Shown: positions 1 to 64,000 of the stretch, piece by piece | Numbering within the stretch: position 1 is the stretch's first letter | Layout: each line of letters begins with the position of its first letter | Assembly: GCA_023398815.1 (NCBI GenBank) | Contig: JAEWRW010000010.1 | Span: 2,316 to 66,315, forward strand | Length of the DNA stretch: 64,000 bases | Source: Bacillota bacterium | GTDB lineage: Bacteria > Bacillota > Clostridia > Christensenellales > UMGS416 | Direction of reading: 5' to 3' | Notes under the pieces: generated by a model | The model's input: only the letters and a program-made list of their open reading frames with translations | The model's database searches: none | Told to the model about the DNA's origin: nothing | Made by a program: the position numbers and the translations under genes

Positions 1-600
1 CTGTCGTGTGCTTCGCGCACTGCTCGGCCCTGCATCCTGGCTGCTCGCCCAAGCATCCCAGGACGCCCGCGAGGCGGAGGGAAGGTACGCGAAGCGTGCG
101 ACCAGGCAACCCGAAGGGTTGCGACCAGCCAGCGGCTATGAGAGTGCAACAGACGCTCTGTTCAAGCCATAGCGGGGATTCCCAAGGGGTGCGCCCCTTG
201 GGTCGTTATCCCCCGTTCCCAACGGGCGCGTTGCGAGTTTCTCCCTGGTGATCGGCGGCAGAAAACCCGGCGACAACGGGCGGGATGTTTGAGTATGTGC
301 GTTGCGGAGCAAGGCACATGCGAGTTACCGCCGTTGCTTCTCGGCCTCGTGCCGGTCGCCAGGTCTAAGAAACTCGTCCGCGCCCCAGGCGTTTTTGGGT
401 ACTTTTGGCGCCATCCAAAAGTACCGCCTGCGGGCCTTACGCCGCATCCAGGGATGCATGGGCGAGCAGCCAGGATGGAGGCCGAACACTGTGCACAGCG
501 CACGACTGGCACATGAAGTGTGCGACCAGCCTAGGCGCTAAGGCGTTGCCTAGCAATGCGATGGGCCGGTTCTTCTCTCCTTACTCGTTCAAGTAGTATC
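1..600 (+). repeat. Mosaic intergenic repeat, partial copy at window edge (X arm 1-58, R3 core 224-448, inverted X arm 457-512)
   Basis: Long near-identical blocks are shared with 18125-18435, 24384-24690, 33714-33985, 52172-52508(-) and 40275-40345. The only ORFs here are low-complexity Arg/Pro/Ala frames. Confidence 0.85.
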
Positions 601-801
601 TGGACACTTTGGGTGGACAACACCCCATTGACCACTTTTCTGTGTTCCATTTTCTCATTTTGGCCAGGATTCACAACCCATTCACGTTTTTTTTAGAAAC
701 TCTTAATCCCCTAAAAGGTTGACCCGCTTTGTGAAAATCCCTATACTTCTAATATATTCAGAGCGAAAAAGTGCCGAAAGAAAGGGGAATCGAGCGAGTA
801 C

Positions 802-1233
802 ATGAACAAGGATCAAGATTTACTCCGGCTCATCAGCCGTTTGAAAGGGTTGCAGAAGTCCGTCACACCGGTGGAGGGTCTCACCGGCAGCGAGTCCTCG
901 GTGGTGGAGATTTTGCTGGGCCGGGAGGAGGAAGCCCTGCCGGGTGCCAAGATCAATGAGTTGGCCAACGAGCTCAACGTGACCTCTCCGGGCGTCACCC
1001 AGCTGGTGACGGGGTTGGAGCGCAAGGGGTTTGTGCAACGCACCATGGACCAGGCCGACCGCCGCTCGGTCAATGTGCTGCTGACCGACGAGGGACGTGC
1101 CATCGCCCAGCGGGCCAAGGAGCGCCGCCAGGCCATGCTGCAGACCATGGAAAGCCGCATGGGGCGGGAGAAGGTCAATCGTCTCTTCACCCTGCTCAAC
1201 GAGGCGGTGGAAATGGCCAGCGCGGCCAGATAA
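802..1233 (+). CDS. MarR family transcriptional regulator
   Basis: 143 aa. Winged-helix core INELANELNVTSPGVTQLVTGLERKGFVQRTMDQADRRSVNVLLTDEGR is typical of MarR. Confidence 0.85.
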   Translation: MNKDQDLLRLISRLKGLQKSVTPVEGLTGSESSVVEILLGREEEALPGAKINELANELNVTSPGVTQLVTGLERKGFVQRTMDQADRRSVNVLLTDEGRAIAQRAKERRQAMLQTMESRMGREKVNRLFTLLNEAVEMASAAR

Positions 1234-1302
1234 CTGGGCTGTGCCGCTGTGCTGGGTCTGATGGGCCCATGCCCCGCTGTCTGGCCAGCAATGGTAGCCT
1301 TT

Positions 1303-1569
1303 CGCGGCTGCCGCTGTGGCGACAGCCGCGATTCAAACAGCTTGTTCTCATTATGATCAGATCGGTCGCCGCACATGTCGCCGACCGATCACTAATTGCA
1401 GCCCTCATGCGGGTTTCTAAGGATACGTTGCGCCTGGGGGCGTTTTTTTCTGCTCGTGCTGACCCTGCTTTTCCTCCCACCGAATGAATCGGCGGGAGGT
1501 TCATCTCACTTTGCCCGTTCTGGGTTTGTAGACACTTTGAACGCCCTCCCTCGGGGGCGTTTTTTCTTT
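1303..1569 (+). repeat. R2 repeat copy 1 (about 270 nt, hairpin-rich, ends in an intrinsic terminator)
   Basis: About 80% identical by eye to 59866-60138. Contains hairpin GATCGGTCG-CCGCACATGTCGC-CGACCGATC (1360-1390) and hairpin CCTCCCACCG-AATGAAT-CGGCGGGAGG. Confidence 0.8.
1540..1569 (+). terminator. Rho-independent terminator at the 3' end of R2 copy 1
   Basis: Stem ACGCCC..GGGGCGT followed by TTTTTTCTTT. Confidence 0.6.
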
Positions 1570-1724
1570 GCCCAGTGGAAGGATCGCCTTGAACCAAAGC
1601 GTCCCCTTGCCGGCGGTCCAGCCCCGTGGCACAATAAAAGCGTTATGCCGCCGGGTTCGCGCCCGGCTGGGGCAGGTTGTGGCGGCCCGTTCGCCCGCTG
1701 CCCCGCAAAAAAGGAGGAACCCCC

Positions 1725-2782
1725 ATGGACGACGCCATCCGCCAGCAACTGCTGGAGAAGAACCAGAAGCTCATTGACATGGTCATCGAGCGGGCGAAGC
1801 GAGATTTCCCTGACGACATCGCGCTCATCGGGACTTCCACGAGAAGAGCGACCTCGATCTCATCATCGTCAACAACACGCCCCGGGGGTGGGACATCAGC
1901 CGCTGCTTTGTGCTGGGCGATGTGGGGTACGACATCTACTGCACCCCGTGGGAGACGCGCATTGAGGCCGAGGCCGCGCTGGAGAGACCCATGGTCTCTC
2001 ACCTGCTGGATTTGCAGATCCTTTACTGGGCCAAGGACGAGGATCTGGAGCGCTTCCGCGCCTACCAGCGCCGGGCACAGGCGGAGCTTGACCGGCCCAT
2101 TGGCCCGGCCTGCATCGCGCGGGCGGGGCGGTCCCTTGCTGAGGGCAAGCAGGCCCTAGCCGACGCGCTGCTCACCGACGAGGTGGGCCCGGTACGCTAC
2201 GCCGCCGCCGGGGTGCTGCACCATGTGGTCAACGCCATCGTGTCGCTCAACAACACCTACATCCGGCGCGGCGTCAAGCGCTATCTGGAGGAACTGCGCG
2301 CCTACCACTACCTGCCCGAGGGGTTGGAGCAACGGTATTGGGCCGTCATCCAGGCCCGCACGGTGGGGGAGCTGCGCGATGCGGCACAGGCCCTGCTGGC
2401 GGCCACGCTGGCCCTGCGCGACGCCATGGCGCGGGAGTTTGTGCCCCGGCCCACGCCCACCCACGACAACCTCCGTGGTACCTATGAGGAGCTGTGGTGC
2501 AACTGCCGCAACAAGGTGTTGGCGGCCACGGCCGCCGGCGACGCCCACTATGCCTTCCACGCGGCACTGGGGGCCCAGGGGTTCCTGGATGAGATGACCG
2601 ACAACCTTGGCACCCCGCGCTTCGACCTCATGGCGTCCTTCGACGCCGGGAACCTCGCGCCCCTGCGCGAGGCCTTCCTGCGGGCGATGGAGGACTATCG
2701 CGCCGAGTACGACCGGGTGGGCCGCACCGTGGAGCGGTACGACACGTTTGAGGAGCTGTACGCGGCGTACATGGGGCAGTAA
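1725..2782 (+). pseudogene. Nucleotidyltransferase-domain protein, frameshifted near 1831-1835
   Basis: RBS AAGGAGGA (1711-1718) precedes ATG 1725, giving MDDAIRQQLLEKNQKLIDMVIERAKRDFPDDIALIG in frame 0. The NTase motif FHEKSDLDLIIVNN and the rest of the protein (ORF 1910-2782) continue in frame 2. One missing nucleotide would join them. Confidence 0.65.
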
Positions 2783-2945
2783 AGGCGGGTTATCCACAGG
2801 CTGTGGGAAACAATTGTCCGCAGAGCCGGAAAGTCACAAGGACGAGCTGGCACGACTGGGGAACCGAACACGAAATGGGAAACGCCTCCTTTCCAAGTGG
2901 GTTGGAGAGGAGGCGCTTGTGTATGGAGGCCCCCGGTTGTCAACG

Positions 2946-3827
2946 TCAGGGGCAGTTCTCACTGAAGTATTGGAGGGCTTTCCCGATGTACTCTGACGCG
3001 CCTTGTCCGTACTTTTTGTCGTGGATGGCAGCGTATTCGGGCCTTGTCAGATACAGGTCGGCCAGGAAGCCCCAGTAGTTTTCGCCCCGCTCCATCTGCA
3101 GCGTTTCATACTGCTCGCTCACCATGGCATCCATTTCCTGCACGATCGCCTGCACTTCCGGTGCGGTGGGGTCTCTGCCCAAATCCGAGGTCAGCCGTTC
3201 CATGAGCTCATTCGATTGCGCCAGGGAGACTTCGGCGTTGTCTTTGATGGTTTGGAAGCCTTCCATAATGGCCGGCAGGTGATCCAGATTGTTTCGGATG
3301 GCGTTGGTGTACTTCTCGATGCTGCCGAATTCCTTGATTGCCAGCTTTGCCACCCGGATTTCATTGGCCTTGGTGTGTTCGATCACCTTGTCGAATGTAT
3401 CAGTTCCCCCGAAATACTGGATCATTTCACCCTCATGTTCCCGCCGGAAGGTTTCCAACACGCAGAGGTACTCACTCATATCAAATTCTTTGAAGCTCAT
3501 CGTGCCGCCGCCCTGCAACTTTTTCTCAAGGAGAGTGAGCAGCTCATTCAACCGGTCGCGTTTGAGCGAAAGCAGCTCCTTTTGTTTGTGAAGGGCCTGC
3601 ACCTTGTCATACTGCGGGCTTGCCAGGATCTCTTTGATGGTTTTCAGCGGGACGTCCAGCTCTTTAAAAAAGAGGATTTGCTGCAAGGTTTCCAGGGCTT
3701 CGTCGTTGTACAGCCGATACCCTGCATCCGTTGTTTCGCTTGGTTTGAGCAACTCAATTTTGTCGTAATGGTGCAGCATCCGCACGCTGATGCCCGTCAA
3801 ATCCGAAACCTGTTTGATGGTTCTCAT
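2946..3827 (-). CDS. MerR family transcriptional regulator with TipAS-like C-terminal domain
   Basis: 293 aa. N-terminus MRTIKQVSDLTGISVRMLHHYDKIELLKP..GYRLY is the MerR HTH. The long helical C-terminus is typical of TipA-type regulators. RBS CAGGAGG. Confidence 0.85.
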   Translation of the reverse strand: MRTIKQVSDLTGISVRMLHHYDKIELLKPSETTDAGYRLYNDEALETLQQILFFKELDVPLKTIKEILASPQYDKVQALHKQKELLSLKRDRLNELLTLLEKKLQGGGTMSFKEFDMSEYLCVLETFRREHEGEMIQYFGGTDTFDKVIEHTKANEIRVAKLAIKEFGSIEKYTNAIRNNLDHLPAIMEGFQTIKDNAEVSLAQSNELMERLTSDLGRDPTAPEVQAIVQEMDAMVSEQYETLQMERGENYWGFLADLYLTRPEYAAIHDKKYGQGASEYIGKALQYFSENCP

Positions 3828-4112
3828 TTTCCAACCTCCTGTGGTTGGTTGTATCGTACACTATGACACAATGTCAGGGTCAATGGATTTTGTTTTTGCG
3901 GGAAGGTACCCCCGCTACCCATGGGGCCGAAAGGCAGGGTAGGCCCGGGCTCTGCGACACATCACAAAAACGGGCGGACAGCTTCGGCTGTCCGCCCGAT
4001 CGCAGGGGCTGCAATATGGTCCTGTTTTGCCCAATGGTACCCGCCGGACGTGGACGGTGGTTTTGCGTTCAAGGTAGAGTCGCCCATCACGTTACGATGG
4101 CGTGCCGGCCTG

Positions 4113-5132
4113 CTACCGCGCGTTGGGTTTGGTGAACCACGTGCGCATCACATCGGCGGCGGGCTTGCCGCGCAGGGTGAAGCCGCCATCGCCGGCGGGG
4201 TCGGCGCGGTAGTGGGGTCGATCCTGCTGCTCATCCCACTTCCACCAGTAGAAACCCTGCCACCACGGCTCGTTCCAGAAGGTGCGCAGCACCGCCTCCA
4301 GGAAGTTGGCCTGCTCGGTTCCGTCGTAGGGGGCCTGGGTGCGATACTCCCAGGGCAGGCGCGCGCCGCCCACGACGGAGCGGCAGCCGCACTCGCCAAA
4401 GGCCAGGGGACGGCCGAGTTTCGCGGCCTTCTGGCGCAGGGTGTCGCGCACCGGGGCCAGGGCGGCGGCCATCGCATCGGCGGTGGCACCCACTGGCACA
4501 TCCAGCGTGGGGTAGAAGCTGAAACTCACCATGTCCAGCGTGTCAAACCAGGGGGTGTCGCACTCGTCGTAGTGGTTGGCGTCGTAGGTGACGGCCCCGG
4601 CGTACACCGCGCGCACCGCGGCGATGGTCTGCCGCCAGTGGGCCTCCTGGCCGATGGTGCCGGTCATCTCGCACCCCAGGCAGAACATCTCGCACCCGGT
4701 GCGCTGGGCCGTGCGGGCGTAGTGGGTCAGGGCGGCGGTGAAACTCTCAAACCAGCGGGGCCAATAGTCGCTCACCCGGCCCTGTATTTGCTGGTCGCCA
4801 TCGGGGAAGGCGACGCGCCCCCGCCAGGAGCTGTCGTGGCACTCCACCATGGGCTTGAGCATGACGCGGATGCCGCAGGCGTGGAAGCGGGCGATGATGG
4901 CCTCGACCTCGGTGTCGGACGGGGTAAAGGCGAAATCCTGATACAAGCGGGTGCTGGCGAAGGTCTCCTGCATGATGGTGACCTGCAGCGCCACCCAGCG
5001 GATGCCGATGGCGGCCATCTCCTCGGGTTGGCGCAGGGCCTCGTCGGTGGCGAAGGCACCCCGGCGCGCCAGGTACCCAAAGCTCATGCCGCGGTGCAGC
5101 TCCCGCAGGGCGGGCAGCGGTTGGTTGGCCAT
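4113..5132 (-). CDS. Putative glycoside hydrolase (TIM-barrel, clan GH-A-like)
   Basis: 339 aa with good RBS (TAGGAGGA). Alternating beta/alpha pattern with Glu-containing motifs FCLGCEM and AFGECG. Family assignment is not certain from sequence alone. Confidence 0.45.
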   Translation of the reverse strand: MANQPLPALRELHRGMSFGYLARRGAFATDEALRQPEEMAAIGIRWVALQVTIMQETFASTRLYQDFAFTPSDTEVEAIIARFHACGIRVMLKPMVECHDSSWRGRVAFPDGDQQIQGRVSDYWPRWFESFTAALTHYARTAQRTGCEMFCLGCEMTGTIGQEAHWRQTIAAVRAVYAGAVTYDANHYDECDTPWFDTLDMVSFSFYPTLDVPVGATADAMAAALAPVRDTLRQKAAKLGRPLAFGECGCRSVVGGARLPWEYRTQAPYDGTEQANFLEAVLRTFWNEPWWQGFYWWKWDEQQDRPHYRADPAGDGGFTLRGKPAADVMRTWFTKPNAR

Positions 5133-5560
5133 GTGTGGTCCTCCTAGCTGTGGTTGGCATTGAGTTCGCCGCAGGGCGGGGTGTTTCCTGCCAATGGCGC
5201 ACCGCTAGCCCAGCAAGCACACCGTGCTCGCAGCGAGGGAAGACTTCTTGTTACGAGTGGATTTTAGCCCCTGTCTCGCATGTCGCTGAGAGGTCATTCT
5301 ACTACTTTGCCAGTGCGAGCAATCACGAGAACGCGCTGCGGCGGGAGGGGGGTGCGCGTTACGGCGAGAAGCATTGTGATGGGGTGCTGGCGGGAACTCA
5401 CTTGTCTTTCCACACTAAGGAGGGCTTGCTAAGGGGATGCTTCATTGGCGTCTCACCCTCGTTCTCCTCAGGCGCGTTGAGAGGTCTTGCGATGGCAATC
5501 GACGTGACATAGCCAACTCGCAGTTTCGCCTTGTGCGCCGCTCCGGCTATATGCGTGTTG

Positions 5561-5584
5561 AAAAAGGCGGCACACAGTGCCGCC
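5561..5584 (-). terminator. Rho-independent terminator downstream of the LicD fusion gene
   Basis: On the minus strand, GGCGGCA-CTGTG-TGCCGCC is followed by TTTTT. Confidence 0.6.
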
Positions 5585-5760
5585 TCACAAAACCATGCAG
5601 TCAAGGGGTAGGGGAGTGGAGGGTTCCGGTATCCTTGGGTTTGACATCATCCACGGTGCTGGGGCGCTCAGATTGGACGTGCATCCAGGGTGGGCAGCCT
5701 TCGTGTCCTTACGCCGCATCCGGCGGCTAGGGCGTTGCTTTGCAACGCCCTCACGGACAC

Positions 5761-8367
5761 TCAGGTTGGACGCGCATCCGGCGCGTCCGATACCAAAAAC
5801 GTGTGTTTGCGGTTGTTGCGGATGGATGGGCCGGGCAGCTTCATAAACCGTGCGCCGTAGATGATGCGCAGCATGGTCTCCGCCTCCTGCGGGATGGGCA
5901 GCAGGTGCCCCTCAAAGGATATAAGCCGTGGCGTGCCAAAGAACGCCACTGGGAAGGTCTCGCGCTCGGCGGGGTAGTAGCTGCACAGATTGGCCACATA
6001 CCGGTGCTCCTGGTCGTTGAAGGTGCGCAGCCGCCGTTCAATGAGCCGGTGTACCGCCTTGGTGGGGAAGAGGGGCGAGAGCACGCGCATGAGGTAGCGG
6101 CGGGGGCTCCGGCCCATGGCGAGCGAGTAACCCGTTTTGATGAACAACGTGCGCCGCAGGCGCTGCACCGCACGGGCCTGGCGCAGCTGCTCCACACTGG
6201 CTTGGCGGGGCACATAGTCCAGCGGGAAGAGGTCGATGTATGGCCCGCTGTAGGGCGAGAGCTTGGCTACCTTCTCCTGCCGGAAACGGGTGGGTCGGGT
6301 CATCTGCAGCTTTGCGCCCAGCACCCAGTGGTTGGGGTTGGTCTCAAAGCAATCCAGATTGACGCCGGGGATGGGGTGCTGCTGCACCGTCTGTACAAAA
6401 CGGTCGTACTCAGCCCGGGTCATCACGATGTCAATGTCGTCATCCCACGGGATGAAGCCGTGGTGGCGCACCGCCCCCAGCAGCGTCCCCTCCGCCAGGT
6501 AGTAGGTGAAGCCATGCTCCCGGCAGTAGGCGTCCACCGCCAGCAGAATCTCCAGCTCCAGCCGCTGCAGCTCACGCATGTCGTCGTTCAGGCCCCGCCG
6601 CAGCCGCTGTGGTTCGGTGGGATCGGGCGGGGGCGTTTCGGTGGGCAGGGCAGGGGGGCAGAAAATGGCTTCCAGCAGGGTGGCAAGCTCACCGGGCGGC
6701 AGGGGCACGGGGCCATCGGGCAAGGGCATGGCAGCCAGCGGGGCAGCCAGGGCAGCCGCTTCCTCGGGGGTGCGGGGCTGGGGCTTCAGGCCAAAGAGCT
6801 CCACCACGAACGCGAACTCCGCCGCCGCTTTTTCACTCGTCAGGGTTTGGAAGATGGCCTTCAGGTGGTCGAGCCTGCGGGTCAGCCGGTCATTGACCGG
6901 GGCCAACGGGACGGCGCGGGTGGCGGCATAGTAAAGCCAGAAGCCCGGCAGGCAGAGGGCCGCACCGTGGCCCTGGGTCAGCCCCAACGTCAGCGCCAGG
7001 TGCCCGCCCAGCGCCCAGGCCGGGCCGGGCCCGGTGAGGTTGGCGGCCTGGCCAGCGCGGTGGGAAGCCTCCAGCAGCCGAAGGGTGGCGTCTTCGTCGT
7101 CGGCCAGGGTCTCCAGCAGGCCATCCAGCAGCTGAGCCAGTGCAGCACGGGCATGCTGGTTGCTTTCCCCGTTGGCGGTGGGCAGCCACTGGCACTCCAC
7201 ACTGCGGGCCAGCGCCGCCACCAGCCCGGCTTTGCGCCGCTCGGGCCGCTGGCTGGGGGGCAGCACCGGGTCGAGGATCACGGCGTCGGGCAGCAGGCTG
7301 TGGTGGCAGAGCGTTGTGAGCCCGTCACCTAGGCGCAGGGTGGCGAAGTACGTGGCCGCTGCCCCGCCGCCCACCAGCGTGGGCAGCACCACATGGCGCG
7401 GGGGTCGGCCCGCCGGCACCGTGCCGGCCTCGTCGCCGCCGGCCAGCAGCCAGGCTACCCCCTTGGCCGTGTCTATGGCGGTGTCGCCGCCCACGGTCAG
7501 CAGGCCGTCGCAGCCTTCCCGGCGGTAGAGCGCCGCACCGTCGGTGGCCACATGCCACTGGGGCAGGCCGTCGGGGCAGACCAGCGGGGGCAGCTCGCCG
7601 CAGATAGCGTTGAGATAATCATAGGGCAGGGTGGCGGGGAAGTCACTCTCACACACCAGCAGAGGGCGGCGCACACCGGCGCGCGCCAGCAGCCCATGCA
7701 GGCGGAGGAACGCATCCCGCCCGGCAAAGACCGGTTGCTGGCGGCTGTCCCACAGGGCCAACGCGGTACCCAGTGCTGCCGGGTCAGTGCCTTCGCCGGC
7801 CAACGCCAGCAGGTGCTCCTCCCCCTGCACGGCGGCAAGGGGCCGGGCAGGCGGCAGGGGCCAGGTGCTGTCGTCAGCCACCAGTGCCCGCGCGTCGTCG
7901 GCGGTCAGCAGCAGGGCGGGCCACAGCGCCGTCTCGTCGGTATTGCCGCTGAGCCCGGCCACCAGGCCATCGGCCACGGCAACACCGGGCAGCCCTGCCT
8001 GCGCCGGGCCAACCACCGCCGCCGGGGCGGGGGCGGCCAGCAGCGCCCGCAGCAGACCCCGGTCGCACACCAGGTGGTCTGCCAGCAGCAGCACGTCACC
8101 GTCCAGCCGATTGGCTACTGCCTGCAGCGCCGGCCGCCAACCGGAGCCCGGGGCATCTGGCAGGTCGGACACGCCTTCGTCGGCTAGCTGGCGCAGCAGG
8201 CGTTGGCGTGGCGTCTCACCGCCGGGCAGCAGGGCGCGTGCGGCGTTGTCCCCGTCCTGTGGGTAGAGCAGTACGATCAAACGGATGTCCTCCCAAATGG
8301 AAATGACCACACGCGGCCGCCGCCCGCGCGCTGCCTTTCCAGCATCGGCAGAAGGGGGCTTGTCCAT
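5761..8367 (-). CDS. Three-domain fusion: nucleotidyltransferase-like + Fe-dependent alcohol/glycerol-phosphate dehydrogenase-like + LicD phosphotransferase
   Basis: C-terminus ELEILLAVDAYCREHGFTYYLAEGTLLGAVRHHGFIPWDDDIDIVM is LicD. The middle has LLTVGGDTAIDTAKG (Fe-ADH/DHQS-like). The N-terminus IVLLYPQDGD..LLLADHLV is NTP-transferase-like. Start is set at MDKPP (8367); the ORF is open to 8535, but 8395-8440 looks like an AT-rich promoter region. Confidence 0.7.
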   Translation of the reverse strand: MDKPPSADAGKAARGRRPRVVISIWEDIRLIVLLYPQDGDNAARALLPGGETPRQRLLRQLADEGVSDLPDAPGSGWRPALQAVANRLDGDVLLLADHLVCDRGLLRALLAAPAPAAVVGPAQAGLPGVAVADGLVAGLSGNTDETALWPALLLTADDARALVADDSTWPLPPARPLAAVQGEEHLLALAGEGTDPAALGTALALWDSRQQPVFAGRDAFLRLHGLLARAGVRRPLLVCESDFPATLPYDYLNAICGELPPLVCPDGLPQWHVATDGAALYRREGCDGLLTVGGDTAIDTAKGVAWLLAGGDEAGTVPAGRPPRHVVLPTLVGGGAAATYFATLRLGDGLTTLCHHSLLPDAVILDPVLPPSQRPERRKAGLVAALARSVECQWLPTANGESNQHARAALAQLLDGLLETLADDEDATLRLLEASHRAGQAANLTGPGPAWALGGHLALTLGLTQGHGAALCLPGFWLYYAATRAVPLAPVNDRLTRRLDHLKAIFQTLTSEKAAAEFAFVVELFGLKPQPRTPEEAAALAAPLAAMPLPDGPVPLPPGELATLLEAIFCPPALPTETPPPDPTEPQRLRRGLNDDMRELQRLELEILLAVDAYCREHGFTYYLAEGTLLGAVRHHGFIPWDDDIDIVMTRAEYDRFVQTVQQHPIPGVNLDCFETNPNHWVLGAKLQMTRPTRFRQEKVAKLSPYSGPYIDLFPLDYVPRQASVEQLRQARAVQRLRRTLFIKTGYSLAMGRSPRRYLMRVLSPLFPTKAVHRLIERRLRTFNDQEHRYVANLCSYYPAERETFPVAFFGTPRLISFEGHLLPIPQEAETMLRIIYGARFMKLPGPSIRNNRKHTFLVSDAPDARPT

Positions 8368-8631
8368 ACGGCGCCAAGCAGGTGGGTTTAACCAAAACTT
8401 AACTTTTGTCGAATTTGAATATATCACAGTTCCCGGTGTCGAACAACATGACAATAGAGAGGGCGGCGCTGAAAAACTGCTTTGAGGCAGGCCTTTGGCG
8501 GGCAGCTGCCGCAAAGACGCGGCCTGGGCTGACAAAACAGCCGCCGGCCCCGGCCCACCGGTTGGGCGGAGGCCGACGGCTTGGCCGCGATGATTGGTGT
8601 GGCAGGCCAGCAGGCGGTAAGGTGCCGGCCC

Positions 8632-9735
8632 TTACGGCGCGGTTGGGCCACCCTGTGCATCGGCGGCCGCTTCGTAGAGCGCGTGGTTCTGGCGCAGGCG
8701 CTCGTTGGCTGGGTCCAGATCCACCGCCTGGCGAGAGAACTCCACCGCCCGGTCGTGGAGCCCCAGGGCATGGCAGCTCAGGGCCATCAGATCCCAGGGG
8801 AGGCTGCCCCAGGCGAAGGCTTCGTTGGCGTAGGCCAGCGACTTGCGGGTAATCTCCAGCGCTTCGCCCGCCCAGCGGTTGACGGCGGGCCAGTCGCCCT
8901 CGCCGTAGGCCAGCCACGCCAGCTCCACCAGCGGCTCCCGGGTGCCGGGGGCCTCGGCGGCGGCGCGGCGGAACCAGTCGGAGGCGTCCTTGGCACGGCC
9001 CAGCTCCCGGCAGGCCCGACCGATGAAGCGCATGGAGGCAGCGCGCTCCTCCCGCCAGGTGGCGTGGGGCAGGGCAAGGTAGCGCTCCAGCACATCGATG
9101 GCCTCCTGCCAGCGGCCCAGGAACAGGTATTCCCGCCCCAGGTAGTGCAGGTTCCGGGCACCCTGGGGGTCCTCCTGCACGGCGAGCTCCAGCAGCTCCA
9201 CGTTGAAGCCGCGATACTTGGCGGTGTCCGGGTGGTGGTTGTAGACCACGCCTTCCAGGAACACCGACTGCTCGGGCGCTTCGCCGGTGAACTCCAGCAC
9301 CTCGTGGGTGGGGTAGATCCACCGGTAGCCGTGGCGGCTGTGGATGCGCTGGTGGATGTACTGCACTGCCGGCGTGCCGTCGGGGTGGAAGCTCCAGTTG
9401 TAGAGATACTGCCCCCGGTGGGTGCCGGGGGCCCAGGCGGCTTCCAGCTTGGCCCGCCAGCCCGGCTCCATCACGTCGTCCAGGTCGGGCGCCACGCAGA
9501 TGTCCACGGTGTCGGGCACGTGGCGCAGGCACTCGTTGCGGGCCTCGTCAAAGCGGAAATGCTCCATTGGGTACTCGTACACGGTGACGCCGCGGCGGCG
9601 CAGGCGCTCCACCGTGTCGTCGGTGGAGCCGGTGTCGGTCACGATGATGAGGTCGGCCTCGCTCACCGCGTCCACCCAGCGGTCCACAAACTGGCTTTCG
9701 TTCTTGGCAATGGCATAGACGCACACCTGATACAT
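8632..9735 (-). CDS. Glycosyltransferase family 2 with C-terminal TPR repeats
   Basis: 367 aa. VCVYAIAKNESQFVDRWVDAVSEADLIIVTDTGSTDDT is a GT-A fold. The C-terminal half is TPR-like (NLHYLGREYLFLGRWQEAIDVLERYL). RBS GGGAGGG. Confidence 0.8.
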   Translation of the reverse strand: MYQVCVYAIAKNESQFVDRWVDAVSEADLIIVTDTGSTDDTVERLRRRGVTVYEYPMEHFRFDEARNECLRHVPDTVDICVAPDLDDVMEPGWRAKLEAAWAPGTHRGQYLYNWSFHPDGTPAVQYIHQRIHSRHGYRWIYPTHEVLEFTGEAPEQSVFLEGVVYNHHPDTAKYRGFNVELLELAVQEDPQGARNLHYLGREYLFLGRWQEAIDVLERYLALPHATWREERAASMRFIGRACRELGRAKDASDWFRRAAAEAPGTREPLVELAWLAYGEGDWPAVNRWAGEALEITRKSLAYANEAFAWGSLPWDLMALSCHALGLHDRAVEFSRQAVDLDPANERLRQNHALYEAAADAQGGPTAP

Positions 9736-9908
9736 GGGGCCCTCCCGTTCGCAGACATTCTGCTACAAGGGTATTCACCGGGGGATGGGGTGGTGCGGGG
9801 TGATGGTGGATTTCCTATTTCAATTTTCATATGGCAGGGCTATAATAAGTACATAAGAATAGAGATGCCACCCGCTGAAACGGTGGACGTCTGCCATACG
9901 GAGGATGT

Positions 9909-12900
9909 ATGAGAAGGAATCGCTTGCTGCTGATGGGGTTGGTGACGGCGTTGCTGGGGGTGCTGATGGGCGGCGTGGCGCTGGCCGCCGAAGACACCGT
10001 AGCCCCCGTGCTGCTGGATGCGTACCCCCTGGCCACGGCCTACGATGCCGATGACACGGTGGAGCTGGTGCTGGTGTTCCGGGAGGCCGGCGGCATCAAC
10101 CTGAGGGACACCGTCATTCACTTGCAGATGGTGGATTCCCCCTCGCCGGTGTCCACGCGGCTGTACCTAATGGACGGTGACATCAACGGCACGGTGATGA
10201 CCAATGTCACCGCCAGTGTCTGCACCCCGGCACAGGTGGCCAACGGCTACTACGCGGTGAAGGTGGCCGTGCCCATGCACTACAACCGGGACAACTTCAT
10301 GACCGGCACTTACGTGCTGGACAGCTTGGCGGCAAGCGACCTGTCGGGCAACAGATGCTCCTATGGTGTGGAGACCGAGAGTTTTGCCGGCGGACCTGCC
10401 ATCCCCACCAGCCAGGGGTTGACCTTCACCGTGGACAACCCCGGGGCGGACTGCGTCTCGCCGGTGGTGCGCAGCATCGCCCTGACCCCGGACCCTGTGG
10501 CGGCGGGGCAGGCGCTGACCATGACTGTGAAGGCCTACGCCCCCGACGGCGTGGCGGAGTATGGTTTTGGATACACGCTTAGCGTATATGACGACCGCCT
10601 GCCCAACGGTTCTTACCAGTACTATCCTGATGCGGCCGGCAGCGATTTGGCCACCAACATCTCCGCACCGGACGCCGATGGCGTGGTGACGGTGACGTCC
10701 ACCGTGACCGTGCCCAACACCGTGCCGCCGGGGCAGTATCGGCTGAGCCAATTCTGCCTGCGGGATACGGCAGGCAACGAGACGATCAACTCCAGAATCT
10801 ATCCGGTCATTGCCGGGTACGATGACATCGGGGTGACCATCGTTAACGATGCTTACGATTACTCACCTGCCGCGGACATAACCGGGTTGAGCCTGTCGGC
10901 CGACACGGCGCGGCCCGGAGACACCCTGGCCTTTCGCGTAACGCTGGACAGCCAGGGCGTGGCGATGGAACAGTATATGGATGTGCACCTGACCAATGGG
11001 CTTGGCGTCAATTTTGACACCTTTTCGGTTAACCGGCAGACCGATGGCAGCTACCGGGGCGAATACCGTGTGCCGGCCGACCTGTTGCCGCAGACGGTGG
11101 AACTGAGCCTTTCCGTGCGTTATGCCAACGGCACCTGGAACGACGTATCCGCCGCTGAGCTGTCGGTGAAGAATCTTCCCACCCGTTTCACGGTGGGCAG
11201 CGTCTTTGCCGGGCTGGATGACCTCTCGCTGCCGGTTGGGGCCACCGCCGACAACCTGATGGCCGGTGTGACGGCTGCCAGCAGCCTGGATGGAGACCTG
11301 ACCGGGCAAATCACCATTGCCAACGCGCCGGACCTGACCGTGCCGGGGGTTTACTTCGTGCGGTACGAGGCACCCAGCACCATGCCGGTGGAAGAGTGGA
11401 ACCCAGACAAGGGAATGCGCAGCTACGTGGGGTACCGCTGGGTGGGGGTGACCGAGTGGGTGCCCACCGACGAAGACGACCCGTTCGTGGCGGCATCCAG
11501 CGCGTTGGCCATTGGCGGGGCCAAGGCCGATGACGTGACGGTGCGCTATGCCGCCAGCGGCAGCAACTACCACACGGTGGCCTTTGCCGCGCGGTACACC
11601 AGCGAGGGCAGCTACCAGCTGCAGCGCAGCGGCGACAGCAACGGACAGGGATTGCTGTGTGACGTGGGGGCGCTGGCCAACGGCCAGTACCAGGTGGCCT
11701 TTGACGCCAACGGCGGCAAAGGCACCATGGCCCCAAAGGTGTGGGCAACCGGCGAGAGCCGTGCCCTGCCCAAGGCCGCTTTCACCCGTACGGGGTATGC
11801 CTTTGACGGGTGGGCGTTGAGCGCCGATGGCAAGGTGGTGTACGCCAACCAGGCCATGGTGAAGGACTTGGCCCAAAGCGGCGTGGTGGTGCTGTATGCC
11901 CGGTGGAAGGGTTTGCCCTTCGCGATCGCGGCCACGTCTGCCAACGAAGCATGGGGCACGGTGACCGGGGCAGGAACCTACCAATACGACAACACCGCTG
12001 TGGTGAAGGCCACGCCCAAGCAGGGGTATCGGTTCGTGCGCTGGCTGGAGGGGAGCAAGGCCGTCTCCACCGGGGCGTCGTACTCCTTCAAGGTTGCCAA
12101 AGCCCGGACGCTGAAGGCCGAGTTTGCGGCCATTGCTACGCTCCAGGTGAAAGCGCTGGTGGGGTACGACAGCGTGTGTCTCTCCTGGGGGATGGTAACG
12201 ACTGGCGATTGCCTGATATACCAGGCCACAAAGCCGGACGGCGCCTTCGCCCAGGTGGGCAAGGGGGCGCCCAATGGCTGTGATCTGGGTGGCTTGATAA
12301 CCGGCAAGACCTATTATTATCGGGTGCGAATCCGTTGTGTGGCCGCCACGGCCACGACATACGGGCCCTATTCGGCTACGGTGGCGGTGACGCCAACGTT
12401 GGCCACCCCCAAGGCTAAGGCGGCTTCGGCAGGCTACACCAGCGTGAAACTCACCTGGGGCAAGGTGGACGGCGCAATGGGGTACAAGGTCTACCGTGCG
12501 ACCAGCAAGACGGGCACGTACCAGAAGGTGGCCGACACCAATGTGACGAGCTATACCAATGGCAGCCTGTCAACGGGCAAAACCTATTACTACAAGGTGC
12601 GTGCCTATCGCAAGGTTGATTCGGCAAAGGTGTACAGCGCCTATTCTCCAGTCATAAGTGCCAGGCCTGTACCGTCCAAGACTACGGATGTGACTGCCCA
12701 CCGTGTCTCCAACAGTTCCATTAAGGTGAGTTGGGGCAGGGTGTCCGGCGCGACAAAGTACCAGGTCTACCGCGCAACCAAAAAGGACGGCAAGTATACC
12801 AAGGTGGCAGAGACTACGAAGCTGGGCTACACCAACAAGAAGCTGGCGAACAACAAGACCTACTACTACAAGGTGCGGGCCTACCACCTGGAGGCCGGTA

Positions 12901-12947
12901 AAAAGGTCTATGGTGCGTGGTCGGCGGTGGTGTCGGCCCGACCCTAA
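9909..12947 (+). CDS. Secreted surface protein with Listeria-Bacteroides (InlB B-type) repeats and C-terminal FN3 array
   Basis: 1012 aa with signal peptide MRRNRLLLMGLVTALLGVLMGGVALAA. Contains GYAFDGWAL and GYRFVRWLEG repeat motifs and three to four FN3 units ending TGKTYYYKVRAY. No LPXTG or SLH motif seen. Confidence 0.75.
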   Translation: MRRNRLLLMGLVTALLGVLMGGVALAAEDTVAPVLLDAYPLATAYDADDTVELVLVFREAGGINLRDTVIHLQMVDSPSPVSTRLYLMDGDINGTVMTNVTASVCTPAQVANGYYAVKVAVPMHYNRDNFMTGTYVLDSLAASDLSGNRCSYGVETESFAGGPAIPTSQGLTFTVDNPGADCVSPVVRSIALTPDPVAAGQALTMTVKAYAPDGVAEYGFGYTLSVYDDRLPNGSYQYYPDAAGSDLATNISAPDADGVVTVTSTVTVPNTVPPGQYRLSQFCLRDTAGNETINSRIYPVIAGYDDIGVTIVNDAYDYSPAADITGLSLSADTARPGDTLAFRVTLDSQGVAMEQYMDVHLTNGLGVNFDTFSVNRQTDGSYRGEYRVPADLLPQTVELSLSVRYANGTWNDVSAAELSVKNLPTRFTVGSVFAGLDDLSLPVGATADNLMAGVTAASSLDGDLTGQITIANAPDLTVPGVYFVRYEAPSTMPVEEWNPDKGMRSYVGYRWVGVTEWVPTDEDDPFVAASSALAIGGAKADDVTVRYAASGSNYHTVAFAARYTSEGSYQLQRSGDSNGQGLLCDVGALANGQYQVAFDANGGKGTMAPKVWATGESRALPKAAFTRTGYAFDGWALSADGKVVYANQAMVKDLAQSGVVVLYARWKGLPFAIAATSANEAWGTVTGAGTYQYDNTAVVKATPKQGYRFVRWLEGSKAVSTGASYSFKVAKARTLKAEFAAIATLQVKALVGYDSVCLSWGMVTTGDCLIYQATKPDGAFAQVGKGAPNGCDLGGLITGKTYYYRVRIRCVAATATTYGPYSATVAVTPTLATPKAKAASAGYTSVKLTWGKVDGAMGYKVYRATSKTGTYQKVADTNVTSYTNGSLSTGKTYYYKVRAYRKVDSAKVYSAYSPVISARPVPSKTTDVTAHRVSNSSIKVSWGRVSGATKYQVYRATKKDGKYTKVAETTKLGYTNKKLANNKTYYYKVRAYHLEAGKKVYGAWSAVVSARP

Positions 12948-13060
12948 GCAGCAGCAGAAAGGGCCATCGGCCCAAGGGCATTGAGAGAAATCCGTTCGCT
13001 GCAACAACCTGTCTCGTTCTATGTGATGAGCTTTACCCCGAAAATGGACAATGCCAAAGG

Positions 13061-13099
13061 AAACCTCCTGTTGTAGGATCGATACAGCAGGAGGTTTTT
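13061..13099. terminator. Bidirectional hairpin terminator between the surface protein and hydrogenase genes
   Basis: AAACCTCCTG..CAGCAGGAGGTTT with T-runs on both strands. Confidence 0.6.
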
Positions 13100-13337
13100 C
13101 ATGTCAACCGCAGGACAGCAAGGCAGACCAATCAGTGAAATGTGCCATTGCTTTGCGGTGCCGCAACGGTTACGACCGATGGGTGTAGGCTTTGGCTGAA
13201 AACAAAACTGACACCGTTTGAAAAACGATGCCAGTTTGGGTGATTCTTCGATTGCCTGCACTGGGGGTGGTTTCCCCTGTCCACAATCCGGGGGCTGTTC
13301 AAAGCGCCGGGCGTACGATTGCCGTTTGAGCGAGCGC

Positions 13338-16300
13338 TCAGAGATCGTCCGTCGTCTGCCGGCCGGGCTTGGGCAGGTTTTTGAGCACCTGCTCCAGTCC
13401 GTCGTCGTCGAGCTCCCGGCCGTTGAGGGCCACATAGACCCGGTCGCGGCCGCCATGGTTGTGCAGCCGGATGGTGTTGACGTCCACAAAGTCGCTGCGG
13501 CCCGAGAGATGCAACCGCTCGCTCATGCGGTCATAGAGGCCGCCCGCGCCCAGGTTCAGGCAGTCGGGGCACAGGCACACGGTGAAGTCCTGCGTCACGA
13601 AGGCCGAGTCGGCCATGCGGCGCACGCGGGTGCCGTGCTGGGGCCGTGCGGTGTAGTGGGTGTGCAGCAGCTTGTGGGTGAGCGGCGAGTCGGCCTCGCC
13701 ATAGAACTCCTGGTAGAGCCGCAGGATGTCGGGGTTCTCCTGGCTGCGGCGGTACTTGCTGGTCTTGTCAATGTTCACCAGCACCTGCTGGCGCTGGGCC
13801 ATGTCACCGGTGCGCTCGGGCACGGGGTGGCCCGCGCCGCAGATGCAGCCGCCGGGGCAGGCCATCACCTCGATGAGGTCGTAACCCACGTTCTCACCGG
13901 CGAGGATCCGCTCGATGATGGGCTCGGCGTTCTTGAGGCCGGAGACGACCGCCACCGACACCTGACGGCCACCGGCGTCGACGACCGCTTCCTTGACGCC
14001 TGCAAAGCCGCGCATTTCCTCAAACTCCAGCTGGGCTTCCATCTGCTTGCCGGTCAACTTCTCCACCGCCATGCGCAGGGCCGCCTCGGCCACGCCGCCG
14101 GACGCGCCGAAGAGCACGCCCGCGCCGGTCACGGTCTTGTAGGGGTCGTCAAACTCAGCGGGCACGACCACCTTGGGGTCGAGCCGGGTGAGGGAGAACA
14201 TCTCCAGCATCTCGGTGGAGGTCAGCACCGCGTTCACGTCGCGGATGCCCTCGGTGGTGAACTCGGGCCGGGCGGCCTCAAACTTCTTGGCGAGGCAGGG
14301 CACGATGGAGACGATGAACAGATCCTTGGGGTTGAGGCCCGCGAGCTTTGCGTAGTGGTTGCGCACCGTCGCGCCCATCATCTGCTGGGGGCTCTTGCAG
14401 CTAGAGAGGTGCGGGATCAGGTCGGGGTAGCGCCGCTCCACAAAGTTGACCCAACCGGGGCAGCAGCTGGTGAACTGGGGCATGGTGCCACCGCCCTGCA
14501 CGCGCTTGAGGAATTCGGTCGTTTCCTCCACCACCGTGAGATCGGCGGCGAAGGAGAAGTCAAACACCTTGTCAAAGCCCAGCTTTTTGAGCATGCCGGC
14601 GATGAAGGGCGACGCCTCGTTGAAGGGGATGCCGAAGTGGCTGGACACCACCGAGCGCACCGCCGGGGCCACAAAGGCCACGACCGTCTTTTTGGGGTTG
14701 TTGAGCATGCGGAACACCTGGCCCCGCTCGCGCTTGTAATCAAGAGCGCCGCAGGGGCAGGCCGTGACGCACTGCCCGCAGGAGACGCAGTCCGTGTCGC
14801 GCAGCGGCAGGCCCGTCTTGGTGCCCACCAGCATCCGGCCCTGCTTCAGGTAGAAGCTCAGGATGTCCGGGCCCTCAATCTCGGCGCAGGCGGCGATGCA
14901 CCGCCCGCAGGAGATGCACTTGTTGTGGTCGCGCACGATGAAGGGGTGGTCGTCCACAATCGGGATGTAGGGGCGCTGGTGGTCGGGCGTGCGGTACTCA
15001 ATGCCGTGGGCGCTGGCCTCCTGCCGGAGGTTGCAGACAAACCGCTCGGAGCAGCCGCACTTCAGGCAGCGGCCGGCCTCCAGCCGCGCGGTGGCCTCAT
15101 CGAGGCCCTTTTCCACCTCACGGAAGTCTACGATGCGCTCGCTCACAGGGAGCGCCGGCATCTCGGCCCGGCGGAAGCGGGGCATAGCCTCAAACTCCCA
15201 CTTGGGCAAGTCCTCCAGCGACCCACGGCTGCAGGCGTAGTCCTCCTTGTCCTCGGGCACGTAGCCGCGGTTGAGGTAGCTATCCATGGCGAAGGCGGCG
15301 TGCCGCCCAGCCGCCACGGCCTGGATGACGGTGGCGGGGCCGGTGACGCAGTCGCCGCCAGCGAAGATGTTGTCCTCGCTCGTTTGGCCGGTGCGGGGGT
15401 TGATGTCGATGTCGCCCCACTTATTGAGGCGCACCGGCAGGTCGTTGTAGAGGAACTGGGTGTTGGTGCTCTGGCCGATGGCGCCGATGATGGTGTCGGC
15501 GGCGATGAGCTCGTCGCTGCCCTCCACAGGCACGGGGCGGCGGCGGCCCGAGCGGTCGGGCTCGCCCAGCTGCATGCGGATGCACCGGAGCATCTTGCGT
15601 CCCTCGATCATCTCCACCTTGTTGGGGGCCATCAGGAAGAGCATCTCCACGCCCTCGTGGATGGCTTCCTCCACCTCATAGGGCTCGGCGGGCATCTCCT
15701 CCCGCGTGCGGCGGTAGAGGAGCTTGACGGACTTCGCGCCCTGGCGCAGGGCCGTGCGGGCGCAGTCGATGGCGGTGTTGCCGCCGCCGATCACCACGAC
15801 CTGCTGCCCCAGGTCGATCTTCTCGCCCCGGGTCACCTGCTCCAGGTATTGGATGCCCAGCCACACGCCGGGCAGGTTCTCGCCCTCAATGTGCAGGGGC
15901 GTGGCCCGCCAGCTGCCGATGGCCAGGTACACCGCGTCGAAGTCGCGGTGCAGGTCTTCGAGCATCAGGTGGGTGCCCAGCGCCTTGCCGGTCATGATCT
16001 TCACGCCCAGGCTCTGGATGAGCCCAATCTCCTGATCCAGCGTGGCCTTGGGCAGGCGGTACTCCGGGATGCCGTAGCGCATCATGCCGCCGGCGTGGCT
16101 CTGGCGCTCAAACACCGTGACGTCGTGGCCCATGATGGCGCTGTAATAGGCCGCCGAGAGGCCCGACGGGCCCGCGCCGACGATGGCGACGCGCCGCCCG
16201 CTGGAGGGGGCCACCGTGGGCAGCCAGGGCTCCTCGCGCTTGAGGTCCCAGTCGGCGACGAAGCGCTTGACGTGGTTGATGGCCACCGGGGAATCCACGA

Positions 16301-16802
16301 GGTTGCGGCGGCACTTGCCCTCGCAGCTGTGGGGGCACACCCGCCCGCACACCACCGGGAAGGGGTTGTTGTCCTTGATGACCCGCAGCGCCGCCTCGAA
16401 GTTACCGTTGTTCACGTGGCGGAGGTAGCTCTGGATGTCAATGTGGGCGGGGCACTGCTGCACGCAGGGGGCCACGCAGTCGGCGTTGTGGTCGCTCAGC
16501 AGCTGCTCCAGCCGGATCTTGCGGTAGTGCTCCAGCCGGGGGCTGTTGGTGGTAATCACCATGCCCTCACGCACCGGGGTCTGGCAGCTCTTCACGTCGC
16601 GCTTGGCATCGCCGTCGCCCAGCTCCACCACACACAGGCCGCAGTTGCCGTTGCTGCGCTCCAGCCGGATGTCGTAGCACAGGTGGGGCACCTGGATGCC
16701 TTCCTGCAGCAGGGCCTGCAGCACGGTCAGCTTGTCGTACACCTCGGTCTGGCGGCCATTGACGGTAATGGTAACGCGCCGTTCGGTTTCCAGTGTTCTC
16801 AT
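13338..16802 (-). CDS. [FeFe] hydrogenase fused to a GltD-type NAD(P)H flavin oxidoreductase module (group A2-like)
   Basis: 1154 aa with N-terminal 2Fe-2S ferredoxin fold, GltD motif VAIVGAGPSGLSAAYY and 4Fe-4S Cys clusters. H-cluster motifs are FTSCCPGW, VPCLAKKFE and EVMACPGGCICGAG. C-terminal thioredoxin-like tail. Confidence 0.9.
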   Translation of the reverse strand: MRTLETERRVTITVNGRQTEVYDKLTVLQALLQEGIQVPHLCYDIRLERSNGNCGLCVVELGDGDAKRDVKSCQTPVREGMVITTNSPRLEHYRKIRLEQLLSDHNADCVAPCVQQCPAHIDIQSYLRHVNNGNFEAALRVIKDNNPFPVVCGRVCPHSCEGKCRRNLVDSPVAINHVKRFVADWDLKREEPWLPTVAPSSGRRVAIVGAGPSGLSAAYYSAIMGHDVTVFERQSHAGGMMRYGIPEYRLPKATLDQEIGLIQSLGVKIMTGKALGTHLMLEDLHRDFDAVYLAIGSWRATPLHIEGENLPGVWLGIQYLEQVTRGEKIDLGQQVVVIGGGNTAIDCARTALRQGAKSVKLLYRRTREEMPAEPYEVEEAIHEGVEMLFLMAPNKVEMIEGRKMLRCIRMQLGEPDRSGRRRPVPVEGSDELIAADTIIGAIGQSTNTQFLYNDLPVRLNKWGDIDINPRTGQTSEDNIFAGGDCVTGPATVIQAVAAGRHAAFAMDSYLNRGYVPEDKEDYACSRGSLEDLPKWEFEAMPRFRRAEMPALPVSERIVDFREVEKGLDEATARLEAGRCLKCGCSERFVCNLRQEASAHGIEYRTPDHQRPYIPIVDDHPFIVRDHNKCISCGRCIAACAEIEGPDILSFYLKQGRMLVGTKTGLPLRDTDCVSCGQCVTACPCGALDYKRERGQVFRMLNNPKKTVVAFVAPAVRSVVSSHFGIPFNEASPFIAGMLKKLGFDKVFDFSFAADLTVVEETTEFLKRVQGGGTMPQFTSCCPGWVNFVERRYPDLIPHLSSCKSPQQMMGATVRNHYAKLAGLNPKDLFIVSIVPCLAKKFEAARPEFTTEGIRDVNAVLTSTEMLEMFSLTRLDPKVVVPAEFDDPYKTVTGAGVLFGASGGVAEAALRMAVEKLTGKQMEAQLEFEEMRGFAGVKEAVVDAGGRQVSVAVVSGLKNAEPIIERILAGENVGYDLIEVMACPGGCICGAGHPVPERTGDMAQRQQVLVNIDKTSKYRRSQENPDILRLYQEFYGEADSPLTHKLLHTHYTARPQHGTRVRRMADSAFVTQDFTVCLCPDCLNLGAGGLYDRMSERLHLSGRSDFVDVNTIRLHNHGGRDRVYVALNGRELDDDGLEQVLKNLPKPGRQTTDDL

Positions 16803-16883
16803 GTTCTCCCCCGCATCTATCTTAAAAATGTTTGGTCGTCGAATGAGAGTCGATTTGCCATATCAATCATGCAACGACCATCG

Positions 16884-16912
16884 ATTATACGTCCCTGTGA
16901 AAGTGTTGTCAA
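16884..16912 (-). promoter_or_regulatory. Consensus sigma-A-type promoter for the hydrogenase gene
   Basis: The minus strand reads TTGACA-17 nt-TATAAT. The -35 lies inside the 12-bp palindrome TGTCAATTGACA (16907-16918). Confidence 0.6.
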
Positions 16913-17170
16913 TTGACGGCGAAGCCTGTCGGCAAAAGGCGAAACAGGGCAGGAAAAAAGCAGGAAGAGAGAGAAGAAAGTGCAAGAAGAACAGCAATTT
17001 GGCCCTGCGGCGGCAGGGTTCTTCTGCGGCCATCACGCACCTCTCCCTCCCCCAAGGGTGGGGGAGGGCCGGGGAGAGGGTTCGGGAGGGCAGCAGCCCG
17101 TTCCCGTTGCCTGCGCCGCCCATCCGTTCCGCACGCCGCTTTTATGATTTGAACGCAAGGAGGCAATCCC

Positions 17171-17968
17171 ATGCATCTTTCCTTCACCACCATGGCCACG
17201 CCCGACCACACCGCCGCCGAGGCTGCGGCCCTGGGCCACAAGTTGGGCTACACCTGCATCGACCTCCGGGTCAGCGACGACCGGGGCGAACTCTCCCCCC
17301 AGGCGGGGCCGGGGGAAGTGGCGGCCCTGCGCCGGGTGCTCGATGCCGAGGGCATGACTCCGGCGGGCCTGCTGTGCTACAACGCCCGTCAGGTGGACGA
17401 CGCTGCAGGCCGCGCCGCCATGGCCGAGGACATTGTGCGGCACCTCGCGCTGGCGCAGGCGCTGGGGTCGCCGTCCATCCGGGTGTTCACCAGCGGCACC
17501 GAGGGCGGCGCACACCCTGACCGCATCCCCGTAGCCGCCGAAGTCATCGCCACGGCCCTGGCGCGGTACTCCGGCCCCGAGCGGGTGCTCATCCAGCACC
17601 ACGCCGGGCAGCTGACGGCGCTGGAGGCGGTGGACGTGCTGGAGCAGGTGGGCGACCGGCGGGCCGGGCTCATCCTGTCGCCCGATCATTGCCTCATCAT
17701 GGGGGAGGACATCGCCGCCGTGCTGCCCCGCGTCCTGCCCTGGGTGGGCCAGCTCTACGTGGCCGACGTGCGCCGCACCGCCACCGGCTACGACTGCACC
17801 CTGCCAGGTGAGGGCGAGGCCCCGCTGGACGAATCCCTGCAGGCTCTCACTGCCGCTGGCTTTTCCGGTTGGGTCACCTTCAAGTGGGAGAAGATCTGGC
17901 ACCCCGAGCTGCCCCCGGCTGAGGTGGCGTTGCCGAAATTTTTGGGATGGGTTGGGGCGCATCTGTGA
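17171..17968 (+). CDS. Sugar phosphate isomerase/epimerase (xylose isomerase-like TIM barrel)
   Basis: 265 aa with RBS AAGGAGG. The fold pattern resembles the AP-endonuclease 2/xylose isomerase-like TIM-barrel family. This is a family-level call only. Confidence 0.6.
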   Translation: MHLSFTTMATPDHTAAEAAALGHKLGYTCIDLRVSDDRGELSPQAGPGEVAALRRVLDAEGMTPAGLLCYNARQVDDAAGRAAMAEDIVRHLALAQALGSPSIRVFTSGTEGGAHPDRIPVAAEVIATALARYSGPERVLIQHHAGQLTALEAVDVLEQVGDRRAGLILSPDHCLIMGEDIAAVLPRVLPWVGQLYVADVRRTATGYDCTLPGEGEAPLDESLQALTAAGFSGWVTFKWEKIWHPELPPAEVALPKFLGWVGAHL

Positions 17969-18099
17969 TGTACCCAACGGACCTGTCTTGTGATCGGATG
18001 GGGAGGAGGACGGTACACGCAGCGTTCAGCCAGCTACGGCATTTGTGCAGACACCGTTCTCGGCATTCATCCCTTCGTGGCTGAAAGACAAGACTCACA

Positions 18100-18530
18100 C
18101 AGCGGGAACCGGGTGCTTCCCCGTACGCGTTGCGAGTTTCCCACAGGCGACTGGCGGCACTCTGCTTGGGACAGCCCGCGCGCCTTACGCCGCATCGTGC
18201 GGCTATGGCGGCACAAGCACCGCCATCACGGCGCTTGGCTTGACGCCATCCACGGCGTCTGGGGGCGGGATGTTTGAGGCTTTCCGTTGCGGAGCATGAG
18301 GAAAGGCGAGTTACCGCCCTCTGCTACTCACTCTGTGCCGGTCGTCTGGTCTAGGAAACTCGCCCGCGTCTCCGAGGCGTTTTTGGGCACTTTTGGCGCT
18401 TACCAAAAGTGCCGCCTACGGGCCTTACGCCGCATCCAGCGGCTATGGCGGTTGCCCTGCAACGCCATCACGGCCCTCGGCCTTGGCGCCATCCGGCCGC
18501 CTGGGCCCGCGGCAGCGCGATTCCAAGAAT
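18100..18530 (+). repeat. Mosaic repeat copy B (R3 core 18125-18435 with internal insertion, plus 3' extension module)
   Basis: Shares GCGTTGCGAGTTTCC, GGGCGGGATGTTTGAG, GCGAGTTACCGCC and hairpin GGCACTTTTGG-CGCTTA-CCAAAAGTGCC with the other copies. Confidence 0.85.
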
Positions 18531-18616
18531 ATGAGCCGGAATACCAAAACATGGGATCACAACGTAGTACGCAAAGGTGCGGCCATCCCAATATTGTGTG
18601 GTTAGGTGCTATGGCG

Positions 18617-18645
18617 TTGACAAACGGCATTTCGCCTGTTACCAT
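18617..18645 (+). promoter_or_regulatory. Putative promoter of a micro transcription unit upstream of rtcB
   Basis: TTGACA (18617-18622), 17 nt, then TACCAT (18640-18645). Confidence 0.4.
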
Positions 18646-18664
18646 TCACAAAAAAGGAGAGTTG

Positions 18665-18748
18665 ATGAACGTCATGCTGAAGCTTCGAGCCCCTCAATAC
18701 GATCGCCTTGCGGTCATACTATGTGTGGGTCAGCATTCCGTTCTTTGA
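18665..18748 (+). CDS. 27-aa small ORF (MNVMLKLRAPQYDRLAVILCVGQHSVL), possible leader peptide or small protein
   Basis: Strong RBS AAAGGAGAG lies 4-5 nt upstream of the ATG. A terminator follows 20 nt after the stop. No similarity recognised. Confidence 0.3.
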   Translation: MNVMLKLRAPQYDRLAVILCVGQHSVL

Positions 18749-18767
18749 CGCTTTGGTTCTCAAAGTC

Positions 18768-18798
18768 AAAGCCCGGGACTGACGTCCCGGGCTTTTTT
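18768..18798 (+). terminator. Rho-independent terminator
   Basis: AGCCCGGGAC-TGAC-GTCCCGGGCT followed by TTTTTT. Confidence 0.8.
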
Positions 18799-18828
18799 GT
18801 ACCCGTTTGGGTGGAAGGGTTGGTCGCT

Positions 18829-20019
18829 ATGTTTGATTTACAGGGCAAATACAACACCGCCAGAATCTTTACAGACAACGTGGAGCCGGAAGCGATGGCG
18901 CAGATTCTCAATCTGCTCAACCAGGAGTTTGTCTCCGGCAGCAAAATCCGCATCATGCCCGACACCCACGCCGGTGCGGGCTGCACCATTGGTACCACCA
19001 TGACGGTGGCCGACCGGGTGGTGCCCAACCTCGTGGGGGTGGACATCGGCTGCGGCATGGAGACGGTGCTGCTGGAGGAGAGCCGGGTGGAGCTGCAAAA
19101 GCTGGACCGTGTGGTTCACGAGCGGGTGCCCGCCGGGTTTGCCACGCGGGAGAAGGCACACCCCCTGCTGGGTGAAGTGGATCTGTCTCAGTTGCGGGCG
19201 ATAAAGTAGGTCAACCGCAACCGGGCCGAACTGAGCCTGGGCACGCTGGGCGGCGGCAACCATTTCATTGAGCTTGATCGGGACGACGACGGCAAGCTCT
19301 ATCTGGTTGTGCATTCGGGCAGCCGGAACCTGGGCAAGCAGGTGGCGGAGCACTACCAGGAGGCCGCCGCCCGCGATTTATCAAAGAAAGCCAAGGATAC
19401 CAGCAAGCTCGTTGCCGAGCTGAAGGCACAGGGGCGGGAGACGGAGATTCAGGCGGAGCTGAAGAAGCGCAGCGTCCACAAGATTGATCGGAACCTCGCG
19501 TTTCTGGAGGGTGACCTGCTGGAGGACTACCTCCACGACATGGCGATCGTGCAGCGCTACGCCGCGCTCAACCGCCGGGCCATCGTGCGGGAGATTGTCA
19601 AGGCGATGGGGTGGAAGATCGGCGAGCAGTTCACCACCGTACACAACTACATCGACCTGGAGGCGATGATTCTGCGCAAGGGGGCGATCTCGGCGCAAAA
19701 GGACGAGCGCGTCTTGATTCCCCTGAACATGCGGGACGGCAGCCTGCTCTGCGTGGGCAAAGGCAACGACGACTGGAACTGCTCGGCACCCCATGGGGCG
19801 GGGCGCTTGATGAGCCGGAGCGCCGCCAAAGGGAGCATCACCCTCTCGCAGTTTGAGAAATCCATGGAGGGGATTTATTCCACCACGGTGGGCAGGAACA
19901 CCATCGACGAGTCGCCGTTTGCGTACAAACCGATGGAGGAGATCCTCCAAAACATCGGGGAGACTGTTGCGGTCATCCAAACGATCAAGCCGCTCTACAA
20001 CTTCAAGGCGGCGGAGTAG
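18829..20019 (+). pseudogene. rtcB: RNA ligase RtcB interrupted by one in-frame TAG (19207-19209)
   Basis: ORFs 18829-19209 and 19210-20019 are in the same frame. The N-terminal part has IMPDTHAGAGCTIGT. The C-terminal part has GTLGGGNHFIEL, HSGSRNLG and CSAPHGAGR (RtcB metal and GMP-His motifs). Confidence 0.8.
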
Positions 20020-20189
20020 GAGAGAACTGCCGCAGGGTTCGCGTCGCGCACGGGAAGATTCGCGCCACCCTTCCATGTTTTGTTGTGATTTCCCCATCGC
20101 CATGGGGTATCTAAAGGGAAGGAAATGATTCGTTTGCCGCTGGTGGGTGCTCCAACGGGGGAGCGCTCCGCCGGTTGACAGGAGGAACC

Positions 20190-23100
20190 ATGGTGCAAGA
20201 ACGCGACGACGTGGCGCAGATGCCCGACTTGCAGGGCTTGCTGGGGGCGCTGTGGCGGGCGGACGACCGCTGGCCCCTGGCGGTGCTGGGGCCGGGGGGA
20301 GAGCGCTTGGCGGCGGTGGGGGAGTGGCCCGGGCCGGGGTTGGCGCAGGCCAGCACCCTCCCGGTGGAGGGGGTGGCGGCCTTGGCCGTGGCCCTGCTGC
20401 CGGGCGGCGACGGCCCCACCGACGAGGCGCACCGGCAGCTGCGCCGGTTGGCGGCGCTGGTGGGCGAGCGGCTGGAGGGGTCGCCGGGCGCCCCCTACGG
20501 CGTGGCACGGCTGGTGGCCCGGCACACCGGGGATTTGGTCATCCAGACGACGCAGGACAGAGTCGTCGTCTATTGCTCCGACGAGGTGCGCCAGTTGCTG
20601 GGGTATGAGCCTGATGAGGTGGTAGGACGGCTCACTTGGGATTTCTGCCACCCGGAGGACATCGGCGTACTGGCCCGCGACGGGCAGCTCTCCGGCGATG
20701 GTGCGGCCGATGCGGTGCTGCGGATGCGGCTGGCTGACGGAGGCTGGCAGTGGATGCGTGTCCGTCGGCAGGAGCTGCGCGACGCGTGGGGGCCGGCGGG
20801 CAGGCTGTTGTGCGCGCGGCCCCTGGGCGGGCAGGACATGTTGGAGCGCGCGCTCCTCAAGGCCCTGGAGGAGAACCGGCGGCTCTATGACCAGGCGCCC
20901 TGCGGCTATTACTCCAGCGACCCGCAGGGGAGGGTTACCCGCGCCAACGACACGCTGGCGGAGCTGCTGGGCTACTCCAAGGCGGAGCTCATCGGTGTAC
21001 GTTCCATCCGCCAGATGATGCACCCCCGCGAGCAAGCCGAGTGCATCATTGCCGCCATGTGTGAGGAGCGACGGGGCAGGGAGTTTGAGGTGGAACTCAC
21101 CCGTGCCGACGGCACGCGGGTGCCGGTGCTCTTCAATGCCGCCCCTCAGTTCAACGCCGAGGGCGCGTTCACCGGCTTCCACTGCATGGTGGTGGGCATG
21201 ACCGAGCGCCGCCAGATGGAGCAGGCCCTGCGCCAGAGCGAGGAACAATACCGCCTGCTGGCTGAGCATTCGGCCGACGCCATCGTGCGGGCAGACGGCT
21301 GCGGTCGGGTGTCCTATGTGTCGCCGGCCAGCGAGCGGCTGCTGGGATACCGGCCCGACGAACTGGTGCCCCTGCCACTGGTGGGGTTGGTGCACCCCGA
21401 GGATCAGCAGACCTTCCTGGCCGCCATTGGCCCGCTACGCACGCGGGGCGGCTATTCGGTGCTCACCTGCCGGTGGATCCACCGCAACGGCGACTGCCGT
21501 TGGCTGGAGAGCCGCTTCAACTCCATCGCCGACCCGGCGACGGGGCAGGTGAGCGAAATCATTGGAATCACCCGCGATGTGACTGAACGAGTGGAAGCAC
21601 AGCAGGCCCTGCAGGCCGCCAAGGAATATGCCGAGCGGGTGATCCGCCTGGTGAACGGCGTACTCATCGTCTTTGATGACCAGGGGGTCATTCGGGAGTT
21701 CAACCGCGCGGCCGAGGAACTGACCGGCTACCGGCGGGAGGAAATGGTGGGCCAAAACTGGAAAGCGCTGAACCTGGACGTGGAGGCCATGCGGGCGCCG
21801 CTGGTGCAGAGCGTGGAGCGGGGCCAGCCGCTGCGCACCCTGGAAGGAGTGCTGCGCAGCCGCGATGGCCAGGAACACCTCATCCTTTGGCAAAACGGCT
21901 GGCAGGCCGACCAGGAGGGTGGCTATGGCGGGCTCATCGCCCTGGGCACGGACGTAACCGAGCAGCGCGCGCTGGAGGCCCAGGTGCGCCGCACTTCCCA
22001 GCAGATGGAGCTGATGCTTCGCAACATCGACGCCGTGCTGCTGCGGGTGGACCGCACCGGCGTGCTGCGGGTGATTGAGGGGCGGAACATGCGGCCGGGG
22101 CGGGGCGTGGCCAAGGCCATGCAGGGGAGGGACCTGCGCTGGCTGCGTAAGCGTTTCCCCGGGGCCGGCAAGGCCGTCGACCGGGCCATGGCCGGCCACT
22201 CGGCGCGCACCACCATCTCCCTGCGGGGGATGGAGCTGGAGTTGTCGCTCTCCCCCTACCTGGGGGCAGACGGCCAGCCCGACGGCTTCATCGGCCTGGC
22301 GGTAGACGCCACCGAGCGATACCTGGCCGAGCGCAACCTCCACGCCGAGAAGGAACGCCTGGCCGTCACCCTGCAATCCATCGGCGATGCGGTGGTCGCC
22401 ACCGATGAGCAGGGCGTGGTGACGATGATGAACGGTGTGGCCGAGGCCATCACCGGCTGGGCCCGGCAGGAGATCATCGGCCGCCGGGTGGACCACATGC
22501 TGCAACTCATGGACAGCCGCAGCGGCAAGCCCCTGCCCGACCCGGTGCAGCGGGTGCTGATGACCGGCCGGGCCGAACCCCGCACCGAATCGAACCTGAT
22601 GCTGCCCGACGGCAGGCACTGCCCCATTCAGAGCACCGTGTCGCCCATCCTCGAGGGCAGCCGGGTGCTGGGCGCGGTGGCGGTGTTTCGCGATGTAACG
22701 CTGGAGCGCCGCCGGCAGGAGGAAGTGCTCTACCTTAGCTATCATGACAAACTGACCGGCCTCTACAACCGCGCCTATCTGGAGGGCCAGATGAACCGGC
22801 TGGAGGAGGAGGGCATGCTGCCGGTGGCCATCATCATGGGCGACGTCAACGGGCTGAAGCTGACCAACGACGTCTTTGGCCATGGCGAGGGCGACCGGAT
22901 GCTGCGCACCATTGCCGGGCAGCTGACCCGCTGCTGCCACCCCGACCACGTGGTAGCCCGCTACGGCGGCGATGAGTTCGCCATCCTGCTGCCGGGGGCC
23001 GGGGAGGCCGAGGCGGCCGCCATCTGCCGCACCATAGCCGAGGACTGCTGCCAGGGGCAGGCCAGGGGCAGCACAAAACCCTCGATCTCCCTGGGTTTCG

Positions 23101-23756
23101 CCATCAAGACCGACGCCGACCAGAGCCTGGAGAGCGTCATCAAGCAGGCAGAGGACTACATGTACCGCCAGAAGCTGATGGAGAGCCGCTCCCAGCACAG
23201 CTACATGCTCTCGTCCATCCGCGCCACGCTCTTTGAGAAGAGCTACGAAACCGAGCAGCACGCCCAGCGTTTGGTGGAGCTGTCGCGCTCCGTCTGTCGG
23301 GGGCTGAGTGTGCCGGAGCAGGACATCCACGACATGGAGCTCTTTGCCATGCTCCATGACATTGGCAAGATCGCTATCGACGGGGCAATCCTCACCAAAC
23401 CTGGCTCCCTCTCCGACGCCGAATGGCTGGAGATGCGCCGCCACCCCGAGATCGGCTACCGCATCGCCCAGTCCTCGCCGGAGCTGTCGCACATCGCCGA
23501 TTACATCCTGAGCCACCACGAGCGCTGGGATGGCCGGGGCTACCCACAGGGGCTGGCCGGGGCAGAGATCCCGCTGCCGGCGCGTATCCTGGCGGTGGTG
23601 GACGCCTATGACGCCATGACCCAGGATCGCGTGTACCGCCAAGCCCTGCCACACCGATTGGCCCTCGATGAGATCGCCCGCCAGGCCGGCAGCCAGTTCG
23701 ACCCCCACGTGGCCGCCGTGTTTCTGGGCACGATGGAGGAGGACGCTGCGCCCTGA
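20190..23756 (+). CDS. Multi-PAS sensor with GGDEF diguanylate cyclase and HD-GYP phosphodiesterase domains
   Basis: Several PAS units, GGDEF motif RYGGDEFAILL and HD-GYP motifs HDIGK and HHERWDGRGYP. ATG 20190 follows RBS CAGGAGGA. Confidence 0.9.
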   Translation: MVQERDDVAQMPDLQGLLGALWRADDRWPLAVLGPGGERLAAVGEWPGPGLAQASTLPVEGVAALAVALLPGGDGPTDEAHRQLRRLAALVGERLEGSPGAPYGVARLVARHTGDLVIQTTQDRVVVYCSDEVRQLLGYEPDEVVGRLTWDFCHPEDIGVLARDGQLSGDGAADAVLRMRLADGGWQWMRVRRQELRDAWGPAGRLLCARPLGGQDMLERALLKALEENRRLYDQAPCGYYSSDPQGRVTRANDTLAELLGYSKAELIGVRSIRQMMHPREQAECIIAAMCEERRGREFEVELTRADGTRVPVLFNAAPQFNAEGAFTGFHCMVVGMTERRQMEQALRQSEEQYRLLAEHSADAIVRADGCGRVSYVSPASERLLGYRPDELVPLPLVGLVHPEDQQTFLAAIGPLRTRGGYSVLTCRWIHRNGDCRWLESRFNSIADPATGQVSEIIGITRDVTERVEAQQALQAAKEYAERVIRLVNGVLIVFDDQGVIREFNRAAEELTGYRREEMVGQNWKALNLDVEAMRAPLVQSVERGQPLRTLEGVLRSRDGQEHLILWQNGWQADQEGGYGGLIALGTDVTEQRALEAQVRRTSQQMELMLRNIDAVLLRVDRTGVLRVIEGRNMRPGRGVAKAMQGRDLRWLRKRFPGAGKAVDRAMAGHSARTTISLRGMELELSLSPYLGADGQPDGFIGLAVDATERYLAERNLHAEKERLAVTLQSIGDAVVATDEQGVVTMMNGVAEAITGWARQEIIGRRVDHMLQLMDSRSGKPLPDPVQRVLMTGRAEPRTESNLMLPDGRHCPIQSTVSPILEGSRVLGAVAVFRDVTLERRRQEEVLYLSYHDKLTGLYNRAYLEGQMNRLEEEGMLPVAIIMGDVNGLKLTNDVFGHGEGDRMLRTIAGQLTRCCHPDHVVARYGGDEFAILLPGAGEAEAAAICRTIAEDCCQGQARGSTKPSISLGFAIKTDADQSLESVIKQAEDYMYRQKLMESRSQHSYMLSSIRATLFEKSYETEQHAQRLVELSRSVCRGLSVPEQDIHDMELFAMLHDIGKIAIDGAILTKPGSLSDAEWLEMRRHPEIGYRIAQSSPELSHIADYILSHHERWDGRGYPQGLAGAEIPLPARILAVVDAYDAMTQDRVYRQALPHRLALDEIARQAGSQFDPHVAAVFLGTMEEDAAP

Positions 23757-24700
23757 CGGGCTTCGCTTTCGCGGCGGCTGCTTCGCAACCGCCGCGAGTC
23801 AGGAGAGCTCGTCACGAGTGAGTTGGGGCCAGCCACCGCGCATGTCGCTGGCGGGCTTTCGTCTGCGTTGGTCGTACTTTAATTTTACGGTGGAGACGCC
23901 GCTGCGGCGGGAGGGGTGCGTGCCACGGACGGACTGCGGCGTGCCGCTGCCGGGTAAACCGGCTACGCGGCTACCTTTTTGATGGGGCGCGCGGGGTTTT
24001 GGGCAGGAGACGCCGCCTACGGGACTTGCGCCGTCGGGCGCCTGGGCTGTGGCGGGAGGGGCCGAGTACCACGAACGGGCAGTTCCGTGCCGCTGGCGGA
24101 TAGACCACCTCGCGGCTGCGGGACATAGCTTACGAGACGGAAGTCGGTCGTACCGTCCCTTCGGGCGCGTTCGAGTTTCCCCCGGGTTGCATGGGCGAGC
24201 AATGCGCGAAGCACATGACCAGCCCGGACGGCTGGCGGCACTCGGCTGGCGACAACGGGCACGCAGGCACCCTCTTCCCAACCCTCCCCCAAACTGGGGG
24301 AGGGCGGCGAGGCCGTGGGCACACTCCCTGCGTGTATACCAATCATATGGATTGCAAGGCGGAAGTCGGTCGTACCGTCCTCCGGGCGCGTTCGAGTTTC
24401 CCCCTGGCGACCGGTGGCACTTGGCTGGCGACAACGGGCGGGATGTTTGAGCCTTTCCGTTGCGGAGCAAAAGGAAAGGCGAGTTACCGCCCTCTGGTAC
24501 TCACCTTTGTGCCGGTCATCAGGTCTTGGAAACTCGTCCGCTCGAGCACGCCGGATGCGTGCTCATCCGTTTCGGGCCGTGAGGGCGACATTCGTGTCGC
24601 CCTAGCGCCTGGATGGCGCGTAAGGCCCGAACGGGGGCGTTTTTGGGCACTTTTGCGCTTTCCAAAAGTGCCGCCCAGCGCAGCGCGTTTCCTAAAGCAT
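23757..24700 (+). repeat. Mosaic repeat copy C (H1, H2, M3, duplicated 46-nt segment, R3 core 24384-24690)
   Basis: Begins 4 nt after the stop codon with CTTCGCTTTCGCGGCGG. Internal direct repeat GGAAGTCGGTCGTACCGTCC..GGGCGCGTTCGAGTTTCCCCC at 24139-24184 and 24361-24405. Confidence 0.85.
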
Positions 24701-25005
24701 GGGTCGGGATGCCGAACCAAGGGTGTTGCAGAGGAACAAACGAAATGCGCGACCAGTTAAGCTCCTTGGCCCGCGCCAGCGTCCTGTTAACCGCGACAAG
24801 AGCAGAATCGATTGTCTCTTGGTGGGAGCATGCCGCCATTGCCCAGGCAATGATGCCGCGAAGGCCCCGTTGCGCTGCAATCGCCGGTTTGGCCCATGAC
24901 GGAGACATTTGCCCTTTAGCATATTGCAAAATCGCTAGGGTTGTCATATCATAAACAATCATCTGCTATCACTACAAAAACACCCGTAACAGGGCGGAGG
25001 TTCCC

Positions 25006-25737
25006 ATGCAAGAGAACGAAAAGTACTCCACACGAACAAACGCCATGCGCACGCTGCGCCGGGCCATGCTGGCCATTCTGGTGGCGCTTGCCCTGCCATG
25101 CCTGACGGCCTGCGTCGTGTACACCACCGACGGCCTTCTTATGCCCACGGCCAGTGCGTCGTCGGCCACCGTCGCGCCCACGGCCACCCCGAGCCCGACG
25201 GTCAGCCTTGCGGTTACCACTACGGCATCGGCCACGGCCACCCCATCGCCCGCCGTCACGGAGACCGAGACGCCCACGCCGCCCCCTGCGGCCACGGCGA
25301 CCGCGACCGCCAAAGCCACGCCCACCCCCACCACTGGGGTCAGTGAGGAATCCGACGCCTACGTCACCAAGGTGGTGAAGAAGAACGGTGTGTACCAGGT
25401 TTCGCTGGATTACGTGCAGTTCCTCGGCGGGCAGGAGGCCATTGACCAGGCCATTGCCGATGGCAACGAGGACATCCTGTCAGAGGATGAGGACGGCAAC
25501 TACACGCTGGATGATGACTACTACATCTCCAACCAGAGCAAGAAGATACGGACGTTCCCAGTGGCCACCACCTGCAAATACAAGGTGTGCGACTGGAACA
25601 GCGACGACGTGGCGACGCCCAAGAGCGTCACGCGTGCGCAGTTCATGCAGGCATTCCAAGACCGGAGCAGCATGCTTGTCCATGTTCGTGTGAAGAACGG
25701 GAAACTGACGCTGGTGGAGGAAATCTACACGCCGTGA
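25006..25737 (+). CDS. Lipoprotein with Thr/Pro/Ala-rich linker, function unknown
   Basis: 243 aa. Signal peptide with lipobox LPCLTAC, then a TATPSPT-type linker and a C-terminal globular domain. RBS GGCGGAGG. Confidence 0.7.
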   Translation: MQENEKYSTRTNAMRTLRRAMLAILVALALPCLTACVVYTTDGLLMPTASASSATVAPTATPSPTVSLAVTTTASATATPSPAVTETETPTPPPAATATATAKATPTPTTGVSEESDAYVTKVVKKNGVYQVSLDYVQFLGGQEAIDQAIADGNEDILSEDEDGNYTLDDDYYISNQSKKIRTFPVATTCKYKVCDWNSDDVATPKSVTRAQFMQAFQDRSSMLVHVRVKNGKLTLVEEIYTP

Positions 25738-25749
25738 GCCGGCGGCCGG

Positions 25750-28311
25750 CTATGGCTTGGCGCGAACGATGGCGCTGTAGGAGCTGTAGTTTGTGCCGGT
25801 GGACGCCCTGCGGAGCGCCCGCACCTTGTAGTAGTAGGTTTTAGTGCCGCTCAGGCCGGTGTTGGCGAAGCTGGTGGCGGTCGTCTCGCCCACCCGGGTG
25901 TAGCTGCCGGATGAGGAGGAGGCACGGTACACCTGGTAGGCCGTTGCCCCTGTGACGGCGCTCCAGCGCACCGTCGCCTTGGTGGCGGCGCGCGATACCT
26001 TCACCCCGGCAGGGGCGGCGGGCGCGGGCTTGACGGCCACGGCGGCGGTTTGGGCGCTGTAGGTGCGCGTTCCGCTCACGGTGACCCAGGCGCGCACCTT
26101 GTAGTAATAGGTTTTGCTTTTGGTGAGACCCGTGTTGGTGTAGCTGGTGCCGGTGGTGTCGGCCAGCTTGGTGTAGCTGCCGGTCTTGCTGGTGGCGCGG
26201 TACACCCGGTAGCCCGTCGCGCCTTTCACGGCGCTCCAGCTCACCTTCACCTTGGTGGCGGAGGTGTGCCCCGCCTTCACCCCGGTGGGGGCGGTTGGCT
26301 TGGGCGCGGCTGACACGGCGGAGGACTTGCTGCTATAGACCTTGGTGCCGTTGATGGTGGTGCCGTTGATGGTGGCGTAGGCCCGCACCTGGTAGCGGTA
26401 AGTTCTGCCCGTCGTGAGGCCCCGGTCGGTGTAGGTCAGCGTTGACCCGCCCGACACCGATGTTATCTTGGTGAATGTGCTGGAGGAACCGGTGGCGCGG
26501 TAGATGACATAGCCGGTGGCGGCGGACGACCGGCTCCACGTGAGCTTGATGCGGTCGCTGCCCGCGCTGGTTGCCGCCACACCCTTGGGGGTGGGGAGCT
26601 TCGCGATGACCTTGACCTCAATGCTGGCCTTCACCTTGCCATCGGCCGAGAGGGCGGTGAGCGTCTCCGACCGGGAGGAGCCCAGCTTCACCGCGGTGAT
26701 GGTGCCGTCGTCCATCACGCTCAGGCCGTAGTCGTCGCTGCGCCACCGCACCGTCGTGCGCGCGCCGGCGGGCAGCGCGGTGGCGGTCACCTTGCCCGAT
26801 TGCCCCTCCACCAGCGTTAAGCTGGTCGGGCTGATCTTGAGGCCGGTGAGCGCTGGCTCCTGCACGGTGGCCCCCACCTTCAGGCGGTGGATGGTCAGGG
26901 TGGCGGTGGCGTTGCTGGTTGTCCAGTAGAGGTATCCACCGCGAAGCACCGGCTGCTCAAAGGCCGGCAGGGCAGCGGAGCCGGTCAGCTTCAGCGCCTT
27001 CTGCACGGTGTTGCCTTTGGCGTCCACAATCATGCACCAGGTGGTGAAGGAATCCTCGTAGTCGTCGGCATTGTGCTTCTCCCACAGCAGCAGCACGTTG
27101 CCGTTGGTCAGGCCCACGGCTTTGGCGTTGTCGGCGTAATAGGGGGCGGCGTAGGAGGTCAGCCACTTCACCCCGTGGTCCGTCGTTCCAGGGTCCAGTA
27201 AGAATTCGTTGTCCGACCCGGTGGGTCGGGTGCCGGTGGCCACACGGTCGGCGGTGGCAAGCTGCTGGCAGGTCGTGTCAGCCCAGTCAAAGTCCTTGTC
27301 AAAGACCTGCAGGAACAGATCCCGTGGGTCAAAGTGGCCGCCATCGTGGTTGGCGGGCGCGGTGGCCAGAGAGAGCTTGCGCTCCGACGTGGCGGCCAGA
27401 ACAAAGCCCGCCGAAACCTCGGTGACGCTGCCCAGGCGGGCGTAGGTCTCGTTGTAGCCATAGGCCCGGTTGGCCCCCTCGCGGAAGTGGAACGGAATCA
27501 TCATCTTCATGGTTGCGCCGTCGCTGCTGACGCGGGAGATGTTGAACCCCCGGTTGTGGGCATCGCCGTGGTCGGCGAACAGGAACCCGTTGGAGACGGC
27601 GACCACCTGCTGGTCGAAGGAGTGGCTGGTGTACGGCTCCTGGTAATTAAGGCGCGTCATGTCTGAGGTTTTCACCCACACCACATGGTTGGACTGGTGG
27701 CCGCTGTACATTTCCCGCGCGTAGGTACACACCAGGGTGCCATTCTTCACGATAGCGCTGCAGTTGCCCGCGTCAAAGGGGTACCTCGTACCCCAATCGA
27801 GGTCGTCGGGGGAGGTATCGCCCAGCTCCCACCCCTTGAAGCTGATGGTTTTGAGGAGCTTGCCGTTAAGGTCGTACTTGCCCACGCGCAGCACCGTGGC
27901 GGTGCCCGTGCCGGCGTCGTCGCCGTCACCCCAGATGAGATAAACGTACGTACCGTCAGTGCAGGCGCCGCCCAGCATGGGCAGGCTTTTGGCGATGGTC
28001 GCCTTGTATTCCGGCTGCATCTGGGTATTGAAGCGAACCAGATGCACCTTCCAATCGGTGCTGCCGCACCCGGCGTAGACCACGGTGTAGCGCCCCTGCC
28101 CATCAAAGAACGCTGAAATGGGCGAGCAGCTGCCCAACCACTGCGACCAGGCCGGCGAAGGGTCTCGCACGGGTTCGCCGGCGGCAAATGTCCAGGTGTC
28201 GTGGGCGGCTACGGTGGTGGTGTCGGCGGCCAGCGCGGCCGACGGCCACGCCAGCGTCAGCGCCAGCAACAGCGCCGAAGCCCACGCGAGGGGTGAGGTG
28301 CGACGAGCCAT
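25750..28311 (-). CDS. Secreted surface protein: N-terminal unknown (beta-rich) domain, Big_2-like Ig domain, C-terminal FN3 array
   Basis: 853 aa with signal peptide ..WPSAALAAD. Big_2-like segment LKISPTSLTLVEGQSGKVTATALPAGA. Three FN3 units with GYRVYRATSKTGSYTKL..SKTYYYKVRAW. Confidence 0.75.
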   Translation of the reverse strand: MARRTSPLAWASALLLALTLAWPSAALAADTTTVAAHDTWTFAAGEPVRDPSPAWSQWLGSCSPISAFFDGQGRYTVVYAGCGSTDWKVHLVRFNTQMQPEYKATIAKSLPMLGGACTDGTYVYLIWGDGDDAGTGTATVLRVGKYDLNGKLLKTISFKGWELGDTSPDDLDWGTRYPFDAGNCSAIVKNGTLVCTYAREMYSGHQSNHVVWVKTSDMTRLNYQEPYTSHSFDQQVVAVSNGFLFADHGDAHNRGFNISRVSSDGATMKMMIPFHFREGANRAYGYNETYARLGSVTEVSAGFVLAATSERKLSLATAPANHDGGHFDPRDLFLQVFDKDFDWADTTCQQLATADRVATGTRPTGSDNEFLLDPGTTDHGVKWLTSYAAPYYADNAKAVGLTNGNVLLLWEKHNADDYEDSFTTWCMIVDAKGNTVQKALKLTGSAALPAFEQPVLRGGYLYWTTSNATATLTIHRLKVGATVQEPALTGLKISPTSLTLVEGQSGKVTATALPAGARTTVRWRSDDYGLSVMDDGTITAVKLGSSRSETLTALSADGKVKASIEVKVIAKLPTPKGVAATSAGSDRIKLTWSRSSAATGYVIYRATGSSSTFTKITSVSGGSTLTYTDRGLTTGRTYRYQVRAYATINGTTINGTKVYSSKSSAVSAAPKPTAPTGVKAGHTSATKVKVSWSAVKGATGYRVYRATSKTGSYTKLADTTGTSYTNTGLTKSKTYYYKVRAWVTVSGTRTYSAQTAAVAVKPAPAAPAGVKVSRAATKATVRWSAVTGATAYQVYRASSSSGSYTRVGETTATSFANTGLSGTKTYYYKVRALRRASTGTNYSSYSAIVRAKP

Positions 28312-28558
28312 AGGAGCCTCCTAGGGACTGTTTGGTTGCATCGTACGCTTTTGGCGGCGGGGTGTCAACGCACGGGGGAGAGGCGTGGGCTCTCCGCCCC
28401 TTGTCGTTTCCCTGCCATAGGCCACTTCCTTTGGCGAATCGGCGCGACAAAACCGCCCCGCCCGCGCCCCGGCTTGCTTTTCGATTTGAAATATTGTATG
28501 ATGAATCGCGCATGTGGCAACATGCCCGTACTCATTGGTTTAGGACGGTGTCATTTCC

Positions 28559-28780
28559 ATGCCTTTGTTGGATTATCGCTGCAACACTTGCGGCCACAAG
28601 TTTGACGAATTGGTCTACTCCCACAACCAGGACAAGGTGCGCTGCCCCCAGTGCGGCGGGAAGGAACTCGCCCGCGTTTACGAGGGGAAGTGTCTGTTTG
28701 GTTCGCTGGGCGGCGGGGGGCGGTCCGCTGGCGGGTGCAACGGCAAAAGCTGTGCCGGTTGCGCGGGCTGCGGGCATTAA
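28559..28780 (+). CDS. FmdB-family zinc-ribbon protein
   Basis: 73 aa. MPLLDYRCNTCGHKFDELV..VRCPQCGG is the CxxC..CxxC zinc ribbon typical of FmdB putative regulators. Gly/Cys-rich tail. Confidence 0.8.
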   Translation: MPLLDYRCNTCGHKFDELVYSHNQDKVRCPQCGGKELARVYEGKCLFGSLGGGGRSAGGCNGKSCAGCAGCGH

Positions 28781-28949
28781 AGGCGACCAGGGTGCCGGGC
28801 GGTAATCGCCGCCGGCTCGTGGAGCAAAACGTTTGGCAGAACCATTGATTTGCCCGGGTGGGGCGCACGGCCAACAGGCGGGTGCGGCATCCGGCCATTC
28901 TAATTGTCCCCGGTGCGTGCGCCATCGCCGCCCGGGTCGGAGGGATCTC

Positions 28950-30206
28950 TTGGAAGAAAAATTGGTCATCCACGGCGGGAAGCGCCTGGTGGGCGAAGTC
29001 ACGGTCAGCGGCGGGAAGAACCCGGCGGTAGCGGTGCTTCCGGCGACGCTCCTATCGAGCGGCGTCTGCACCATCGATAACCTGCCCATGATTGAGGACG
29101 TTCTCGTCCTCAAAAAGATGCTGGAAGCCCTGGGGGCTGTGGTGGAGTTTCGCGACGGCTCCATGCGGGTGGACGCCCGCCCCGTCAACAACTTCCGCGC
29201 GCCAGCGGAGCTGGTGCGCCGCATGCGGGCCAGTTCCTACCTCATGGGCACGCTGCTCGGCCGTTTTGGCCGGGCGGAGGTTGGCTTCCCCGGCGGTTGT
29301 GACATTGGCCAGCGACCCATGGATCAGCACATCAAGGGGTTCCGTGCGCTGGGCGCGTCGGTCAACCTCATGCGCGGCGTCTATGAGTGCACGGCGGAGA
29401 AGCTCGTCGGGGCGGAGATTTACCTCGACATCGTCTCGGTGGGCGCGACGATCAACATCATGCTGGCGGCGGTGAAGGCCCAGGGCACCACGACCATTGT
29501 CAACGCCGCCAAGGAGCCCCACGTCGTCGATCTTGCCAGCTTTTTGAATGCAATGGGCGCGCGTATCAAGGGCGCGGGCACCGATACCATCCGCATCCAG
29601 GGGGTCAAGGAACTCCACGGGGCCAACTATTCCATCCTGCCCGATCAGATTGAGACCGGCACGTGGATGGCCATTGCGGCGGCCACTGGGGGGGACATCA
29701 CCATTCGCGGTTGTGTGCCCTACCACATGGAGAGCGTCTCGGCGAAGCTCGTTGAGATGGGCATGGAGGTCATTGAGGGCGAGGATTATCTTCGGGTCAT
29801 CGGCCATGGCCGGCCCCGCCCCGCCAACATCAAGACCCTGCCGTACCCCGGCTTCCCCACTGATTTGCAGCAGATTTTCTCGGTGCTGTTGAGCGTCGGC
29901 TCCGGCACGGCGATGATTACCGAAAGCATTTACGAATCCCGCTTCCGCTATGTGGATGAGGTGCGCCGCATGGGCGCGCAGATCCGCCTGGAGGATCGCA
30001 TCGCCGTGATTGAGGGCGTGGACGGGCTGTGGGGCGCACCGGTAACGGCCACCGACCTGCGGGCCGGTGCGGCGCTCATCGTGGCCGGCCTCATGGCAGA
30101 CGGCACGACGACCATCTCCAACGTCAAGTACATCGACCGTGGCTACGAGCGAATTGACCGGAAGCTGAAGGCGCTGGGCGCCGACATCGAGCGCGTCACC
30201 GAATGA
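28950..30206 (+). CDS. murA: UDP-N-acetylglucosamine 1-carboxyvinyltransferase
   Basis: TTG start 28950 after GGAGGG gives LEEKLVIHGGKRLVGEVTVSGGKNPAVAVLPATLL. The sequence is MurA-like along its full length, with GCDIGQRPMDQH containing the catalytic Cys loop. Confidence 0.9.
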   Translation: MEEKLVIHGGKRLVGEVTVSGGKNPAVAVLPATLLSSGVCTIDNLPMIEDVLVLKKMLEALGAVVEFRDGSMRVDARPVNNFRAPAELVRRMRASSYLMGTLLGRFGRAEVGFPGGCDIGQRPMDQHIKGFRALGASVNLMRGVYECTAEKLVGAEIYLDIVSVGATINIMLAAVKAQGTTTIVNAAKEPHVVDLASFLNAMGARIKGAGTDTIRIQGVKELHGANYSILPDQIETGTWMAIAAATGGDITIRGCVPYHMESVSAKLVEMGMEVIEGEDYLRVIGHGRPRPANIKTLPYPGFPTDLQQIFSVLLSVGSGTAMITESIYESRFRYVDEVRRMGAQIRLEDRIAVIEGVDGLWGAPVTATDLRAGAALIVAGLMADGTTTISNVKYIDRGYERIDRKLKALGADIERVTE

Positions 30207-30232
30207 CGGCAAGCGAAGGAGGTTCCCGCGCC

Positions 30233-31183
30233 ATGGAGCAGAAGACGGACGGTTTTCTCCTGTCAGTCGTGGTGCCGATGTACTTCGAGCAGGACGTGGC
30301 GAGGGAGTGTTACCGCCGCCTTTCCACGGCCCTGGCCGCCTACCGGTTTGAGCTGCTGTTCGTCAACGATGGCTCCACCGATGAGACGCTCCCCATCCTC
30401 AATGAGCTGGCCGCGGCGGACCCACGGGTCAAGATCATCGATTTCTCCCGCAACTTCGGTCACCAGGTGGCTGTGACCGCCGGGGTGGACAACGCCCGGG
30501 GCGACGCGGTCGTCATCATCGACGCCGACCTGCAGGACCCGCCCGAGCTCATCCCCAAAATGATCGAGCTGTGGCAGCAGGGGTGGGAGGTCGTCTACGC
30601 CAAGCGCGTCAAGCGCAAGGGCGAAACCGCTTTCAAAAAGTTCACCGCCAGCACCTATTACCGCACGCTTCGTGCCCTCACCGATATTGATATCCCCGCC
30701 GACACCGGCGATTTCCGCCTGATCGACCGCAAGGTGGCCGACGCCTTCCGCCGCATGCCCGAGCGCAGCCGCTTCATCCGCGGCATGGTCGCCTGGCTGG
30801 GGTTCCGCCAATACCCGCTGGAGTATGAGCGCGACGAGCGCTTTGCTGGGGAAACCAAGTATCCTCTCAAGAAGATGATCAAACTGGCCGCCAACGGCAT
30901 CCTGTCCTTCTCCACCCAGCCGCTGCGGCTGGTGCTGCAGGTGGGGTTCCTGGCCATCGTCGTGTCCTTTGTACTGCTGGTGTATGCCATCGTCAGCAAG
31001 GCCCTGGGCCATGCCAACGGGGGCTGGGCCTCCCTCATGGTCACCACCACATTCCTGGGCGGCGTGCAGCTGCTCTCCGTCGGTGTGTTGGGCCAGTATC
31101 TGGCCCGCATGTTTGAGGAAAGCAAGAACCGGCCACTCTATGTCATACGAGACACCGTAAACTTTGACCGGGACCCGGAATAA
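30233..31183 (+). CDS. GT2 polyprenyl-phosphate glycosyltransferase (GtrB/ArnC-like) with two C-terminal TM helices
   Basis: LLSVVVPMYFEQDV..LLFVNDGSTDET..VVIIDADLQDPPELIPKM is the classic GtrB-type pattern. Confidence 0.85.
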   Translation: MEQKTDGFLLSVVVPMYFEQDVARECYRRLSTALAAYRFELLFVNDGSTDETLPILNELAAADPRVKIIDFSRNFGHQVAVTAGVDNARGDAVVIIDADLQDPPELIPKMIELWQQGWEVVYAKRVKRKGETAFKKFTASTYYRTLRALTDIDIPADTGDFRLIDRKVADAFRRMPERSRFIRGMVAWLGFRQYPLEYERDERFAGETKYPLKKMIKLAANGILSFSTQPLRLVLQVGFLAIVVSFVLLVYAIVSKALGHANGGWASLMVTTTFLGGVQLLSVGVLGQYLARMFEESKNRPLYVIRDTVNFDRDPE

Positions 31184-31363
31184 ACTCCGGTTGACCGCAC
31201 GTCTTTTGTTAGGACCGCGCCCCTCGCGATAGGCCCTCTGGTGGATGTTCCCCGCCATACCCCGCTTGTACCATCGTTCCCCATTGCACACCAAAGCCCG
31301 CGCCCCCCGTGGCCGGAGCCTGTTGATTCTAGTTGGCTGCCCACGGGCAGAAGGAAGGCAAGC

Positions 31364-33409
31364 ATGAACGAAGCCGAATTGTTGGAGAAAAATATCAAAG
31401 AGCTGCAGCAGATGGCCCGGGAGCGGGGCATTGCCTCGGTGAGCGGAATGCGCAAGCAGGCGCTGGTGGATGCGCTGCTGGTGGCCGAGCCCGCCGCCCG
31501 GCCCGAGCCCCCACGCCGGGGTCGCCCGCCGCGGCAGGCAGCGCCCGTCCAGGCGGTGGCTGACGAGCCCCGGCCCTCGCAGGCGGATGCCGCCCCGGTT
31601 GAGGCACCCGCCCCGCAGGCGGCCGCGTCTGCCCAGGATGGTGAGCCGGCCCCGCGCCCCGCGCGGGAGAGCCGACCGCCGCGCCAGCAGGGCGATGGCC
31701 AGGGTGAGCCCGTTGCCGCCGCAGAGCCCGCGTCCCGCCCCCAGCCCGCACCGGTGGAGCCCACGGCTGCCGCGCCGGTGGCCCAGCCCACGCAGGCCGC
31801 CCCGCCCGCGCCCATTGCTCCCCGCGCTGACCGCCCCGGCTATGTCGCCCGTCGGCGGGAGAACCCCCGCGATGGCGCGGCCCCGGCGGACAACCGCCCT
31901 CAGCAGCAGCAACCCCGCCAGGGCTATGCCTTCAAGCCCCGGGAGAACCGCAACCAGCCCTTTGCCCCATCCGGCAACGGCCAGCAGGCCCCCGGCCGCC
32001 CCAACAACCGCAATGGCTATGGCCCGACCAACGGCCAGCAAGGCTCCAACCGTGGCGTGGCACCGGCCAATGGCAATGGCTTCCAGCCCCAGGCCAATGG
32101 CGGCGGGTTCCCCAATGGCAACGGTGCCCAGGGCGGCAACGGCTTCCAGCCCGAGGACGCCAACCGCAACCGCCGCCCCAACCGGGAGAATCGGCCCGAG
32201 GGCTATTACAACAATGAGCTGGGCACGGCCAATCCTGCCGTCCCCGACCTGCTGAACAGTGCCGACTGCGGCGAGGCCGAGGGCATTCTGGACTTGCAGC
32301 CCGACGGCTACGGCTTCCTGCGCGCCATGAGCGTGGAGCAGAAGGACGTGTATGTCTCCATCGCGCAGATTCGCCGCTTCAGCCTGCGCCAGGGCGACCA
32401 TGTGCGCGGCAAGACCCGCCCCGAGCGGGAGAACGAGCGCTATCTCGCCATGCTCTACATCACCTCCATCAACGGCGAAGCGCCCGAGGCCGCCGGCCAG
32501 CGCAAGCACTTCGATTCGCTCACGCCCATCTTCCCCGATGAGCGCCTGACGCTGGAGCGCAAGGACGCGCCGGAAGATTTCGCCATCCGCTTGATTGACC
32601 TGGTGTCGCCCATCGGCAAGGGGCAGCGCGGCCTCATCGTGTCGCCGCCCAAGGCCGGCAAGACGACGCTCTTAAAAAAGATTGCCAACTCCATCACCGC
32701 CAACAGCCCCGACGTCAAGCTCTTCATCCTTTTGATTGACGAGCGGCCCGAGGAAGTCACCGACATCCAGCGCTCCACGGCGGCGGAGGTCATCTACTCC
32801 ACCTTTGACGAGCGGCCCGAGAACCACTGCCGCGTGGCCGAGTCGCTCATCGAGCGGGCCAAGCGCCTGGTGGAGCTGGGGCAGGACGTCGTCATCCTGC
32901 TCGATTCCATCACCCGCCTCTCCCGCGCCTACAACATCACGGTGCCGCCTTCGGGGCGGTCGCTGTCGGGCGGCTTGGACCCGGGCGCGCTCTACAAGCC
33001 CAAGCGGTTTTTCGGCGCGGCCCGCAACATTGAGGAGCAGGGCTCACTCACCATCATCGCCACGGCGCTCGTCGATACCGGCAGCCGTATGGACGACATG
33101 ATCTACGAGGAGTTCAAGGGCACCGGCAACATGGAGATTCACCTCGACCGCAGCCTGCAGGAGCGCCGCGTCTTCCCGGCTCTCGATCTCTATCGCTCTG
33201 GCACCCGGCGGGAGGAAAAGCTCTTGAGCCCCAAGGAGATGGAGGGCATCTGGGCGGTGCGCAAGCTCCTCTCCGGCAAGCAGGACAACGCCACCGAGCT
33301 CCTCATCGACATGATGGCCCGCACCCAGAATAACGTGGAGTTCCTCACCCGCGTCAGCGAGTGGCTCAAGCTCATGGAGAAGCAGGGGTATCAGATGGTC
33401 AACAAGTGA
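31364..33409 (+). CDS. rho: Transcription termination factor Rho with a roughly 280-aa low-complexity N-terminal insertion
   Basis: The Rho N-terminal helix bundle is MNEAELLEKNIKELQQMARERGI. The RNA-binding and ATPase core has GLIVSPPKAGKTTLL and VVILLDSITRLSRAYN. RBS GAAGGAAGG. Confidence 0.95.
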   Translation: MNEAELLEKNIKELQQMARERGIASVSGMRKQALVDALLVAEPAARPEPPRRGRPPRQAAPVQAVADEPRPSQADAAPVEAPAPQAAASAQDGEPAPRPARESRPPRQQGDGQGEPVAAAEPASRPQPAPVEPTAAAPVAQPTQAAPPAPIAPRADRPGYVARRRENPRDGAAPADNRPQQQQPRQGYAFKPRENRNQPFAPSGNGQQAPGRPNNRNGYGPTNGQQGSNRGVAPANGNGFQPQANGGGFPNGNGAQGGNGFQPEDANRNRRPNRENRPEGYYNNELGTANPAVPDLLNSADCGEAEGILDLQPDGYGFLRAMSVEQKDVYVSIAQIRRFSLRQGDHVRGKTRPERENERYLAMLYITSINGEAPEAAGQRKHFDSLTPIFPDERLTLERKDAPEDFAIRLIDLVSPIGKGQRGLIVSPPKAGKTTLLKKIANSITANSPDVKLFILLIDERPEEVTDIQRSTAAEVIYSTFDERPENHCRVAESLIERAKRLVELGQDVVILLDSITRLSRAYNITVPPSGRSLSGGLDPGALYKPKRFFGAARNIEEQGSLTIIATALVDTGSRMDDMIYEEFKGTGNMEIHLDRSLQERRVFPALDLYRSGTRREEKLLSPKEMEGIWAVRKLLSGKQDNATELLIDMMARTQNNVEFLTRVSEWLKLMEKQGYQMVNK

Positions 33410-34010
33410 CGCTTCGCTTGCGCTTCGCTTTCGCGGCGACCGCTTCGCGATCGCCGCGAGTTAGGTGAGCTCGTTCATAGGTTTAGGTGCCCCTTGACGC
33501 GCATGTCGTCAAGGGGCTGCTATTTGTGTTGGTCGTGCGGGGTTTCTACGAGGGAGACGCCGCCTGCGGCGAGGGGTATGCGCCACGAGAGGACCGCTTC
33601 GTGCTGCTGCCGGATAAACCGGCGACGCGGCTGCGGGACTGTGCTTGCTGAAACAGGGGGCCAAAGAGGTGCCAGACTGTTTGGGTTTCCGTCGTTCTTC
33701 CTTCGTTCTCTCCGGGGCGCGTTGCAAACTTCCTAGGTTGCATAGGCGAGCAGCAACCTGTAGGGTTGCGGCCAGCCCCCTGGCGACCGGCGGCAGGAAG
33801 CTAGTGACAACGGGCGGGATGTTTGAGCCTTTCCGCTGCGGAGCAGAAGGAAAGGCGAGTTACCGCCGTTGCCTCTCAAGCCTCGCGCCGGCCGTCAGGT
33901 CTTTGGAAGTTTGCCCGCGCCCTAGGCGTTTTTGGGCACTTTTGGCGCCATCCAAAAGTGCCGCCTACGGGCCTTATGCCGCATCATGCGACTGGTTCGA
34001 CGCCAGCGTC
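33410..34010 (+). repeat. Mosaic repeat copy D (H1, H2 33489-33517, M3, R3 core 33714-33985)
   Basis: Starts at the first base after the rho stop codon with CGCTTCGCTTGCGCTTCGCTTTCGCGGCGACCGCTTCGCGATCGCCGCGAG. Confidence 0.9.
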
Positions 34011-34288
34011 GCACTCACGGCCCTCTGCCTTGTGCCTCCCGGACGCTTGGGCCAGCGCAGCTCGTTTCCCTCGTGACAGTCATCAGATGCAGAAACACCC
34101 CCCGCCCGCACGATGCGGGCGAGATGCCGGAAAGGCGCGAAGCAATGCGATGGGGCAGCGCGGCAACTGGAAATCGGTACGGCGGTCTCAAATTTAGGAC
34201 TAAGAGCCCGCTTGCTTCTCGCAACCGGCGTATGGTTCCTCCTTGCTTGCCCCAAAAAATGTCCTTGACGCAAACCGCTTTGGCGAAT

Positions 34289-34600
34289 TTTTCCACACTT
34301 ACGGTTAGGTGGTCTAGACCACACAAATCGGCGCAATTCCGTAGGGGGAGGCAACGTGAACAGCGGTATGGCGGAGCACGGTTGAGTGTGGTTATCGACA
34401 GGGCACCTGTGAAGAACAAAGATGTTTTTTTCCACAGTCTGTGGACAATGCTGTGGGAATCAAAGCTTTTTCGCAGAAAATTGCACACAATCCACGGCAA
34501 TGTCTTGGAGAAGAGCCGAATGGCTGTCCCTCTGTGCACAGGGGAAGGCAGGCGAACGGGCATTTGCTTTGTTCACAGAGCTGTGGACAGCTGTGGATAA
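34289..34600. promoter_or_regulatory. DnaA-box cluster (oriC-like or DnaA-titration region)
   Basis: Perfect box TGTGGATAA at 34592-34600. One-mismatch boxes at 34289-34297 and 34428-34436 (TTTTCCACA), 34392-34400 (TTATCGACA) and 34440-34448 (TGTGGACAA). Two-mismatch boxes at 34569-34577 and 34582-34590. Confidence 0.6.
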
Positions 34601-34724
34601 CCTTGCCGACAATGCCGCAGTCATCGCCATGCGCCTCGCTGGAGGGGGTTCGCATAAGTGGTGGAACACGAAGGTAAGCCGATCGGCCCCGCTAGGGATT
34701 GGAAGCCCCTGGGGGGACACCCTC

Positions 34725-34767
34725 TTGACAAGAGCCCAGGGGTGTTATAAAGTTAGCGCATGCTAAC
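34725..34767 (+). promoter_or_regulatory. Promoter (TTGACA, extended -10 TGTTATAAA) with adjacent inverted repeat GTTAGC-N4-GCTAAC
   Basis: TTGACA at 34725-34730, TATAAA at 34746-34751 preceded by TGT, and the palindrome at 34752-34767. This lies upstream of the DUF3793 remnant and flavodoxin. Confidence 0.45.
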
Positions 34768-34825
34768 AATTGTCACGTACAAGAGTAAGAAATATCTAAC
34801 AGGATAGAGCAATGAACGACAACCT

Positions 34826-35096
34826 GTGCTCGACCGCCTGCAAACCCGCTGCCAAGGTGACTTCCCCCACGAAATCGACGTCTTCCTGGGTTACCCCTGT
34901 GAGGACGTGCGCGGCTTCATCCGCCACGGCGGGCAGGGGTACAAGCTCTGCGGCTACTGGAAGGTTTACGGCGACCCCCGAGAGGGCACGGGAAATCTTT
35001 GGCCGCATGGATGCGGTGCGACGCCGGGCGGTCCAACTGTTGTCAAGTTCTCTGCCGCTGTCAACGGCGGTGGAGCTCATAGAAAGGGGTGCGTAA
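34826..35096 (+). pseudogene. DUF3793-like gene remnant (N-terminally truncated and frameshifted)
   Basis: FPHEIDVFLGYPCEDVRGFIRHGGQGYKLCGYWKVYGDP is in one frame and continues as ERAREIFGRMDAVRRRAVQLL in another. The shift is at the C5 run near 34972-34976. The N-terminal roughly 100 aa expected for the family are absent. Confidence 0.5.
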
Positions 35097-35097
35097 C

Positions 35098-35514
35098 ATG
35101 ACACTTACGATTGTATACTGGAGCGGAACCGGCAACACCGAAGCAATGGCCAACCTCGTTGCTGAGGGTGCCCAGGACGCCGGGTTGGCTGTGAACACCA
35201 AGTCCGTCGACCGGGCCACGGCTGACGACCTCACCGCTGATGTGCTGGCGCTGGGCTGCCCGGCCATGGGCGACGAGGTGCTGGAGGAAGGCGAGTTTGA
35301 GCCCTGGCTCGATACGGTGCTGCCCCAGCTTGCCGGGCGCAAGGTTGCGCTCTTCGGCTCCTACGACTGGGGCGACGGCCAGTGGATGCGCGACTGGACA
35401 AAGCGCATGACCGACGCCGGCGTGGTGCTGGCAGCGGAGAGCCTCATCGTGCACAACACCCCCGACGGCGACGATGCCGAGCGCTGCCGCGCCTTCGGGC
35501 GCTCGCTGGCCTGA
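35098..35514 (+). CDS. Short-chain flavodoxin
   Basis: MTLTIVYWSGTGNTEAMANLVAEGA is the FMN phosphate-binding loop. 138 aa. RBS GAAAGGGG. Confidence 0.9.
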   Translation: MTLTIVYWSGTGNTEAMANLVAEGAQDAGLAVNTKSVDRATADDLTADVLALGCPAMGDEVLEEGEFEPWLDTVLPQLAGRKVALFGSYDWGDGQWMRDWTKRMTDAGVVLAAESLIVHNTPDGDDAERCRAFGRSLA

Positions 35515-35689
35515 CACAACGACACCTGGACTCCTGTTTCACTACCCCTCCCCCTTACAGCAAGCGGGCCCGAACCAACGTTCCGGCCCGCTTGCCCATT
35601 CGCGGCAGGAGGGTGCGCAGACGGGAAGGCGTTTGAGCAAGGGCTTTCAACTCTTTGGAACCTGTTCCAGCCCGCATAGGTTGTGGCCA

Positions 35690-36016
35690 GCCCCTTGCAG
35701 CCGTAGTGGCAGAAACCAGCCTGTCCGTACCACTCCTTCCCCCGCGTCAGCGCGTCTCCCCCGCGCCACCCAAGACTCCGCACACCCCACGAATACAGCA
35801 ACGGCGTGGCGGTTCATCCGCCCGCGGCAGCACTCGCCGGGTTAGAGGCACGATCCTCCTTTCCGCGTGAGCGGTGTCTCCCTCATAAACCCGGCCACGA
35901 GCTAAGTAAAATGAAGGCCCGCCAGCGACATGCGCGGTGGCGGGCCTTGGTATCATTTTGACGAGTGATCCAACTCGCGGCTGTCGCGTCAGCGGCAGGC
36001 GCGAACGTGCGTAGCG
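35690..36016 (-). repeat. Mosaic repeat, short copy abutting the uraA stop codon (H1, H2 35916-35946, M3)
   Basis: The minus strand reads CGCTACGCACGTTCGCGCC.. directly after the TAG stop. The H2 loop is CCGCGCATGTCGC. Confidence 0.8.
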
Positions 36017-37345
36017 CTATTTTTCTTCCGCCGCGTCCACGGCAGCGACGGCCTCTTCGGTGGCGTCGTCGCGGTCGTTGGTCAGCTTTAAGAGGTCGAA
36101 CACATAGAACAGCAGGCTCAGCAGGATGGCCACGATGGCGGCCAGCACCATGCCCTTGAGGGACACCGAGCCCAGCGTGATCGTCACGCCCGAGAGACCG
36201 GTGATGAACACGATGGCGGTCAGCACCAGGTTGCGGCTCTTGGAGTAGTCAATCTGGCTTTCCACCATCAGGCGGATACCGGAGGCGGCGATCATGCCAT
36301 AGAGCAGGAAGGACACGCCGCCGATGACCGGGCCGGGGATGAGCTGGATGAGGGTGGACACCTTGCCGCAGAAGGCGATGAGGGCGGAGATGACCGCCGC
36401 GCCGCCGATGACGCGCACGCTGTACACGCGGGTGATGGCCATGACGCCGATGTTCTCGCCATAGGTCGTGGTCGGCACCGAGCCCACCAGGCCCGAGAGC
36501 GAGGTGGAGAAGAAGTCAGCGAACAGCGAGCGGTGCAGGCCGGGGTCCTTCAGCAGGTCGCGGCCTACGATCTTGGAGGTGACGAGCTGGTGGCCGATGT
36601 GCTCGGTGATGACCACGAGCACCGCCGGCAGGATCGTCAGGATGGCGCCGGCCTCAAACCGCGGGAACTGGAAATTGGGCAGCTGGAACCACGCGGCCTC
36701 GGCCACCTTGCTGAAATCCACAAGCCCGTAAAAGAGGGACACCACATAACCCGTAACGATGGCGATGAGGATCGGGATGACCGAGAAGAACTTGCGGAAG
36801 CAGACCGAGCCCACGACCGCAACGCCCAGCGTCACCAGGAAGACGACCAGGTTGGCCGGCAGGATGGCGGGGTTGTTGGCCGTGATGAGCAGGTTGGCGT
36901 TGCCGTCGCCCACGGCGACACTGGCGAGCTCCAGGCCGATGAGCGCGACCACCGGGCCCATGGCTGCCGGGGGCAGCACCACATCGATCCACCGGATGCC
37001 TACAAACTTGATGAGCAGGGCAAAGAGCATGCCCACGATGCCCACTACCACAAACGCGCCCAGCGCCAGCGGGTAGTTGCCGGAGAAGTTATCGCCCAGC
37101 ACCACAAACACCGGGGACAGGAAAGCGAAGCTGGAACCGAGGTAAGCCGGGGCCTTGCCCTTGGTAATGAGGATGAACAGCAGCGTGGCGATGCCGTTCA
37201 TCAGCAGTATAACTGCGGGGTCGGCGTGGAACAGGATCGGCACCAGGACGGACGCGCCAAACATGGCAAACATGTGCTGCAGGCTCAGCGGCGCCCAGAG
37301 GGACAGGGGTACCTTGTCTTCGACCTGAATGATCTTGCGCGGCAA
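36017..37345 (-). CDS. uraA: Uracil permease (NCS2 family)
   Basis: LSLQHMFAMFGASVLVPILF and ITKGKAPAYLGSSFAFLSP match the UraA/PyrP pattern. About 12 TM segments. Start taken as TTG 37345, 8 nt after GGAGG; an alternative ATG is at 37360. Confidence 0.8.
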   Translation of the reverse strand: MPRKIIQVEDKVPLSLWAPLSLQHMFAMFGASVLVPILFHADPAVILLMNGIATLLFILITKGKAPAYLGSSFAFLSPVFVVLGDNFSGNYPLALGAFVVVGIVGMLFALLIKFVGIRWIDVVLPPAAMGPVVALIGLELASVAVGDGNANLLITANNPAILPANLVVFLVTLGVAVVGSVCFRKFFSVIPILIAIVTGYVVSLFYGLVDFSKVAEAAWFQLPNFQFPRFEAGAILTILPAVLVVITEHIGHQLVTSKIVGRDLLKDPGLHRSLFADFFSTSLSGLVGSVPTTTYGENIGVMAITRVYSVRVIGGAAVISALIAFCGKVSTLIQLIPGPVIGGVSFLLYGMIAASGIRLMVESQIDYSKSRNLVLTAIVFITGLSGVTITLGSVSLKGMVLAAIVAILLSLLFYVFDLLKLTNDRDDATEEAVAAVDAAEEK

Positions 37346-37519
37346 AATTCCCACCTCCATCGATTTATGCACACACACGTTGTGCGCATACACATTGTTG
37401 GAAAGTATAGCACAGTGGGATCATTCCGTCACTAACGAAATTTTATTTTTGGCTCTGATTTTGAGGGATTTGACGGCGTTTTAGGGAATCGGCGAGAAAG
37501 AGCAACACGAACGTTCGCA

Positions 37520-38193
37520 CTATATGCCGAACAATGGACGGATGATGGGGCATACCGCCCAAATGTCCTGCACGAGAATGCTGCGGGGCCCGCCACAGGC
37601 CCGTTTGAGGGGCCCGCAAAGCCCCGTTTCTGCCGCCTTCCCTGTGCGGCGAACGGCTCTGCCAGAGCAGGGGGGACGTCGCCGCGGAGGCCATGGAACA
37701 AATGAATTAGCAAGGGGACTTTGCCCCTGTGAACCCACGATGGCTTTCGTTGGACGTGCGCTATCCTCATGCAGCCGCCGGGCGGTTTATTCGCCCATCG
37801 CAACGCTTCGCGCCTTCCCGTCACCTCGCCCCGCATCGTGCGGGTTGGGTGCACCCACGGTTGCACCCCGGTGCCGTCGGCCTTAGGCGCATCCTGCGCC
37901 TTGGGTTGCTCGCGCCGCTCTCAAGCGATTCTGCCGAATCGCTCTGCCGCGACGCGGGGCCAGTGGCCCAAGGCACACCGCATCATGTCCGTGGCACTCA
38001 ACCCTTCCGCGTGAGCGACGTTTCCCCCGGAAAACCCAGCACGACCTACGCAAACGAACGCCCCCTGACGACCTGTACGTCAGGGGGCGAGGCAGCACCT
38101 GTGACGAGCTCTCCTGGGTCACCTTTGACGCAAAGCGGCAAAGGTGACCCAACTCGCGGCGGTCGCGCCAGCGGCCGCCGCGAACGCGTAGCG
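37520..38193 (-). repeat. Mosaic repeat copy abutting the NIPSNAP stop codon (H1, diverged H2 38059-38089, M3, further hairpins)
   Basis: The minus strand reads CGCTACGCGTTCGCGGCGGCCGC.. directly after the TAA stop. The distal boundary is uncertain. Confidence 0.7.
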
Positions 38194-38529
38194 TTAGCGC
38201 AGCGCCCACTCCGGCTGCACATAGGGCACGCGGGTCATGAAGAAGTTCTCCACCTTTGCCACGATGGGTCCGCCGTCAGCGTGGGAAGCGTCGAATGCCG
38301 CCCGCCAGCGCGGGTCAGCCTCAAAGGACGCGAAGGCGGCGTCGCGGGCCGCGCGGTCGGGGAAGGAGCAGACGTAGTAGATCCTCTCCGCGCCGTCGGC
38401 ATCCTCGTAAAAGTCGCACACGTGGATGCCGTGCTCGGCAAAGAGGCCCAGCGTGACCTCGCGGAAGCGCTTGTGGATGGCGGGCAGCCGGCCGGGGTGC
38501 ATGTGGTAGACGCGCAGTTCGTAGAGCAT
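38194..38529 (-). CDS. NIPSNAP family protein
   Basis: 111 aa. MLYELRVYHMHPGRLPAIHKRFREVTLGLFAEHGI is typical NIPSNAP. RBS AAAGGAGGG. Confidence 0.8.
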   Translation of the reverse strand: MLYELRVYHMHPGRLPAIHKRFREVTLGLFAEHGIHVCDFYEDADGAERIYYVCSFPDRAARDAAFASFEADPRWRAAFDASHADGGPIVAKVENFFMTRVPYVQPEWALR

Positions 38530-38775
38530 GGGGAGCCCTCCTTTCTGGTATATAGTTAGTATATAGGAAGTTGGGATGGCCGTCATCGGCTGGGCCGGGG
38601 TGGCTATACACATGGCTGCTGGGGGGGCCGAGGTTGACTCGGGCGCGGGTGGGCTGCGGTATCCCGGGGAGGAAGCACCGGTGATTGCCGACCAAGCCTT
38701 TGGCGTTGTTCTGTTTCACACCGCCTCGAAAACTGGTATAATAGAACCAATCACACGAGCAAATGAGGAATGACC

Positions 38776-39876
38776 ATGAAAATCTCCTGCGAGTGCGCCC
38801 AACTGGCCGCCGCCGTCGGTACTGTCACCAAGGCCCTGCCGGGCCGCACCACCATGCCCGCGCTGGAGGGCGTGCACATCGCCGCCCACGGCAGCACCGT
38901 TACCCTCACCTGCACCGACCTGCGGCTGGGCATTGCCACCGTGCTGCCCGCCACCGTGGAGGAGGAGGGTGAGGCCGTTCTGCCCGGCAAGCTCTTCTCG
39001 GAGATGGCGCGCAAGCTGCCGGATGGCACCGTGCACATCGCCGTGGAGGGCACCACCGCCCAGATCAGCGGGCGGGGCACCCGCACCCGCCTGCAGGTGA
39101 TGGACAGCGCCGAGTTCCCGGCCCTGGCCCAGGTGGAGGACGCCACCGGCGTGCTGCTGCCTGCCGAGACCCTGCGCGGGCTCATTCACCGCACGGTGTT
39201 TGCCGCCGCCACCGATGAGAGCCGCCCCATCCTGACCGGCGTGCTGGTGGAGTTCCTGCCCGGTGTTTGCCGCTTTGTGGCGCTGGACGGGTTCCGCCTG
39301 GCCATCTGCAACGCGCCCTACAACGGCGAGGCCGGCGGCCTCAAGGCCGTGGTGCCCGCCACCGCTCTCACGCGCTTGGCAAGCCTGCTGGACGACGAGG
39401 AGCCCGTCGCGCTGGAGATTGGGCCCACCCACCTGGGCGCGACGCTGGGCGGCACCCGTGTCGTGACCCGCCTGCTGGAGGGTGAGTTCCTCCGCTACGA
39501 GCAAATTCTCCCCACCGAGTGGTTCACCCGCATCACCGTGGCCCGGGCGGGCCTGGCCACGGCGCTCGACCGTGCCTCCATGTTGGCGCGGGAGGGCCGC
39601 AGCAACCTGGTGCGCCTGAAGATTGCCGAGGATACGCTGGTGGTCACCTCCAACAGCGAAGCCGGCGACGTCTATGAGGAAGTGCCGGTGAGCCGCGAGG
39701 GCCGCGACCTCGAGATCGCGTTCAACTCCCGATTCCTCACCGATGTGCTGCGCAACCTGGAAAGCGAGGAGCTGACCATGCAGTTCACCACCTCGGTCAA
39801 CTCCGCCGTGCTGCACAGCGCCGAGGGCGACGACTTCACCTATCTGGTGCTGCCGGTAAGGGCATTCCCGCAGTGA
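38776..39876 (+). CDS. dnaN: DNA polymerase III beta sliding clamp
   Basis: 366 aa. MKISCECAQLAAAVGTVTKALPGRTTMPALEGVHIAA..LTCTDLRLGI shows the typical three-domain DnaN pattern. Extended -10 TGGTATAAT at about 38737-38745. No dnaA or recF is adjacent. Confidence 0.9.
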   Translation: MKISCECAQLAAAVGTVTKALPGRTTMPALEGVHIAAHGSTVTLTCTDLRLGIATVLPATVEEEGEAVLPGKLFSEMARKLPDGTVHIAVEGTTAQISGRGTRTRLQVMDSAEFPALAQVEDATGVLLPAETLRGLIHRTVFAAATDESRPILTGVLVEFLPGVCRFVALDGFRLAICNAPYNGEAGGLKAVVPATALTRLASLLDDEEPVALEIGPTHLGATLGGTRVVTRLLEGEFLRYEQILPTEWFTRITVARAGLATALDRASMLAREGRSNLVRLKIAEDTLVVTSNSEAGDVYEEVPVSREGRDLEIAFNSRFLTDVLRNLESEELTMQFTTSVNSAVLHSAEGDDFTYLVLPVRAFPQ

Positions 39877-40345
39877 TCGGTCACATCGGGCCCAGCCCGA
39901 TGTGACCAACCAATGGCGCTTACGAGTGCTTTGCCTTTGGCAAAGCACTCGTCGCGGAGCGACGCCAAGCGCCGTTGGAAGGGCAGTGGGACGACTGCCA
40001 CACCCGGTGCGAGCTCCCGGCGTCGCACTCGCTGCCGCAAGGCGGCGCTAAGCCGTGCGCGCCCCCAGGTGCGCACAACCGTACAAGCTTACAGTGCTTT
40101 GCTCCGCAAAGCACTCGCCACGCAGTGGCGCAAGCGCCGTACGGAGGGGCAGCTGGAACAACAAGCTTAGATCGGCGCGAGCACCGGCGTCTCACTCCGT
40201 GCGCGCCCCCAGGTGCGCACAACCGTACAAGCTTATAGTGATCGGGTGCGCCGGGCTGGTCATGTGCTATGCGCGCCTGGTCGTGCGCTGTGCGCACTGC
40301 TCGGCCCTGCATCCTGGCTGCTCGCCCATGCGGCCCGAATCCCCT
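39877..40345 (+). repeat. Hairpin, two tandem 145-170-nt repeat units (39921-40089, 40090-40233), then X arm (40234-40345)
   Basis: 12-bp hairpin GGTCACATCGGG-CCCAG-CCCGATGTGACC at 39880-39909. The units share AGTGCTTTGC..GCAAAGCACT and GTGCGCGCCCCCAGGTGCGCACAACCGTACAAGCT. Confidence 0.85.
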
Positions 40346-40557
40346 TCGTTGCGCCCGAGCCAGAACAATCCTGCAACAAAGCCTTCGCCCCTTGCCGCAT
40401 CCCGATCCTAGAACGCGGCGGACGCGGGGAACCATTCTCTCGTCAATCCGACAATTTTGCGACCGCGCGTGGTTGTCGGATGCTTGTATGACCGTGTCGC
40501 ATGGTGTACAATCTAGGCTTGTTGGTGTCGAAAGAATCGAAGGAGTTATTTCATTCT

Positions 40558-42237
40558 ATGAAACCGCTTTCTCTGTCGGTCATTGTGCCGATTTATAACG
40601 TAGAGCCTTACCTGCAAGAATGCCTTGACAGCTTGCTGGCCCAAACCGCTGAAGATGTGGAATATCTGCTCATCAACGACGGTTCCAGTGATGCCTCCGG
40701 CCCCATGGCCGAGGCCTTCGCCCAGGCGCATCCCGAGCAATTTCGGTATTTTGAGAAGGAAAACGGAGGCCTGAGCGATGCGCGCAACTTTGGGTTGGAG
40801 CGTGTCCGGGGCGAATACGTGGGCTTTGTGGACAGCGACGACTTCCTGCATCCCTCCATGTTTGAGCTGATGCTCAATAAGGGACGGGAGAACGACGCTG
40901 ACGTCGTGGTCTGCCGCATCAACATCGTGGCGGGTAAGAAGACGCGCCGCATGGTGTTCTCCCACCTGGGGTCCTTTGGCCACAGTGTGGCGGAGGATCC
41001 CCGCGTGCTGCTGGCCAGCCGCTCCTACGCCTGCAACAAGATCTTCCGCACGGCAATCTTCCGCGACAACGACATCCGTTTCCCGGTGGGCAAGGCCTAT
41101 GAGGATTCGGCGATCATCTACAACACGCTTTATTACGCCAACCGCATCGATTTTGTCAATAGCCCGCTCTACAACTACCGGTTCCTGAGGCAGGGGTCCA
41201 TCACTGCCGCGGTGGATGAGCGTATGTTTGACATCTTCCACTCCTGCGATTGCATCGTGGAGTTTTACCGCAGCAAGGATATTGAGTCCCCCCGTCTGCC
41301 ACAGGTCATCGAGACGCTGTGCCGCAACCACATCCTGTACCGCTTCAACACCATGCTGCAGGGGGAGTACAGCCTGGAGTACATGCGGTTTTTCATGCGG
41401 GCCCACCAGTACCTGGACACCAACTTTCCCGGCTGGCGCAGGCGTTACAAACCGAAGTTGAAGAGGAGCGTCATGAACTTCGTGCGCAAATGGCCCTGGG
41501 CATTGTGGCTGTACCTGCACATTCCGGCGGGGGTGCGCCACAGGTATCACCGGTACAAGACCCAACGCAAGAACCTGGCTAAAAAGAGGCAGAAGACCCG
41601 GCAGGCTGAGGCGGTCAAGCGGGCGAAGAGCCAAGCTCTGCGCCGGGTTGGGTATTCTCTCTTTGAGCGGGTAGGCCAGGCCTTTGGTCCCTTGGGGTTG
41701 ACATACTTCGCAGACTTCGGCACGTTGCTCGGCTTCATCCGCGAAGGTGGCTTTATGAGCCACGATCTCGACCTGGATATTGGCGTCATCGCCAACGACA
41801 CGCCCATTGAAACCATCCGCGAGGCGCTGGACCAGGCCGGGTTCCACCTGTGGCGCAGCTACCTCTACGACGGCATGCCGGTGGAGGATTCGTTCTACTT
41901 CGTCACCGACGACAACGTCCGGCTGAAGTTTGACGTCAACTATTACCAGGTGACGGAGGAGCATAGCAAGGTCTGGCTCTTTTACTGGGTGCGCGGCTAC
42001 CAGTACGCCACCAAGTACGAGCGGCACATCGTGGAGATGACCTACTCGCCCATTCAGGGCACCACCACCCTGCGCCTGAAGGGCCACGACATTCCCATCC
42101 CGGTAAACGCGCGCACGCTGCTGGAAGAGAAGTATGGCCCCGGCTGGCGCAAGAAGGACAAGAACTGGATTTACTGGGAGTCGCCGGCGGCCACCAAGCT
42201 CAATCGCATTGGCATCTTTGAGGAATACAAGGTGTAA
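40558..42237 (+). CDS. Bifunctional GT2 glycosyltransferase + LicD-family phosphotransferase
   Basis: N-terminus LSVIVPIYNVEPYLQECLDSLLAQT..LLINDGSSD is GT2. C-terminus LTYFADFGTLLGFIREGGFMSHDLDLDIGV is LicD-like. Confidence 0.8.
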   Translation: MKPLSLSVIVPIYNVEPYLQECLDSLLAQTAEDVEYLLINDGSSDASGPMAEAFAQAHPEQFRYFEKENGGLSDARNFGLERVRGEYVGFVDSDDFLHPSMFELMLNKGRENDADVVVCRINIVAGKKTRRMVFSHLGSFGHSVAEDPRVLLASRSYACNKIFRTAIFRDNDIRFPVGKAYEDSAIIYNTLYYANRIDFVNSPLYNYRFLRQGSITAAVDERMFDIFHSCDCIVEFYRSKDIESPRLPQVIETLCRNHILYRFNTMLQGEYSLEYMRFFMRAHQYLDTNFPGWRRRYKPKLKRSVMNFVRKWPWALWLYLHIPAGVRHRYHRYKTQRKNLAKKRQKTRQAEAVKRAKSQALRRVGYSLFERVGQAFGPLGLTYFADFGTLLGFIREGGFMSHDLDLDIGVIANDTPIETIREALDQAGFHLWRSYLYDGMPVEDSFYFVTDDNVRLKFDVNYYQVTEEHSKVWLFYWVRGYQYATKYERHIVEMTYSPIQGTTTLRLKGHDIPIPVNARTLLEEKYGPGWRKKDKNWIYWESPAATKLNRIGIFEEYKV

Positions 42238-42560
42238 CGATCCGCTTCGCTTTCGCGTCCGCCGCTGATGCGGCGGACGCGAGGGAGATGAACTCGTCAA
42301 AACGATACCAAGGCCCGCCACCGCGCATGTCGCTGGCCGCTGGCCTCACCCTGCGGCAGACGATTCGTCAGAATCGTTGGGAGCAGGGTGAGCATTGCGG
42401 AGCAATGCGGTAGGCGGGTTTTCGTCTGTCCGGGTCGTGCTAGGCTCTGTCGGGGACGCCACTGCGGTGGGCAGGGGACGAGTGCCACGGACGTGCCAAG
42501 TGCTGCCGCTGCCGGATGAACCGGCTGGCGGCGGCCGTGGCGTAACGCTCGCCCCCTGTG
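42238..42560 (+). repeat. Mosaic repeat copy after GT2-LicD (H1, H2 42312-42345, M3)
   Basis: CCGCTTCGCTTTCGCGTCCGCCGC-TGAT-GCGGCGGACGCGAG begins 4 nt after the TAA stop. Confidence 0.8.
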
Positions 42561-42722
42561 TGCCAGGGCAGGGGGGCAAAAGGGGCGATGTTTCTCAGGT
42601 TGTCTGCTTCTGCTGCACCTTTGCGCCGTCGCTTCGGCGTTTATGCCCCTGTAAAACAGCCGAACGGCGGAGGTCTGTACCTCCGCCGCGGCAAAGAAGG
42701 AAGGGGACTAGTGTATCAGATG

Positions 42723-43061
42723 TTACAGGGCGCCCGGGCCGCGCTCACCGGTGCGGATGCGGATGGCGTCCTCGACGGTGTAGACGAAAATCTTACCGTC
42801 GCCAATCTCGCCCAGGCGGGCGGCTTCCACAATGGCGGTAATGACCTTCTCCGCCACCTCGTCGTCCACGACGATCTCGAACTTGACCTTGGGCAGGACG
42901 TTGATGTCAATCTGCGAGCCGCGGTAGACCTCGGTCAGGCCCTTCTGGCGGCCGCAGCCCATCACTTGGCTGATGGTGATGCCGTTGATTTCGATTGTAT
43001 TGAGCGCGTCCTTGACCTCCTCCATGCGGGAGGGACGGATGATTGCTTCGATCTTTTTCAT
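42723..43061 (-). CDS. glnK: Nitrogen regulatory protein P-II
   Basis: 112 aa. MKKIEAIIRPSRMEEVKDALNTIEINGITISQVMGCGRQKG..YRG is canonical P-II with a T-loop. It lies downstream of amt. Confidence 0.95.
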   Translation of the reverse strand: MKKIEAIIRPSRMEEVKDALNTIEINGITISQVMGCGRQKGLTEVYRGSQIDINVLPKVKFEIVVDDEVAEKVITAIVEAARLGEIGDGKIFVYTVEDAIRIRTGERGPGAL

Positions 43062-43079
43062 TGCGCAGTCGCTCCTCTC

Positions 43080-44321
43080 TTAATCCATGCCCTGGAAGGA
43101 CGGATAGGCCGATTCGCCGTGCTGCGAGCCGTCCAGGCCGTCGGCTTCCTCCCGCGGGGTGACACGCAGCGTGGTGACGAGGCCAATGACCTTGGTGATG
43201 ACGAAGGTAGCCACGACAGCCAGCAGGATTGTCAGGCCGATGCCTTCCAGCTGAACAAGGAGCTGATGGGCATTGCCGAAGAACAGACCGTCGTTGCCGG
43301 CAGCGTTGACCGCCTTGGAGGCAAAGAGGCCGGTGGCGATGCCGCCCCAGATGCCGCCAATGCCGTGGCACCCGAAGACGTCCAGCGCGTCGTCATAACC
43401 GAACTTCCCTTTCACCTTGCTGATGAAGAACCAGCAGATGGGGCTGACCAGCAGGCCAATGACGATGGAGGCCCACACCGGCACGAAACCGGCGCCGGGG
43501 GTAATGGCCACCAGACCGATGACCAGGCCGGTGGCAGCGCCCACGGCGGTGGGCTTGCCCACGGTGATGATGTCAATGAGCATCCAAGAGACCAGGGCCG
43601 CGGCGGCGGCGGTGTTGGTGGTGATGAAGGCGTGGACGGCTAGGCCATTGGCCGCCAGGGCCGAGCCGGAGTTGAACCCGAACCAGCCGAACCACAAAAG
43701 AGCCGCGCCTAAGAGAACGAACGGAACGTTGTGGGGCGTGGTCTTCACCACACCGTGGCCGCGGCGCTTGCCAAGCATGATGGCCAGCACCAGGGCCGAC
43801 ACGCCCGAGGAGATGTGAACGACGTTGCCGCCCGCGAAGTCGAGGTCGCCGGCCTTAAAGAGGATACCGTCGGCACTCCACACCATGTGGGCCAGCGGGT
43901 AGTACACGATGAGGGACCACAGGACGACAAACGCCATCAGGGCGGGGAAACGCATACGTTCGGCGATGGAGCCGGTGATGAGTGCGGGGGTAATGACGGC
44001 AAACATCATCTGGAAGATGGCAAAGGTCATCGGGGCGATGCCGCCGCCCTCAGGGGCTTCGACGGACACGCCGTTCATGCCGAAGAAGTTTAAGCCCCCG
44101 AAGAGGCCGGCGATGTCGTTGCCGAAGCTGATGCTGTACCCGATGAGCACCCACAGAACCGACGCCACTCCAATCGTCGCGTAGGAGGCCATCATCATGT
44201 TGAGCACGTTCTTTCTACGAACGAGACCGCCGTAGAAGAAGGCCAAAGCAGGGGTCATAAGCAATACCAGTGCGCTGCAGACCAGCACATATGCGGTATC
44301 GCCGGTGTTGATGGTGGACAT
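43080..44321 (-). CDS. amtB: Ammonium transporter
   Basis: MSTINTGDTAYVLVCSALVLLMTPALAFFYGGLVRRKN, DFAGGNVVHISSG and FGCHGIGGIWG are Amt signatures. RBS AAAGGAGAA. Confidence 0.95.
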   Translation of the reverse strand: MSTINTGDTAYVLVCSALVLLMTPALAFFYGGLVRRKNVLNMMMASYATIGVASVLWVLIGYSISFGNDIAGLFGGLNFFGMNGVSVEAPEGGGIAPMTFAIFQMMFAVITPALITGSIAERMRFPALMAFVVLWSLIVYYPLAHMVWSADGILFKAGDLDFAGGNVVHISSGVSALVLAIMLGKRRGHGVVKTTPHNVPFVLLGAALLWFGWFGFNSGSALAANGLAVHAFITTNTAAAAALVSWMLIDIITVGKPTAVGAATGLVIGLVAITPGAGFVPVWASIVIGLLVSPICWFFISKVKGKFGYDDALDVFGCHGIGGIWGGIATGLFASKAVNAAGNDGLFFGNAHQLLVQLEGIGLTILLAVVATFVITKVIGLVTTLRVTPREEADGLDGSQHGESAYPSFQGMD

Positions 44322-44382
44322 GGCAATTCTCCTTTTCTCCGTATTCTCCTTTTTATACCAACCGCCCGCGGTCGATACCGGG

Positions 44383-44421
44383 AAAATAAAAAATGGCACT
44401 CCACCAAAACGGTGGAGCGCC
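44383..44421 (-). terminator. Intrinsic terminator inside the amtB-glnK 5' leader (possible attenuator)
   Basis: The minus strand reads GGCGCTCCACC-GTTTT-GGTGGAGTGCC followed by ATTTTTTATTTT. It sits about 60 nt upstream of the amtB start and downstream of the promoter at 44486-44514. Confidence 0.6.
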
Positions 44422-44485
44422 ATTGCTCACAAACCTGAATGCCGACAACTCATCGTATGAGTTCATCGCGTTATTTATGTGGTTT

Positions 44486-44514
44486 AGTATATGACGGGTT
44501 GGCACGACTGTCAA
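44486..44514 (-). promoter_or_regulatory. Promoter of amtB-glnK
   Basis: The minus strand reads TTGACA-17 nt-TATACT. Confidence 0.6.
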
Positions 44515-44663
44515 CAGGTTTTTTGCATTTTTCGCGCCTCAATCCTGCAAGAGTGACGCGGGCCCGGGCGGCGCATGCTAACGGCAGGCACGTGGGCGCG
44601 GCAGGGCCATGGGTGTGCTCGGTGTCAACCTGTGTTGGCGTGTTCGCGCACAAAGGAGGAACC

Positions 44664-45728
44664 ATGTTTGATCCATTTCATCCGGAGCGCTTCCAGGGCA
44701 GCCTGGGGCGGCCGGGGTTGTTTGAGGGCTGGTACTTCCGCCTGGCCGACCGCGACGGGCAGGGGCAGTGGGCCGTCATTGTGGGGGTAGCTACGGGAGC
44801 GGGGGAGGAGGTGCCGCGGGGGGCCGCTCCATCACACTGTGAGGAGGGGCCGCCCTATGGTTGGCTCCCCCCAGGACCACAAAGTGCCCACTGCTTTGTG
44901 CAGGTGTTGCCGGGCGATGGCGGCCCAGTGCTGCAGGCGCGCTATCCATTGGGGTGGTTTCAATGGGGCAAGCGGGAGTTTTCGGTCTCCATCGGCGACC
45001 CGGCAGGCGGCAAACCGGTGTTTTCTGGCTCCCGGGGGGGCCTGTGGCTGGATGTGACCCAAGGCGGGCGGTCACTTCGGGCCGAGGTACGGTTTGTGGA
45101 CGCGGTGCCCTTCCCGGGCACGCCCCGCTGGCCGGGCATCATGGGCCCTTTCGGCTTTCTGCCGGGGATGGAGTGTTACCACGCCATTGTCAGCATTCGG
45201 CACGGCCTGGTGGGCACGCTGCGCATGGCCGACGGGTCGGGCAGTGTGACCCACGACCTGACCGGCGGCCTGGGGTACACCGAGAAGGACTGGGGGCGGT
45301 CGTTCCCGCGGGCGTGGGTGTGGCTGCACGCCAACCGCTTTGTCGATGGGGCGACGTTTTTTCTCTCCGCCGCCGATATCCCCTGGCACGGTCGCACGTT
45401 CCCGGGGTTCTTCGCCTTCCTGCACCGGCCCGGCCAGGGGATGACGCTGTTTGCCACCTACGCGCGGGGCAGGCTGGGGGAGCTTGCCGTGCAGGGCCAC
45501 AATCTGCAGGGTACGGTCTCCGGCCCTGCAGGAATCCTTTGCTTCCACGCCACTGCCGGCCGTGTGGGCACGCTGGCCGCGCCCCTGCTGGGCCGCATGG
45601 AGCGCACCGTGGAGGAAAGCCCCGACGCACGGGTGTGGGTGCGTCTCACCGCCCCCGATGGTGCGATTGTATACGAGGGCGAGAGCGACGGCGGGGGCAT
45701 GGAGGTGAGCGGACGACTTGCGCGCTGA
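44664..45728 (+). CDS. Tocopherol cyclase-like family protein
   Basis: 354 aa. RBS AAGGAGGA precedes MFDPFHPERFQGSLGRPGLFEGWYFRL, which resembles the N-terminal signature of the tocopherol-cyclase family. Function in bacteria is unknown. Confidence 0.5.
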   Translation: MFDPFHPERFQGSLGRPGLFEGWYFRLADRDGQGQWAVIVGVATGAGEEVPRGAAPSHCEEGPPYGWLPPGPQSAHCFVQVLPGDGGPVLQARYPLGWFQWGKREFSVSIGDPAGGKPVFSGSRGGLWLDVTQGGRSLRAEVRFVDAVPFPGTPRWPGIMGPFGFLPGMECYHAIVSIRHGLVGTLRMADGSGSVTHDLTGGLGYTEKDWGRSFPRAWVWLHANRFVDGATFFLSAADIPWHGRTFPGFFAFLHRPGQGMTLFATYARGRLGELAVQGHNLQGTVSGPAGILCFHATAGRVGTLAAPLLGRMERTVEESPDARVWVRLTAPDGAIVYEGESDGGGMEVSGRLAR

Positions 45729-46019
45729 CGCTGCGCCTGCGCTTCGCGTGTCGCGGCGACCGCTTTGCGATCGCCGCGAGTGGGAGGGGCTCGTTACGAG
45801 TGACTTTTTGCCGCGCGCCGCGCATGTCGCCGCGCGGCATCTGGCGTTGTTGGTCGTGCTGGGTTTCACGCAGGAAACGCCACTCACGTGGAAGGGGTGC
45901 GTGCTCCGTTCAGAGTGTTTCGTGCCGCCCGCGGATGAACCGCTTGGGCGGCTGCGGGGGACTGGGCACGCAGCAGAAGCTGGACACGCTGTCCATCGGG
46001 GCGCGGTCGAGGTTCCCCC
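45729..46019 (+). repeat. Mosaic repeat copy after the tocopherol-cyclase-like gene (H1, H2 45810-45838, M3)
   Basis: GCGCTTCGCGTGTCGCGGCGACCGCTTTGCGATCGCCGCGAG begins about 10 nt after the TGA stop. Confidence 0.8.
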
Positions 46020-46278
46020 GGGTTGCATGGGCGAGCAATCAGGTGGCTTGGCCGAGCAGTGCGCACAGCGCACGATCAGCCCGGCGCACCCGGTCACTGT
46101 AAGCTTGTACGGTTGTGCGCGCCGGGGGGCGCGCACGGAGTGCGACGCTGGTACTCGCGCCGGGGTCAGTGGGTACTCCAGCTGACCTTCCGTACGGCGC
46201 TTGCGCCACTACGTGGCGAGTGCTTTTTTGCGAAAAGCACTGTAAGCTTGTACGGTTGGGCGCATCGAAGATGCGCCC
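46020..46278 (-). repeat. Inverted copy of the 40090-40345 unit (right arm of an inverted-repeat pair)
   Basis: The reverse complement of 46020-46243 aligns with 40090-40345 (AAGCTTGTACGGTTGTGCGC.., GCGAGTGCTTT..AAAGCACTGT, X arm). A partial extra unit lies at 46244-46278. Confidence 0.85.
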
Positions 46279-46345
46279 GATTCCTTGTCAAACACCGCAA
46301 AACGCACTACAATAAATTGTTGCGACAAAGGGCGGAGGGCCAAAG

Positions 46346-47737
46346 ATGCGGGAGCGGGTGGCGCGCTACTGGCGCGAACAGAGCATGGCGGAGCCGGGAG
46401 AGGGTGTGCTGGTCGGGGTGTCCGGCGGCATGGACTCGGTGGCCCTGCTGTGGCTGCTGGCGGGCTTGCGTGCGGAGCTTGGCATCCGGCTCACAGCGGC
46501 GCACTTTCACCACGGCATCCGGGCGGAGGCTGACGGCGACGAGGCATTTGTGCGGGCGCTGTGCGGACGATTGGATGTGCCGCTCACCGTGAGCCGGGCC
46601 GATGTGCCGGCGCTGGCCGCGGCAGAGAGCTTGTCACTGGAGGTTGCTGCCCGCCAGGCGCGGCATGCGTTCTTCCGCCGGGCGATGGCCGAGACCGGCA
46701 GCACCCGCTTGGCCCTGGCCCACCACCGTGACGACCAGGCCGAAACGGTGCTGCTGCGACTGCTGCGCGGGGCGGGGGCGGCAGGCTTGGCTGCCATGGC
46801 CCCGGTGGAGGCGAATGGCATCGTGCGGCCCTTCCTCTGCGTAGGGCGGGCGGAGATTGCCGCGTGGTGTGCCGGGCAGGCCCTCAACTGGCGGGAGGAT
46901 GCCACCAACGCCGACCAGACCATCCCCCGCAACTGGGTGCGGCACACGCTGCTGCCGCTGCTGGGGCAACACCTGAACCCCGCTGCCGCCGAGACCCTCT
47001 GCCGCACCGCTGATCTGCTGCGCCAGGACGACCGCGCGCTGGAGGACCGGGCCGCCGCCGCGTTGGCGGGGCTTGTGCTGGGGCCGGCGGAGGCGTCGTT
47101 GCCAGTGGTGACACTGGTGGGCGAGGCACCCGCCGTGCGTGGGCGCATGCTGCGCCGCATGGCTGCCGCCGTGGGCCTGACCCAGGACTTGGGCCAGGAG
47201 CGGGTGGCCGCCATGGAGGGCCTGCTGGCCCCCGGCAAGGGGGGCCGCCGGGTGGAGTTGCCTCATGGGGTCGTGGCCCTGCGGGAGGGTGACCGCCTGA
47301 CCGTGCTAACGGCCCTGCCCGACACGCGGGACATCCTGCCGGTGCCGCTGCGTTGGCCGGGCGACACCCCGGTGCCGGGCTTTGTGCTGCGCTGCACGCT
47401 GCTGCCCGCCCGCCCCCGCGACCTCACCTCCGGTGCGCCGGAGGCGCTGCTGCTGGATGCCGACCGCCTGCCGGCCGATGCCGTGGTGCGAAGCCGCCTG
47501 CCCGGCGACCGCTTCCACCCCCTGGGGGCGTCCGGCCACCGCAAATGGCAGGATGTGCTGGTCGACCGCGCCGTGCCCCGTCGCCTGCGGGCCCGCCCGC
47601 TCATCGCCGTGGGGGATGAGGTGCTGGCCGCACCGGGCGTGGGCCTATGCGAAGCCCTACGGATTACCCAAACCACAACGCGCGTACTGCGCGTCGAATG
47701 CATCACCATGGAGGAACCCGATGTACCAAATGACTGA
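46346..47737 (+). CDS. tilS: tRNA(Ile)-lysidine synthetase
   Basis: PP-loop VLVGVSGGMDSVALLWLL and HHRDDQAETVLLRLLRG. Sits directly upstream of hpt, as in many Firmicutes. Confidence 0.9.
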   Translation: MRERVARYWREQSMAEPGEGVLVGVSGGMDSVALLWLLAGLRAELGIRLTAAHFHHGIRAEADGDEAFVRALCGRLDVPLTVSRADVPALAAAESLSLEVAARQARHAFFRRAMAETGSTRLALAHHRDDQAETVLLRLLRGAGAAGLAAMAPVEANGIVRPFLCVGRAEIAAWCAGQALNWREDATNADQTIPRNWVRHTLLPLLGQHLNPAAAETLCRTADLLRQDDRALEDRAAAALAGLVLGPAEASLPVVTLVGEAPAVRGRMLRRMAAAVGLTQDLGQERVAAMEGLLAPGKGGRRVELPHGVVALREGDRLTVLTALPDTRDILPVPLRWPGDTPVPGFVLRCTLLPARPRDLTSGAPEALLLDADRLPADAVVRSRLPGDRFHPLGASGHRKWQDVLVDRAVPRRLRARPLIAVGDEVLAAPGVGLCEALRITQTTTRVLRVECITMEEPDVPND

Positions 47738-48266
47738 CGACCTGAAAGAGACCCTGCTGACCGAGGCTGAAATTGCTGAAAAGGTGGCCGAGATCGGTGC
47801 GCGCCTGTCCCACGATTACGCCCACACCCGGCCCCTGCTGGTCTGTGTGCTCAAAGGCTCGGTGGTGTTCTATGCCGACCTCATCCGCGCCATGACGATC
47901 CCGGTGGATCTGGACTTCATCGCCGTATCGAGCTATGGCCGCGGCACCACCTCCGGTGAGGTGCGCATGATCAAGGATCTCGACGTGTCCATTGAGGGGC
48001 GCGACGTTCTCATTGTGGAGGACATTCTGGATACGGGGCTGACGCTCAAGTACCTGACCGAGATGCTGCGGGCCCGCGGGCCGGCGTCGCTCAAGCTCTG
48101 CACGCTGCTCGATAAGCCCGAGCGTCGCAAGGCCCCCCTTGAGGCCGATTACAGCGGCTTCTCCATCCCCAACGAGTTTGTGGTGGGCTATGGCCTTGAC
48201 TATGCCGAGCGCTACCGCAATCTGCCGTTCGTGGGCATCCTCAAGCCCGAGGTATACGCGAAGTAG
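47721..48266 (+). CDS. hpt: Hypoxanthine phosphoribosyltransferase
   Basis: 181 aa with PRPP motif VLIVEDILDTGLTL and C-terminal FVVGYGLDYAERYRNLPFVGILK. RBS GGAGGA. Overlaps the tilS end by 17 nt. Confidence 0.95.
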   Translation: MYQMTDDLKETLLTEAEIAEKVAEIGARLSHDYAHTRPLLVCVLKGSVVFYADLIRAMTIPVDLDFIAVSSYGRGTTSGEVRMIKDLDVSIEGRDVLIVEDILDTGLTLKYLTEMLRARGPASLKLCTLLDKPERRKAPLEADYSGFSIPNEFVVGYGLDYAERYRNLPFVGILKPEVYAK

Positions 48267-48287
48267 GGCATTTGCCTTTGCCAAGCA

Positions 48288-48316
48288 AGGGGCGTCCGAT
48301 GGACGCCCCTTTTTGT
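48288..48316 (+). terminator. Rho-independent terminator after hpt
   Basis: AGGGGCGTCC-GAT-GGACGCCCCT followed by TTTTGTGTG. Confidence 0.8.
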
Positions 48317-48433
48317 GTGCCGCGCGGCGCGTGGCAGAATTCTGTCGTTTGGTGATTTTATTTAAGCCAGTTCTCTTTTTTTGGGCGGCATGAGATAATG
48401 GAATCGAAATAACTCAATGGATGATACGGGAGA

Positions 48434-50002
48434 GTGCAATGCTCATCTCAATCACACGCAGAATATTTCCCGTTGGTTGCCCGCAAGAACTTGTTTGCGC
48501 CATGCAGGAAATTGCGGATAGACAATGTGACGCGCAGGGTGCCCAGTGGAGCCCCTCACAGAGCCTCACCGAGGAAATGCGGGGGCATTGCATCATTCTC
48601 TTTGGGCAGGCGCAGGTGTCAACCGTCGCCCATGGGCAGCGGATACACAAATCCATGGATTGGGGCGCAGCCGGATCTGGCCGTTTTGCGCCAGGGCTTT
48701 GTGGATGCATTGCCGCTGCCGCTCGACGAGGAGCGCTTTGCCGCATCGTTTCAAAACATGATCCATCGGTGTGATCTACAACGGCGACTGGATCTTCGGG
48801 AGAATCAGCTGGAGACCTACTACGCCATCAGCGATGACATGCTGTGGACGAAGGACATGGGCGATCTGCACATGGACATCAACCCCGTTCTCATTGCCTT
48901 GGCGGGTAAGCCGCGGGAGCAAATTGAAGGCAAGCATGAAAATGAGGTCTACGGCCTTGACCCGGATGTGGCAGGCTGCAAGCAAAGCGAGCTCTATGTG
49001 CGAACGACGGGCAGGATGAACTATTTTGAAGAGTCCATGCCTGGGGCGGATGGAAAACTGCACCATCTGCGGGTTGCCAAAGCGCCATGGCGGGATGGAC
49101 AGGGCCGCATCATCGGCTCCATCGGCTTGGGCAAGGACATGACGGAACTGATGAACCAGCAGACCAAGTTTGAGCGGTTTCTGGATGATTTGGAACTGGG
49201 CGTTGTGATTGTGGACACGGGCGACAGGGTGATACAGACCAACCGGGTATACCTGGAGATTGCCGGCCTGCAACGCGAAGAGGTTGAGGGGCACCCATTG
49301 AAAGAGCTCGCCTATGAACAGATCAGCGAGTTTGGGGTGAGAGATTACGTTGTGCCCGCGCCCAACGGCAAAAAGACGATCTGGACCTGCAATAAGTTTG
49401 ACTTGAAAGACTATTGGGGCAGGCTGTATGGGTTCACCTATATCTTCCATGATGTAACGCTGGAAAGGAAACAGGAAAAGAAGATCCGGAGCATGGCGGT
49501 CAAGGATCATTTGACCGGCCTTTCCAACCGGGTGGGGTTGTCCAAATACGTCAAAACCATGGGGAAGAAAGGCTGCTTTACCTTCCTGTATACGGACATT
49601 GATCAGTTCAAAACGGTCAACGACAGATTCGGTCATACGGTGGGGGATCGTGTGCTCAGGAGTGTTGCGGGCCTGTTCCGCGCCGTCCTTCCAGACGCAT
49701 TCACCGCGCGTGTGGGCGGGGATGAGTTCTTTACCATCGTCAGTGGCAGTGTGGGCCGCCCGGAACTGGAGGTGGCATTGAAGGCGCTGCTGGAAGGCAT
49801 CCAACAGCTCCCCGATTATCCGGAGGAAATCCGAAACACCGTCTCCTTTTCCATTGGCGTTCTGTTCCAATCCCCGTTGGAAGCCAATTTAGGCGATATC
49901 ATCCGCAGGAGCGATGAGGGGATGTACCAGGCCAAACGACTGGGCAAAAACCGGTATTGCTTTTGTGACTGCTGCGAGTTGAGCTGTGACAAACACTCGT
50001 AG
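48434..50002 (+). CDS. PAS-domain diguanylate cyclase (GGDEF); 5' end uncertain
   Basis: Two PAS-like segments, then RVGGDEFFTIV. The only good RBS+ATG (GGGAGAG, ATG 48439) is in a different frame that closes at 48774, so either the true start is internal (for example ATG near 48632) or there is a frameshift. Confidence 0.75.
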   Translation: MQCSSQSHAEYFPLVARKNLFAPCRKLRIDNVTRRVPSGAPHRASPRKCGGIASFSLGRRRCQPSPMGSGYTNPWIGAQPDLAVLRQGFVDALPLPLDEERFAASFQNMIHRCDLQRRLDLRENQLETYYAISDDMLWTKDMGDLHMDINPVLIALAGKPREQIEGKHENEVYGLDPDVAGCKQSELYVRTTGRMNYFEESMPGADGKLHHLRVAKAPWRDGQGRIIGSIGLGKDMTELMNQQTKFERFLDDLELGVVIVDTGDRVIQTNRVYLEIAGLQREEVEGHPLKELAYEQISEFGVRDYVVPAPNGKKTIWTCNKFDLKDYWGRLYGFTYIFHDVTLERKQEKKIRSMAVKDHLTGLSNRVGLSKYVKTMGKKGCFTFLYTDIDQFKTVNDRFGHTVGDRVLRSVAGLFRAVLPDAFTARVGGDEFFTIVSGSVGRPELEVALKALLEGIQQLPDYPEEIRNTVSFSIGVLFQSPLEANLGDIIRRSDEGMYQAKRLGKNRYCFCDCCELSCDKHS

Positions 50003-50303
50003 AACGGACGCAGTTGCTCCAGTGTCTTGCATGGCATCGCTGCCCTGCACAGCGGCGCACAGCCTGTCTCCGGGTATGTTTGCTGCGATGTCCTCAGCTT
50101 GCCTCATTCGCCGGAATTGACACACAGAGCCTCGGCCACGCGGTGGGCGGGTTCGCCACAGGGGTCGTCTTTCGTCGCACCCAACAGGGCCAACGTGCCG
50201 GGTACGTTCCGGGTGGGCGTGGGCCAGCGGCGTAGGTGCTTTGCACGAGGGCATCCTCACGTCCAAAGTGTGGCGAAGCAGTAGGCTACTTCAACCAACA
50301 AAT

Positions 50304-50330
50304 GGGGCGTCCGGCGGACGCTCCGTTTTT
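50304..50330 (+). terminator. Hairpin terminator 300 nt downstream of the GGDEF gene, also facing the solute-binding pseudogene
   Basis: GGGGCGTCCG-GC-GGACGCTCC followed by GTTTTTGTG. Confidence 0.55.
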
Positions 50331-50358
50331 GTGCCGTTGTGGCGTGCGGCAGGCGCCA

Positions 50359-51944
50359 TCAATGCCGTGGCGTCACCATGTCGCCCGACGGGTCCCAGGT
50401 GCAATCCAGCCAGCTCTGCAGCAGCTTCAGATAAGGTGCGTAGGCCGCGTCGTAGGCCGTCATCCCAGTGCTGTAGCGCTCCTCGTCGCCCTCGGCTGGA
50501 GGGTGTTCCAGCGTCCCCCAGTCCAGCCCGGCTTCCACCCGGTCAGTGATGAGGTCATAGCAAACCATACTGGCCTCGGGCAGTTGGCCCAGGGCGTTTG
50601 CCAGGTCGCCGGTGCGGTCGGCGTAGCGCAGGGCACTGCTGGGCAGGCTGACCCAATCGGTACCCTCGCGGGCCTGCAGGGTGCGGGCGGCGGCCTGCTG
50701 ATAGGCGGTCACCAGCTCGGGGGATTCGCAGTTCATCAGGGGCAGCGGGTACTTCCAGGAGGCATCAAACAGGGTGGTGAAGCGGTCGTAGACATCGCTC
50801 ACCGCCTCCAGCCGGTTGTCGTCCACCCGCTTGTAGTCCTCGCCTCCTCCCCATAGGCCATAAAGAGGTGGTTCTCCAGCTTTGATACGCTCCAGTCCAT
50901 CAGCGTCACCAGCGCCTCGGGCTTGTCGTAAGCCTCAAACACCGAAGCACAGACGTTGGATAGGCCGCCCAGCGTCAAGCCCTGCGCGCCAGTGAGCGAC
51001 AGAGGAACCAGCCGTGCGCCCTTCACCGTGGCGGCGTTGGAGAGATCCACAACGGTCATTAGCCAGTCGCTGTTGGCCAGGTACGCATAGCCCTCATGCT
51101 GGGCGTTGTCCTGGGGGAAGTAGCCGGCGTCCCACCAGCCCTTAATGAGGTCGGTGGCCTGCTGGAACACGGCAGTGCGGTAGAAGGGGAGGAGGGTGCC
51201 GTCCTCGGCTCGCAACACCTGCGGGTTCCGCACGTTGGCGAAGGGTAATAGTCTGCCTTCAATGTTGTAGGTCATTTCGGCGATGGGCTGGATGCCGGCC
51301 TCCTTGGCCTTGGCCAACAGGGCCTCGAGCCCCTCCAGCGTTTCGGGCGCGTCCCAGCCTTGCTGCTCCAGCACCTGCAGGTTCAGCACGGGCGTGTCAA
51401 GAGCGCTCCAGATCTGGGGCAGGGCCACCAGCTGGTCACCGATGCGGCACCCGGCCAGCGCGGTGTCAGGCAGCTTCGCGAGGTTGGGGCCATAGAGGTT
51501 GACGGCGTCGTCCAGCGCCACCGGCGCCAGTGTCTGCGCCGTCGATTCCTGCGTCCGCTCGTAGTCATAGATGAGCACGATCTCCGGCAGGTCGCCAGCT
51601 GCCACCATCTCCATGGCGTGTTGATAGAACGACCAGCTGCCGCCCCGCTCCAACACGATGTCCATGTCGATGTTGCGCTGCTTGAGGATCGTCTGCTCCA
51701 ACCGCTCGATGAGCTGGTTCTGCCGCCGCCCATCGATGGGGGGCACGCCGTACTCTTTGCTGGGAGTACCACAGAGAATTTGCACCTCGCCCAGCTCCAG
51801 CGTGCCGGTCGCCTTGACGGGGATTTCATCCTCGCTCAGGAAGGCCGGCGCGTCGGGGGTCTCGGCCTTGCAACCAGCCAGGGGCAGGGCGAGGGGCACG
51901 GCTAACACCAACGCCAGCAGTAGGGCGAGCAAGCGGGTACGCAT
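50359..51944 (-). pseudogene. ABC transporter solute-binding lipoprotein, frameshifted near 50835-50845
   Basis: The N-terminal ORF (51944-50799) has lipobox PLAGC. The protein continues as EDYKRVDDNRLEAV.. in ORF 50826-50359. One missing G in GAGGAG(G)GCGAGGAC would restore YGEEGEDYKRV. No permease or ATPase gene is adjacent. Confidence 0.65.
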
Positions 51945-52171
51945 AGGAACCTCCTTTGGTGCCGGTGGCGGCAGGCCCTCACCAGCCGGATGACTCCATC
52001 ATATCCCGCGGAGTTTTCAAAAGCAAGCTTGAATGTATTGCAGATTTCTTAAGGTGTGCGAGTGGGGTCTGGCCCTGGTGTGGGCGGGGTGTGCCGTTAC
52101 CCAGTGGGGGTGCACTCAATCCAGATAGCCATCCAAGGCTATATACTTCTTGGAAAACGGCGCTGCCGCGT

Positions 52172-52805
52172 GGCGGTACTTTTGGATGGCGCCAAAAGTA
52201 CCCAAAAGCGCCTAGGGCACGGACGGACTTCCAAGACCTGACCACCGGCACAAACATTGATGCAGCGGCGGGTAACTCGCATGAGTATTGCTAGGCAACA
52301 CTCATACTCAAACATCCCCGCCCGATCAGCGCCCGGATGGCGCAAGGCCGAGGGCCGTGAGTGCGACGCACAGCGTCGTACTAGCCGCAGGACGCGGCGT
52401 AAGGCCCGAGCGCTGTCACAAAACAAGAGCCGCCGATGGCCAGGGCTGGTCGCAACCCTGCGGGTTGCTGCTCGCCCATGCGACCTGGGGGAAGTCCGAA
52501 ACGCGCCCGGTGAGAACAGGAACGGAGCGCGATACGCCAAAGGGACAGGCGTCCCTTTGGAATCCCGCTACCGCAGTAACCAGAACGAGAGCCGCCCCCA
52601 GCAGCCGCGTCGCGGGTTTATCCCGCAGCGGCGCCACAATGCGTATTCGTGGTGCTAGGCCCCTCCCGCCCGTGGCGCGTTTCTCCGTGAATCCTGCACG
52701 AGCTGCAAAAAAGGAAGCCCCTTGACGACATGTGCGTCAAGGAGCGTCACCGAACACGCGAACGAATTCTTCAAACTCGCGGCCGTCGCGAAGCGGCGGA
52801 CGCGA
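52172..52805 (-). repeat. Mosaic repeat copy E, inverted, abutting the comB stop codon (H1, H2 52718-52744, M3, R3 core 52172-52508)
   Basis: The minus strand begins GTCGCGTCCGCCGCTTCGCGACGGCCGCGAG directly after the TAG stop. The R3 hairpin stems carry compensatory changes. Confidence 0.85.
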
Positions 52806-53522
52806 CTAAAGTTTCATCATTCCCTTTTCGTAGAACGGCACCACGCTCAGGCCGTCGTGTTGCAGGCAGAAGTGGACGTCCTGTGCGTAGCCGGCCTCCA
52901 GCAGGTAACGCACGTGGGCGCAGTCGCGCAGGCCCTCCTCGGGGTTACTGGCGTATTGGTGGTAGATGTTCCGTGCCACGGTCGTCAGGTCGTCTGCCAC
53001 CGGCGCGTTGCCCACCAGGCTGTGGGCGATGGCACCGGCGGTGATCACATCATCGAGCGAGAAGCGACCCCGGGTGCCGGCGCACAGCAGTGTCACATCC
53101 AGGCCGGAGTGACGGGCCTGGTCGGCCACGGCGGTGGCGTTGAGCATGCACCCGGCCACCAGCACGGCGGCGTTGCTGGCAGCCAGCAGCGCGCGGGTGC
53201 CGTTGGTGGTGGTCATCACCAGCATCCGGTCGCCCACGGCGTGCTCGTCGTACTCCTGCGGGGAGTTGCCCAGGTGGAAGCCCGGGATGGGGTTGCCCTC
53301 CCGCTCGCCGCACAGCAGCGCATAGTCCGACCCCAGGTTGTGGTAGAGGCGCATGGCCTCGTCAATCTCTGCCACGGGGATGACACCGCGCGCGCCGGCG
53401 GCCAGCGCCGTGGTGATGACCGAAGTGGCGCGCAGCGTATCGATGACGATGACGAAGCGGTTTTTGATCGTCGTGCTCTCGTCGACGATGGACTGCGGGG
53501 TGGCAAAGGTTTGGATGCGCAT
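52806..53522 (-). CDS. comB: 2-phosphosulfolactate phosphatase family protein
   Basis: 238 aa. FVIVIDTLRATSVITTALAAGARGVIPV and GNSPQEY..MTTTNGTRA are typical ComB-family motifs. RBS GGAGGAAC. Confidence 0.8.
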   Translation of the reverse strand: MRIQTFATPQSIVDESTTIKNRFVIVIDTLRATSVITTALAAGARGVIPVAEIDEAMRLYHNLGSDYALLCGEREGNPIPGFHLGNSPQEYDEHAVGDRMLVMTTTNGTRALLAASNAAVLVAGCMLNATAVADQARHSGLDVTLLCAGTRGRFSLDDVITAGAIAHSLVGNAPVADDLTTVARNIYHQYASNPEEGLRDCAHVRYLLEAGYAQDVHFCLQHDGLSVVPFYEKGMMKL

Positions 53523-53659
53523 GGTTCCTCCGGCGGCCTCTCTGGTGGCTGAGATGGGCGAGGGCCTCAATATAGTGTGTATTATACCCCAGCGGCGGCG
53601 GAAGTGACAAGATTTGCCTGTCCGGCTTGCGAGATCGGGCCTAAACGCCAAAAAACTAT

Positions 53660-53689
53660 TTGACAGAACCGCCGAAACCATGCTAGAAT
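53660..53689 (+). promoter_or_regulatory. Promoter of the tRNA pair
   Basis: TTGACA (53660-53665), 18 nt, then TGCTAGAAT (extended -10, TAGAAT at 53684-53689). Confidence 0.65.
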
Positions 53690-53704
53690 GCTATTCGCGT
53701 CCAA

Positions 53705-53778
53705 TGCGGAATGGTGTAACGGCAGCACAAACGGCTCTGACCCGTTTTGACTAGGTTCGAATCCTAGTTCCGCAGCCA
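53705..53778 (+). tRNA. tRNA-Gln (anticodon CTG)
   Basis: Acceptor TGCGGAA/TTCCGCA is perfectly paired. Anticodon arm AACGG-CTCTGAC-CCGTT, T arm CTAGG-TTCGAAT-CCTAG, encoded CCA. Confidence 0.9.
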
Positions 53779-53782
53779 GCGT

Positions 53783-53858
53783 GCCCCCATGGTCTAGTGG
53801 CCTAGGACACCGCCCTCTCACGGCGGCAACAGGGGTTCGAATCCCCTTGGGGGTGCCA
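53783..53858 (+). tRNA. tRNA-Glu (anticodon CTC)
   Basis: Acceptor GCCCCCA/TGGGGGT, D arm GTCTAGTGGCCTAGGAC, anticodon arm CCGCC-CTCTCAC-GGCGG, T arm AGGGG-TTCGAAT-CCCCT, encoded CCA. Confidence 0.9.
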
Positions 53859-53862
53859 CTTG

Positions 53863-53900
53863 AAAAGCCAGCAAGCAATTGCTGGCTTTTCTATTTGTTT
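53863..53900 (+). terminator. Rho-independent terminator after the tRNA pair
   Basis: AAAAGCCAGCAA-GCAA-TTGCTGGCTTTT, then CTATTTGTTTTT. Confidence 0.85.
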
Positions 53901-54008
53901 TTCCTCTTCTGCTGTGGCCCACTACATGCCCGCACTGCGCCTTCCCCATATTGCCGTTGCAAGCAGAACTCCCCCGACAGAGTGTCAGGGGAGTTTGCGC
54001 GGGCCGTC

Positions 54009-54659
54009 TTATGGGTGGGCGACCAAACCGCTCAGCAGGAGCTTAAAATGGGCAAGCGCCTGCTTTTTGAGAGGGAAATCCGGGTAGCGGATGCACCACT
54101 CATAGGTTATCCCCCGCATGGCCAACAGCAGATGGCGGGAGAGGTCATCCAGGGACTGGGACGAGTGGAACTCCCCCCGCTGGATGCCAGTGCGCAGCAC
54201 ATCCTCCACCATGCCATACACGGCGCGGTTGTAGGCGGACGCGTTCTCTGCGTGGCTCTCGCCCGCCAACTGCATGCGATACAGTGCCCGCATCTGCGCG
54301 ATGCCAAGCTGGTTCTCGATCACGTCGAAGATGTTGCCCACCAGTGCCAGCAGGGTATCGGCAGAGGTCATCCCGGCCGGCAGGCTGTTCAGGAAGGCCT
54401 GGTAATTCGTGTCCACCTTGCCCACCTTGTCCGCGATCAACGTCGCGACCAACGTGTCCTTGGAACCGAAGTGCACATAGAACGCCCCTTTGGAAACCCC
54501 GGCTTCCTCCACGATGGAGTCCACACTGACCTCATCAAAGCCGTACTGGGCGAACAGGCGGTCGGCGGCGGCATACAGGCTGCTCCGGGTCAGAACCGCC
54601 TTCTCTTTTCTTTTGTCAAAACCATTGTTTTTCATGCTTTTTGCGCTTTCCTGTTTCAA
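54009..54659 (-). CDS. TetR/AcrR family transcriptional regulator
   Basis: The HTH is SSLYAAADRLFAQYGFDEVSVDSIVEEAGVSKGAFYVHFGSKD. Divergent from the MACPF gene. Confidence 0.9.
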   Translation of the reverse strand: MKQESAKSMKNNGFDKRKEKAVLTRSSLYAAADRLFAQYGFDEVSVDSIVEEAGVSKGAFYVHFGSKDTLVATLIADKVGKVDTNYQAFLNSLPAGMTSADTLLALVGNIFDVIENQLGIAQMRALYRMQLAGESHAENASAYNRAVYGMVEDVLRTGIQRGEFHSSQSLDDLSRHLLLAMRGITYEWCIRYPDFPLKKQALAHFKLLLSGLVAHP

Positions 54660-54851
54660 GTCCGTCTTCCTGCGGTATATAGTGACTGTGGTCAGTGACT
54701 GCGGTATGCAATTGGTTGGTTGCTGTTTGCATTATACCGCCAATCCAAAATGGTGACAACGACCATGAGATGAACCGTGGGCGTGGGGAAGACGGGGGCG
54801 TCTGCCCTACGCACGCTGGCATCCGATCATTCGTTTTAGGAGGAGTGTGCT

Positions 54852-56405
54852 ATGAAGCAAAGAAGAATCGTTGCCCTGACCCTCTGTGCCCTTTTTGCAG
54901 TGGCCGGTACCGGCTGCACCGCCAAAGAGGTCACCAACCCCGACCGGAAGGACGTGGTTGCCCAGGCGCAAACCGAACAATTGGGCACGTTCCAAAACCT
55001 GAACGGCGAGGAGGGGGAAGAGGACGGCATGCTGCAGGGTGGGGCCATGACCAACTACCTGCTGTATGGCTACCACGTGTTGAAGAATGGGTACATCGAC
55101 TCCAAGAGCATCGATAAGTCCAACCCCATCATCGACAAAGCCAAGCTGACTTCCGACGACTTTGAGTCGGTGACCAACACCGGCTCGGACGTGGACTACC
55201 TGTTCTCCAGCAAGGCCAGCGATTTTTACAGCACCATGAAGATTTCCTCTGACAGTGAATACAAGGGGGTGTTCTTCAGCGGGAGCCTGAAAACCGACTA
55301 CAGCATCGCCACCAGTCTGAGCGAACAGCAGACGCTGATCAAGTACATCCAGTACCAACAGACGGGCGAGCAGTATTATAGCATCAGCACCGCCGCGCTC
55401 AAAAAGCGCCTGAGTGATGACTTCCTGGCCGATGTGAAGGCTTACGCGGTCTCCAACCCCAAGAAAATATTCGACACCTACGGCACCCACCTCATCAAGC
55501 AGTATTATCTGGGCGGCCGCGCTGAGTTGAACTTCCTGTACCGCAACACCTCCCAGCAGACCAAGGAATCGCTGGAAGCCAACGTGGAGGCCGCCTACAA
55601 GTCCTTCTCCAGCAAGGTGGACGCCAGCACGTCGAAGAAGGCCACCGTGGTCACCGCGCATTCCACCATGACCTTCCGCTCCAAAGGCGGTGACAACCTG
55701 ACCGGCAGCAGCCCCAGCGAAATCTCCGGCAAATACGACGCTTGGGTGAAGTCCATCAGCGATAAGCCGGTCATCAGCGGCATTGCGGACTTTGACAAGG
55801 CCATGCTGCCCATCTGGGAGTTGGTGGACGACAAGGCCGCCGCCGATAGCCTGGAGGCGGAGTTTGAGAAGGAAGCCAAAGACTCGCAGAACTCGCTGCA
55901 GAGAATGGATCCCACGCCCATGTATGTCTCCGAGATCGGCGTGTACAGCGAACCCGACAGCGACGACGCCCTCAAGGAGATGCCCGATGGGTTTGTGAAG
56001 GTGATGCTGAACCCCGCGACCGACAGCACCGAGATCGTGGACGCCAACAAAGGGGCCGGAGGGGATTACATCTACATTGGGTACAAGCTCTCCGCCAACG
56101 AGGAGGATGCCATTACCGACCTCAAGATAGCCATTGGGGGTAGTTCAAGCGCCAGCTGTGACGGCTATACCAAGATCGGGGTGGATCTGAACCGTGGCGC
56201 GGGCGGCAAATACATCTACCTGTGCTACAAGAAGGCCACTTCGGCCTCCGACCCGCTCCTCAAAGAAATCCGCGGGGTGTACTCCAGCTCGTCGGGTGCC
56301 TATACCCTTCCCAGCGATTGGGAATGGGTGTCTGGTAAGGCCGACCTGAACAAGGGTGCCGGTGGCAAATACGTCTACCTCGCTATGCGCAGGCAAACGC
56401 CCTGA
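54852..56405 (+). CDS. MACPF (perforin-like) domain lipoprotein with C-terminal threefold MABP/beta-prism-like repeats
   Basis: Signal and lipobox-like sequence LCALFAVAGTGC. MACPF signature YGTHLIKQYYLGG (55479-55517). Three repeats about 50 aa apart: DANKGAGGDYIYIGYK, DLNRGAGGKYIYLCYK, DLNKGAGGKYVYLAMR. RBS TAGGAGGAG. Confidence 0.7.
   Translation: MKQRRIVALTLCALFAVAGTGCTAKEVTNPDRKDVVAQAQTEQLGTFQNLNGEEGEEDGMLQGGAMTNYLLYGYHVLKNGYIDSKSIDKSNPIIDKAKLTSDDFESVTNTGSDVDYLFSSKASDFYSTMKISSDSEYKGVFFSGSLKTDYSIATSLSEQQTLIKYIQYQQTGEQYYSISTAALKKRLSDDFLADVKAYAVSNPKKIFDTYGTHLIKQYYLGGRAELNFLYRNTSQQTKESLEANVEAAYKSFSSKVDASTSKKATVVTAHSTMTFRSKGGDNLTGSSPSEISGKYDAWVKSISDKPVISGIADFDKAMLPIWELVDDKAAADSLEAEFEKEAKDSQNSLQRMDPTPMYVSEIGVYSEPDSDDALKEMPDGFVKVMLNPATDSTEIVDANKGAGGDYIYIGYKLSANEEDAITDLKIAIGGSSSASCDGYTKIGVDLNRGAGGKYIYLCYKKATSASDPLLKEIRGVYSSSSGAYTLPSDWEWVSGKADLNKGAGGKYVYLAMRRQTP

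Positions 56406-64000: not shown

Follow-up and report, generated by a model that had tools for sequence, protein, structure and literature searches.

A hairpin-rich mosaic repeat family that abuts stop codons in gene orientation in an uncultured Bacillota lineage

Introduction

The REP and BIME elements of enterobacteria are extragenic GC-rich hairpins at the 3' ends of genes that are co-transcribed, attenuate transcription and protect mRNA, and many of them lie 15 nt or less from a stop codon. A REP consists of one palindrome of 20 to 40 nt with a GTAG foot, REPs alternate in orientation within BIMEs, and REPINs are inverted pairs tied to RAYT. RIME of Rhizobium and the pneumococcal BOX are modular intergenic repeats of 100 to 200 nt with several palindromes and without coding capacity or a known transposase. 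The MIRU of mycobacteria are reported to be tandem intergenic units that are oriented with their flanking genes and whose ends overlap the upstream stop codon; they measure 40 to 100 nt and are found inside operons, where their small ORFs couple translation to that of the next gene. The attC sites of integrons (VCRs in Vibrio) are imperfect palindromes at or just past the stops of unrelated ORFs, oriented with the ORF and read as one folded strand; they occur in one-directional cassette arrays next to intI and have R''/L''-L'/R' boxes and a GTTRRRY core. The PATEs of IS200/IS605 have a subterminal left-end hairpin, are oriented 3' of a short sequence and lack terminal inverted repeats and target duplications.

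In this study, we examined a 64-kb window (64,000 nt, the whole stretch analyzed) of a metagenomic contig recovered over 79 kb, in which an earlier note had pointed out hairpin-rich repeats that start at the stop codons of unrelated genes and recall REP and BIME elements. This analogy holds for the logic, i.e., abundant extragenic GC-rich hairpin repeats with mosaic modules at gene 3' ends, but the short single palindrome and the alternating orientation are absent, as is RAYT from the sequence accessible to us, and the family is REP/BIME-like in logic without being a member. Its unit, about 230 nt in length and as long as about 650 nt in composites, contains at least three different covarying hairpins and has no conserved GTAG foot. 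The copies are co-oriented, head-to-tail and locked to the gene, and the stop triplet is apparently part of the unit. No RAYT gene was seen in the 79-kb contig or in about 50 kb of loci from a related MAG.

With RIME and BOX the family shares modular palindromes whose loops are conserved and modules that vary in number. It differs from them by the absence of sequence similarity and by phylum; abutting of stop codons and a strict sense orientation are not reported for these repeats. Unlike MIRU, it is hairpin-rich, lies at the ends of transcription units and conserves no frame; the mini-ORF feature is absent, with three equally open frames and a leader period of 11 nt. With attC sites it has in common the palindromes at unrelated stops, the ORF orientation and the reading as one folded strand. 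Its copies, however, follow housekeeping genes (rho, uraA, comB) on both strands, the sole GTT-type motif, GTTGGTC, does not fit GTTRRRY, and no integrase was seen. The PATEs resemble it in all the features named above, but PATEs insert 3' of one fixed tetra- or pentanucleotide and the target here would be only T-R-R, the orientation is set by the gene rather than the replication strand, the variable 3' ends show no right-end hairpin at a defined terminus, and no TnpA or TnpB was seen. MITEs, which are non-autonomous DDE transposons, differ by their terminal inverted repeats. These are absent here: the 5' sequence CGCTTCGCTTTCGCGG does not recur in inverted form where the unit ends (..GCGGCTGCGGGG). 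The motif GCGAAGCG occurs only far downstream, in another module.

Results

The recovered contig carries 12 strong copies and 1 weak partial copy of the repeat, a noncoding, hairpin-rich unit of about 230 nt that extends to long composites of up to about 650 nt. All seven copies listed in the earlier note were recovered at their positions and on their strands. They are not the full set, since two copies of a diverged subfamily (A2, at 1287-1554 and 59832-60123) and a partial unit at 23965-24124 were found in addition, and the contig contains three more beyond the limits of the window. A diagnostic pattern matched 4 times, compared with 0.00 matches expected from shuffles. Also, 11 of the 13 contig copies start no more than 10 nt past the stop codon of a gene on the same strand, whereas 0.46 would be expected (P ~9e-18). 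The repeat family and its placement at stop codons are real and far beyond chance. Furthermore, the element-bearing stretches are covered at 99.9 to 100% identity by contigs from other samples (L065 and L067), and the repeats are therefore not an assembly artefact. The copies and associated modules in the window are the following.

181..515, plus strand: R3 module that follows an A2 copy just outside the window, itself located after a nitroreductase gene
1287..1554, plus strand: A2 copy, 58-66 nt past the MarR stop (1231-1233), with a noncoding TAG directly before it; 96 bits (covariance model, CM)
5213..5368, plus strand: degenerate partial copy without H1; 23.6 bits only
18109..18549, plus strand: R3 module without a recognizable A unit, about 140 nt past the stop of an AP-endonuclease-fold gene (17171-17968) in the same orientation
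20175-23756, plus strand: PAS-GGDEF-HD-GYP gene with a TGA stop at 23754-23756; the element begins at the next base
23757..23975, plus strand: full A1 unit after the PAS-GGDEF-HD-GYP gene, assigned by alignment and covariation; nhmmer 175-181 bits, CM 106 bits
23965..24124, plus strand: second, partial unit that comprises the 3' half of A1 and forms a tandem with the 23757 unit; nhmmer model positions 97-224, direct repeat D1
24366..24717, plus strand: R3 module of a long composite, co-oriented with the 23757 unit; R3 profile 270 bits, repeats D2, D6 and D7
33410..33640, plus strand: A1 unit whose leader comprises two 11-mers, immediately past the rho stop (TGA 33407-33409); 112.6 bits (CM)
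33690..34087, plus strand: R3 module after the rho copy, 335 bits; forms a long composite of about 650 nt with the A1 unit
35796..36016, minus strand: A1 unit directly after the uraA stop (TAG 36017-36019, minus); orthologous copy in the MAG, L039 4077-3855
37765..38193, minus strand: A1 unit directly after the NIPSNAP stop (TAA 38194-38196, minus), with an extra linker hairpin
42238..42535, plus strand: A1 unit after the GT2 stop (TAA 42235-42237)
45729..45963, plus strand: A1 unit that immediately follows the stop (TGA 45726-45728) of the tocopherol-cyclase-like gene
52129..52568, minus strand: middle and R3 modules of the comB long composite, in the same orientation as the comB unit
52592..52805, minus strand: A1 unit directly after the comB stop (TAG 52806-52808, minus), without leader; H1 begins 1 nt past the stop
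59832..60123, plus strand: A2 copy, starting 8-24 nt past the stop of an ABC-2 permease gene (59821-59823); 90 bits (CM)

In the window, self-BLAST detects repeats over about 6.0 kb; coding fn3 repeats account for about 0.95 kb of this total. The earlier estimate of about 7.5 kb is roughly right only if the unique spacers in repeat-filled intergenic regions are counted. Repeats make up roughly 10% of the recovered contig DNA, and two spurious ORF calls were noticed inside them.

The module order proposed in the earlier note was reproduced by our analysis: a leader, hairpin H1, a linker with GCTCGT, hairpin H2 (loop CGCGCATGTCG), the block GGTCGTGC..GGGTTT, hairpin H5 (loop GATRAAC) and, in long copies, R3. 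In A1 units the leader is 11-nt periodic and reads TNN+CGCTTCGC, followed by H1, H2 and H5, and H2 has a T-rich tail; A2 is a diverged subfamily with canonical terminators. The claim that all copies open with the leader fails at comB, where CGCTTCGC is missing. The copy after the PAS-GGDEF-HD-GYP gene illustrates the layout (all on the plus strand).

23757-23767, plus strand: leader, sequence CGGGCTTCGCT
23768-23798, plus strand: H1
23799-23827, plus strand: linker with GGAG and GCTCGT
23828-23856, plus strand: H2, loop CGCGCATGTCG
23857-23868, plus strand: T-rich tail
23870-23878, plus strand: GGTCGT block
23896-23910, plus strand: short hairpin
23943-23971, plus strand: H5, loop GGTAAAC

The stems of H2 and H5 are wholly different between copies, while their loops are constant, and the center of H2 is a palindromic RCATGY. 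R3 is a second structured module with a covarying hairpin of its own; at 24366..24717 its core reads GGGCGGGATGTTTGAG, a variable stem, GTTGCGGAGCA, a stem and GCGAGTTACCGCC, and is followed by the hairpin GGCACTTTTG..CAAAAGTGCC. Modules and tandem units are all arranged head-to-tail in one direction. Other small hairpin elements sit nested within copies: in the NIPSNAP copy an insert of about 170 nt (~37796-37962), with TGGGC on its flanks, splits H5, and in the GT2 copy a hairpin element of about 75 nt (~42338-42414) splits the H2 stem. The A2 copy at 1287..1554 contains two canonical terminators, GCGCCTGGGGGCG+T7 and GAACGCCCTCCCTCGGGGGCG+T6, and the one at 59832..60123 has an extra hairpin before H1 as well as internal terminators.

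Analysis of the junctions supported the claim that copies abut stop codons in sense orientation to the upstream gene, which applies to 11 of the 13 copies on the contig. Both enrichment at gene 3' ends and orientation bias were seen in all sequence accessible to us. The wording "always in the orientation of that gene" is too strong, since the copy at 5213..5368 is antisense to both of its neighbors (GH113, 4113-5132, minus; LicD, 5761-8535, minus) and two copies in relatives are not in gene-3' sense. Likewise, a start 0 to 10 nt past the stop is not universal, as seen for the copy at 1287. In the MAG, array heads abut real genes in 10 of 14 cases, and these genes have GC3 values of 0.80 to 0.91. 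The GC skew is uniform across the window and copies are present on both strands, which indicates that the orientation follows the gene and not replication. The genes bearing copies are functionally unrelated, and the units lie at the ends of transcription units, also between convergent genes.

The stop codon is followed by CG in six of the seven copies listed in the earlier note, just as it had observed. All three stop codons occur at junctions, with TAG accounting for 11 of 23 junction stops compared with 6 of 43 background stops (P = 0.006). C occupies the +4 position after the stop in 10 of 12 heads versus 13 of 43 background genes on the contig, and a count over 21 heads gave 16 with C. 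Furthermore, the leader has TAG or TAA immediately before it in copies away from genes as well (window positions 1295-1297, L069, L038 at 3865 and L009 at 3489), and one ORF reads through TTT at the stop position into the element. These observations lend support to the suggestion that the stop belongs to the element, and the excess of TAG together with the ORF that continues into the repeat makes it probable that the stop triplet is the element's own. Upstream of the copies, only T-R-R is common to all. The commonest distance from stop to H1 equals one 11-nt leader unit; it falls to 1 nt at comB and rises to 22 nt at rho, and A2 copies show a spacing of 8 to 66 nt. The native gene ends are kept: rho ends in ...VNK* here and in ...INK* in a relative, and the C terminus of comB matches those of solved homologues. 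At their 3' boundary, single copies show no second stop triplet; with 3' ends as variable as these, this is a weak test for a target-site duplication.

The hairpin structure is conserved in a strand-specific manner. In the alignment, 95.2% of cells are paired compared with 84.9% in shuffles, none of which was as good (0 of 500), compensatory changes occur in 15 of 31 pairs, and slid controls reached a pairing of only 32 to 50%. On the gene-sense strand, G-U exceeds A-C by 43:5 (27:5 without one fixed pair). Also, the sense RNA of the whole unit folds about 12 kcal/mol better than the antisense RNA in 18 of 21 copies. This preference is restricted to the whole unit, as the same comparison for single hairpins was uninformative or opposite for H1 and H2. 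Between H2 and H5, where the MAFFT alignment is too unstable, a covariation scan for extra helices gave only noise. Two further pairings, noticed in some minimum-energy folds and by eye, were set aside as ideas, namely, a helix closing the leader onto the GGAG linker and an alternative GCGAGU/GCUCGU pairing; the columns are nearly invariant and show no covariation support. The open length past the stop is alike in the three frames (medians of 30, 23 and 31 codons). With no frame preference, the element is not coding, and a read-through peptide was rejected on this ground, together with the 11-nt leader period and the compensatory stem changes.

Several features are terminator-like. An intrinsic (Rho-independent) terminator is one hairpin of 30 to 50 nt that does not form a dispersed family; the unit resembles it by the GC-rich H2 with its T-rich tract, by the textbook terminators of A2 and by its place at rho, and differs by the added leader, H1, H5 and R3 and an interrupted U-tract after H2. 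H2 has a GC-rich stem of 10 to 11 bp and a dG of -17 to -26 kcal/mol in 19 of 21 copies (-8 and -12 in the two weaker ones). Its 10-nt tail contains a median of 5 T, compared with 21% T in the element overall. Three copies passed a terminator scan, and A2 copies have canonical terminators of a hairpin plus T7. At the rho locus, relatives without the element have an ordinary terminator 30 to 40 nt past the same stop, which the element replaces.

The family was found only in this genome, in one related MAG, where it forms tandem arrays, and, in diverged form, in a few relatives. Across 185,579 species genomes, the diagnostic pattern matched this one MAG plus 41 chance loci; the latter were confirmed as such by profile and covariance-model searches, with at most 24.7 bits compared with at least 38 bits for true copies. 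A metagenome scan returned eight loci, all by chance, and viral contigs, plasmids and phages gave no match. Like the earlier note, which did not recognize a described family, we found no catalogued RNA family or repeat that matched in the libraries searched. In an Rfam search of the whole window at gathering score, only two tRNAs reached the threshold, and in E-value mode on two element-rich stretches the best element match scored 19.5 bits under a model with a gathering score of 93. Literature searches, which were also without the primary papers on REP and MIRU, yielded no description of the family. The reported absence of transposase, RAYT and integrase genes from the window extends to the 79 kb recovered, in which recombinase and reverse transcriptase genes were not found either.

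Only rho and uraA are syntenic with the MAG, and both loci are filled in both genomes. At rho, the single unit seen here corresponds to 3.5 tandem units at the same position in the MAG (L039), and one other MAG locus contains 5 tandem units. Orthologous copies are 77 to 85% identical, compared with 82% at 4-fold sites, and whole H2 stems are swapped. Orthologous copies thus evolve at about the neutral rate, which fits weak sequence constraint and is compatible with a largely selfish element. Between L062 and L068, similarity ends exactly at the stop codon of an AraC gene; a clean insertion was rejected as the explanation, since two extra genes also differ.

Discussion

We give about an even chance to the reading that the repeat is a lineage-specific, non-autonomous cassette that acts at the RNA level as 3' untranslated region and terminator and spreads as a mosaic repeat. 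Its transcription, its terminator or stabilizer activity and its mode of spread are what we infer from the arrangement described above. Read on the gene-sense strand, the unit would most likely be transcribed into RNA together with the gene before it. It could provide a ready-made gene end that begins with a triplet of the stop type (TNN, in many cases TAG), joined to the 11-nt-periodic leader CGCTTCGC, and continues with the very stable H1 about 11 nt past the stop. H2, with a U-rich tail in A1 or a canonical terminator in A2, may then end or attenuate transcription and block 3' exonucleases, and further hairpins (H5, plus R3 in long copies) lie downstream. At the DNA level, the repeat may multiply when units are amplified locally in tandem and when copies exchange modules, whereas new loci would be seeded by a mechanism that probably acts in trans and is not encoded in the 79 kb seen. 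Several observations speak against the cassette. The U-tract of H2 is imperfect, though the organism also uses textbook terminators, and efficient termination at H2 leaves the conserved downstream H3 to H5 and R3 unaccounted for. A stabilizer or terminator would work equally well 20 to 50 nt past the stop, so that neither the precision of 0 to 6 nt nor the enrichment of TAG and +4 C is accounted for. Orthologous copies evolve at about the neutral rate, and a few copies are antisense or away from gene ends.

One rival reading is a purely selfish mobile element with a true stop-triplet target. It would be inserted in one orientation 3' of T-R-R, guided by the subterminal H1, by a trans-acting enzyme of the HUH IS200/IS605 or RAYT kind or a site-specific recombinase; copies inside genes would be purged by selection, and the hairpins would be recognition structures instead of RNA signals. 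The stop-type triplets before copies away from genes, the TAG excess at junctions, the end of similarity at the AraC stop and the subterminal hairpin without terminal inverted repeats or target duplication, as at IS200/IS605 ends, agree with this reading, and the small hairpin elements clearly inserted into copies indicate that DNA-level mobility is active here. We nevertheless regard it as unlikely. The contig offers 399 intergenic TAG/TAA sites and 30 gene stops, yet 11 of 13 copies are at gene stops, and a simple TAG/TAA target was rejected as the full cause of stop adjacency. Moreover, the orientation follows genes on both strands under a uniform GC skew, unlike that of the lagging-strand-biased HUH elements, no gene for a candidate enzyme was found in the 79 kb, and the excess of G-U over A-C fits RNA, though single-stranded DNA might fit as well. 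A further reading, which we consider quite unlikely, is a mobile gene-end cassette whose 5' triplet becomes the stop of the host gene and whose placement senses the end of a reading frame and not a DNA motif. Sensing of this kind might be coupled to translation termination or the mRNA 3' end, e.g., by RNA-templated copying or by ribosome- or terminator-guided integration. It would account for the 85% of contig copies at true stops while more than 90% of the tolerated TAG/TAA sites lie elsewhere, and an ORF without a stop at the junction would simply read into the element. We know of no bacterial elements that target stop codons as such.

Tight spacing would follow if the unit needed to touch the terminating ribosome as a cis-acting RNA, its weak +4 C context and the stable hairpin about 11 nt downstream modulating termination, release or rescue, or mRNA fate, as REP elements within 15 nt of stop codons reportedly do in Escherichia coli. 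The prevalence of +4 C and the commonest stop-to-H1 distance of one leader unit fit this proposal, and GCGAGU at the base of H1 can pair with either the 5' arm or the invariant GCUCGU, leaving a GGAG loop, which could be a switch. We judge it decidedly unlikely, given that the spacing varies at comB, rho and the A2 copies, that all three stop codons are in use with no frame kept open past the stop, that the alternative pairing lacks covariation and that the genes concerned are unrelated in function. The location at transcription-unit ends, the long GC-rich palindromes and the RCATGY at the center of H2 could instead mark a DNA-level site for a nucleoid protein, gyrase or a recombination system, as proposed for some BIMEs. 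Such a site is very improbable here: the asymmetric loops hold one orientation relative to the gene, and G-T is tolerated far above A-C on one strand only, which argues against a duplex or cruciform function. Just as improbable is a multicopy family of independent small RNA genes that lie downstream of other genes by happenstance. A conserved secondary structure with fixed loops and the covarying hairpin of R3 would suit RNA genes, whereas the units start at the stop codon with no conserved promoter-like motif before them, tandem arrays and 3'-truncated copies are atypical of such genes, and there is no Rfam match.

In practice, repeats of this type break metagenome assemblies and yield spurious ORF calls. 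If the reading as an RNA-level gene-end cassette is true, a single repeat family would furnish a sizeable share of the genes in an uncultured Bacillota lineage, about 1 in 5 on the recovered contig, with their stop context, their terminator and the structure of their 3'-UTR. Nature would then provide a clear example of how a portable gene-end module reshapes post-transcriptional control throughout a genome. For synthetic biology, the unit would be a compact and structured part for 3' ends, available in many natural variants. More interesting still is the precise placement at the stop triplet: either the unit must touch the terminating ribosome to function, or gene ends are recognized by an insertion mechanism of a new kind. 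Both answers would deepen the understanding of site choice by REP-like repeats.

Repeat units and their architecture

The window has a G+C content of ~64% and lies within the 121-kb metagenomic contig ena:ERZ27269017 k141_43254, of which we analyzed 79 kb (the window plus 9.2 kb upstream and 5.8 kb downstream, reached via two window proteins). Contigs from other samples (L065 and L067) match the element-bearing parts at 99.9 to 100% identity, so the repeats are not an assembly artifact. An earlier note had claimed seven copies in a fixed module order behind PAS-GGDEF-HD, rho, GT2, tocopherol-cyclase-like, comB, NIPSNAP, and uraA genes; all seven were found in place, the gene names agree with Pfam, and the order of parts is constant across the seven. 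The closest annotated Rho relatives belong to uncultured Bacillota/Clostridia. A 21-base diagnostic pattern matches four times in the window (0.00 expected). Additional copies were obtained by profile and covariance-model searches.

Parts of the repeat unit (~230 nt, 5' to 3') and additional copies
Leader: 5' end of the unit, CGCT(T/A)CGC
H1: hairpin after the leader
Linker: between H1 and H2, contains GGAG and an invariant GCTCGT
H2: hairpin with fixed loop CGCGCATGTCG and T-rich tail
GGTCGTGC..GGGTTT block: after the H2 tail
Short hairpin: between the GGGTTT block and H5
H5: hairpin with fixed loop GAT(A/G)AAC
1287-1554: diverged copy, subfamily A2
59832-60123: diverged copy, subfamily A2
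23965-24124: partial second unit
5213-5368: degenerate partial copy
Just beyond the window: three further copies

The long copies behind the PAS, rho, and comB genes are colinear across ~650 nt and then run on into R3, a second structured module with its own covarying hairpin. A ~75-nt hairpin element (42338-42414) interrupts the H2 stem of the GT2 copy and recurs after H5 in the related metagenome-derived genome "Bacillota bacterium OH_CBB_43" (the MAG; locus L039, 1935-2010) with TGGGG at its flanks, and a TGGGC-flanked insert of ~170 nt (37796-37962) interrupts H5 of the NIPSNAP copy. Each has the look of a mobile module in its own right, bounded by short direct repeats, and their nesting within copies shows that related modules are still mobile at the DNA level.

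Other features of the window

Public gene calls place ORFs of 182 and 189 residues (34015-34563, minus strand, and 24191-24760, plus strand; 12652-13200 and 2828-3397 in the coordinates of retrieved locus L058) wholly within repeat composites; these are very likely spurious. The following features were also observed.

3-66, 444-506, 39885-40337, and 46019-46281: additional non-coding repeat family (the "tandem units" of the earlier note), in both orientations, also in local tandem, and in part joined to the long composites
12437-12883 (+) and 25817-26434 (-): DNA repeats of ~70% identity in the genes for two large surface proteins that carry fn3 and Listeria-Bacteroides repeat domains; being coding, they fall outside the non-coding family, but they raise the repeat total of the window
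18940-20019 (+): split RtcB RNA ligase frame, with one ORF matching Pfam RtcB positions 13-88 (ending at 19209) and the next matching 185-425 (19309-20019), and ~100 residues unaccounted for in between; possible explanations are a pseudogene, a frameshift, and an intervening element
21071-21170 (+): 100-nt "tRNA-Val" called by ARAGORN inside the PAS-GGDEF-HD coding region, probably a false positive since Rfam gave no match

Structure and strand

H1, H2, and H5 are 95.2% paired in the 21 full copies, with both-sided changes at 15 of 31 pairs. None of 500 shuffles equaled these pairing and covariation values, and slid partners paired at just 32 to 50%. The stems of H2 and H5 exist in several wholly different self-complementary versions around constant loops. 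G-U pairs outnumber A-C mismatches 43:5, the sense RNA of the whole unit folds ~12 kcal/mol better than the antisense in 18 of 21 copies, and no reading-frame signal was found 3' of the stop. Taken together, these observations favor a structure that is read from the gene-sense strand. The simplest form would be RNA cotranscribed with the gene, with single-stranded DNA as a possible alternative.

Placement at gene ends and junction with the stop codon

Of the 13 copies on the 79-kb contig, 11 begin ≤10 nt from a same-strand gene stop codon, compared with 0.46 expected when each copy is moved at random inside the intergenic region it occupies and its strand is also drawn at random (P ~9e-18). 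Minus-strand copies sit behind minus-strand genes despite a GC skew that is uniform over the window; orientation thus tracks the genes and not replication. The claim that copies start at the stop codon, always in the orientation of the gene, stands for these 11 but has exceptions: both genes next to the partial copy at 5213-5368 run antisense to it, the copy at 1287 lies ~60 nt downstream of its gene, and in relatives one copy is antisense and another lies in a divergent promoter region.

To judge from comparison with homologs, the Rho and comB gene ends upstream of the units are native: Rho ends in ...GYQMVNK* in the window and ...GYQVINK* in an element-free relative, and the end of comB coincides with that of solved homologs. 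Rho (31241-33409, plus strand; 681 to 722 residues overall) carries a long N-terminal insertion, and its C-terminal tail extends ~14 residues beyond solved Rho structures; both are kept in the MAG.

The leader consists of one to three units of a tandem 11-mer, TNN+CGCTTCGC, whose first TNN is the stop codon of the gene. All three stop types are represented at junctions. TAG accounts for 11 of 23 junction stops, compared with 6 of the 43 stops found elsewhere on the contig (P = 0.006), and a C follows the stop in 10 of 12 versus 13 of 43. Four copies away from gene ends also have TAG or TAA ahead of the leader. Furthermore, a Cys/Met-metabolism PLP enzyme gene on the same contig, ~1.4 kb past the window end (L066, 16345-16394), has TTT and no stop at the junction, and its ORF runs 14 codons into the leader and H1, reading ...EDIEQSF up to the junction and RCAFASAADATAAI* beyond it. 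These observations lend support to the earlier suspicion that the stop-type triplet is part of the element, which it probably is. In about four genes the terminal codons themselves resemble the leader (...ALR*, ...PLR*). A plain TAG/TAA insertion target was ruled out as the cause of the bias: the contig holds 399 intergenic TAG/TAA sites versus 30 serving as gene stops, so such a target leaves the precision of placement unexplained. This precision at the stop triplet is the most interesting point of the family.

Distribution and evolution

In a scan of 185,579 species, one genome each, the MAG alone carried the family, and the 41 further loci that matched did so by chance. A covariance model of the 5' half sets the classes cleanly apart (true copies, 38 to 113 bits; 49 chance loci spanning ~390 kb, ≤24.7 bits). 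Nothing belonging to the family turned up in metagenome, viral, plasmid, or phage collections or in Rfam. The MAG carries head-to-tail arrays of 3.5 and 5 units, again with R3 behind, and 10 of 14 array heads adjoin real genes. The rho and uraA positions are common to both genomes.

In more distant relatives the murA-GT2-rho synteny persists, but an ordinary terminator lies 30 to 40 nt past the rho stop. One distant relative has A2-type copies elsewhere, one of them 0 nt behind the stop of an AraC-family gene, where a sister genome (91% identical) has an ordinary hairpin. Behind rho in element-free relatives we also observed a different hairpin repeat family (AAATCCCCCCTG...GACATCCCCCC; L059, 12130-12620) and an IS91-type Y2 transposase, a tyrosine integrase, and a DDE transposase (L068, 13149-16894).

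Between the window genome and the MAG, orthologous units share 85% (uraA) and 77% (rho) identity, versus 82% at four-fold degenerate sites, and differ by whole H2 stem exchanges and in unit number. Such a pattern is consistent with turnover through local amplification and inter-copy exchange, with constraint on structure and not on sequence. The 79 kb contain no gene for a transposase, RAYT, recombinase, or reverse transcriptase, which extends the earlier observation that the window lacks a transposase, RAYT, or integrase. The spacer that separates the uraA copy from the flavodoxin gene (35515-35795) is 92% identical to the MAG; being more conserved than the 82% at four-fold sites, it may hold an unrecognized regulatory or RNA feature.

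Likely function and relation to known families

The GC-rich H2 stem is 10 to 11 bp long. Its ΔG lies between -17 and -26 kcal/mol in 19 of the 21 copies (-8 and -12 in the other two), and the tract behind it contains a median of 5 T per 10 nt (element overall, 21% T). Three copies passed a terminator scan, and the A2 copies hold textbook hairpin-plus-T7 terminators. Since the unit occupies the place of the rho terminator in relatives, the best-supported reading is that of a portable 3'-end cassette: stable hairpins would start right behind the stop codon, and a terminator or attenuator in the unit would end or stabilize the mRNA. This cassette reading leaves the structural conservation beyond H2 unaccounted for.

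The mosaic logic is nearest to REP/BIME, RIME, and BOX repeats, and the stop-codon contact with gene orientation is nearest to MIRUs and integron attC sites, but the family fails to show the defining features of any of these. A single short palindrome as the unit was ruled out, and the family has no alternating or inverted pairs, terminal inverted repeats, target duplications, conserved mini-ORF, or integron context. The REP/BIME analogy of the earlier note is therefore close in logic but lacks the single short palindrome and the alternating or inverted pairs, while its failure to recognize a described family is borne out by Rfam and the other collections searched. We file the family among extragenic structured repeats at gene 3' ends, as one undescribed in the libraries searched. 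Its unusual feature is the stop triplet fused to the repeat together with near-exact anchoring at gene ends, which might hint at something new should a mechanism for it be found.

Follow-up and report, generated by a model that had tools for sequence, protein, structure and literature searches.

The R3 element is best classed as a statistically robust family of structured repeats that is absent from Rfam, of the REP/MITE-like kind and with an unusually elaborate conserved core. It was followed here from a 64-kb stretch of DNA of a Bacillota bacterium (the window) into a related Bacillota MAG and into other lineages. That the paired substitutions among its copies reflect a selected secondary structure is strongly supported. 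The behavior of R3 is that of a proliferating repeat, unlike that of a single-function ncRNA gene or a riboswitch.

Five copies had been claimed in the window, and all are present. The exact 12-mer GGGATGTTTGAG occurs at 282, 18267, 24440 and 33816 on the + strand and at 52307-52318 on the - strand, and nowhere else in the window; GCGAGTTACCGCC is found at positions matching these five sites, and GCGAGTTACC lies 26-27 nt 3' of each (5/5 window occurrences). The placements obtained with a covariance model are 226-428, 18125-18416, 24386-24590 (with P5 at 24636-24672) and 33766-33965 on the + strand, and 52172-52371 on the - strand. The loci of the original prediction were thus correct, whereas several of the ends were not: copy B extends to 18522, copy D to 34069, the unit of copy E spans 52152-52508, and copies A and E each have an additional 5' hairpin, P0. 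Copy A (174-445, +; 218.4 bits) starts with P0 at 174-211, followed by the main unit at about 224-428 and by a truncated X/Y module. Copy B (18125-18522, +) harbors module X in the 5' strand of P3 (18177-18259) and again 3' of P5 (18417-18502). Copy C (24386-24690, +) is a whole unit with module X inside and a chimeric P3, and its covariance-model score is 145.7 bits (24386-24590). In copy D (33714-34069, +) module Y (33734-33775) separates P1 from P2, and module X (33966-34050) separates P5 from the tail. Copy E (52152-52566, -) comprises the unit and P0 (52530-52566), with module Y at 52446-52489, module X at 52329-52411, the core at 52271-52319 and P5 at 52175-52203.

Incomplete copies are also present. 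A truncated 5' half at 24150-24260 (+) consists of the P1 5' strand, module Y and the P2 and P3 5' strands, and stops just 5' of the invariant loop; it corresponds to members of the repeat families D9, D13 and D14. Another 5' stump with module Y, of repeat family D14, lies at 45948-46079 (+), a locus where the related MAG has a whole R3 (L030). Module X occurs alone, without R3, at 5707-5779 (+). The 3' extension that had been described as part of the element does therefore occur by itself at this place, but it is the separate insertion module X and not a part of the unit. Within R3, module X takes one of three places, the P3 5' strand, the 3' side of P5 or, inverted, the site after P1', and module Y lies between P1 and P2.

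The R3 unit measures approximately 205 nt, over which 16 uninterrupted Bacillota units were aligned, and approximately 300 nt when the 5' hairpin P0 is included. It begins with GCGCG-TT-CGAGTTTCC (P1a and P1), CCTGGCGACCGGCGG (P2) and a variable loop, continues with CAGAGGGGC and its variants (P3), GAUGUYUGA, the P4 hairpin and GAGUUA, and returns through P3', a variable loop, P2' and P1' to a small hairpin and a U-run, before ending with the P5 hairpin GGCACTTTTGG..CCAAAAGTGCC and the tail GCCCAGCGCAGCGCGTT. P1 and P1a are the inverted arms of the unit, and GCGCGTT is found at both unit ends, identical in all copies. Conservation does not stop at the arms: in Bacillota as in Bacteroidaceae it reaches 60-90 nt further on the 3' side and about 80 nt further on the 5' side. 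P0 is present in about 12 of 28 copies, some 40 nt upstream, as the terminator-like GGGATTCCAAAGGG-N4-CCCTTTGG-CGTTTTT, and P0 and P5 represent one duplex with the loop at opposite ends. At both ends an A-run/U-run duplex lies beside a second U-run (P0 with CGUUUUU; GCGUUUUUGG with P5). Speculatively, the paired U-run and A·U-rich hairpin at P0 and P5 may form end-protecting U·A-U triple helices. The apex of P4 is in most cases a C(GNA)G triloop, a classic and very stable DNA mini-hairpin.

In copy C, read on the + strand, the P1a and P1 5' strands (GCGCG-TT-CGAGTTTCC, 24386-24401) pair with 24528-24541 (GGAAACTCG-TC-CGC), and the P2 5' strand (CCTGGCGACCGGTGG, 24403-24417) with 24509-24523 (GTGCCGGTCATCAGG). 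A variable internal loop follows (24418-24431 on the 5' side, 24497-24508 on the 3' side), which is subfamily-dependent and shows no consistent pairing, and then P3, whose 5' strand (CAACGGGCGG, 24432-24441) has its partner at 24487-24496 (CCGCCCTCTG). The invariant loop is made of GATGTTTGA on the 5' side (24442-24450) and GAGTTA on the 3' side (24481-24486), with the P4 hairpin between them (24451-24480), composed of a variable stem and an apical UUGC-NNN-GCAA mini-helix. Module X is here an inverted nested insertion of about 95 nt (24542-24636, -) lying between P1' and the T-run; it forms the inverted repeat I17 with 18405-18450, and a like arrangement is found at two other loci (L031 and L035). 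The T-run (GCGTTTTTGG) and the P5 hairpin GGCACTTTTG..CAAAAGTGCC occupy 24637-24672, and the conserved 3' tail GCCCAGCGCAGCGCGTTT (24673-24690), seen in the flank alignment, repeats the GCGCGTT of the 5' start. Copy C is a chimera: its P3 has a 5' strand of the CAACGGGC type and a 3' strand of the GCCCTCTG type, and since these come from different subfamilies only about five pairs form there.

The fold was recovered by RNAalifold from the plain MAFFT alignment of the 16 units, which gave 59 predicted pairs, 26 of them compensated (both sides changed, pairing kept). The covariance model built from this alignment then yielded 27 strong + strand copies from the window and the related MAG. Covariation is present in this larger alignment, with double changes at 33 of the 59 pairs and standard pairing in 97.3% of cells. 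The covariation score is 0.364, against 0.06-0.09 when the partners are slid by 1-3 columns, and none of 500 shuffles reached any observed measure. The 27-copy alignment was fitted to the model, so that the structure is favored in these figures, but the independent MAFFT result agrees. By helix, P1a/P1 (helices 1-2) are paired in 96-98% of cells with double changes at 7 pairs; P2 (helix 3) shows double changes at 7 of its 14 pairs and is rich in G·U on the + strand; P4 (helix 5) has 12 pairs, 9 with double changes, in at least 14 different stem sequences; and P5 (helix 6) has 9 pairs, 5 with double changes. The selected structure put forward in the original prediction is thus borne out on the 27 copies and, independently, in the Bacteroidaceae, where an alignment on its own gives 64 pairs, 25 of them compensated.

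The stem variants on which that prediction was based were all found as listed. Copies B, C and D share the P4 stem CCTTTCC/GGAAAGG, which is replaced by ATGTGC/GCACAT in A and by ATGAGT/ACTCAT in E. P5 reads GGTAC../..GTACC in A and E and GGCAC../..GTGCC in the other three copies. For the outer helix, A, B and C have CGAGTTTCC/GGAAACTCG, whereas D carries the compensated form CAAACTTCC/GGAAGTTTG and E the compensated form CGGACTTCC/GGAAGTCCG. Two details needed revision. The blocks flanking P4, which had been called single-stranded, include the strands (GGGC.., ..GCC) of the covarying helix P3, so that just GAUGUYUGA and GAGUUA are left unpaired, and the supposed constant loop GTTGCGGAGCA is a small helix, UUGC-NNN-GCAA, covarying to UUGU..ACAA. 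P3 itself exists in the subfamily forms CAGAGGGGC/GCCCTCTG and CAGCGGGCG/CGCCGCTG, and as GACAAC..GTTGCC in one subfamily. Among the 27 copies there are two variant types of P1, three of P3 and three of P5, and most of the combinations occur, indicating that modules reassort among copies. P2 and P4 exist in many different matched versions, and both strands of each helix are matched in 26 of the 27 copies, P3 of copy C being the sole exception. G·U or U·G cells number 92 and A·C or C·A cells 18 over the same copies; this excess indicates that the + strand is the folding strand under selection and that what is conserved is not a double-stranded palindrome.

The asymmetric loop GAUGUYUGA/GAGUUA, of about 15 unpaired nt, or 21 counting the closing pairs, stays fixed while its surroundings change. 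Its 5' block is identical in all exact-pattern matches. In four of the covariance-model copies it shows a T to C change at the sixth base (GATGTCTGA; the eighth base of GGGATGTTTGAG), and the other exceptions are one change of ACC to AGC, one GAGTTACC shortened to GAGTACC and one copy with the loop and P4 deleted. The invariance of the loop across phyla is partly built in, since the collection scans demanded the exact loop; the loop blocks are almost invariant also in copies found without requiring them. The loop resembles the 5' end of the element (CGAGTTACC versus CGAGTTTCC), a likeness that does not covary with the P1 variants.

A scan for the two loop blocks with one genome per species (185,579 species genomes) gave 42 loci. 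About half of these are in a single MAG, ‘Bacillota bacterium OH_CBB_43’ (60-67% GC), whose coding DNA is 77-94% identical to that of the window where syntenic. Most of the others belong to ruminant-gut Bacteroidaceae MAGs and one to a Lachnospiraceae MAG, so that about 10 MAG species among the 185,579 bear the element. In metagenome contigs only six exact-loop matches were found, all of the Bacteroidaceae type. The Bacteroidaceae element is about 270 nt long or more, with a closing helix CCGGCAC/GTGCCGG (the Bacillota counterpart being CCGGCGGCAC/GTGCCGG), a long covarying stem up to the loop and a GUUGC motif after it. Its P3 is unrelated in sequence (GAATGG/CCATTC or GAACGG/CCGTTC), and it shares with the Bacillota unit the T/U-run and a CTTTTGG..CCAAAAG hairpin. 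The first helix is preceded, at a distance of about 10 nt, by a TAAYTTY box similar to the Bacteroides -7 promoter element TAnnTTTG, and the closing helix is followed at once by GCC-UUUU. There are two to seven loci per Bacteroidaceae MAG, mostly about 30-200 nt from contig ends, a position that is the signature of a multi-copy repeat, and no conserved ORF was found downstream of these copies. A diverged inverted copy (L024, L045 and L046) narrows the common core to UGUUUGAG...GCGAGUU. In the Lachnospiraceae copy, the single match in its MAG, a 230-nt hairpin (z = -11.9) with 17-bp perfect terminal inverted arms carries the loop at its tip, together with a perfect P4. By our estimate about one exact-pattern match in the genome collection would be expected by chance, but the hairpin context of every match indicates that they are real. 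In viral contigs the exact loop had no match; a relaxed loop pattern gave four matches there, all without a hairpin and attributed to chance. No match of the Bacillota and Bacteroidaceae units to plasmids or phages was obtained by blastn. Horizontal spread to ruminant-gut Bacteroidaceae and to a Lachnospiraceae is the best explanation for these relatives.

No described family could be matched to R3. Rfam 15 (4227 models) at gathering thresholds identified only two tRNAs in the whole window, and permissive scans (E <= 5-10) of copy C, three Bacteroidaceae loci and the Lachnospiraceae copy returned noise only; HEARO and IS605-orfB RNAs were not matched in Rfam. A literature search by loop sequence and by MAG name retrieved no description of the element. 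The large or repeat-associated RNAs of Rfam (HEARO/IscB omega-RNA, IS605-orfB, STAXI, GOLLD, ROOL, 6S, FopS) resemble R3 in size class and in having covarying helices, and some of them are likewise tied to mobile DNA. The FopS sRNAs of Bacteroides consist of a single-stranded seed and a terminator, an architecture unrelated to that of R3 (PMC11697453). Among other candidates, a kink-turn, a loop E/sarcin-ricin motif, the 5S rRNA helix IV-V region, a Cas9 repeat:anti-repeat duplex, a Y RNA and a CsrA GGA-loop are not supported by the R3 sequence.

R3 multiplies and recombines, its copies decay through deletions and insertions, and the element has crossed from phylum to phylum. Its density reaches 5 copies in the 64 kb of the window, 6 in one 8-kb MAG locus (L039), where nearly every gene gap holds one copy or an inverted pair, and about 40 in the approximately 200 kb searched; inverted doublets are found at L016, L026 and, twice, in L039. 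Copies are intergenic in 29 of 30 cases. Their orientation is 14 same to 13 opposite with respect to the upstream gene and 14 to 12 with respect to the downstream gene. Syntenic regions differ in their R3 content, with whole copies at L025 and L030 against none or a stump in the window. The genes of the window are ordinary chromosomal ones (dnaN, rho, tilS, amt, an EPSP-synthase-family enzyme, a [FeFe] hydrogenase and PAS-GGDEF proteins), and the copies sit between them in unusually long intergenic regions crowded with other repeats, a landscape that forms a BIME-like mosaic of hairpin modules. Module X has 22 of 23 nt in common with one E. coli REP, a match that is not significant. Copy number, the restriction to intergenic DNA, both orientations, nesting and chimeras, presence/absence differences and the patchy distribution over phyla together favor a selfish mobile repeat over a classical ncRNA gene or cis-regulator.

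No recurrent ORF neighbors the copies, and the same-strand ORFs closest upstream lie at a distance of 414-1109 nt and are mutually unrelated. Pfam analysis of 40 window ORFs and 77 MAG ORFs gave housekeeping families only among the matches listed (for 67 of the ORFs, the best 25 of 86 families); similarly, no Y1 transposase appeared among the 107 ORFs scanned, again with the best 25 of 86 matched families for 67 of them. Transposases, RAYT, reverse transcriptases and recombinases were found neither beside the copies nor elsewhere in the approximately 420 kb examined, and the same DNA yielded no related autonomous IS with R3 ends. No copy-specific direct repeat that would represent a target-site duplication was seen beside R3, and joining the flanks recovered no empty site. 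With respect to local GC skew, 15 copies over all loci lie on the G-rich and 16 on the C-rich strand, a noisy proxy in 8-kb pieces, and 4 of 5 when only the window is considered lie on the G-rich strand. The lack of bias leaves a lagging-strand ssDNA mode of transposition unsupported, although the test is a weak one on pieces of 8 kb. Neither within the Bacillota copies nor ahead of them was a sigma-70-like promoter detected. P0 with CGTTTTT and the main hairpin with its U-run are terminator-shaped, but a terminator scan called neither.

Among known repeats, the REP/BIME/REPIN elements of Proteobacteria are mobilized by RAYT, a Y1 HUH transposase of the IS200/IS605 type. Like R3, they are high-copy, strictly intergenic, inserted in both orientations and without an adjoining transposase, and show compensated hairpins, frequent inverted doublets and mosaics with small palindromic modules. 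R3 is, however, 5-10 times longer (205-300 nt with six helices, against a REP palindrome of about 20-40 nt); unlike REP, it consists of four nested helices and a separate 3' hairpin, and it has an invariant asymmetric internal loop in place of the 5' GTAG tetranucleotide. R3 is moreover conserved in more than one phylum, whereas each REP/RAYT pair is confined to its lineage. A second group comprises MITEs in general and the long-palindrome repeats acting as RNA, namely ERIC/IRU of enterobacteria, Correia/NEMIS of Neisseria and bcr1 of the Bacillus cereus group. These resemble R3 in their length of 100-300 nt, in forming one long hairpin over nearly their full extent, in their dispersal and in their non-autonomous or unknown mobility. 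R3 differs from them by the asymmetry of its Bacillota and Bacteroidaceae units, with T-run, P5 and tail, by the lack of a detected TSD and by the absence of any sequence relation, and a fixed loop with free stems is the opposite of TIR-driven conservation. As T-run, P5 and tail are on the 3' side only, R3 does not look like a simple TIR-bounded MITE.

Further parallels exist with integron attC sites and with the ends of IS200/IS605, which likewise have one folding strand, a sequence that is free if paired, a variable terminal structure, and unpaired or extrahelical bases as conserved recognition features. The attC R''/R' consensus (RYYYAAC/GTTRRRY) is nevertheless absent from R3, GACAAC..GTTGCC of one subfamily not fitting it, and R3 is scattered among housekeeping genes, unlike the cassette arrays of attC. 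IS200/IS605 ends carry two similar small hairpins in the same sense, while P0 and P5 have their loops at opposite ends, and the strand bias of IS200/IS605 PATEs with replication direction is not seen in R3 (15:16, by the noisy GC-skew proxy).

At about even odds (a probability near 0.5), we consider R3 to be a non-autonomous REP/BIME- or MITE-like mobile repeat whose fold is bound at the invariant loop by a putative trans-encoded factor. The element would have reached a very high copy number between the genes of a high-GC Bacillota lineage while keeping a one-strand fold, made of the nested P1-P2-P3-P4 hairpin with its two internal loops, the T/U-run, P5 and the short tail. The invariant loop, presented by the helices, would be the docking site of a putative protein that copies or moves the element, and only lineages keeping loop and helices would go on multiplying. 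We propose that it is this survival that lets the stems covary and reassort while the loop stays fixed, selection presumably acting on the propagating lineages and not on each resident copy. The covariation fits RNA and ssDNA alike and does not discriminate between them. Hints of DNA are the C(GNA)G triloops, the lack of a detected promoter in Bacillota copies and the gene-independent orientation; hints of RNA are the promoter-like TAAYTTY box and U-run in Bacteroidaceae and, in Bacillota, the U-run that follows the main hairpin.

Alternatively, R3 could be a multi-copy family of expressed structured ncRNAs in which each copy is a gene, the loop binds a cellular or element-encoded protein, with the RNA serving as a sponge, a scaffold or an RNP component, and mobility is secondary. 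The one-strand fold with its many G·U pairs is consistent with this, as is the invariant loop flanked by covarying helices, a pattern typical of protein- or ligand-binding RNAs. The TAAYTTY box and U-run of the Bacteroidaceae resemble a promoter and a terminator and fit an RNA at least as well as a mobile repeat, and the small hairpin and U-run after P1' in the Bacillota unit and the occurrence of just one match in the Lachnospiraceae MAG point the same way. We nonetheless regard expressed genes as rather doubtful, because no sigma-70-like promoter was found for the Bacillota copies, the density seen in L039, the chimeras, stumps and nested insertions are unlike known sRNA families, and the element has a very patchy occurrence (about 10 of 185,579 species genomes, all MAGs, and six metagenome contigs). 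It is less probable still that R3 is a cis element kept by the host as a terminator, insulator, mRNA-stabilizing hairpin or site for a nucleoid protein or topoisomerase. REP, ERIC and Correia elements are reported to act in cis on host transcripts or DNA, and the intergenic position among housekeeping genes, the P0 hairpin with CGTTTTT, the main hairpin with its U-run and the BIME-like mosaic would agree with such a role. This is however difficult to reconcile with the absence of orientation bias (14:13 and 14:12) when only one strand is selected to fold, with a 21-nt invariant, asymmetric, cross-phylum loop that a terminator or stabilizer would not need, and with the gain and loss of copies between related genomes.

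The least likely possibility, which we consider remote, is a transposon guide-type RNA, either a TnpB/IscB omega-RNA carried by a PATE of IS200/IS605 descent or a bridge RNA of the IS110 type. The invariant loop would then bind the nuclease or recombinase, and another part would read DNA. The long hairpin, in which an invariant internal loop is combined with a subfamily-variable one, recalls such RNAs, as do the lack of clear TIRs and of a detected TSD, the conserved 3'-terminal hairpin adjoining flanking DNA, the GCGCGTT at both ends and a horizontal spread typical of these elements. Yet a tnpB, iscB or IS110 gene adjoins none of the approximately 65 copies examined, and the variable loop shares a mean longest stretch of 6.6 nt with its own flanks against 6.9 nt with those of other copies. 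In addition, the likeness of the loop to the 5' end does not follow the P1 variants, and the HEARO and IS605-orfB models gave no match. Returning to the mobile repeat bound at its loop, we suggest tentatively, as a possibility short of even odds, that loop and helices form the core of an undescribed structured nucleic acid, either a protein-binding or catalytic RNA or an ssDNA substrate of an undescribed mobility system, which spreads as a small selfish element and has passed between Bacillota and Bacteroidota.

Interspersed repeats of bacteria are commonly regarded as debris peculiar to one lineage or as simple palindromes. The R3 fold and its fixed loop, present in two phyla, point instead to a specific partner and a defined mode of propagation. 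The alignment is rich in covariation and usable for structure work, R3 would be a candidate new Rfam family, and the element offers a way to trace the machinery by which such repeats spread. It also accounts for assembly breaks in the MAGs of ruminant Bacteroidaceae and for the unusual length of the intergenic regions in this Bacillota lineage.

Module X, about 85 nt long and containing three hairpins (CCTTACGCCGCATC..GCGGCTATGGCG..CGCCATCACGGC..GGCCTTGCGCC), is an insertion unit in its own right: it is inserted at three defined positions inside R3, the high-copy intergenic repeat, and also occurs alone. Its copies in the window lie at 5707-5779, 18177-18259, 18417-18502 and 33966-34050, with an inverted copy at 24542-24636 and another on the minus strand at 52329-52411. 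An E. coli REP/BIME element in the fetB-cnoX spacer is identical to module X at 22 of 23 nt; because the blastn E-value is 4, the possible kinship is only a lead. A second unit, module Y, is a hairpin of 42-60 nt (GGTTGCATGGGCGAGCA...GCGACCAG) whose insertion point in R3 lies between the nested helices P1 and P2. It is present at 33734-33775, 24177-24222 and, on the minus strand, 52446-52489, with further occurrences at 3-62, 444-481, 40277-40337 and 46017-46079. Module Y is bounded on either side by CCCNGG, which could represent a target duplication or a piece of an optional stem.

About 40 nt upstream of R3 lies the optional hairpin P0 (174-211 on the plus strand, 52530-52566 on the minus strand), which resembles a terminator (GGGATTCCAAAGGG-N4-CCCTTTGG followed by CGTTTTT); in the MAG loci it accompanies about 12 of 28 copies. 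Its stem duplex is identical to that of the 3' hairpin P5, with the loop at the opposite end, and its flanks (GGGAUU.. and ..GUCGUUAUCC) resemble the invariant loop blocks of R3.

Other repeats are present in the window. A separate family forming a GC-rich hairpin (GCTTCGCTTTCGCGGCGRC..GYCGCCGCGAG) has three copies (23760-23812, 33422-33474 and 45742-45794), starting 4-14 nt past the stop codons of the PAS-GGDEF-HD gene, rho and an ORF ending at 45728, and looks like a terminator module common to these genes. A two-copy intergenic repeat (1296-1546 and 59832-60109, 77-78% identity) carries a terminal hairpin CCTCCCRCC..GGCGGGAGG and also matches loci L026 and L030 of the related Bacillota MAG. 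Finally, a 5.8-kb stretch with genes for a GT2 glycosyltransferase and an ammonium transporter plus two further ORFs lies between two inverted repeats (40053-40337 and 46017-46264), each about 200 bp long and 85-95% complementary to the other; it may be an invertible or transposed segment assembled out of the same repeat modules.

R3 copy B has RtcB as its immediate downstream neighbour, a gene that falls into two ORFs (18577-19209 and 19309-20019). Although only 100 nt separate them, positions 89-184 of the RtcB Pfam profile are absent, and the gene is probably disrupted. A 100-nt tRNA-Val predicted by ARAGORN within the PAS-GGDEF-HD ORF (21071-21170) is probably a false positive, since it was not confirmed by Rfam.

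Inverted R3 pairs spaced by 120-200 nt are frequent, three head-to-head and one tail-to-tail (loci L016 2005-2569, L026 2378-2982, L039 4679-5293 and 6366-6893), and are reminiscent of REPIN doublets. In three Bacteroidaceae loci (L024, L045 and L046), the main element is preceded, at a distance of about 150-330 nt, by a diverged second copy in inverted orientation, with GGAUAAAAG/CUUUUAUCC as helix P3. The loop blocks of this upstream copy read CUGUUUGAG and GCGAGUU, and the family is therefore broader than the exact pattern used in the scans.

Follow-up and report, generated by a model that had tools for sequence, protein, structure and literature searches.

The hairpin at 33489..33517 (+), directly behind a rho gene, raises the question of what it is, why its loop recurs elsewhere on different stems, and whether it stands alone or belongs to something larger. 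The window analysed here is a 64-kb chromosomal stretch from an uncultured high-GC bacterium, which carries rho, murA, dnaN, tilS, an [FeFe] hydrogenase gene and tRNA genes. In the initial annotation, this hairpin (stem GCCCCTTGA/TCAAGGGGC, loop block A-CGCGCATGTCG-T), whose pairing was confirmed, was listed as one of nine sharing a conserved loop, and we arrived at the same number. When both strands of the window were searched, the loop sequence CGCRCATGTCG was found in eight exact copies (1370+, 23837+, 33498+, 35926-, 42322+, 45819+, 52726- and 59926+), and a ninth hairpin (38069-) carries a diverged loop, CGTACAGGTCG. In 100 dinucleotide shuffles the mean number of exact matches was 0.22 and the maximum 2, with no shuffle reaching 8. 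All nine loops are flanked by inverted complementary arms of 9–12 bp. Allowing one mismatch returned five extra matches. That at 5275 is part of a decayed copy of the repeat described below, and those at 6573, 24741, 28507 and 45714 have no surrounding repeat copy and were taken as chance matches; three of the four lie within likely genes.

The conserved block of these hairpins, designated P2, is 13 nt long, (C/A)CGCRCATGTCG(C/T), whose basal position is either a C-C mismatch or an A-T pair. Two invariant CG/CG pairs probably form inside the block, leaving a 7-nt loop, CRCAUGU. The five stem sequences listed at the outset were correct, and with the rest of the contig and related genomes included there are at least seven variants: GATCGGTCG, TATCGTTCG, TTATCGCTTG, G(G)CCCGCCA/GCCAGCCA, GC(C/T)CCTTGA, CGCCCCCTGA and GCCGCGCG. 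In an alignment of 14 copies, pairwise identity was 0.88 in the 13-nt loop block and 0.50 in the stem arms, as against 0.58 over the entire element, so that the loop is conserved beyond the stems, as had been claimed. Two other ideas about the loop were set aside. A likeness to the 23S sarcin-ricin loop (ACGAGAGGACCG at 33498) is absent from the other copies and was regarded as chance. Pairing of the P2 loop with downstream sequence as a pseudoknot, or between copies as kissing loops, was considered, RCAUGU being quasi-palindromic; yet only 4–5 pairs are possible, the palindrome is lost in the loop variants CAGGU and AYAAC, and covariation lends no support.

The hairpins are not the independent small elements for which they had been taken. 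When 250 nt on each side of every P2 loop were aligned, conservation was found to extend in both directions, and P2 proved to be the apical stem-loop of one domain of a length-constrained, multi-hairpin repeat of ~205 nt, which we named family X. Its core measures 203–210 nt in each copy (two private insertions removed), with a mean pairwise identity of ~58%. From the 5' end it consists of i) none to two copies of the 8-mer CGCTNCGC, ii) P1, a GC-rich hairpin of 12–13 bp with the conserved apex C-CGC-nnn-GCG-A, iii) a linker containing GCUCGU, iv) P2, v) a U-rich stretch followed by UCGUGC, vi) a central domain with GGGUUU, GGAGACGCC, a short covarying hairpin and a purine-rich run, and vii) a 3' hairpin, GCCGC-CCGG-AUGAA-CCGG-GCGGC, with the loop motif GAUGAAC. 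The P1 apex, GCUCGU, UCGUGC and GAUGAAC are conserved as strongly as the P2 loop, and the P1 apex is likewise a conserved loop on differing stems. Two copies (at 38117-38151 in the window and in 3958-4204 of the extension contig L248) even carry an extra hairpin, P1b, in which the P1 apex sits on an unrelated stem. Two subfamilies could be distinguished in the window: A, with seven copies (loops at 23837, 33498, 35926, 38069, 42322, 45819 and 52726), and B, with two (1370 and 59926). Since the P2 hairpins belong to one repeat, part of the loop conservation reflects the shared ancestry of the copies.

The proposed fold is supported by covariation. In the 14-copy alignment, 88.5% of the cells contained standard pairs, compared with 31–45% when the 3' partners were slid by 1–3 columns; 26 of the 49 pairs were altered on both sides, and none of 500 shuffles matched the observed covariation score. 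Each of the nine variable P2 stem pairs was found in 4–7 double-changed sequences, and the loop-proximal CG/CG pairs were invariant. GCUCG pairs with CGUGC to close the P2 domain (GCTCG 33470-33474 with CGTGC 33534-33538 in the rho copy) and switches cleanly to GCUUG/CAUGC in B-type copies. This helix makes P2 the tip of a ~75-nt irregular hairpin, with its T-rich tail inside an internal loop. A protein-coding function of family X was rejected: the copies differ in length by 1–2 nt and their stop codons are out of register, and both the length differences and the compensatory nature of the stem substitutions argue against it. The loop conservation, the compensatory stems and the non-random orientation described below together make selection on both the loop and the pairing a fair inference. 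To this extent the initial view, that recognition by a partner rather than simple drift maintains the loop, is upheld. Recognition of the P2 loop by a partner, for which a recombinase, RNase, RNA chaperone or terminator factor had been offered, is a reasonable hypothesis.

Extending the contig by ~9 kb on either side of the window (83 kb in all) gave three further copies, bringing the total to 12, nine of them in the window, or about 1 per 7 kb. The copies and their fragments are as follows.

1300..1502 (+): family X, subfamily B, 203 nt, behind the MarR gene 802-1233; P2 at 1360-1390; covariance model score 113 bits; a canonical terminator lies downstream at ~1545-1575.
5206..5319 (+): decayed remnant of family X; loop CTCGCATGTCG, stems no longer intact; nhmmer E = 2.5e-5; covariance model score 16.2 bits.
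23767..23974 (+): family X, 208 nt, 10 nt past the stop of the PAS-GGDEF-HD gene 20175-23756; P2 at ~23827-23857.
23991..24124 (+): extra 3' half alone (modB), in tandem with the preceding copy; nhmmer E = 2.9e-10.
33429..33634 (+): family X, 206 nt, behind rho; P2 at 33489-33517; covariance model score 107.7 bits; two 8-mers, CGCTTCGC, occupy 33410-33428, directly past the rho stop codon (33407-33409).
35798..36006 (-): family X, 209 nt, 10 nt past the stop of the permease gene 36017-37393 (-); P2 at 35916-35946.
37943..38185 (-): family X, 243 nt, behind the NIPSNAP gene 38194-38613 (-); P2 at 38059-38089 with loop CGTACAGGTCG; P1b at 38117-38151 with the P1-type loop CCGCTTTGCG.
42251..42537 (+): family X, 287 nt, 13 nt past the stop of the GT2 gene 40501-42237; P2 from 42312, its 3' arm interrupted by a 78-nt insertion (42338-42415).
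45748..45955 (+): family X, 208 nt, behind the ORF 44439-45728; P2 at 45810-45838, stem GCCGCGCG/CGCGCGGC.
52601..52805 (-): family X, with P1 abutting the TAG stop (52806-52808) of a ComB-like gene; P2 at 52716-52746.
59855..60062 (+): family X, subfamily B, 208 nt, behind the ABC-2 permease gene 59011-59823; P2 at 59916-59945; preceded by a hairpin, P0 (GGCTGTCGAC/GTCGACAGCC), and followed by a terminator.
Extension copies: 3958-4204 (with P1b) and 8928-9130 in L248, and 7723-7930 in L298.

The position of these copies relative to genes is far from random. All 12 run in the same direction as the ORF ending immediately upstream, including the nine in the window, for seven of which the sense strand of the upstream gene had already been noted; co-orientation holds for the 7–8 copies between tandem genes and for the four copies that oppose the majority direction, and none of the 12 lies between divergent genes. 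The only antisense copy in the window, which is antisense to both of its flanking genes, is the decayed one at 5206-5319. The earlier placing of those seven hairpins 62–105 nt past the stop codon is close to the distance from the stop to the P2 loop, which is 70–137 nt. The repeat itself begins much nearer: with relatives counted, P1 starts 0–19 nt past the stop codon in 12 of 14 copies examined. TGA, TAG and TAA adjoin the copies in comparable numbers, and in two copies the stop codon is placed between the two 8-mers. In L298 an ORF for a Cys/Met-metabolism PLP enzyme runs through the 8-mer and the entire P1 to a TAG stop two bases on, which fits insertion at the end of an ORF. Cumulative GC skew rises monotonically across the window. 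Since orientation tracks the neighbouring gene on both strands, it appears to be linked with transcription rather than replication, and the constraint would be at the RNA level or transcription-coupled. More direct tests of a sense-strand RNA structure gave weak results: over the whole fold 43 G-U pairs were counted versus 23 A-C pairs, mostly in weakly defined helices, and in P1 and P2 the numbers were 6 and 3; both strands fold better than shuffled sequences (z = -2.5 for the sense and -3.4 for the antisense strand), so that the folding energies are not decisive.

The distribution of family X was followed in related genomes. Five were reached via Rho homologues, with ~85% identity in the Rho core and the murA-GT2-rho synteny kept; the Rho C-terminus (QGYQ.xNK) is the same in the window and in all five. 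At the rho locus of each of the five, family X is missing and a canonical hairpin-plus-T-run terminator lies 25–45 nt past the stop. As these loci are empty and the copy in the window begins at the base after the TGA of rho, the rho copy is concluded to be an insertion. A pattern scan of genome contigs yielded, among the matches listed, almost exclusively chance hits, the true relatives being only the loci L013, L066 and L070 of the MAG Bacillota bacterium OH_CBB_43. The L066 and L070 copies, at loci where the upstream ORF is visible, begin directly past its stop. The copy in L013, 88% identical to that at 1370, occupies a non-syntenic locus of another genome; one L013 copy is flanked by a duplicated 25-nt hairpin. 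A covariance model built from the P1 and P2 domain was also used on the relatives' loci and revealed a B-like copy in L122, with P1 directly past the TGA of an AraC gene, as well as diverged, C-type copies, which occupy orthologous sites of L122 and L124 and have the P2 loop CG-AYAAC-CG. Because the C-type loop differs, the CRCATGT loop is conserved in subfamilies A and B and not family-wide. The C-type copies are antisense to their annotated neighbours, and the rule of sense orientation thus has at least one exception. A conserved small ORF upstream of them was uninformative, being confined to the near-identical L122 and L124 genomes.

The copies also have composite histories. The 5' halves of the 35926 and 42322 copies are 86% identical and their 3' halves clearly far more diverged, and the 3' half is duplicated in tandem (modB) not only at 23991-24124 but also in L070. 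These differing histories of the two halves indicate that the copies are mosaics. Pattern scans of metagenome contigs (120 loci with the P1 and P2 pattern) and viral contigs (48 loci) gave no locus matching the element profiles. No presence/absence polymorphism was seen: the contigs carrying the same proteins (L249, L299 and L300) are 99.9–100% identical to the source contig, and thus no empty site was available among them. Rfam 15 at the gathering threshold returned two tRNAs only for the whole window and no match to family X, and at E ≤ 10 the region 33300-38300, which contains three copies, gave chance matches only and nothing credible. No transposase, reverse transcriptase or HUH protein was among the Pfam domain hits of the ORFs scanned in the 83 kb and the fetched loci.

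We put a probability of roughly 0.55 on the following reading: family X is a non-autonomous, structure-dependent interspersed repeat, which is retained only as the co-transcribed 3' UTR of a gene, with invariant loops as putative factor-recognition sites and stems that covary freely. Within an uncultured Bacillota lineage of high GC content it would have spread to many unrelated genes, settling after the stop codon and ahead of the terminator. Lacking a promoter of its own, each copy would be transcribed as the 3' UTR of the upstream gene, and the transcript would adopt the fold shown by the covariation: P1, the long irregular hairpin with P2 at its tip and GCUCG/CGUGC as its closing helix, the central domain and the 3' hairpin. 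A trans-acting factor may read the P2 loop CRCAUGU on its CG/CG base, the P1 apex C-CGC-nnn-GCG-A and the GAUGAAC loop; since the stems need only pair, they could drift by compensatory change and by recombination between copies. The factor could be either an enzyme that copies the element or an RNA-binding protein of the host. That sense copies persist suggests selection on their structure. If REP elements are taken as a guide, P1 near the stop codon and the U-tailed P2 of A-type copies may have side effects, namely protection of the mRNA 3' end and partial termination or pausing, and P1, at 0–19 nt past the stop, may hinder terminating ribosomes. Weighing against this reading are the lack of a mobilising enzyme among the domain hits in the 83 kb, the lack of terminal inverted repeats and of consistent target duplications, and the C-type copies with their antisense position and different P2 loop.

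The first alternative to be weighed is that family X is a functional 3' UTR module of the host, in which P2 and its U-rich tail serve as a terminator, P1 and P2 act as exonuclease barriers and P1 tunes translation termination; the invariant loop would then be a putative site for a global RNA-binding protein or RNase. This overlaps with our own reading, the main difference being who benefits, and we consider it unlikely, if the most credible of the alternatives. The strictly sense orientation, the placement of P1 beside the stop in nearly all copies and the decay of the antisense copy speak for it, and the elements do end transcription units, the downstream genes having their own promoter-like sites. 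Like an intrinsic terminator, P2 is a GC-rich stem of 9–12 bp at a gene 3' end, and in A-type copies the 10 nt past it are 48% T, against 18% in the whole window; in a crude terminator scan of the five window copies in two regions, the P2 hairpins at 33489-33517 and 38059-38089 passed. However, the other three failed, and the T-tract is interrupted and lies within an internal loop closed by a covarying helix. Nor does an intrinsic terminator have a sequence-conserved loop block of 13 nt or ~120 nt of conserved, well-structured sequence 3' of the stem. The tail of B-type copies contains just 28% T, and these copies are followed by a canonical terminator of their own; the relatives use ordinary terminators at the same loci. 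Partial termination or pausing at P2 is plausible, but termination is not its whole role.

A second possibility is that P2 acts as a hairpin in single-stranded DNA for an HUH-type enzyme, in the style of REP/RAYT, IS200/IS605, IS91 or a rolling-circle origin, with the loop as the putative binding or nicking site. Rolling-circle replication origins have a conserved loop nonanucleotide, and family X similarly combines a conserved loop with free stems, a high copy number and restriction to one lineage; another small element is inserted in a P2 arm, and one L013 copy is flanked by a duplicated 25-nt hairpin. The stems would suit DNA hairpins as well as RNA hairpins, P1 and P2 together containing 311 Watson-Crick, 6 G-U and 3 A-C pairs. 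Against this, IS200/IS605-type ssDNA transposons track one replication strand, whereas the orientation of family X tracks genes on both strands with no reversal of GC skew. Moreover, a REP is only a tenth as long as family X, which contains at least four covarying helices; no GTAG/CGTC tag is conserved beside P1, P2 or the 3' hairpin in the alignment, the copies are single with no inverted REP-like pairs (reverse-strand covariance matches cover only the palindromic P1), and no RAYT (Y1 HUH) gene or other Y1 or HUH gene was found in the 83 kb. We regard this explanation as improbable.

Also improbable is a more far-reaching proposal, that family X is a self-propagating structured RNA of ~205 nt with a fixed multi-domain fold, whose loops are read by a dedicated protein and whose new copies are inserted specifically into expressed genes, after the stop codon and before the terminator, via an RNA or a transcription-coupled single-strand intermediate. 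If true, it would define a class of bacterial elements aimed at the 3' ends of mRNAs and separate from REP/RAYT, MITEs and group II introns. The conserved covarying structure, the fixed length and the recurrent GGA motifs (GGAUGAA of the 3' hairpin and, centrally, AAGGAU or GGGAGAC) might suggest independent, multi-copy sRNA genes with their own promoter and terminator, acting in trans, e.g. as a protein sponge via the loop motifs, but this is highly improbable, as P1 starts 0–19 nt past a stop codon or sometimes within the ORF and leaves no room for a promoter, no promoter-like site was detected before the copies, and strict co-orientation with the upstream gene is unexpected of autonomous genes.

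If the reading as a co-transcribed interspersed repeat is right, ~3% of the genome, as extrapolated from 12 copies in 83 kb, would consist of one structured repeat, which would stand at the 3' ends of about one third of the transcription units in this stretch and would replace or precede the ordinary terminators found in relatives at the same loci. The copies constitute a natural sequence set, with the stems free and three short loop motifs fixed, which is suited to finding a binding partner and to asking if repeats of this type live as parasites, serve as domesticated 3' UTR modules, or do both. A very stable hairpin touching the stop codon also offers a test case for the coupling of translation termination to mRNA 3' structure outside Proteobacteria. 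For annotation, family X, together with the families Y, Z and W that accompany it, accounts for the unusual length of "empty" intergenic stretches and for several of the spurious ORF calls made in these MAGs.

Several known systems resemble family X in part. Integron attC sites are likewise conserved in structure and variable in sequence, start at or over the stop codon of the preceding ORF and point the same way as that ORF. They were rejected as an identity for family X: a GTTRRRY-like string past P1 occurs in some copies only and has no complementary RYYYAAC, and there is neither a same-direction cassette array nor an integrase, the neighbours being housekeeping genes (e.g. rho) on both strands. 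SECIS or PYLIS elements were dismissed on the ground that all three stop codons, and not UGA alone, adjoin the copies. A classical MITE was likewise rejected. Comparison of the initial 40 nt of the copies with their reverse-complemented final 40 nt gave longest matches of 5–7 nt at inconsistent positions, hence no terminal inverted repeats. Consistent target duplications were not seen either, flanking direct repeats being limited to matches of 4–7 nt at varying offsets, with the exact ends of the element uncertain.

The closest parallels are found among two kinds of repeat. REP/BIME/REPIN sequences are high-copy extragenic hairpins in mosaic clusters with other repeat families; they are kept by compensatory change and recognised through structure plus a short conserved motif (PMC3116915; PMC8266576). 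Family X is like these proteobacterial elements, which are associated with the RAYT/TnpAREP transposase, in copy number, mosaic clustering and compensatory upkeep of hairpins, and REPs too are often located in the 3' UTR near a stop codon. In E. coli, REPs within ~15 nt of a stop codon reportedly stall ribosomes and trigger tmRNA tagging, as Liang, Rudd and Deutscher are said to have found in 2015. A REP or REPIN identity was nevertheless rejected, as a REP is a single imperfect palindrome of 20–40 nt with a GTAG/CGTC tag at its foot, often in inverted pairs, whereas family X has 203–210 nt and at least four covarying helices, its conserved motifs are in the loops and not at the foot, its copies are single and sense, and its host belongs to a Bacillota lineage.

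ERIC/IRU of Enterobacteria, Correia/NEMIS of Neisseria, bcr1 of the Bacillus cereus group and RUP/BOX of pneumococcus are transcribed structured interspersed repeats of 100–200 nt, which are intergenic and co-transcribed, form stable RNA folds, affect mRNA stability or termination and in some cases show compensatory substitutions. Most are long imperfect palindromes or MITEs, in which the ends are inverted repeats and a short target sequence is duplicated, and they occur in both orientations; in contrast, family X has no terminal inverted repeats or consistent target duplications, its fold comprises several domains with invariant loops at the apices, and its copies lie strictly in the sense orientation, nearly touching the stop codon. 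Structured intergenic repeats are already known as a kind, and family X is a new, unnamed relative of them, set apart from the known examples by its multi-domain fold with invariant loops, its sense orientation and its near-contact with the stop codon.

Family Y, a second repeat family, is positioned 3' of copies of family X (the ~205-nt multi-hairpin repeat) at most of its sites, which in the window are:

223-451, + strand, family Y
18263-18524, + strand, family Y
24383-24690, + strand, family Y
33776-34069, + strand, family Y
52155-52434, - strand, family Y

It has its own hairpin, bracketed by GGGCGGGATGTTTGAG...CGAGTTACCGCCC, with a conserved loop (GTTGCGGAGCA) and covarying stems (CCTTTCC/GGAAAGG, TATGTGC/GCACATG and TATGAGT/ACTCATG). 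A conserved loop on covarying stems is therefore not unique to P2, the family X hairpin with the loop CGCRCATGTCG.

About 2 kb past the window end on the same contig (L298, 7890-7960), an ORF for a Cys/Met-metabolism PLP enzyme enters a family X copy with the loop CGCACAGGTCG, spanning the 8-mer and the entire first hairpin (P1), with a TAG stop shortly behind P1. The product thereby gains a repeat-encoded C-terminal extension of ~15 residues. In the A-type copy at 42251..42537 (+), the P2 stem is broken in its 3' arm by a 78-nt insertion (42338-42415), which is composed of two small hairpins and has no second occurrence elsewhere in the window; a different insertion may be present at the same P2 point in locus L070 of MAG OH_CBB_43 (positions 1-60). 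In locus L013 of that MAG (~7600-7925), a copy of the B-type subfamily has near-identical 25-nt hairpins, GGGCGGTCACAC(C)CCTGTGACCGCCC, on either side, and a T-run on the opposite strand follows the outer hairpin only. The pair looks like a terminator duplicated at the insertion site; no such flanking duplication was seen at other copies.

Diverged family X copies occupy orthologous sites in two related genomes:

L122, 6936-7049, - strand, diverged family X copy
L124, 6949-7058, - strand, diverged family X copy

In both, the P2 loop is a different one (CG-AYAAC-CG). Each copy has an M20 peptidase gene on one side and a Zn-ribbon/murA operon on the other, and is in antisense orientation relative to these annotated neighbours.

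Internal DNA repeats that have diverged to 69-73% identity (12437-12883 and 25817-26434) are located within and between two large genes:

9909-12947, + strand, fn3-domain surface-protein gene
25750-28311, - strand, fn3-domain surface-protein gene

These are protein-domain repeats without relation to the P2 hairpin. Five DnaA-box-like 9-mers (TTATCCACA, allowing at most 1 mismatch), including one perfect box (34592-34600), cluster at 34289-34600, where ~1.4 kb of non-coding DNA separates rho from a DUF3793 gene. The dnaN gene (38776-39876) is ~4 kb away, the window contains no dnaA gene, and the cumulative GC skew does not turn at this cluster.

Two gene calls of the public assembly lie wholly within repeat families X, Y, W or the DnaA-box region:

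24191-24760, + strand, 189-aa ORF
34015-34563, - strand, 182-aa ORF

Neither ORF has a Pfam match, and both are probably spurious. ARAGORN also assigned a 100-nt tRNA-Val (21071-21170) within a PAS-GGDEF-HD gene; since Rfam does not bear this call out, it is probably false. Both ARAGORN and Rfam confirm the tRNA-Gln/tRNA-Glu pair at 53705-53858.

Two additional repeat families, Z and W, occur within the same intergenic regions, at the following window positions:

3-66 vs 444-506, inverted match, families Z/W
39885-40337 vs 46019-46281, match, families Z/W
5694-5782, families Z/W
18411-18497, families Z/W
33968-34047, families Z/W
52328-52408, families Z/W

Among the family Z members is an inverted pair of ~60 nt on both sides of a family Y copy, and family W has the layout CTTAYGCCGCATC...hairpin...CTCACGG. 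The order of the repeat modules varies from locus to locus, resembling the mosaic arrangement of BIMEs.
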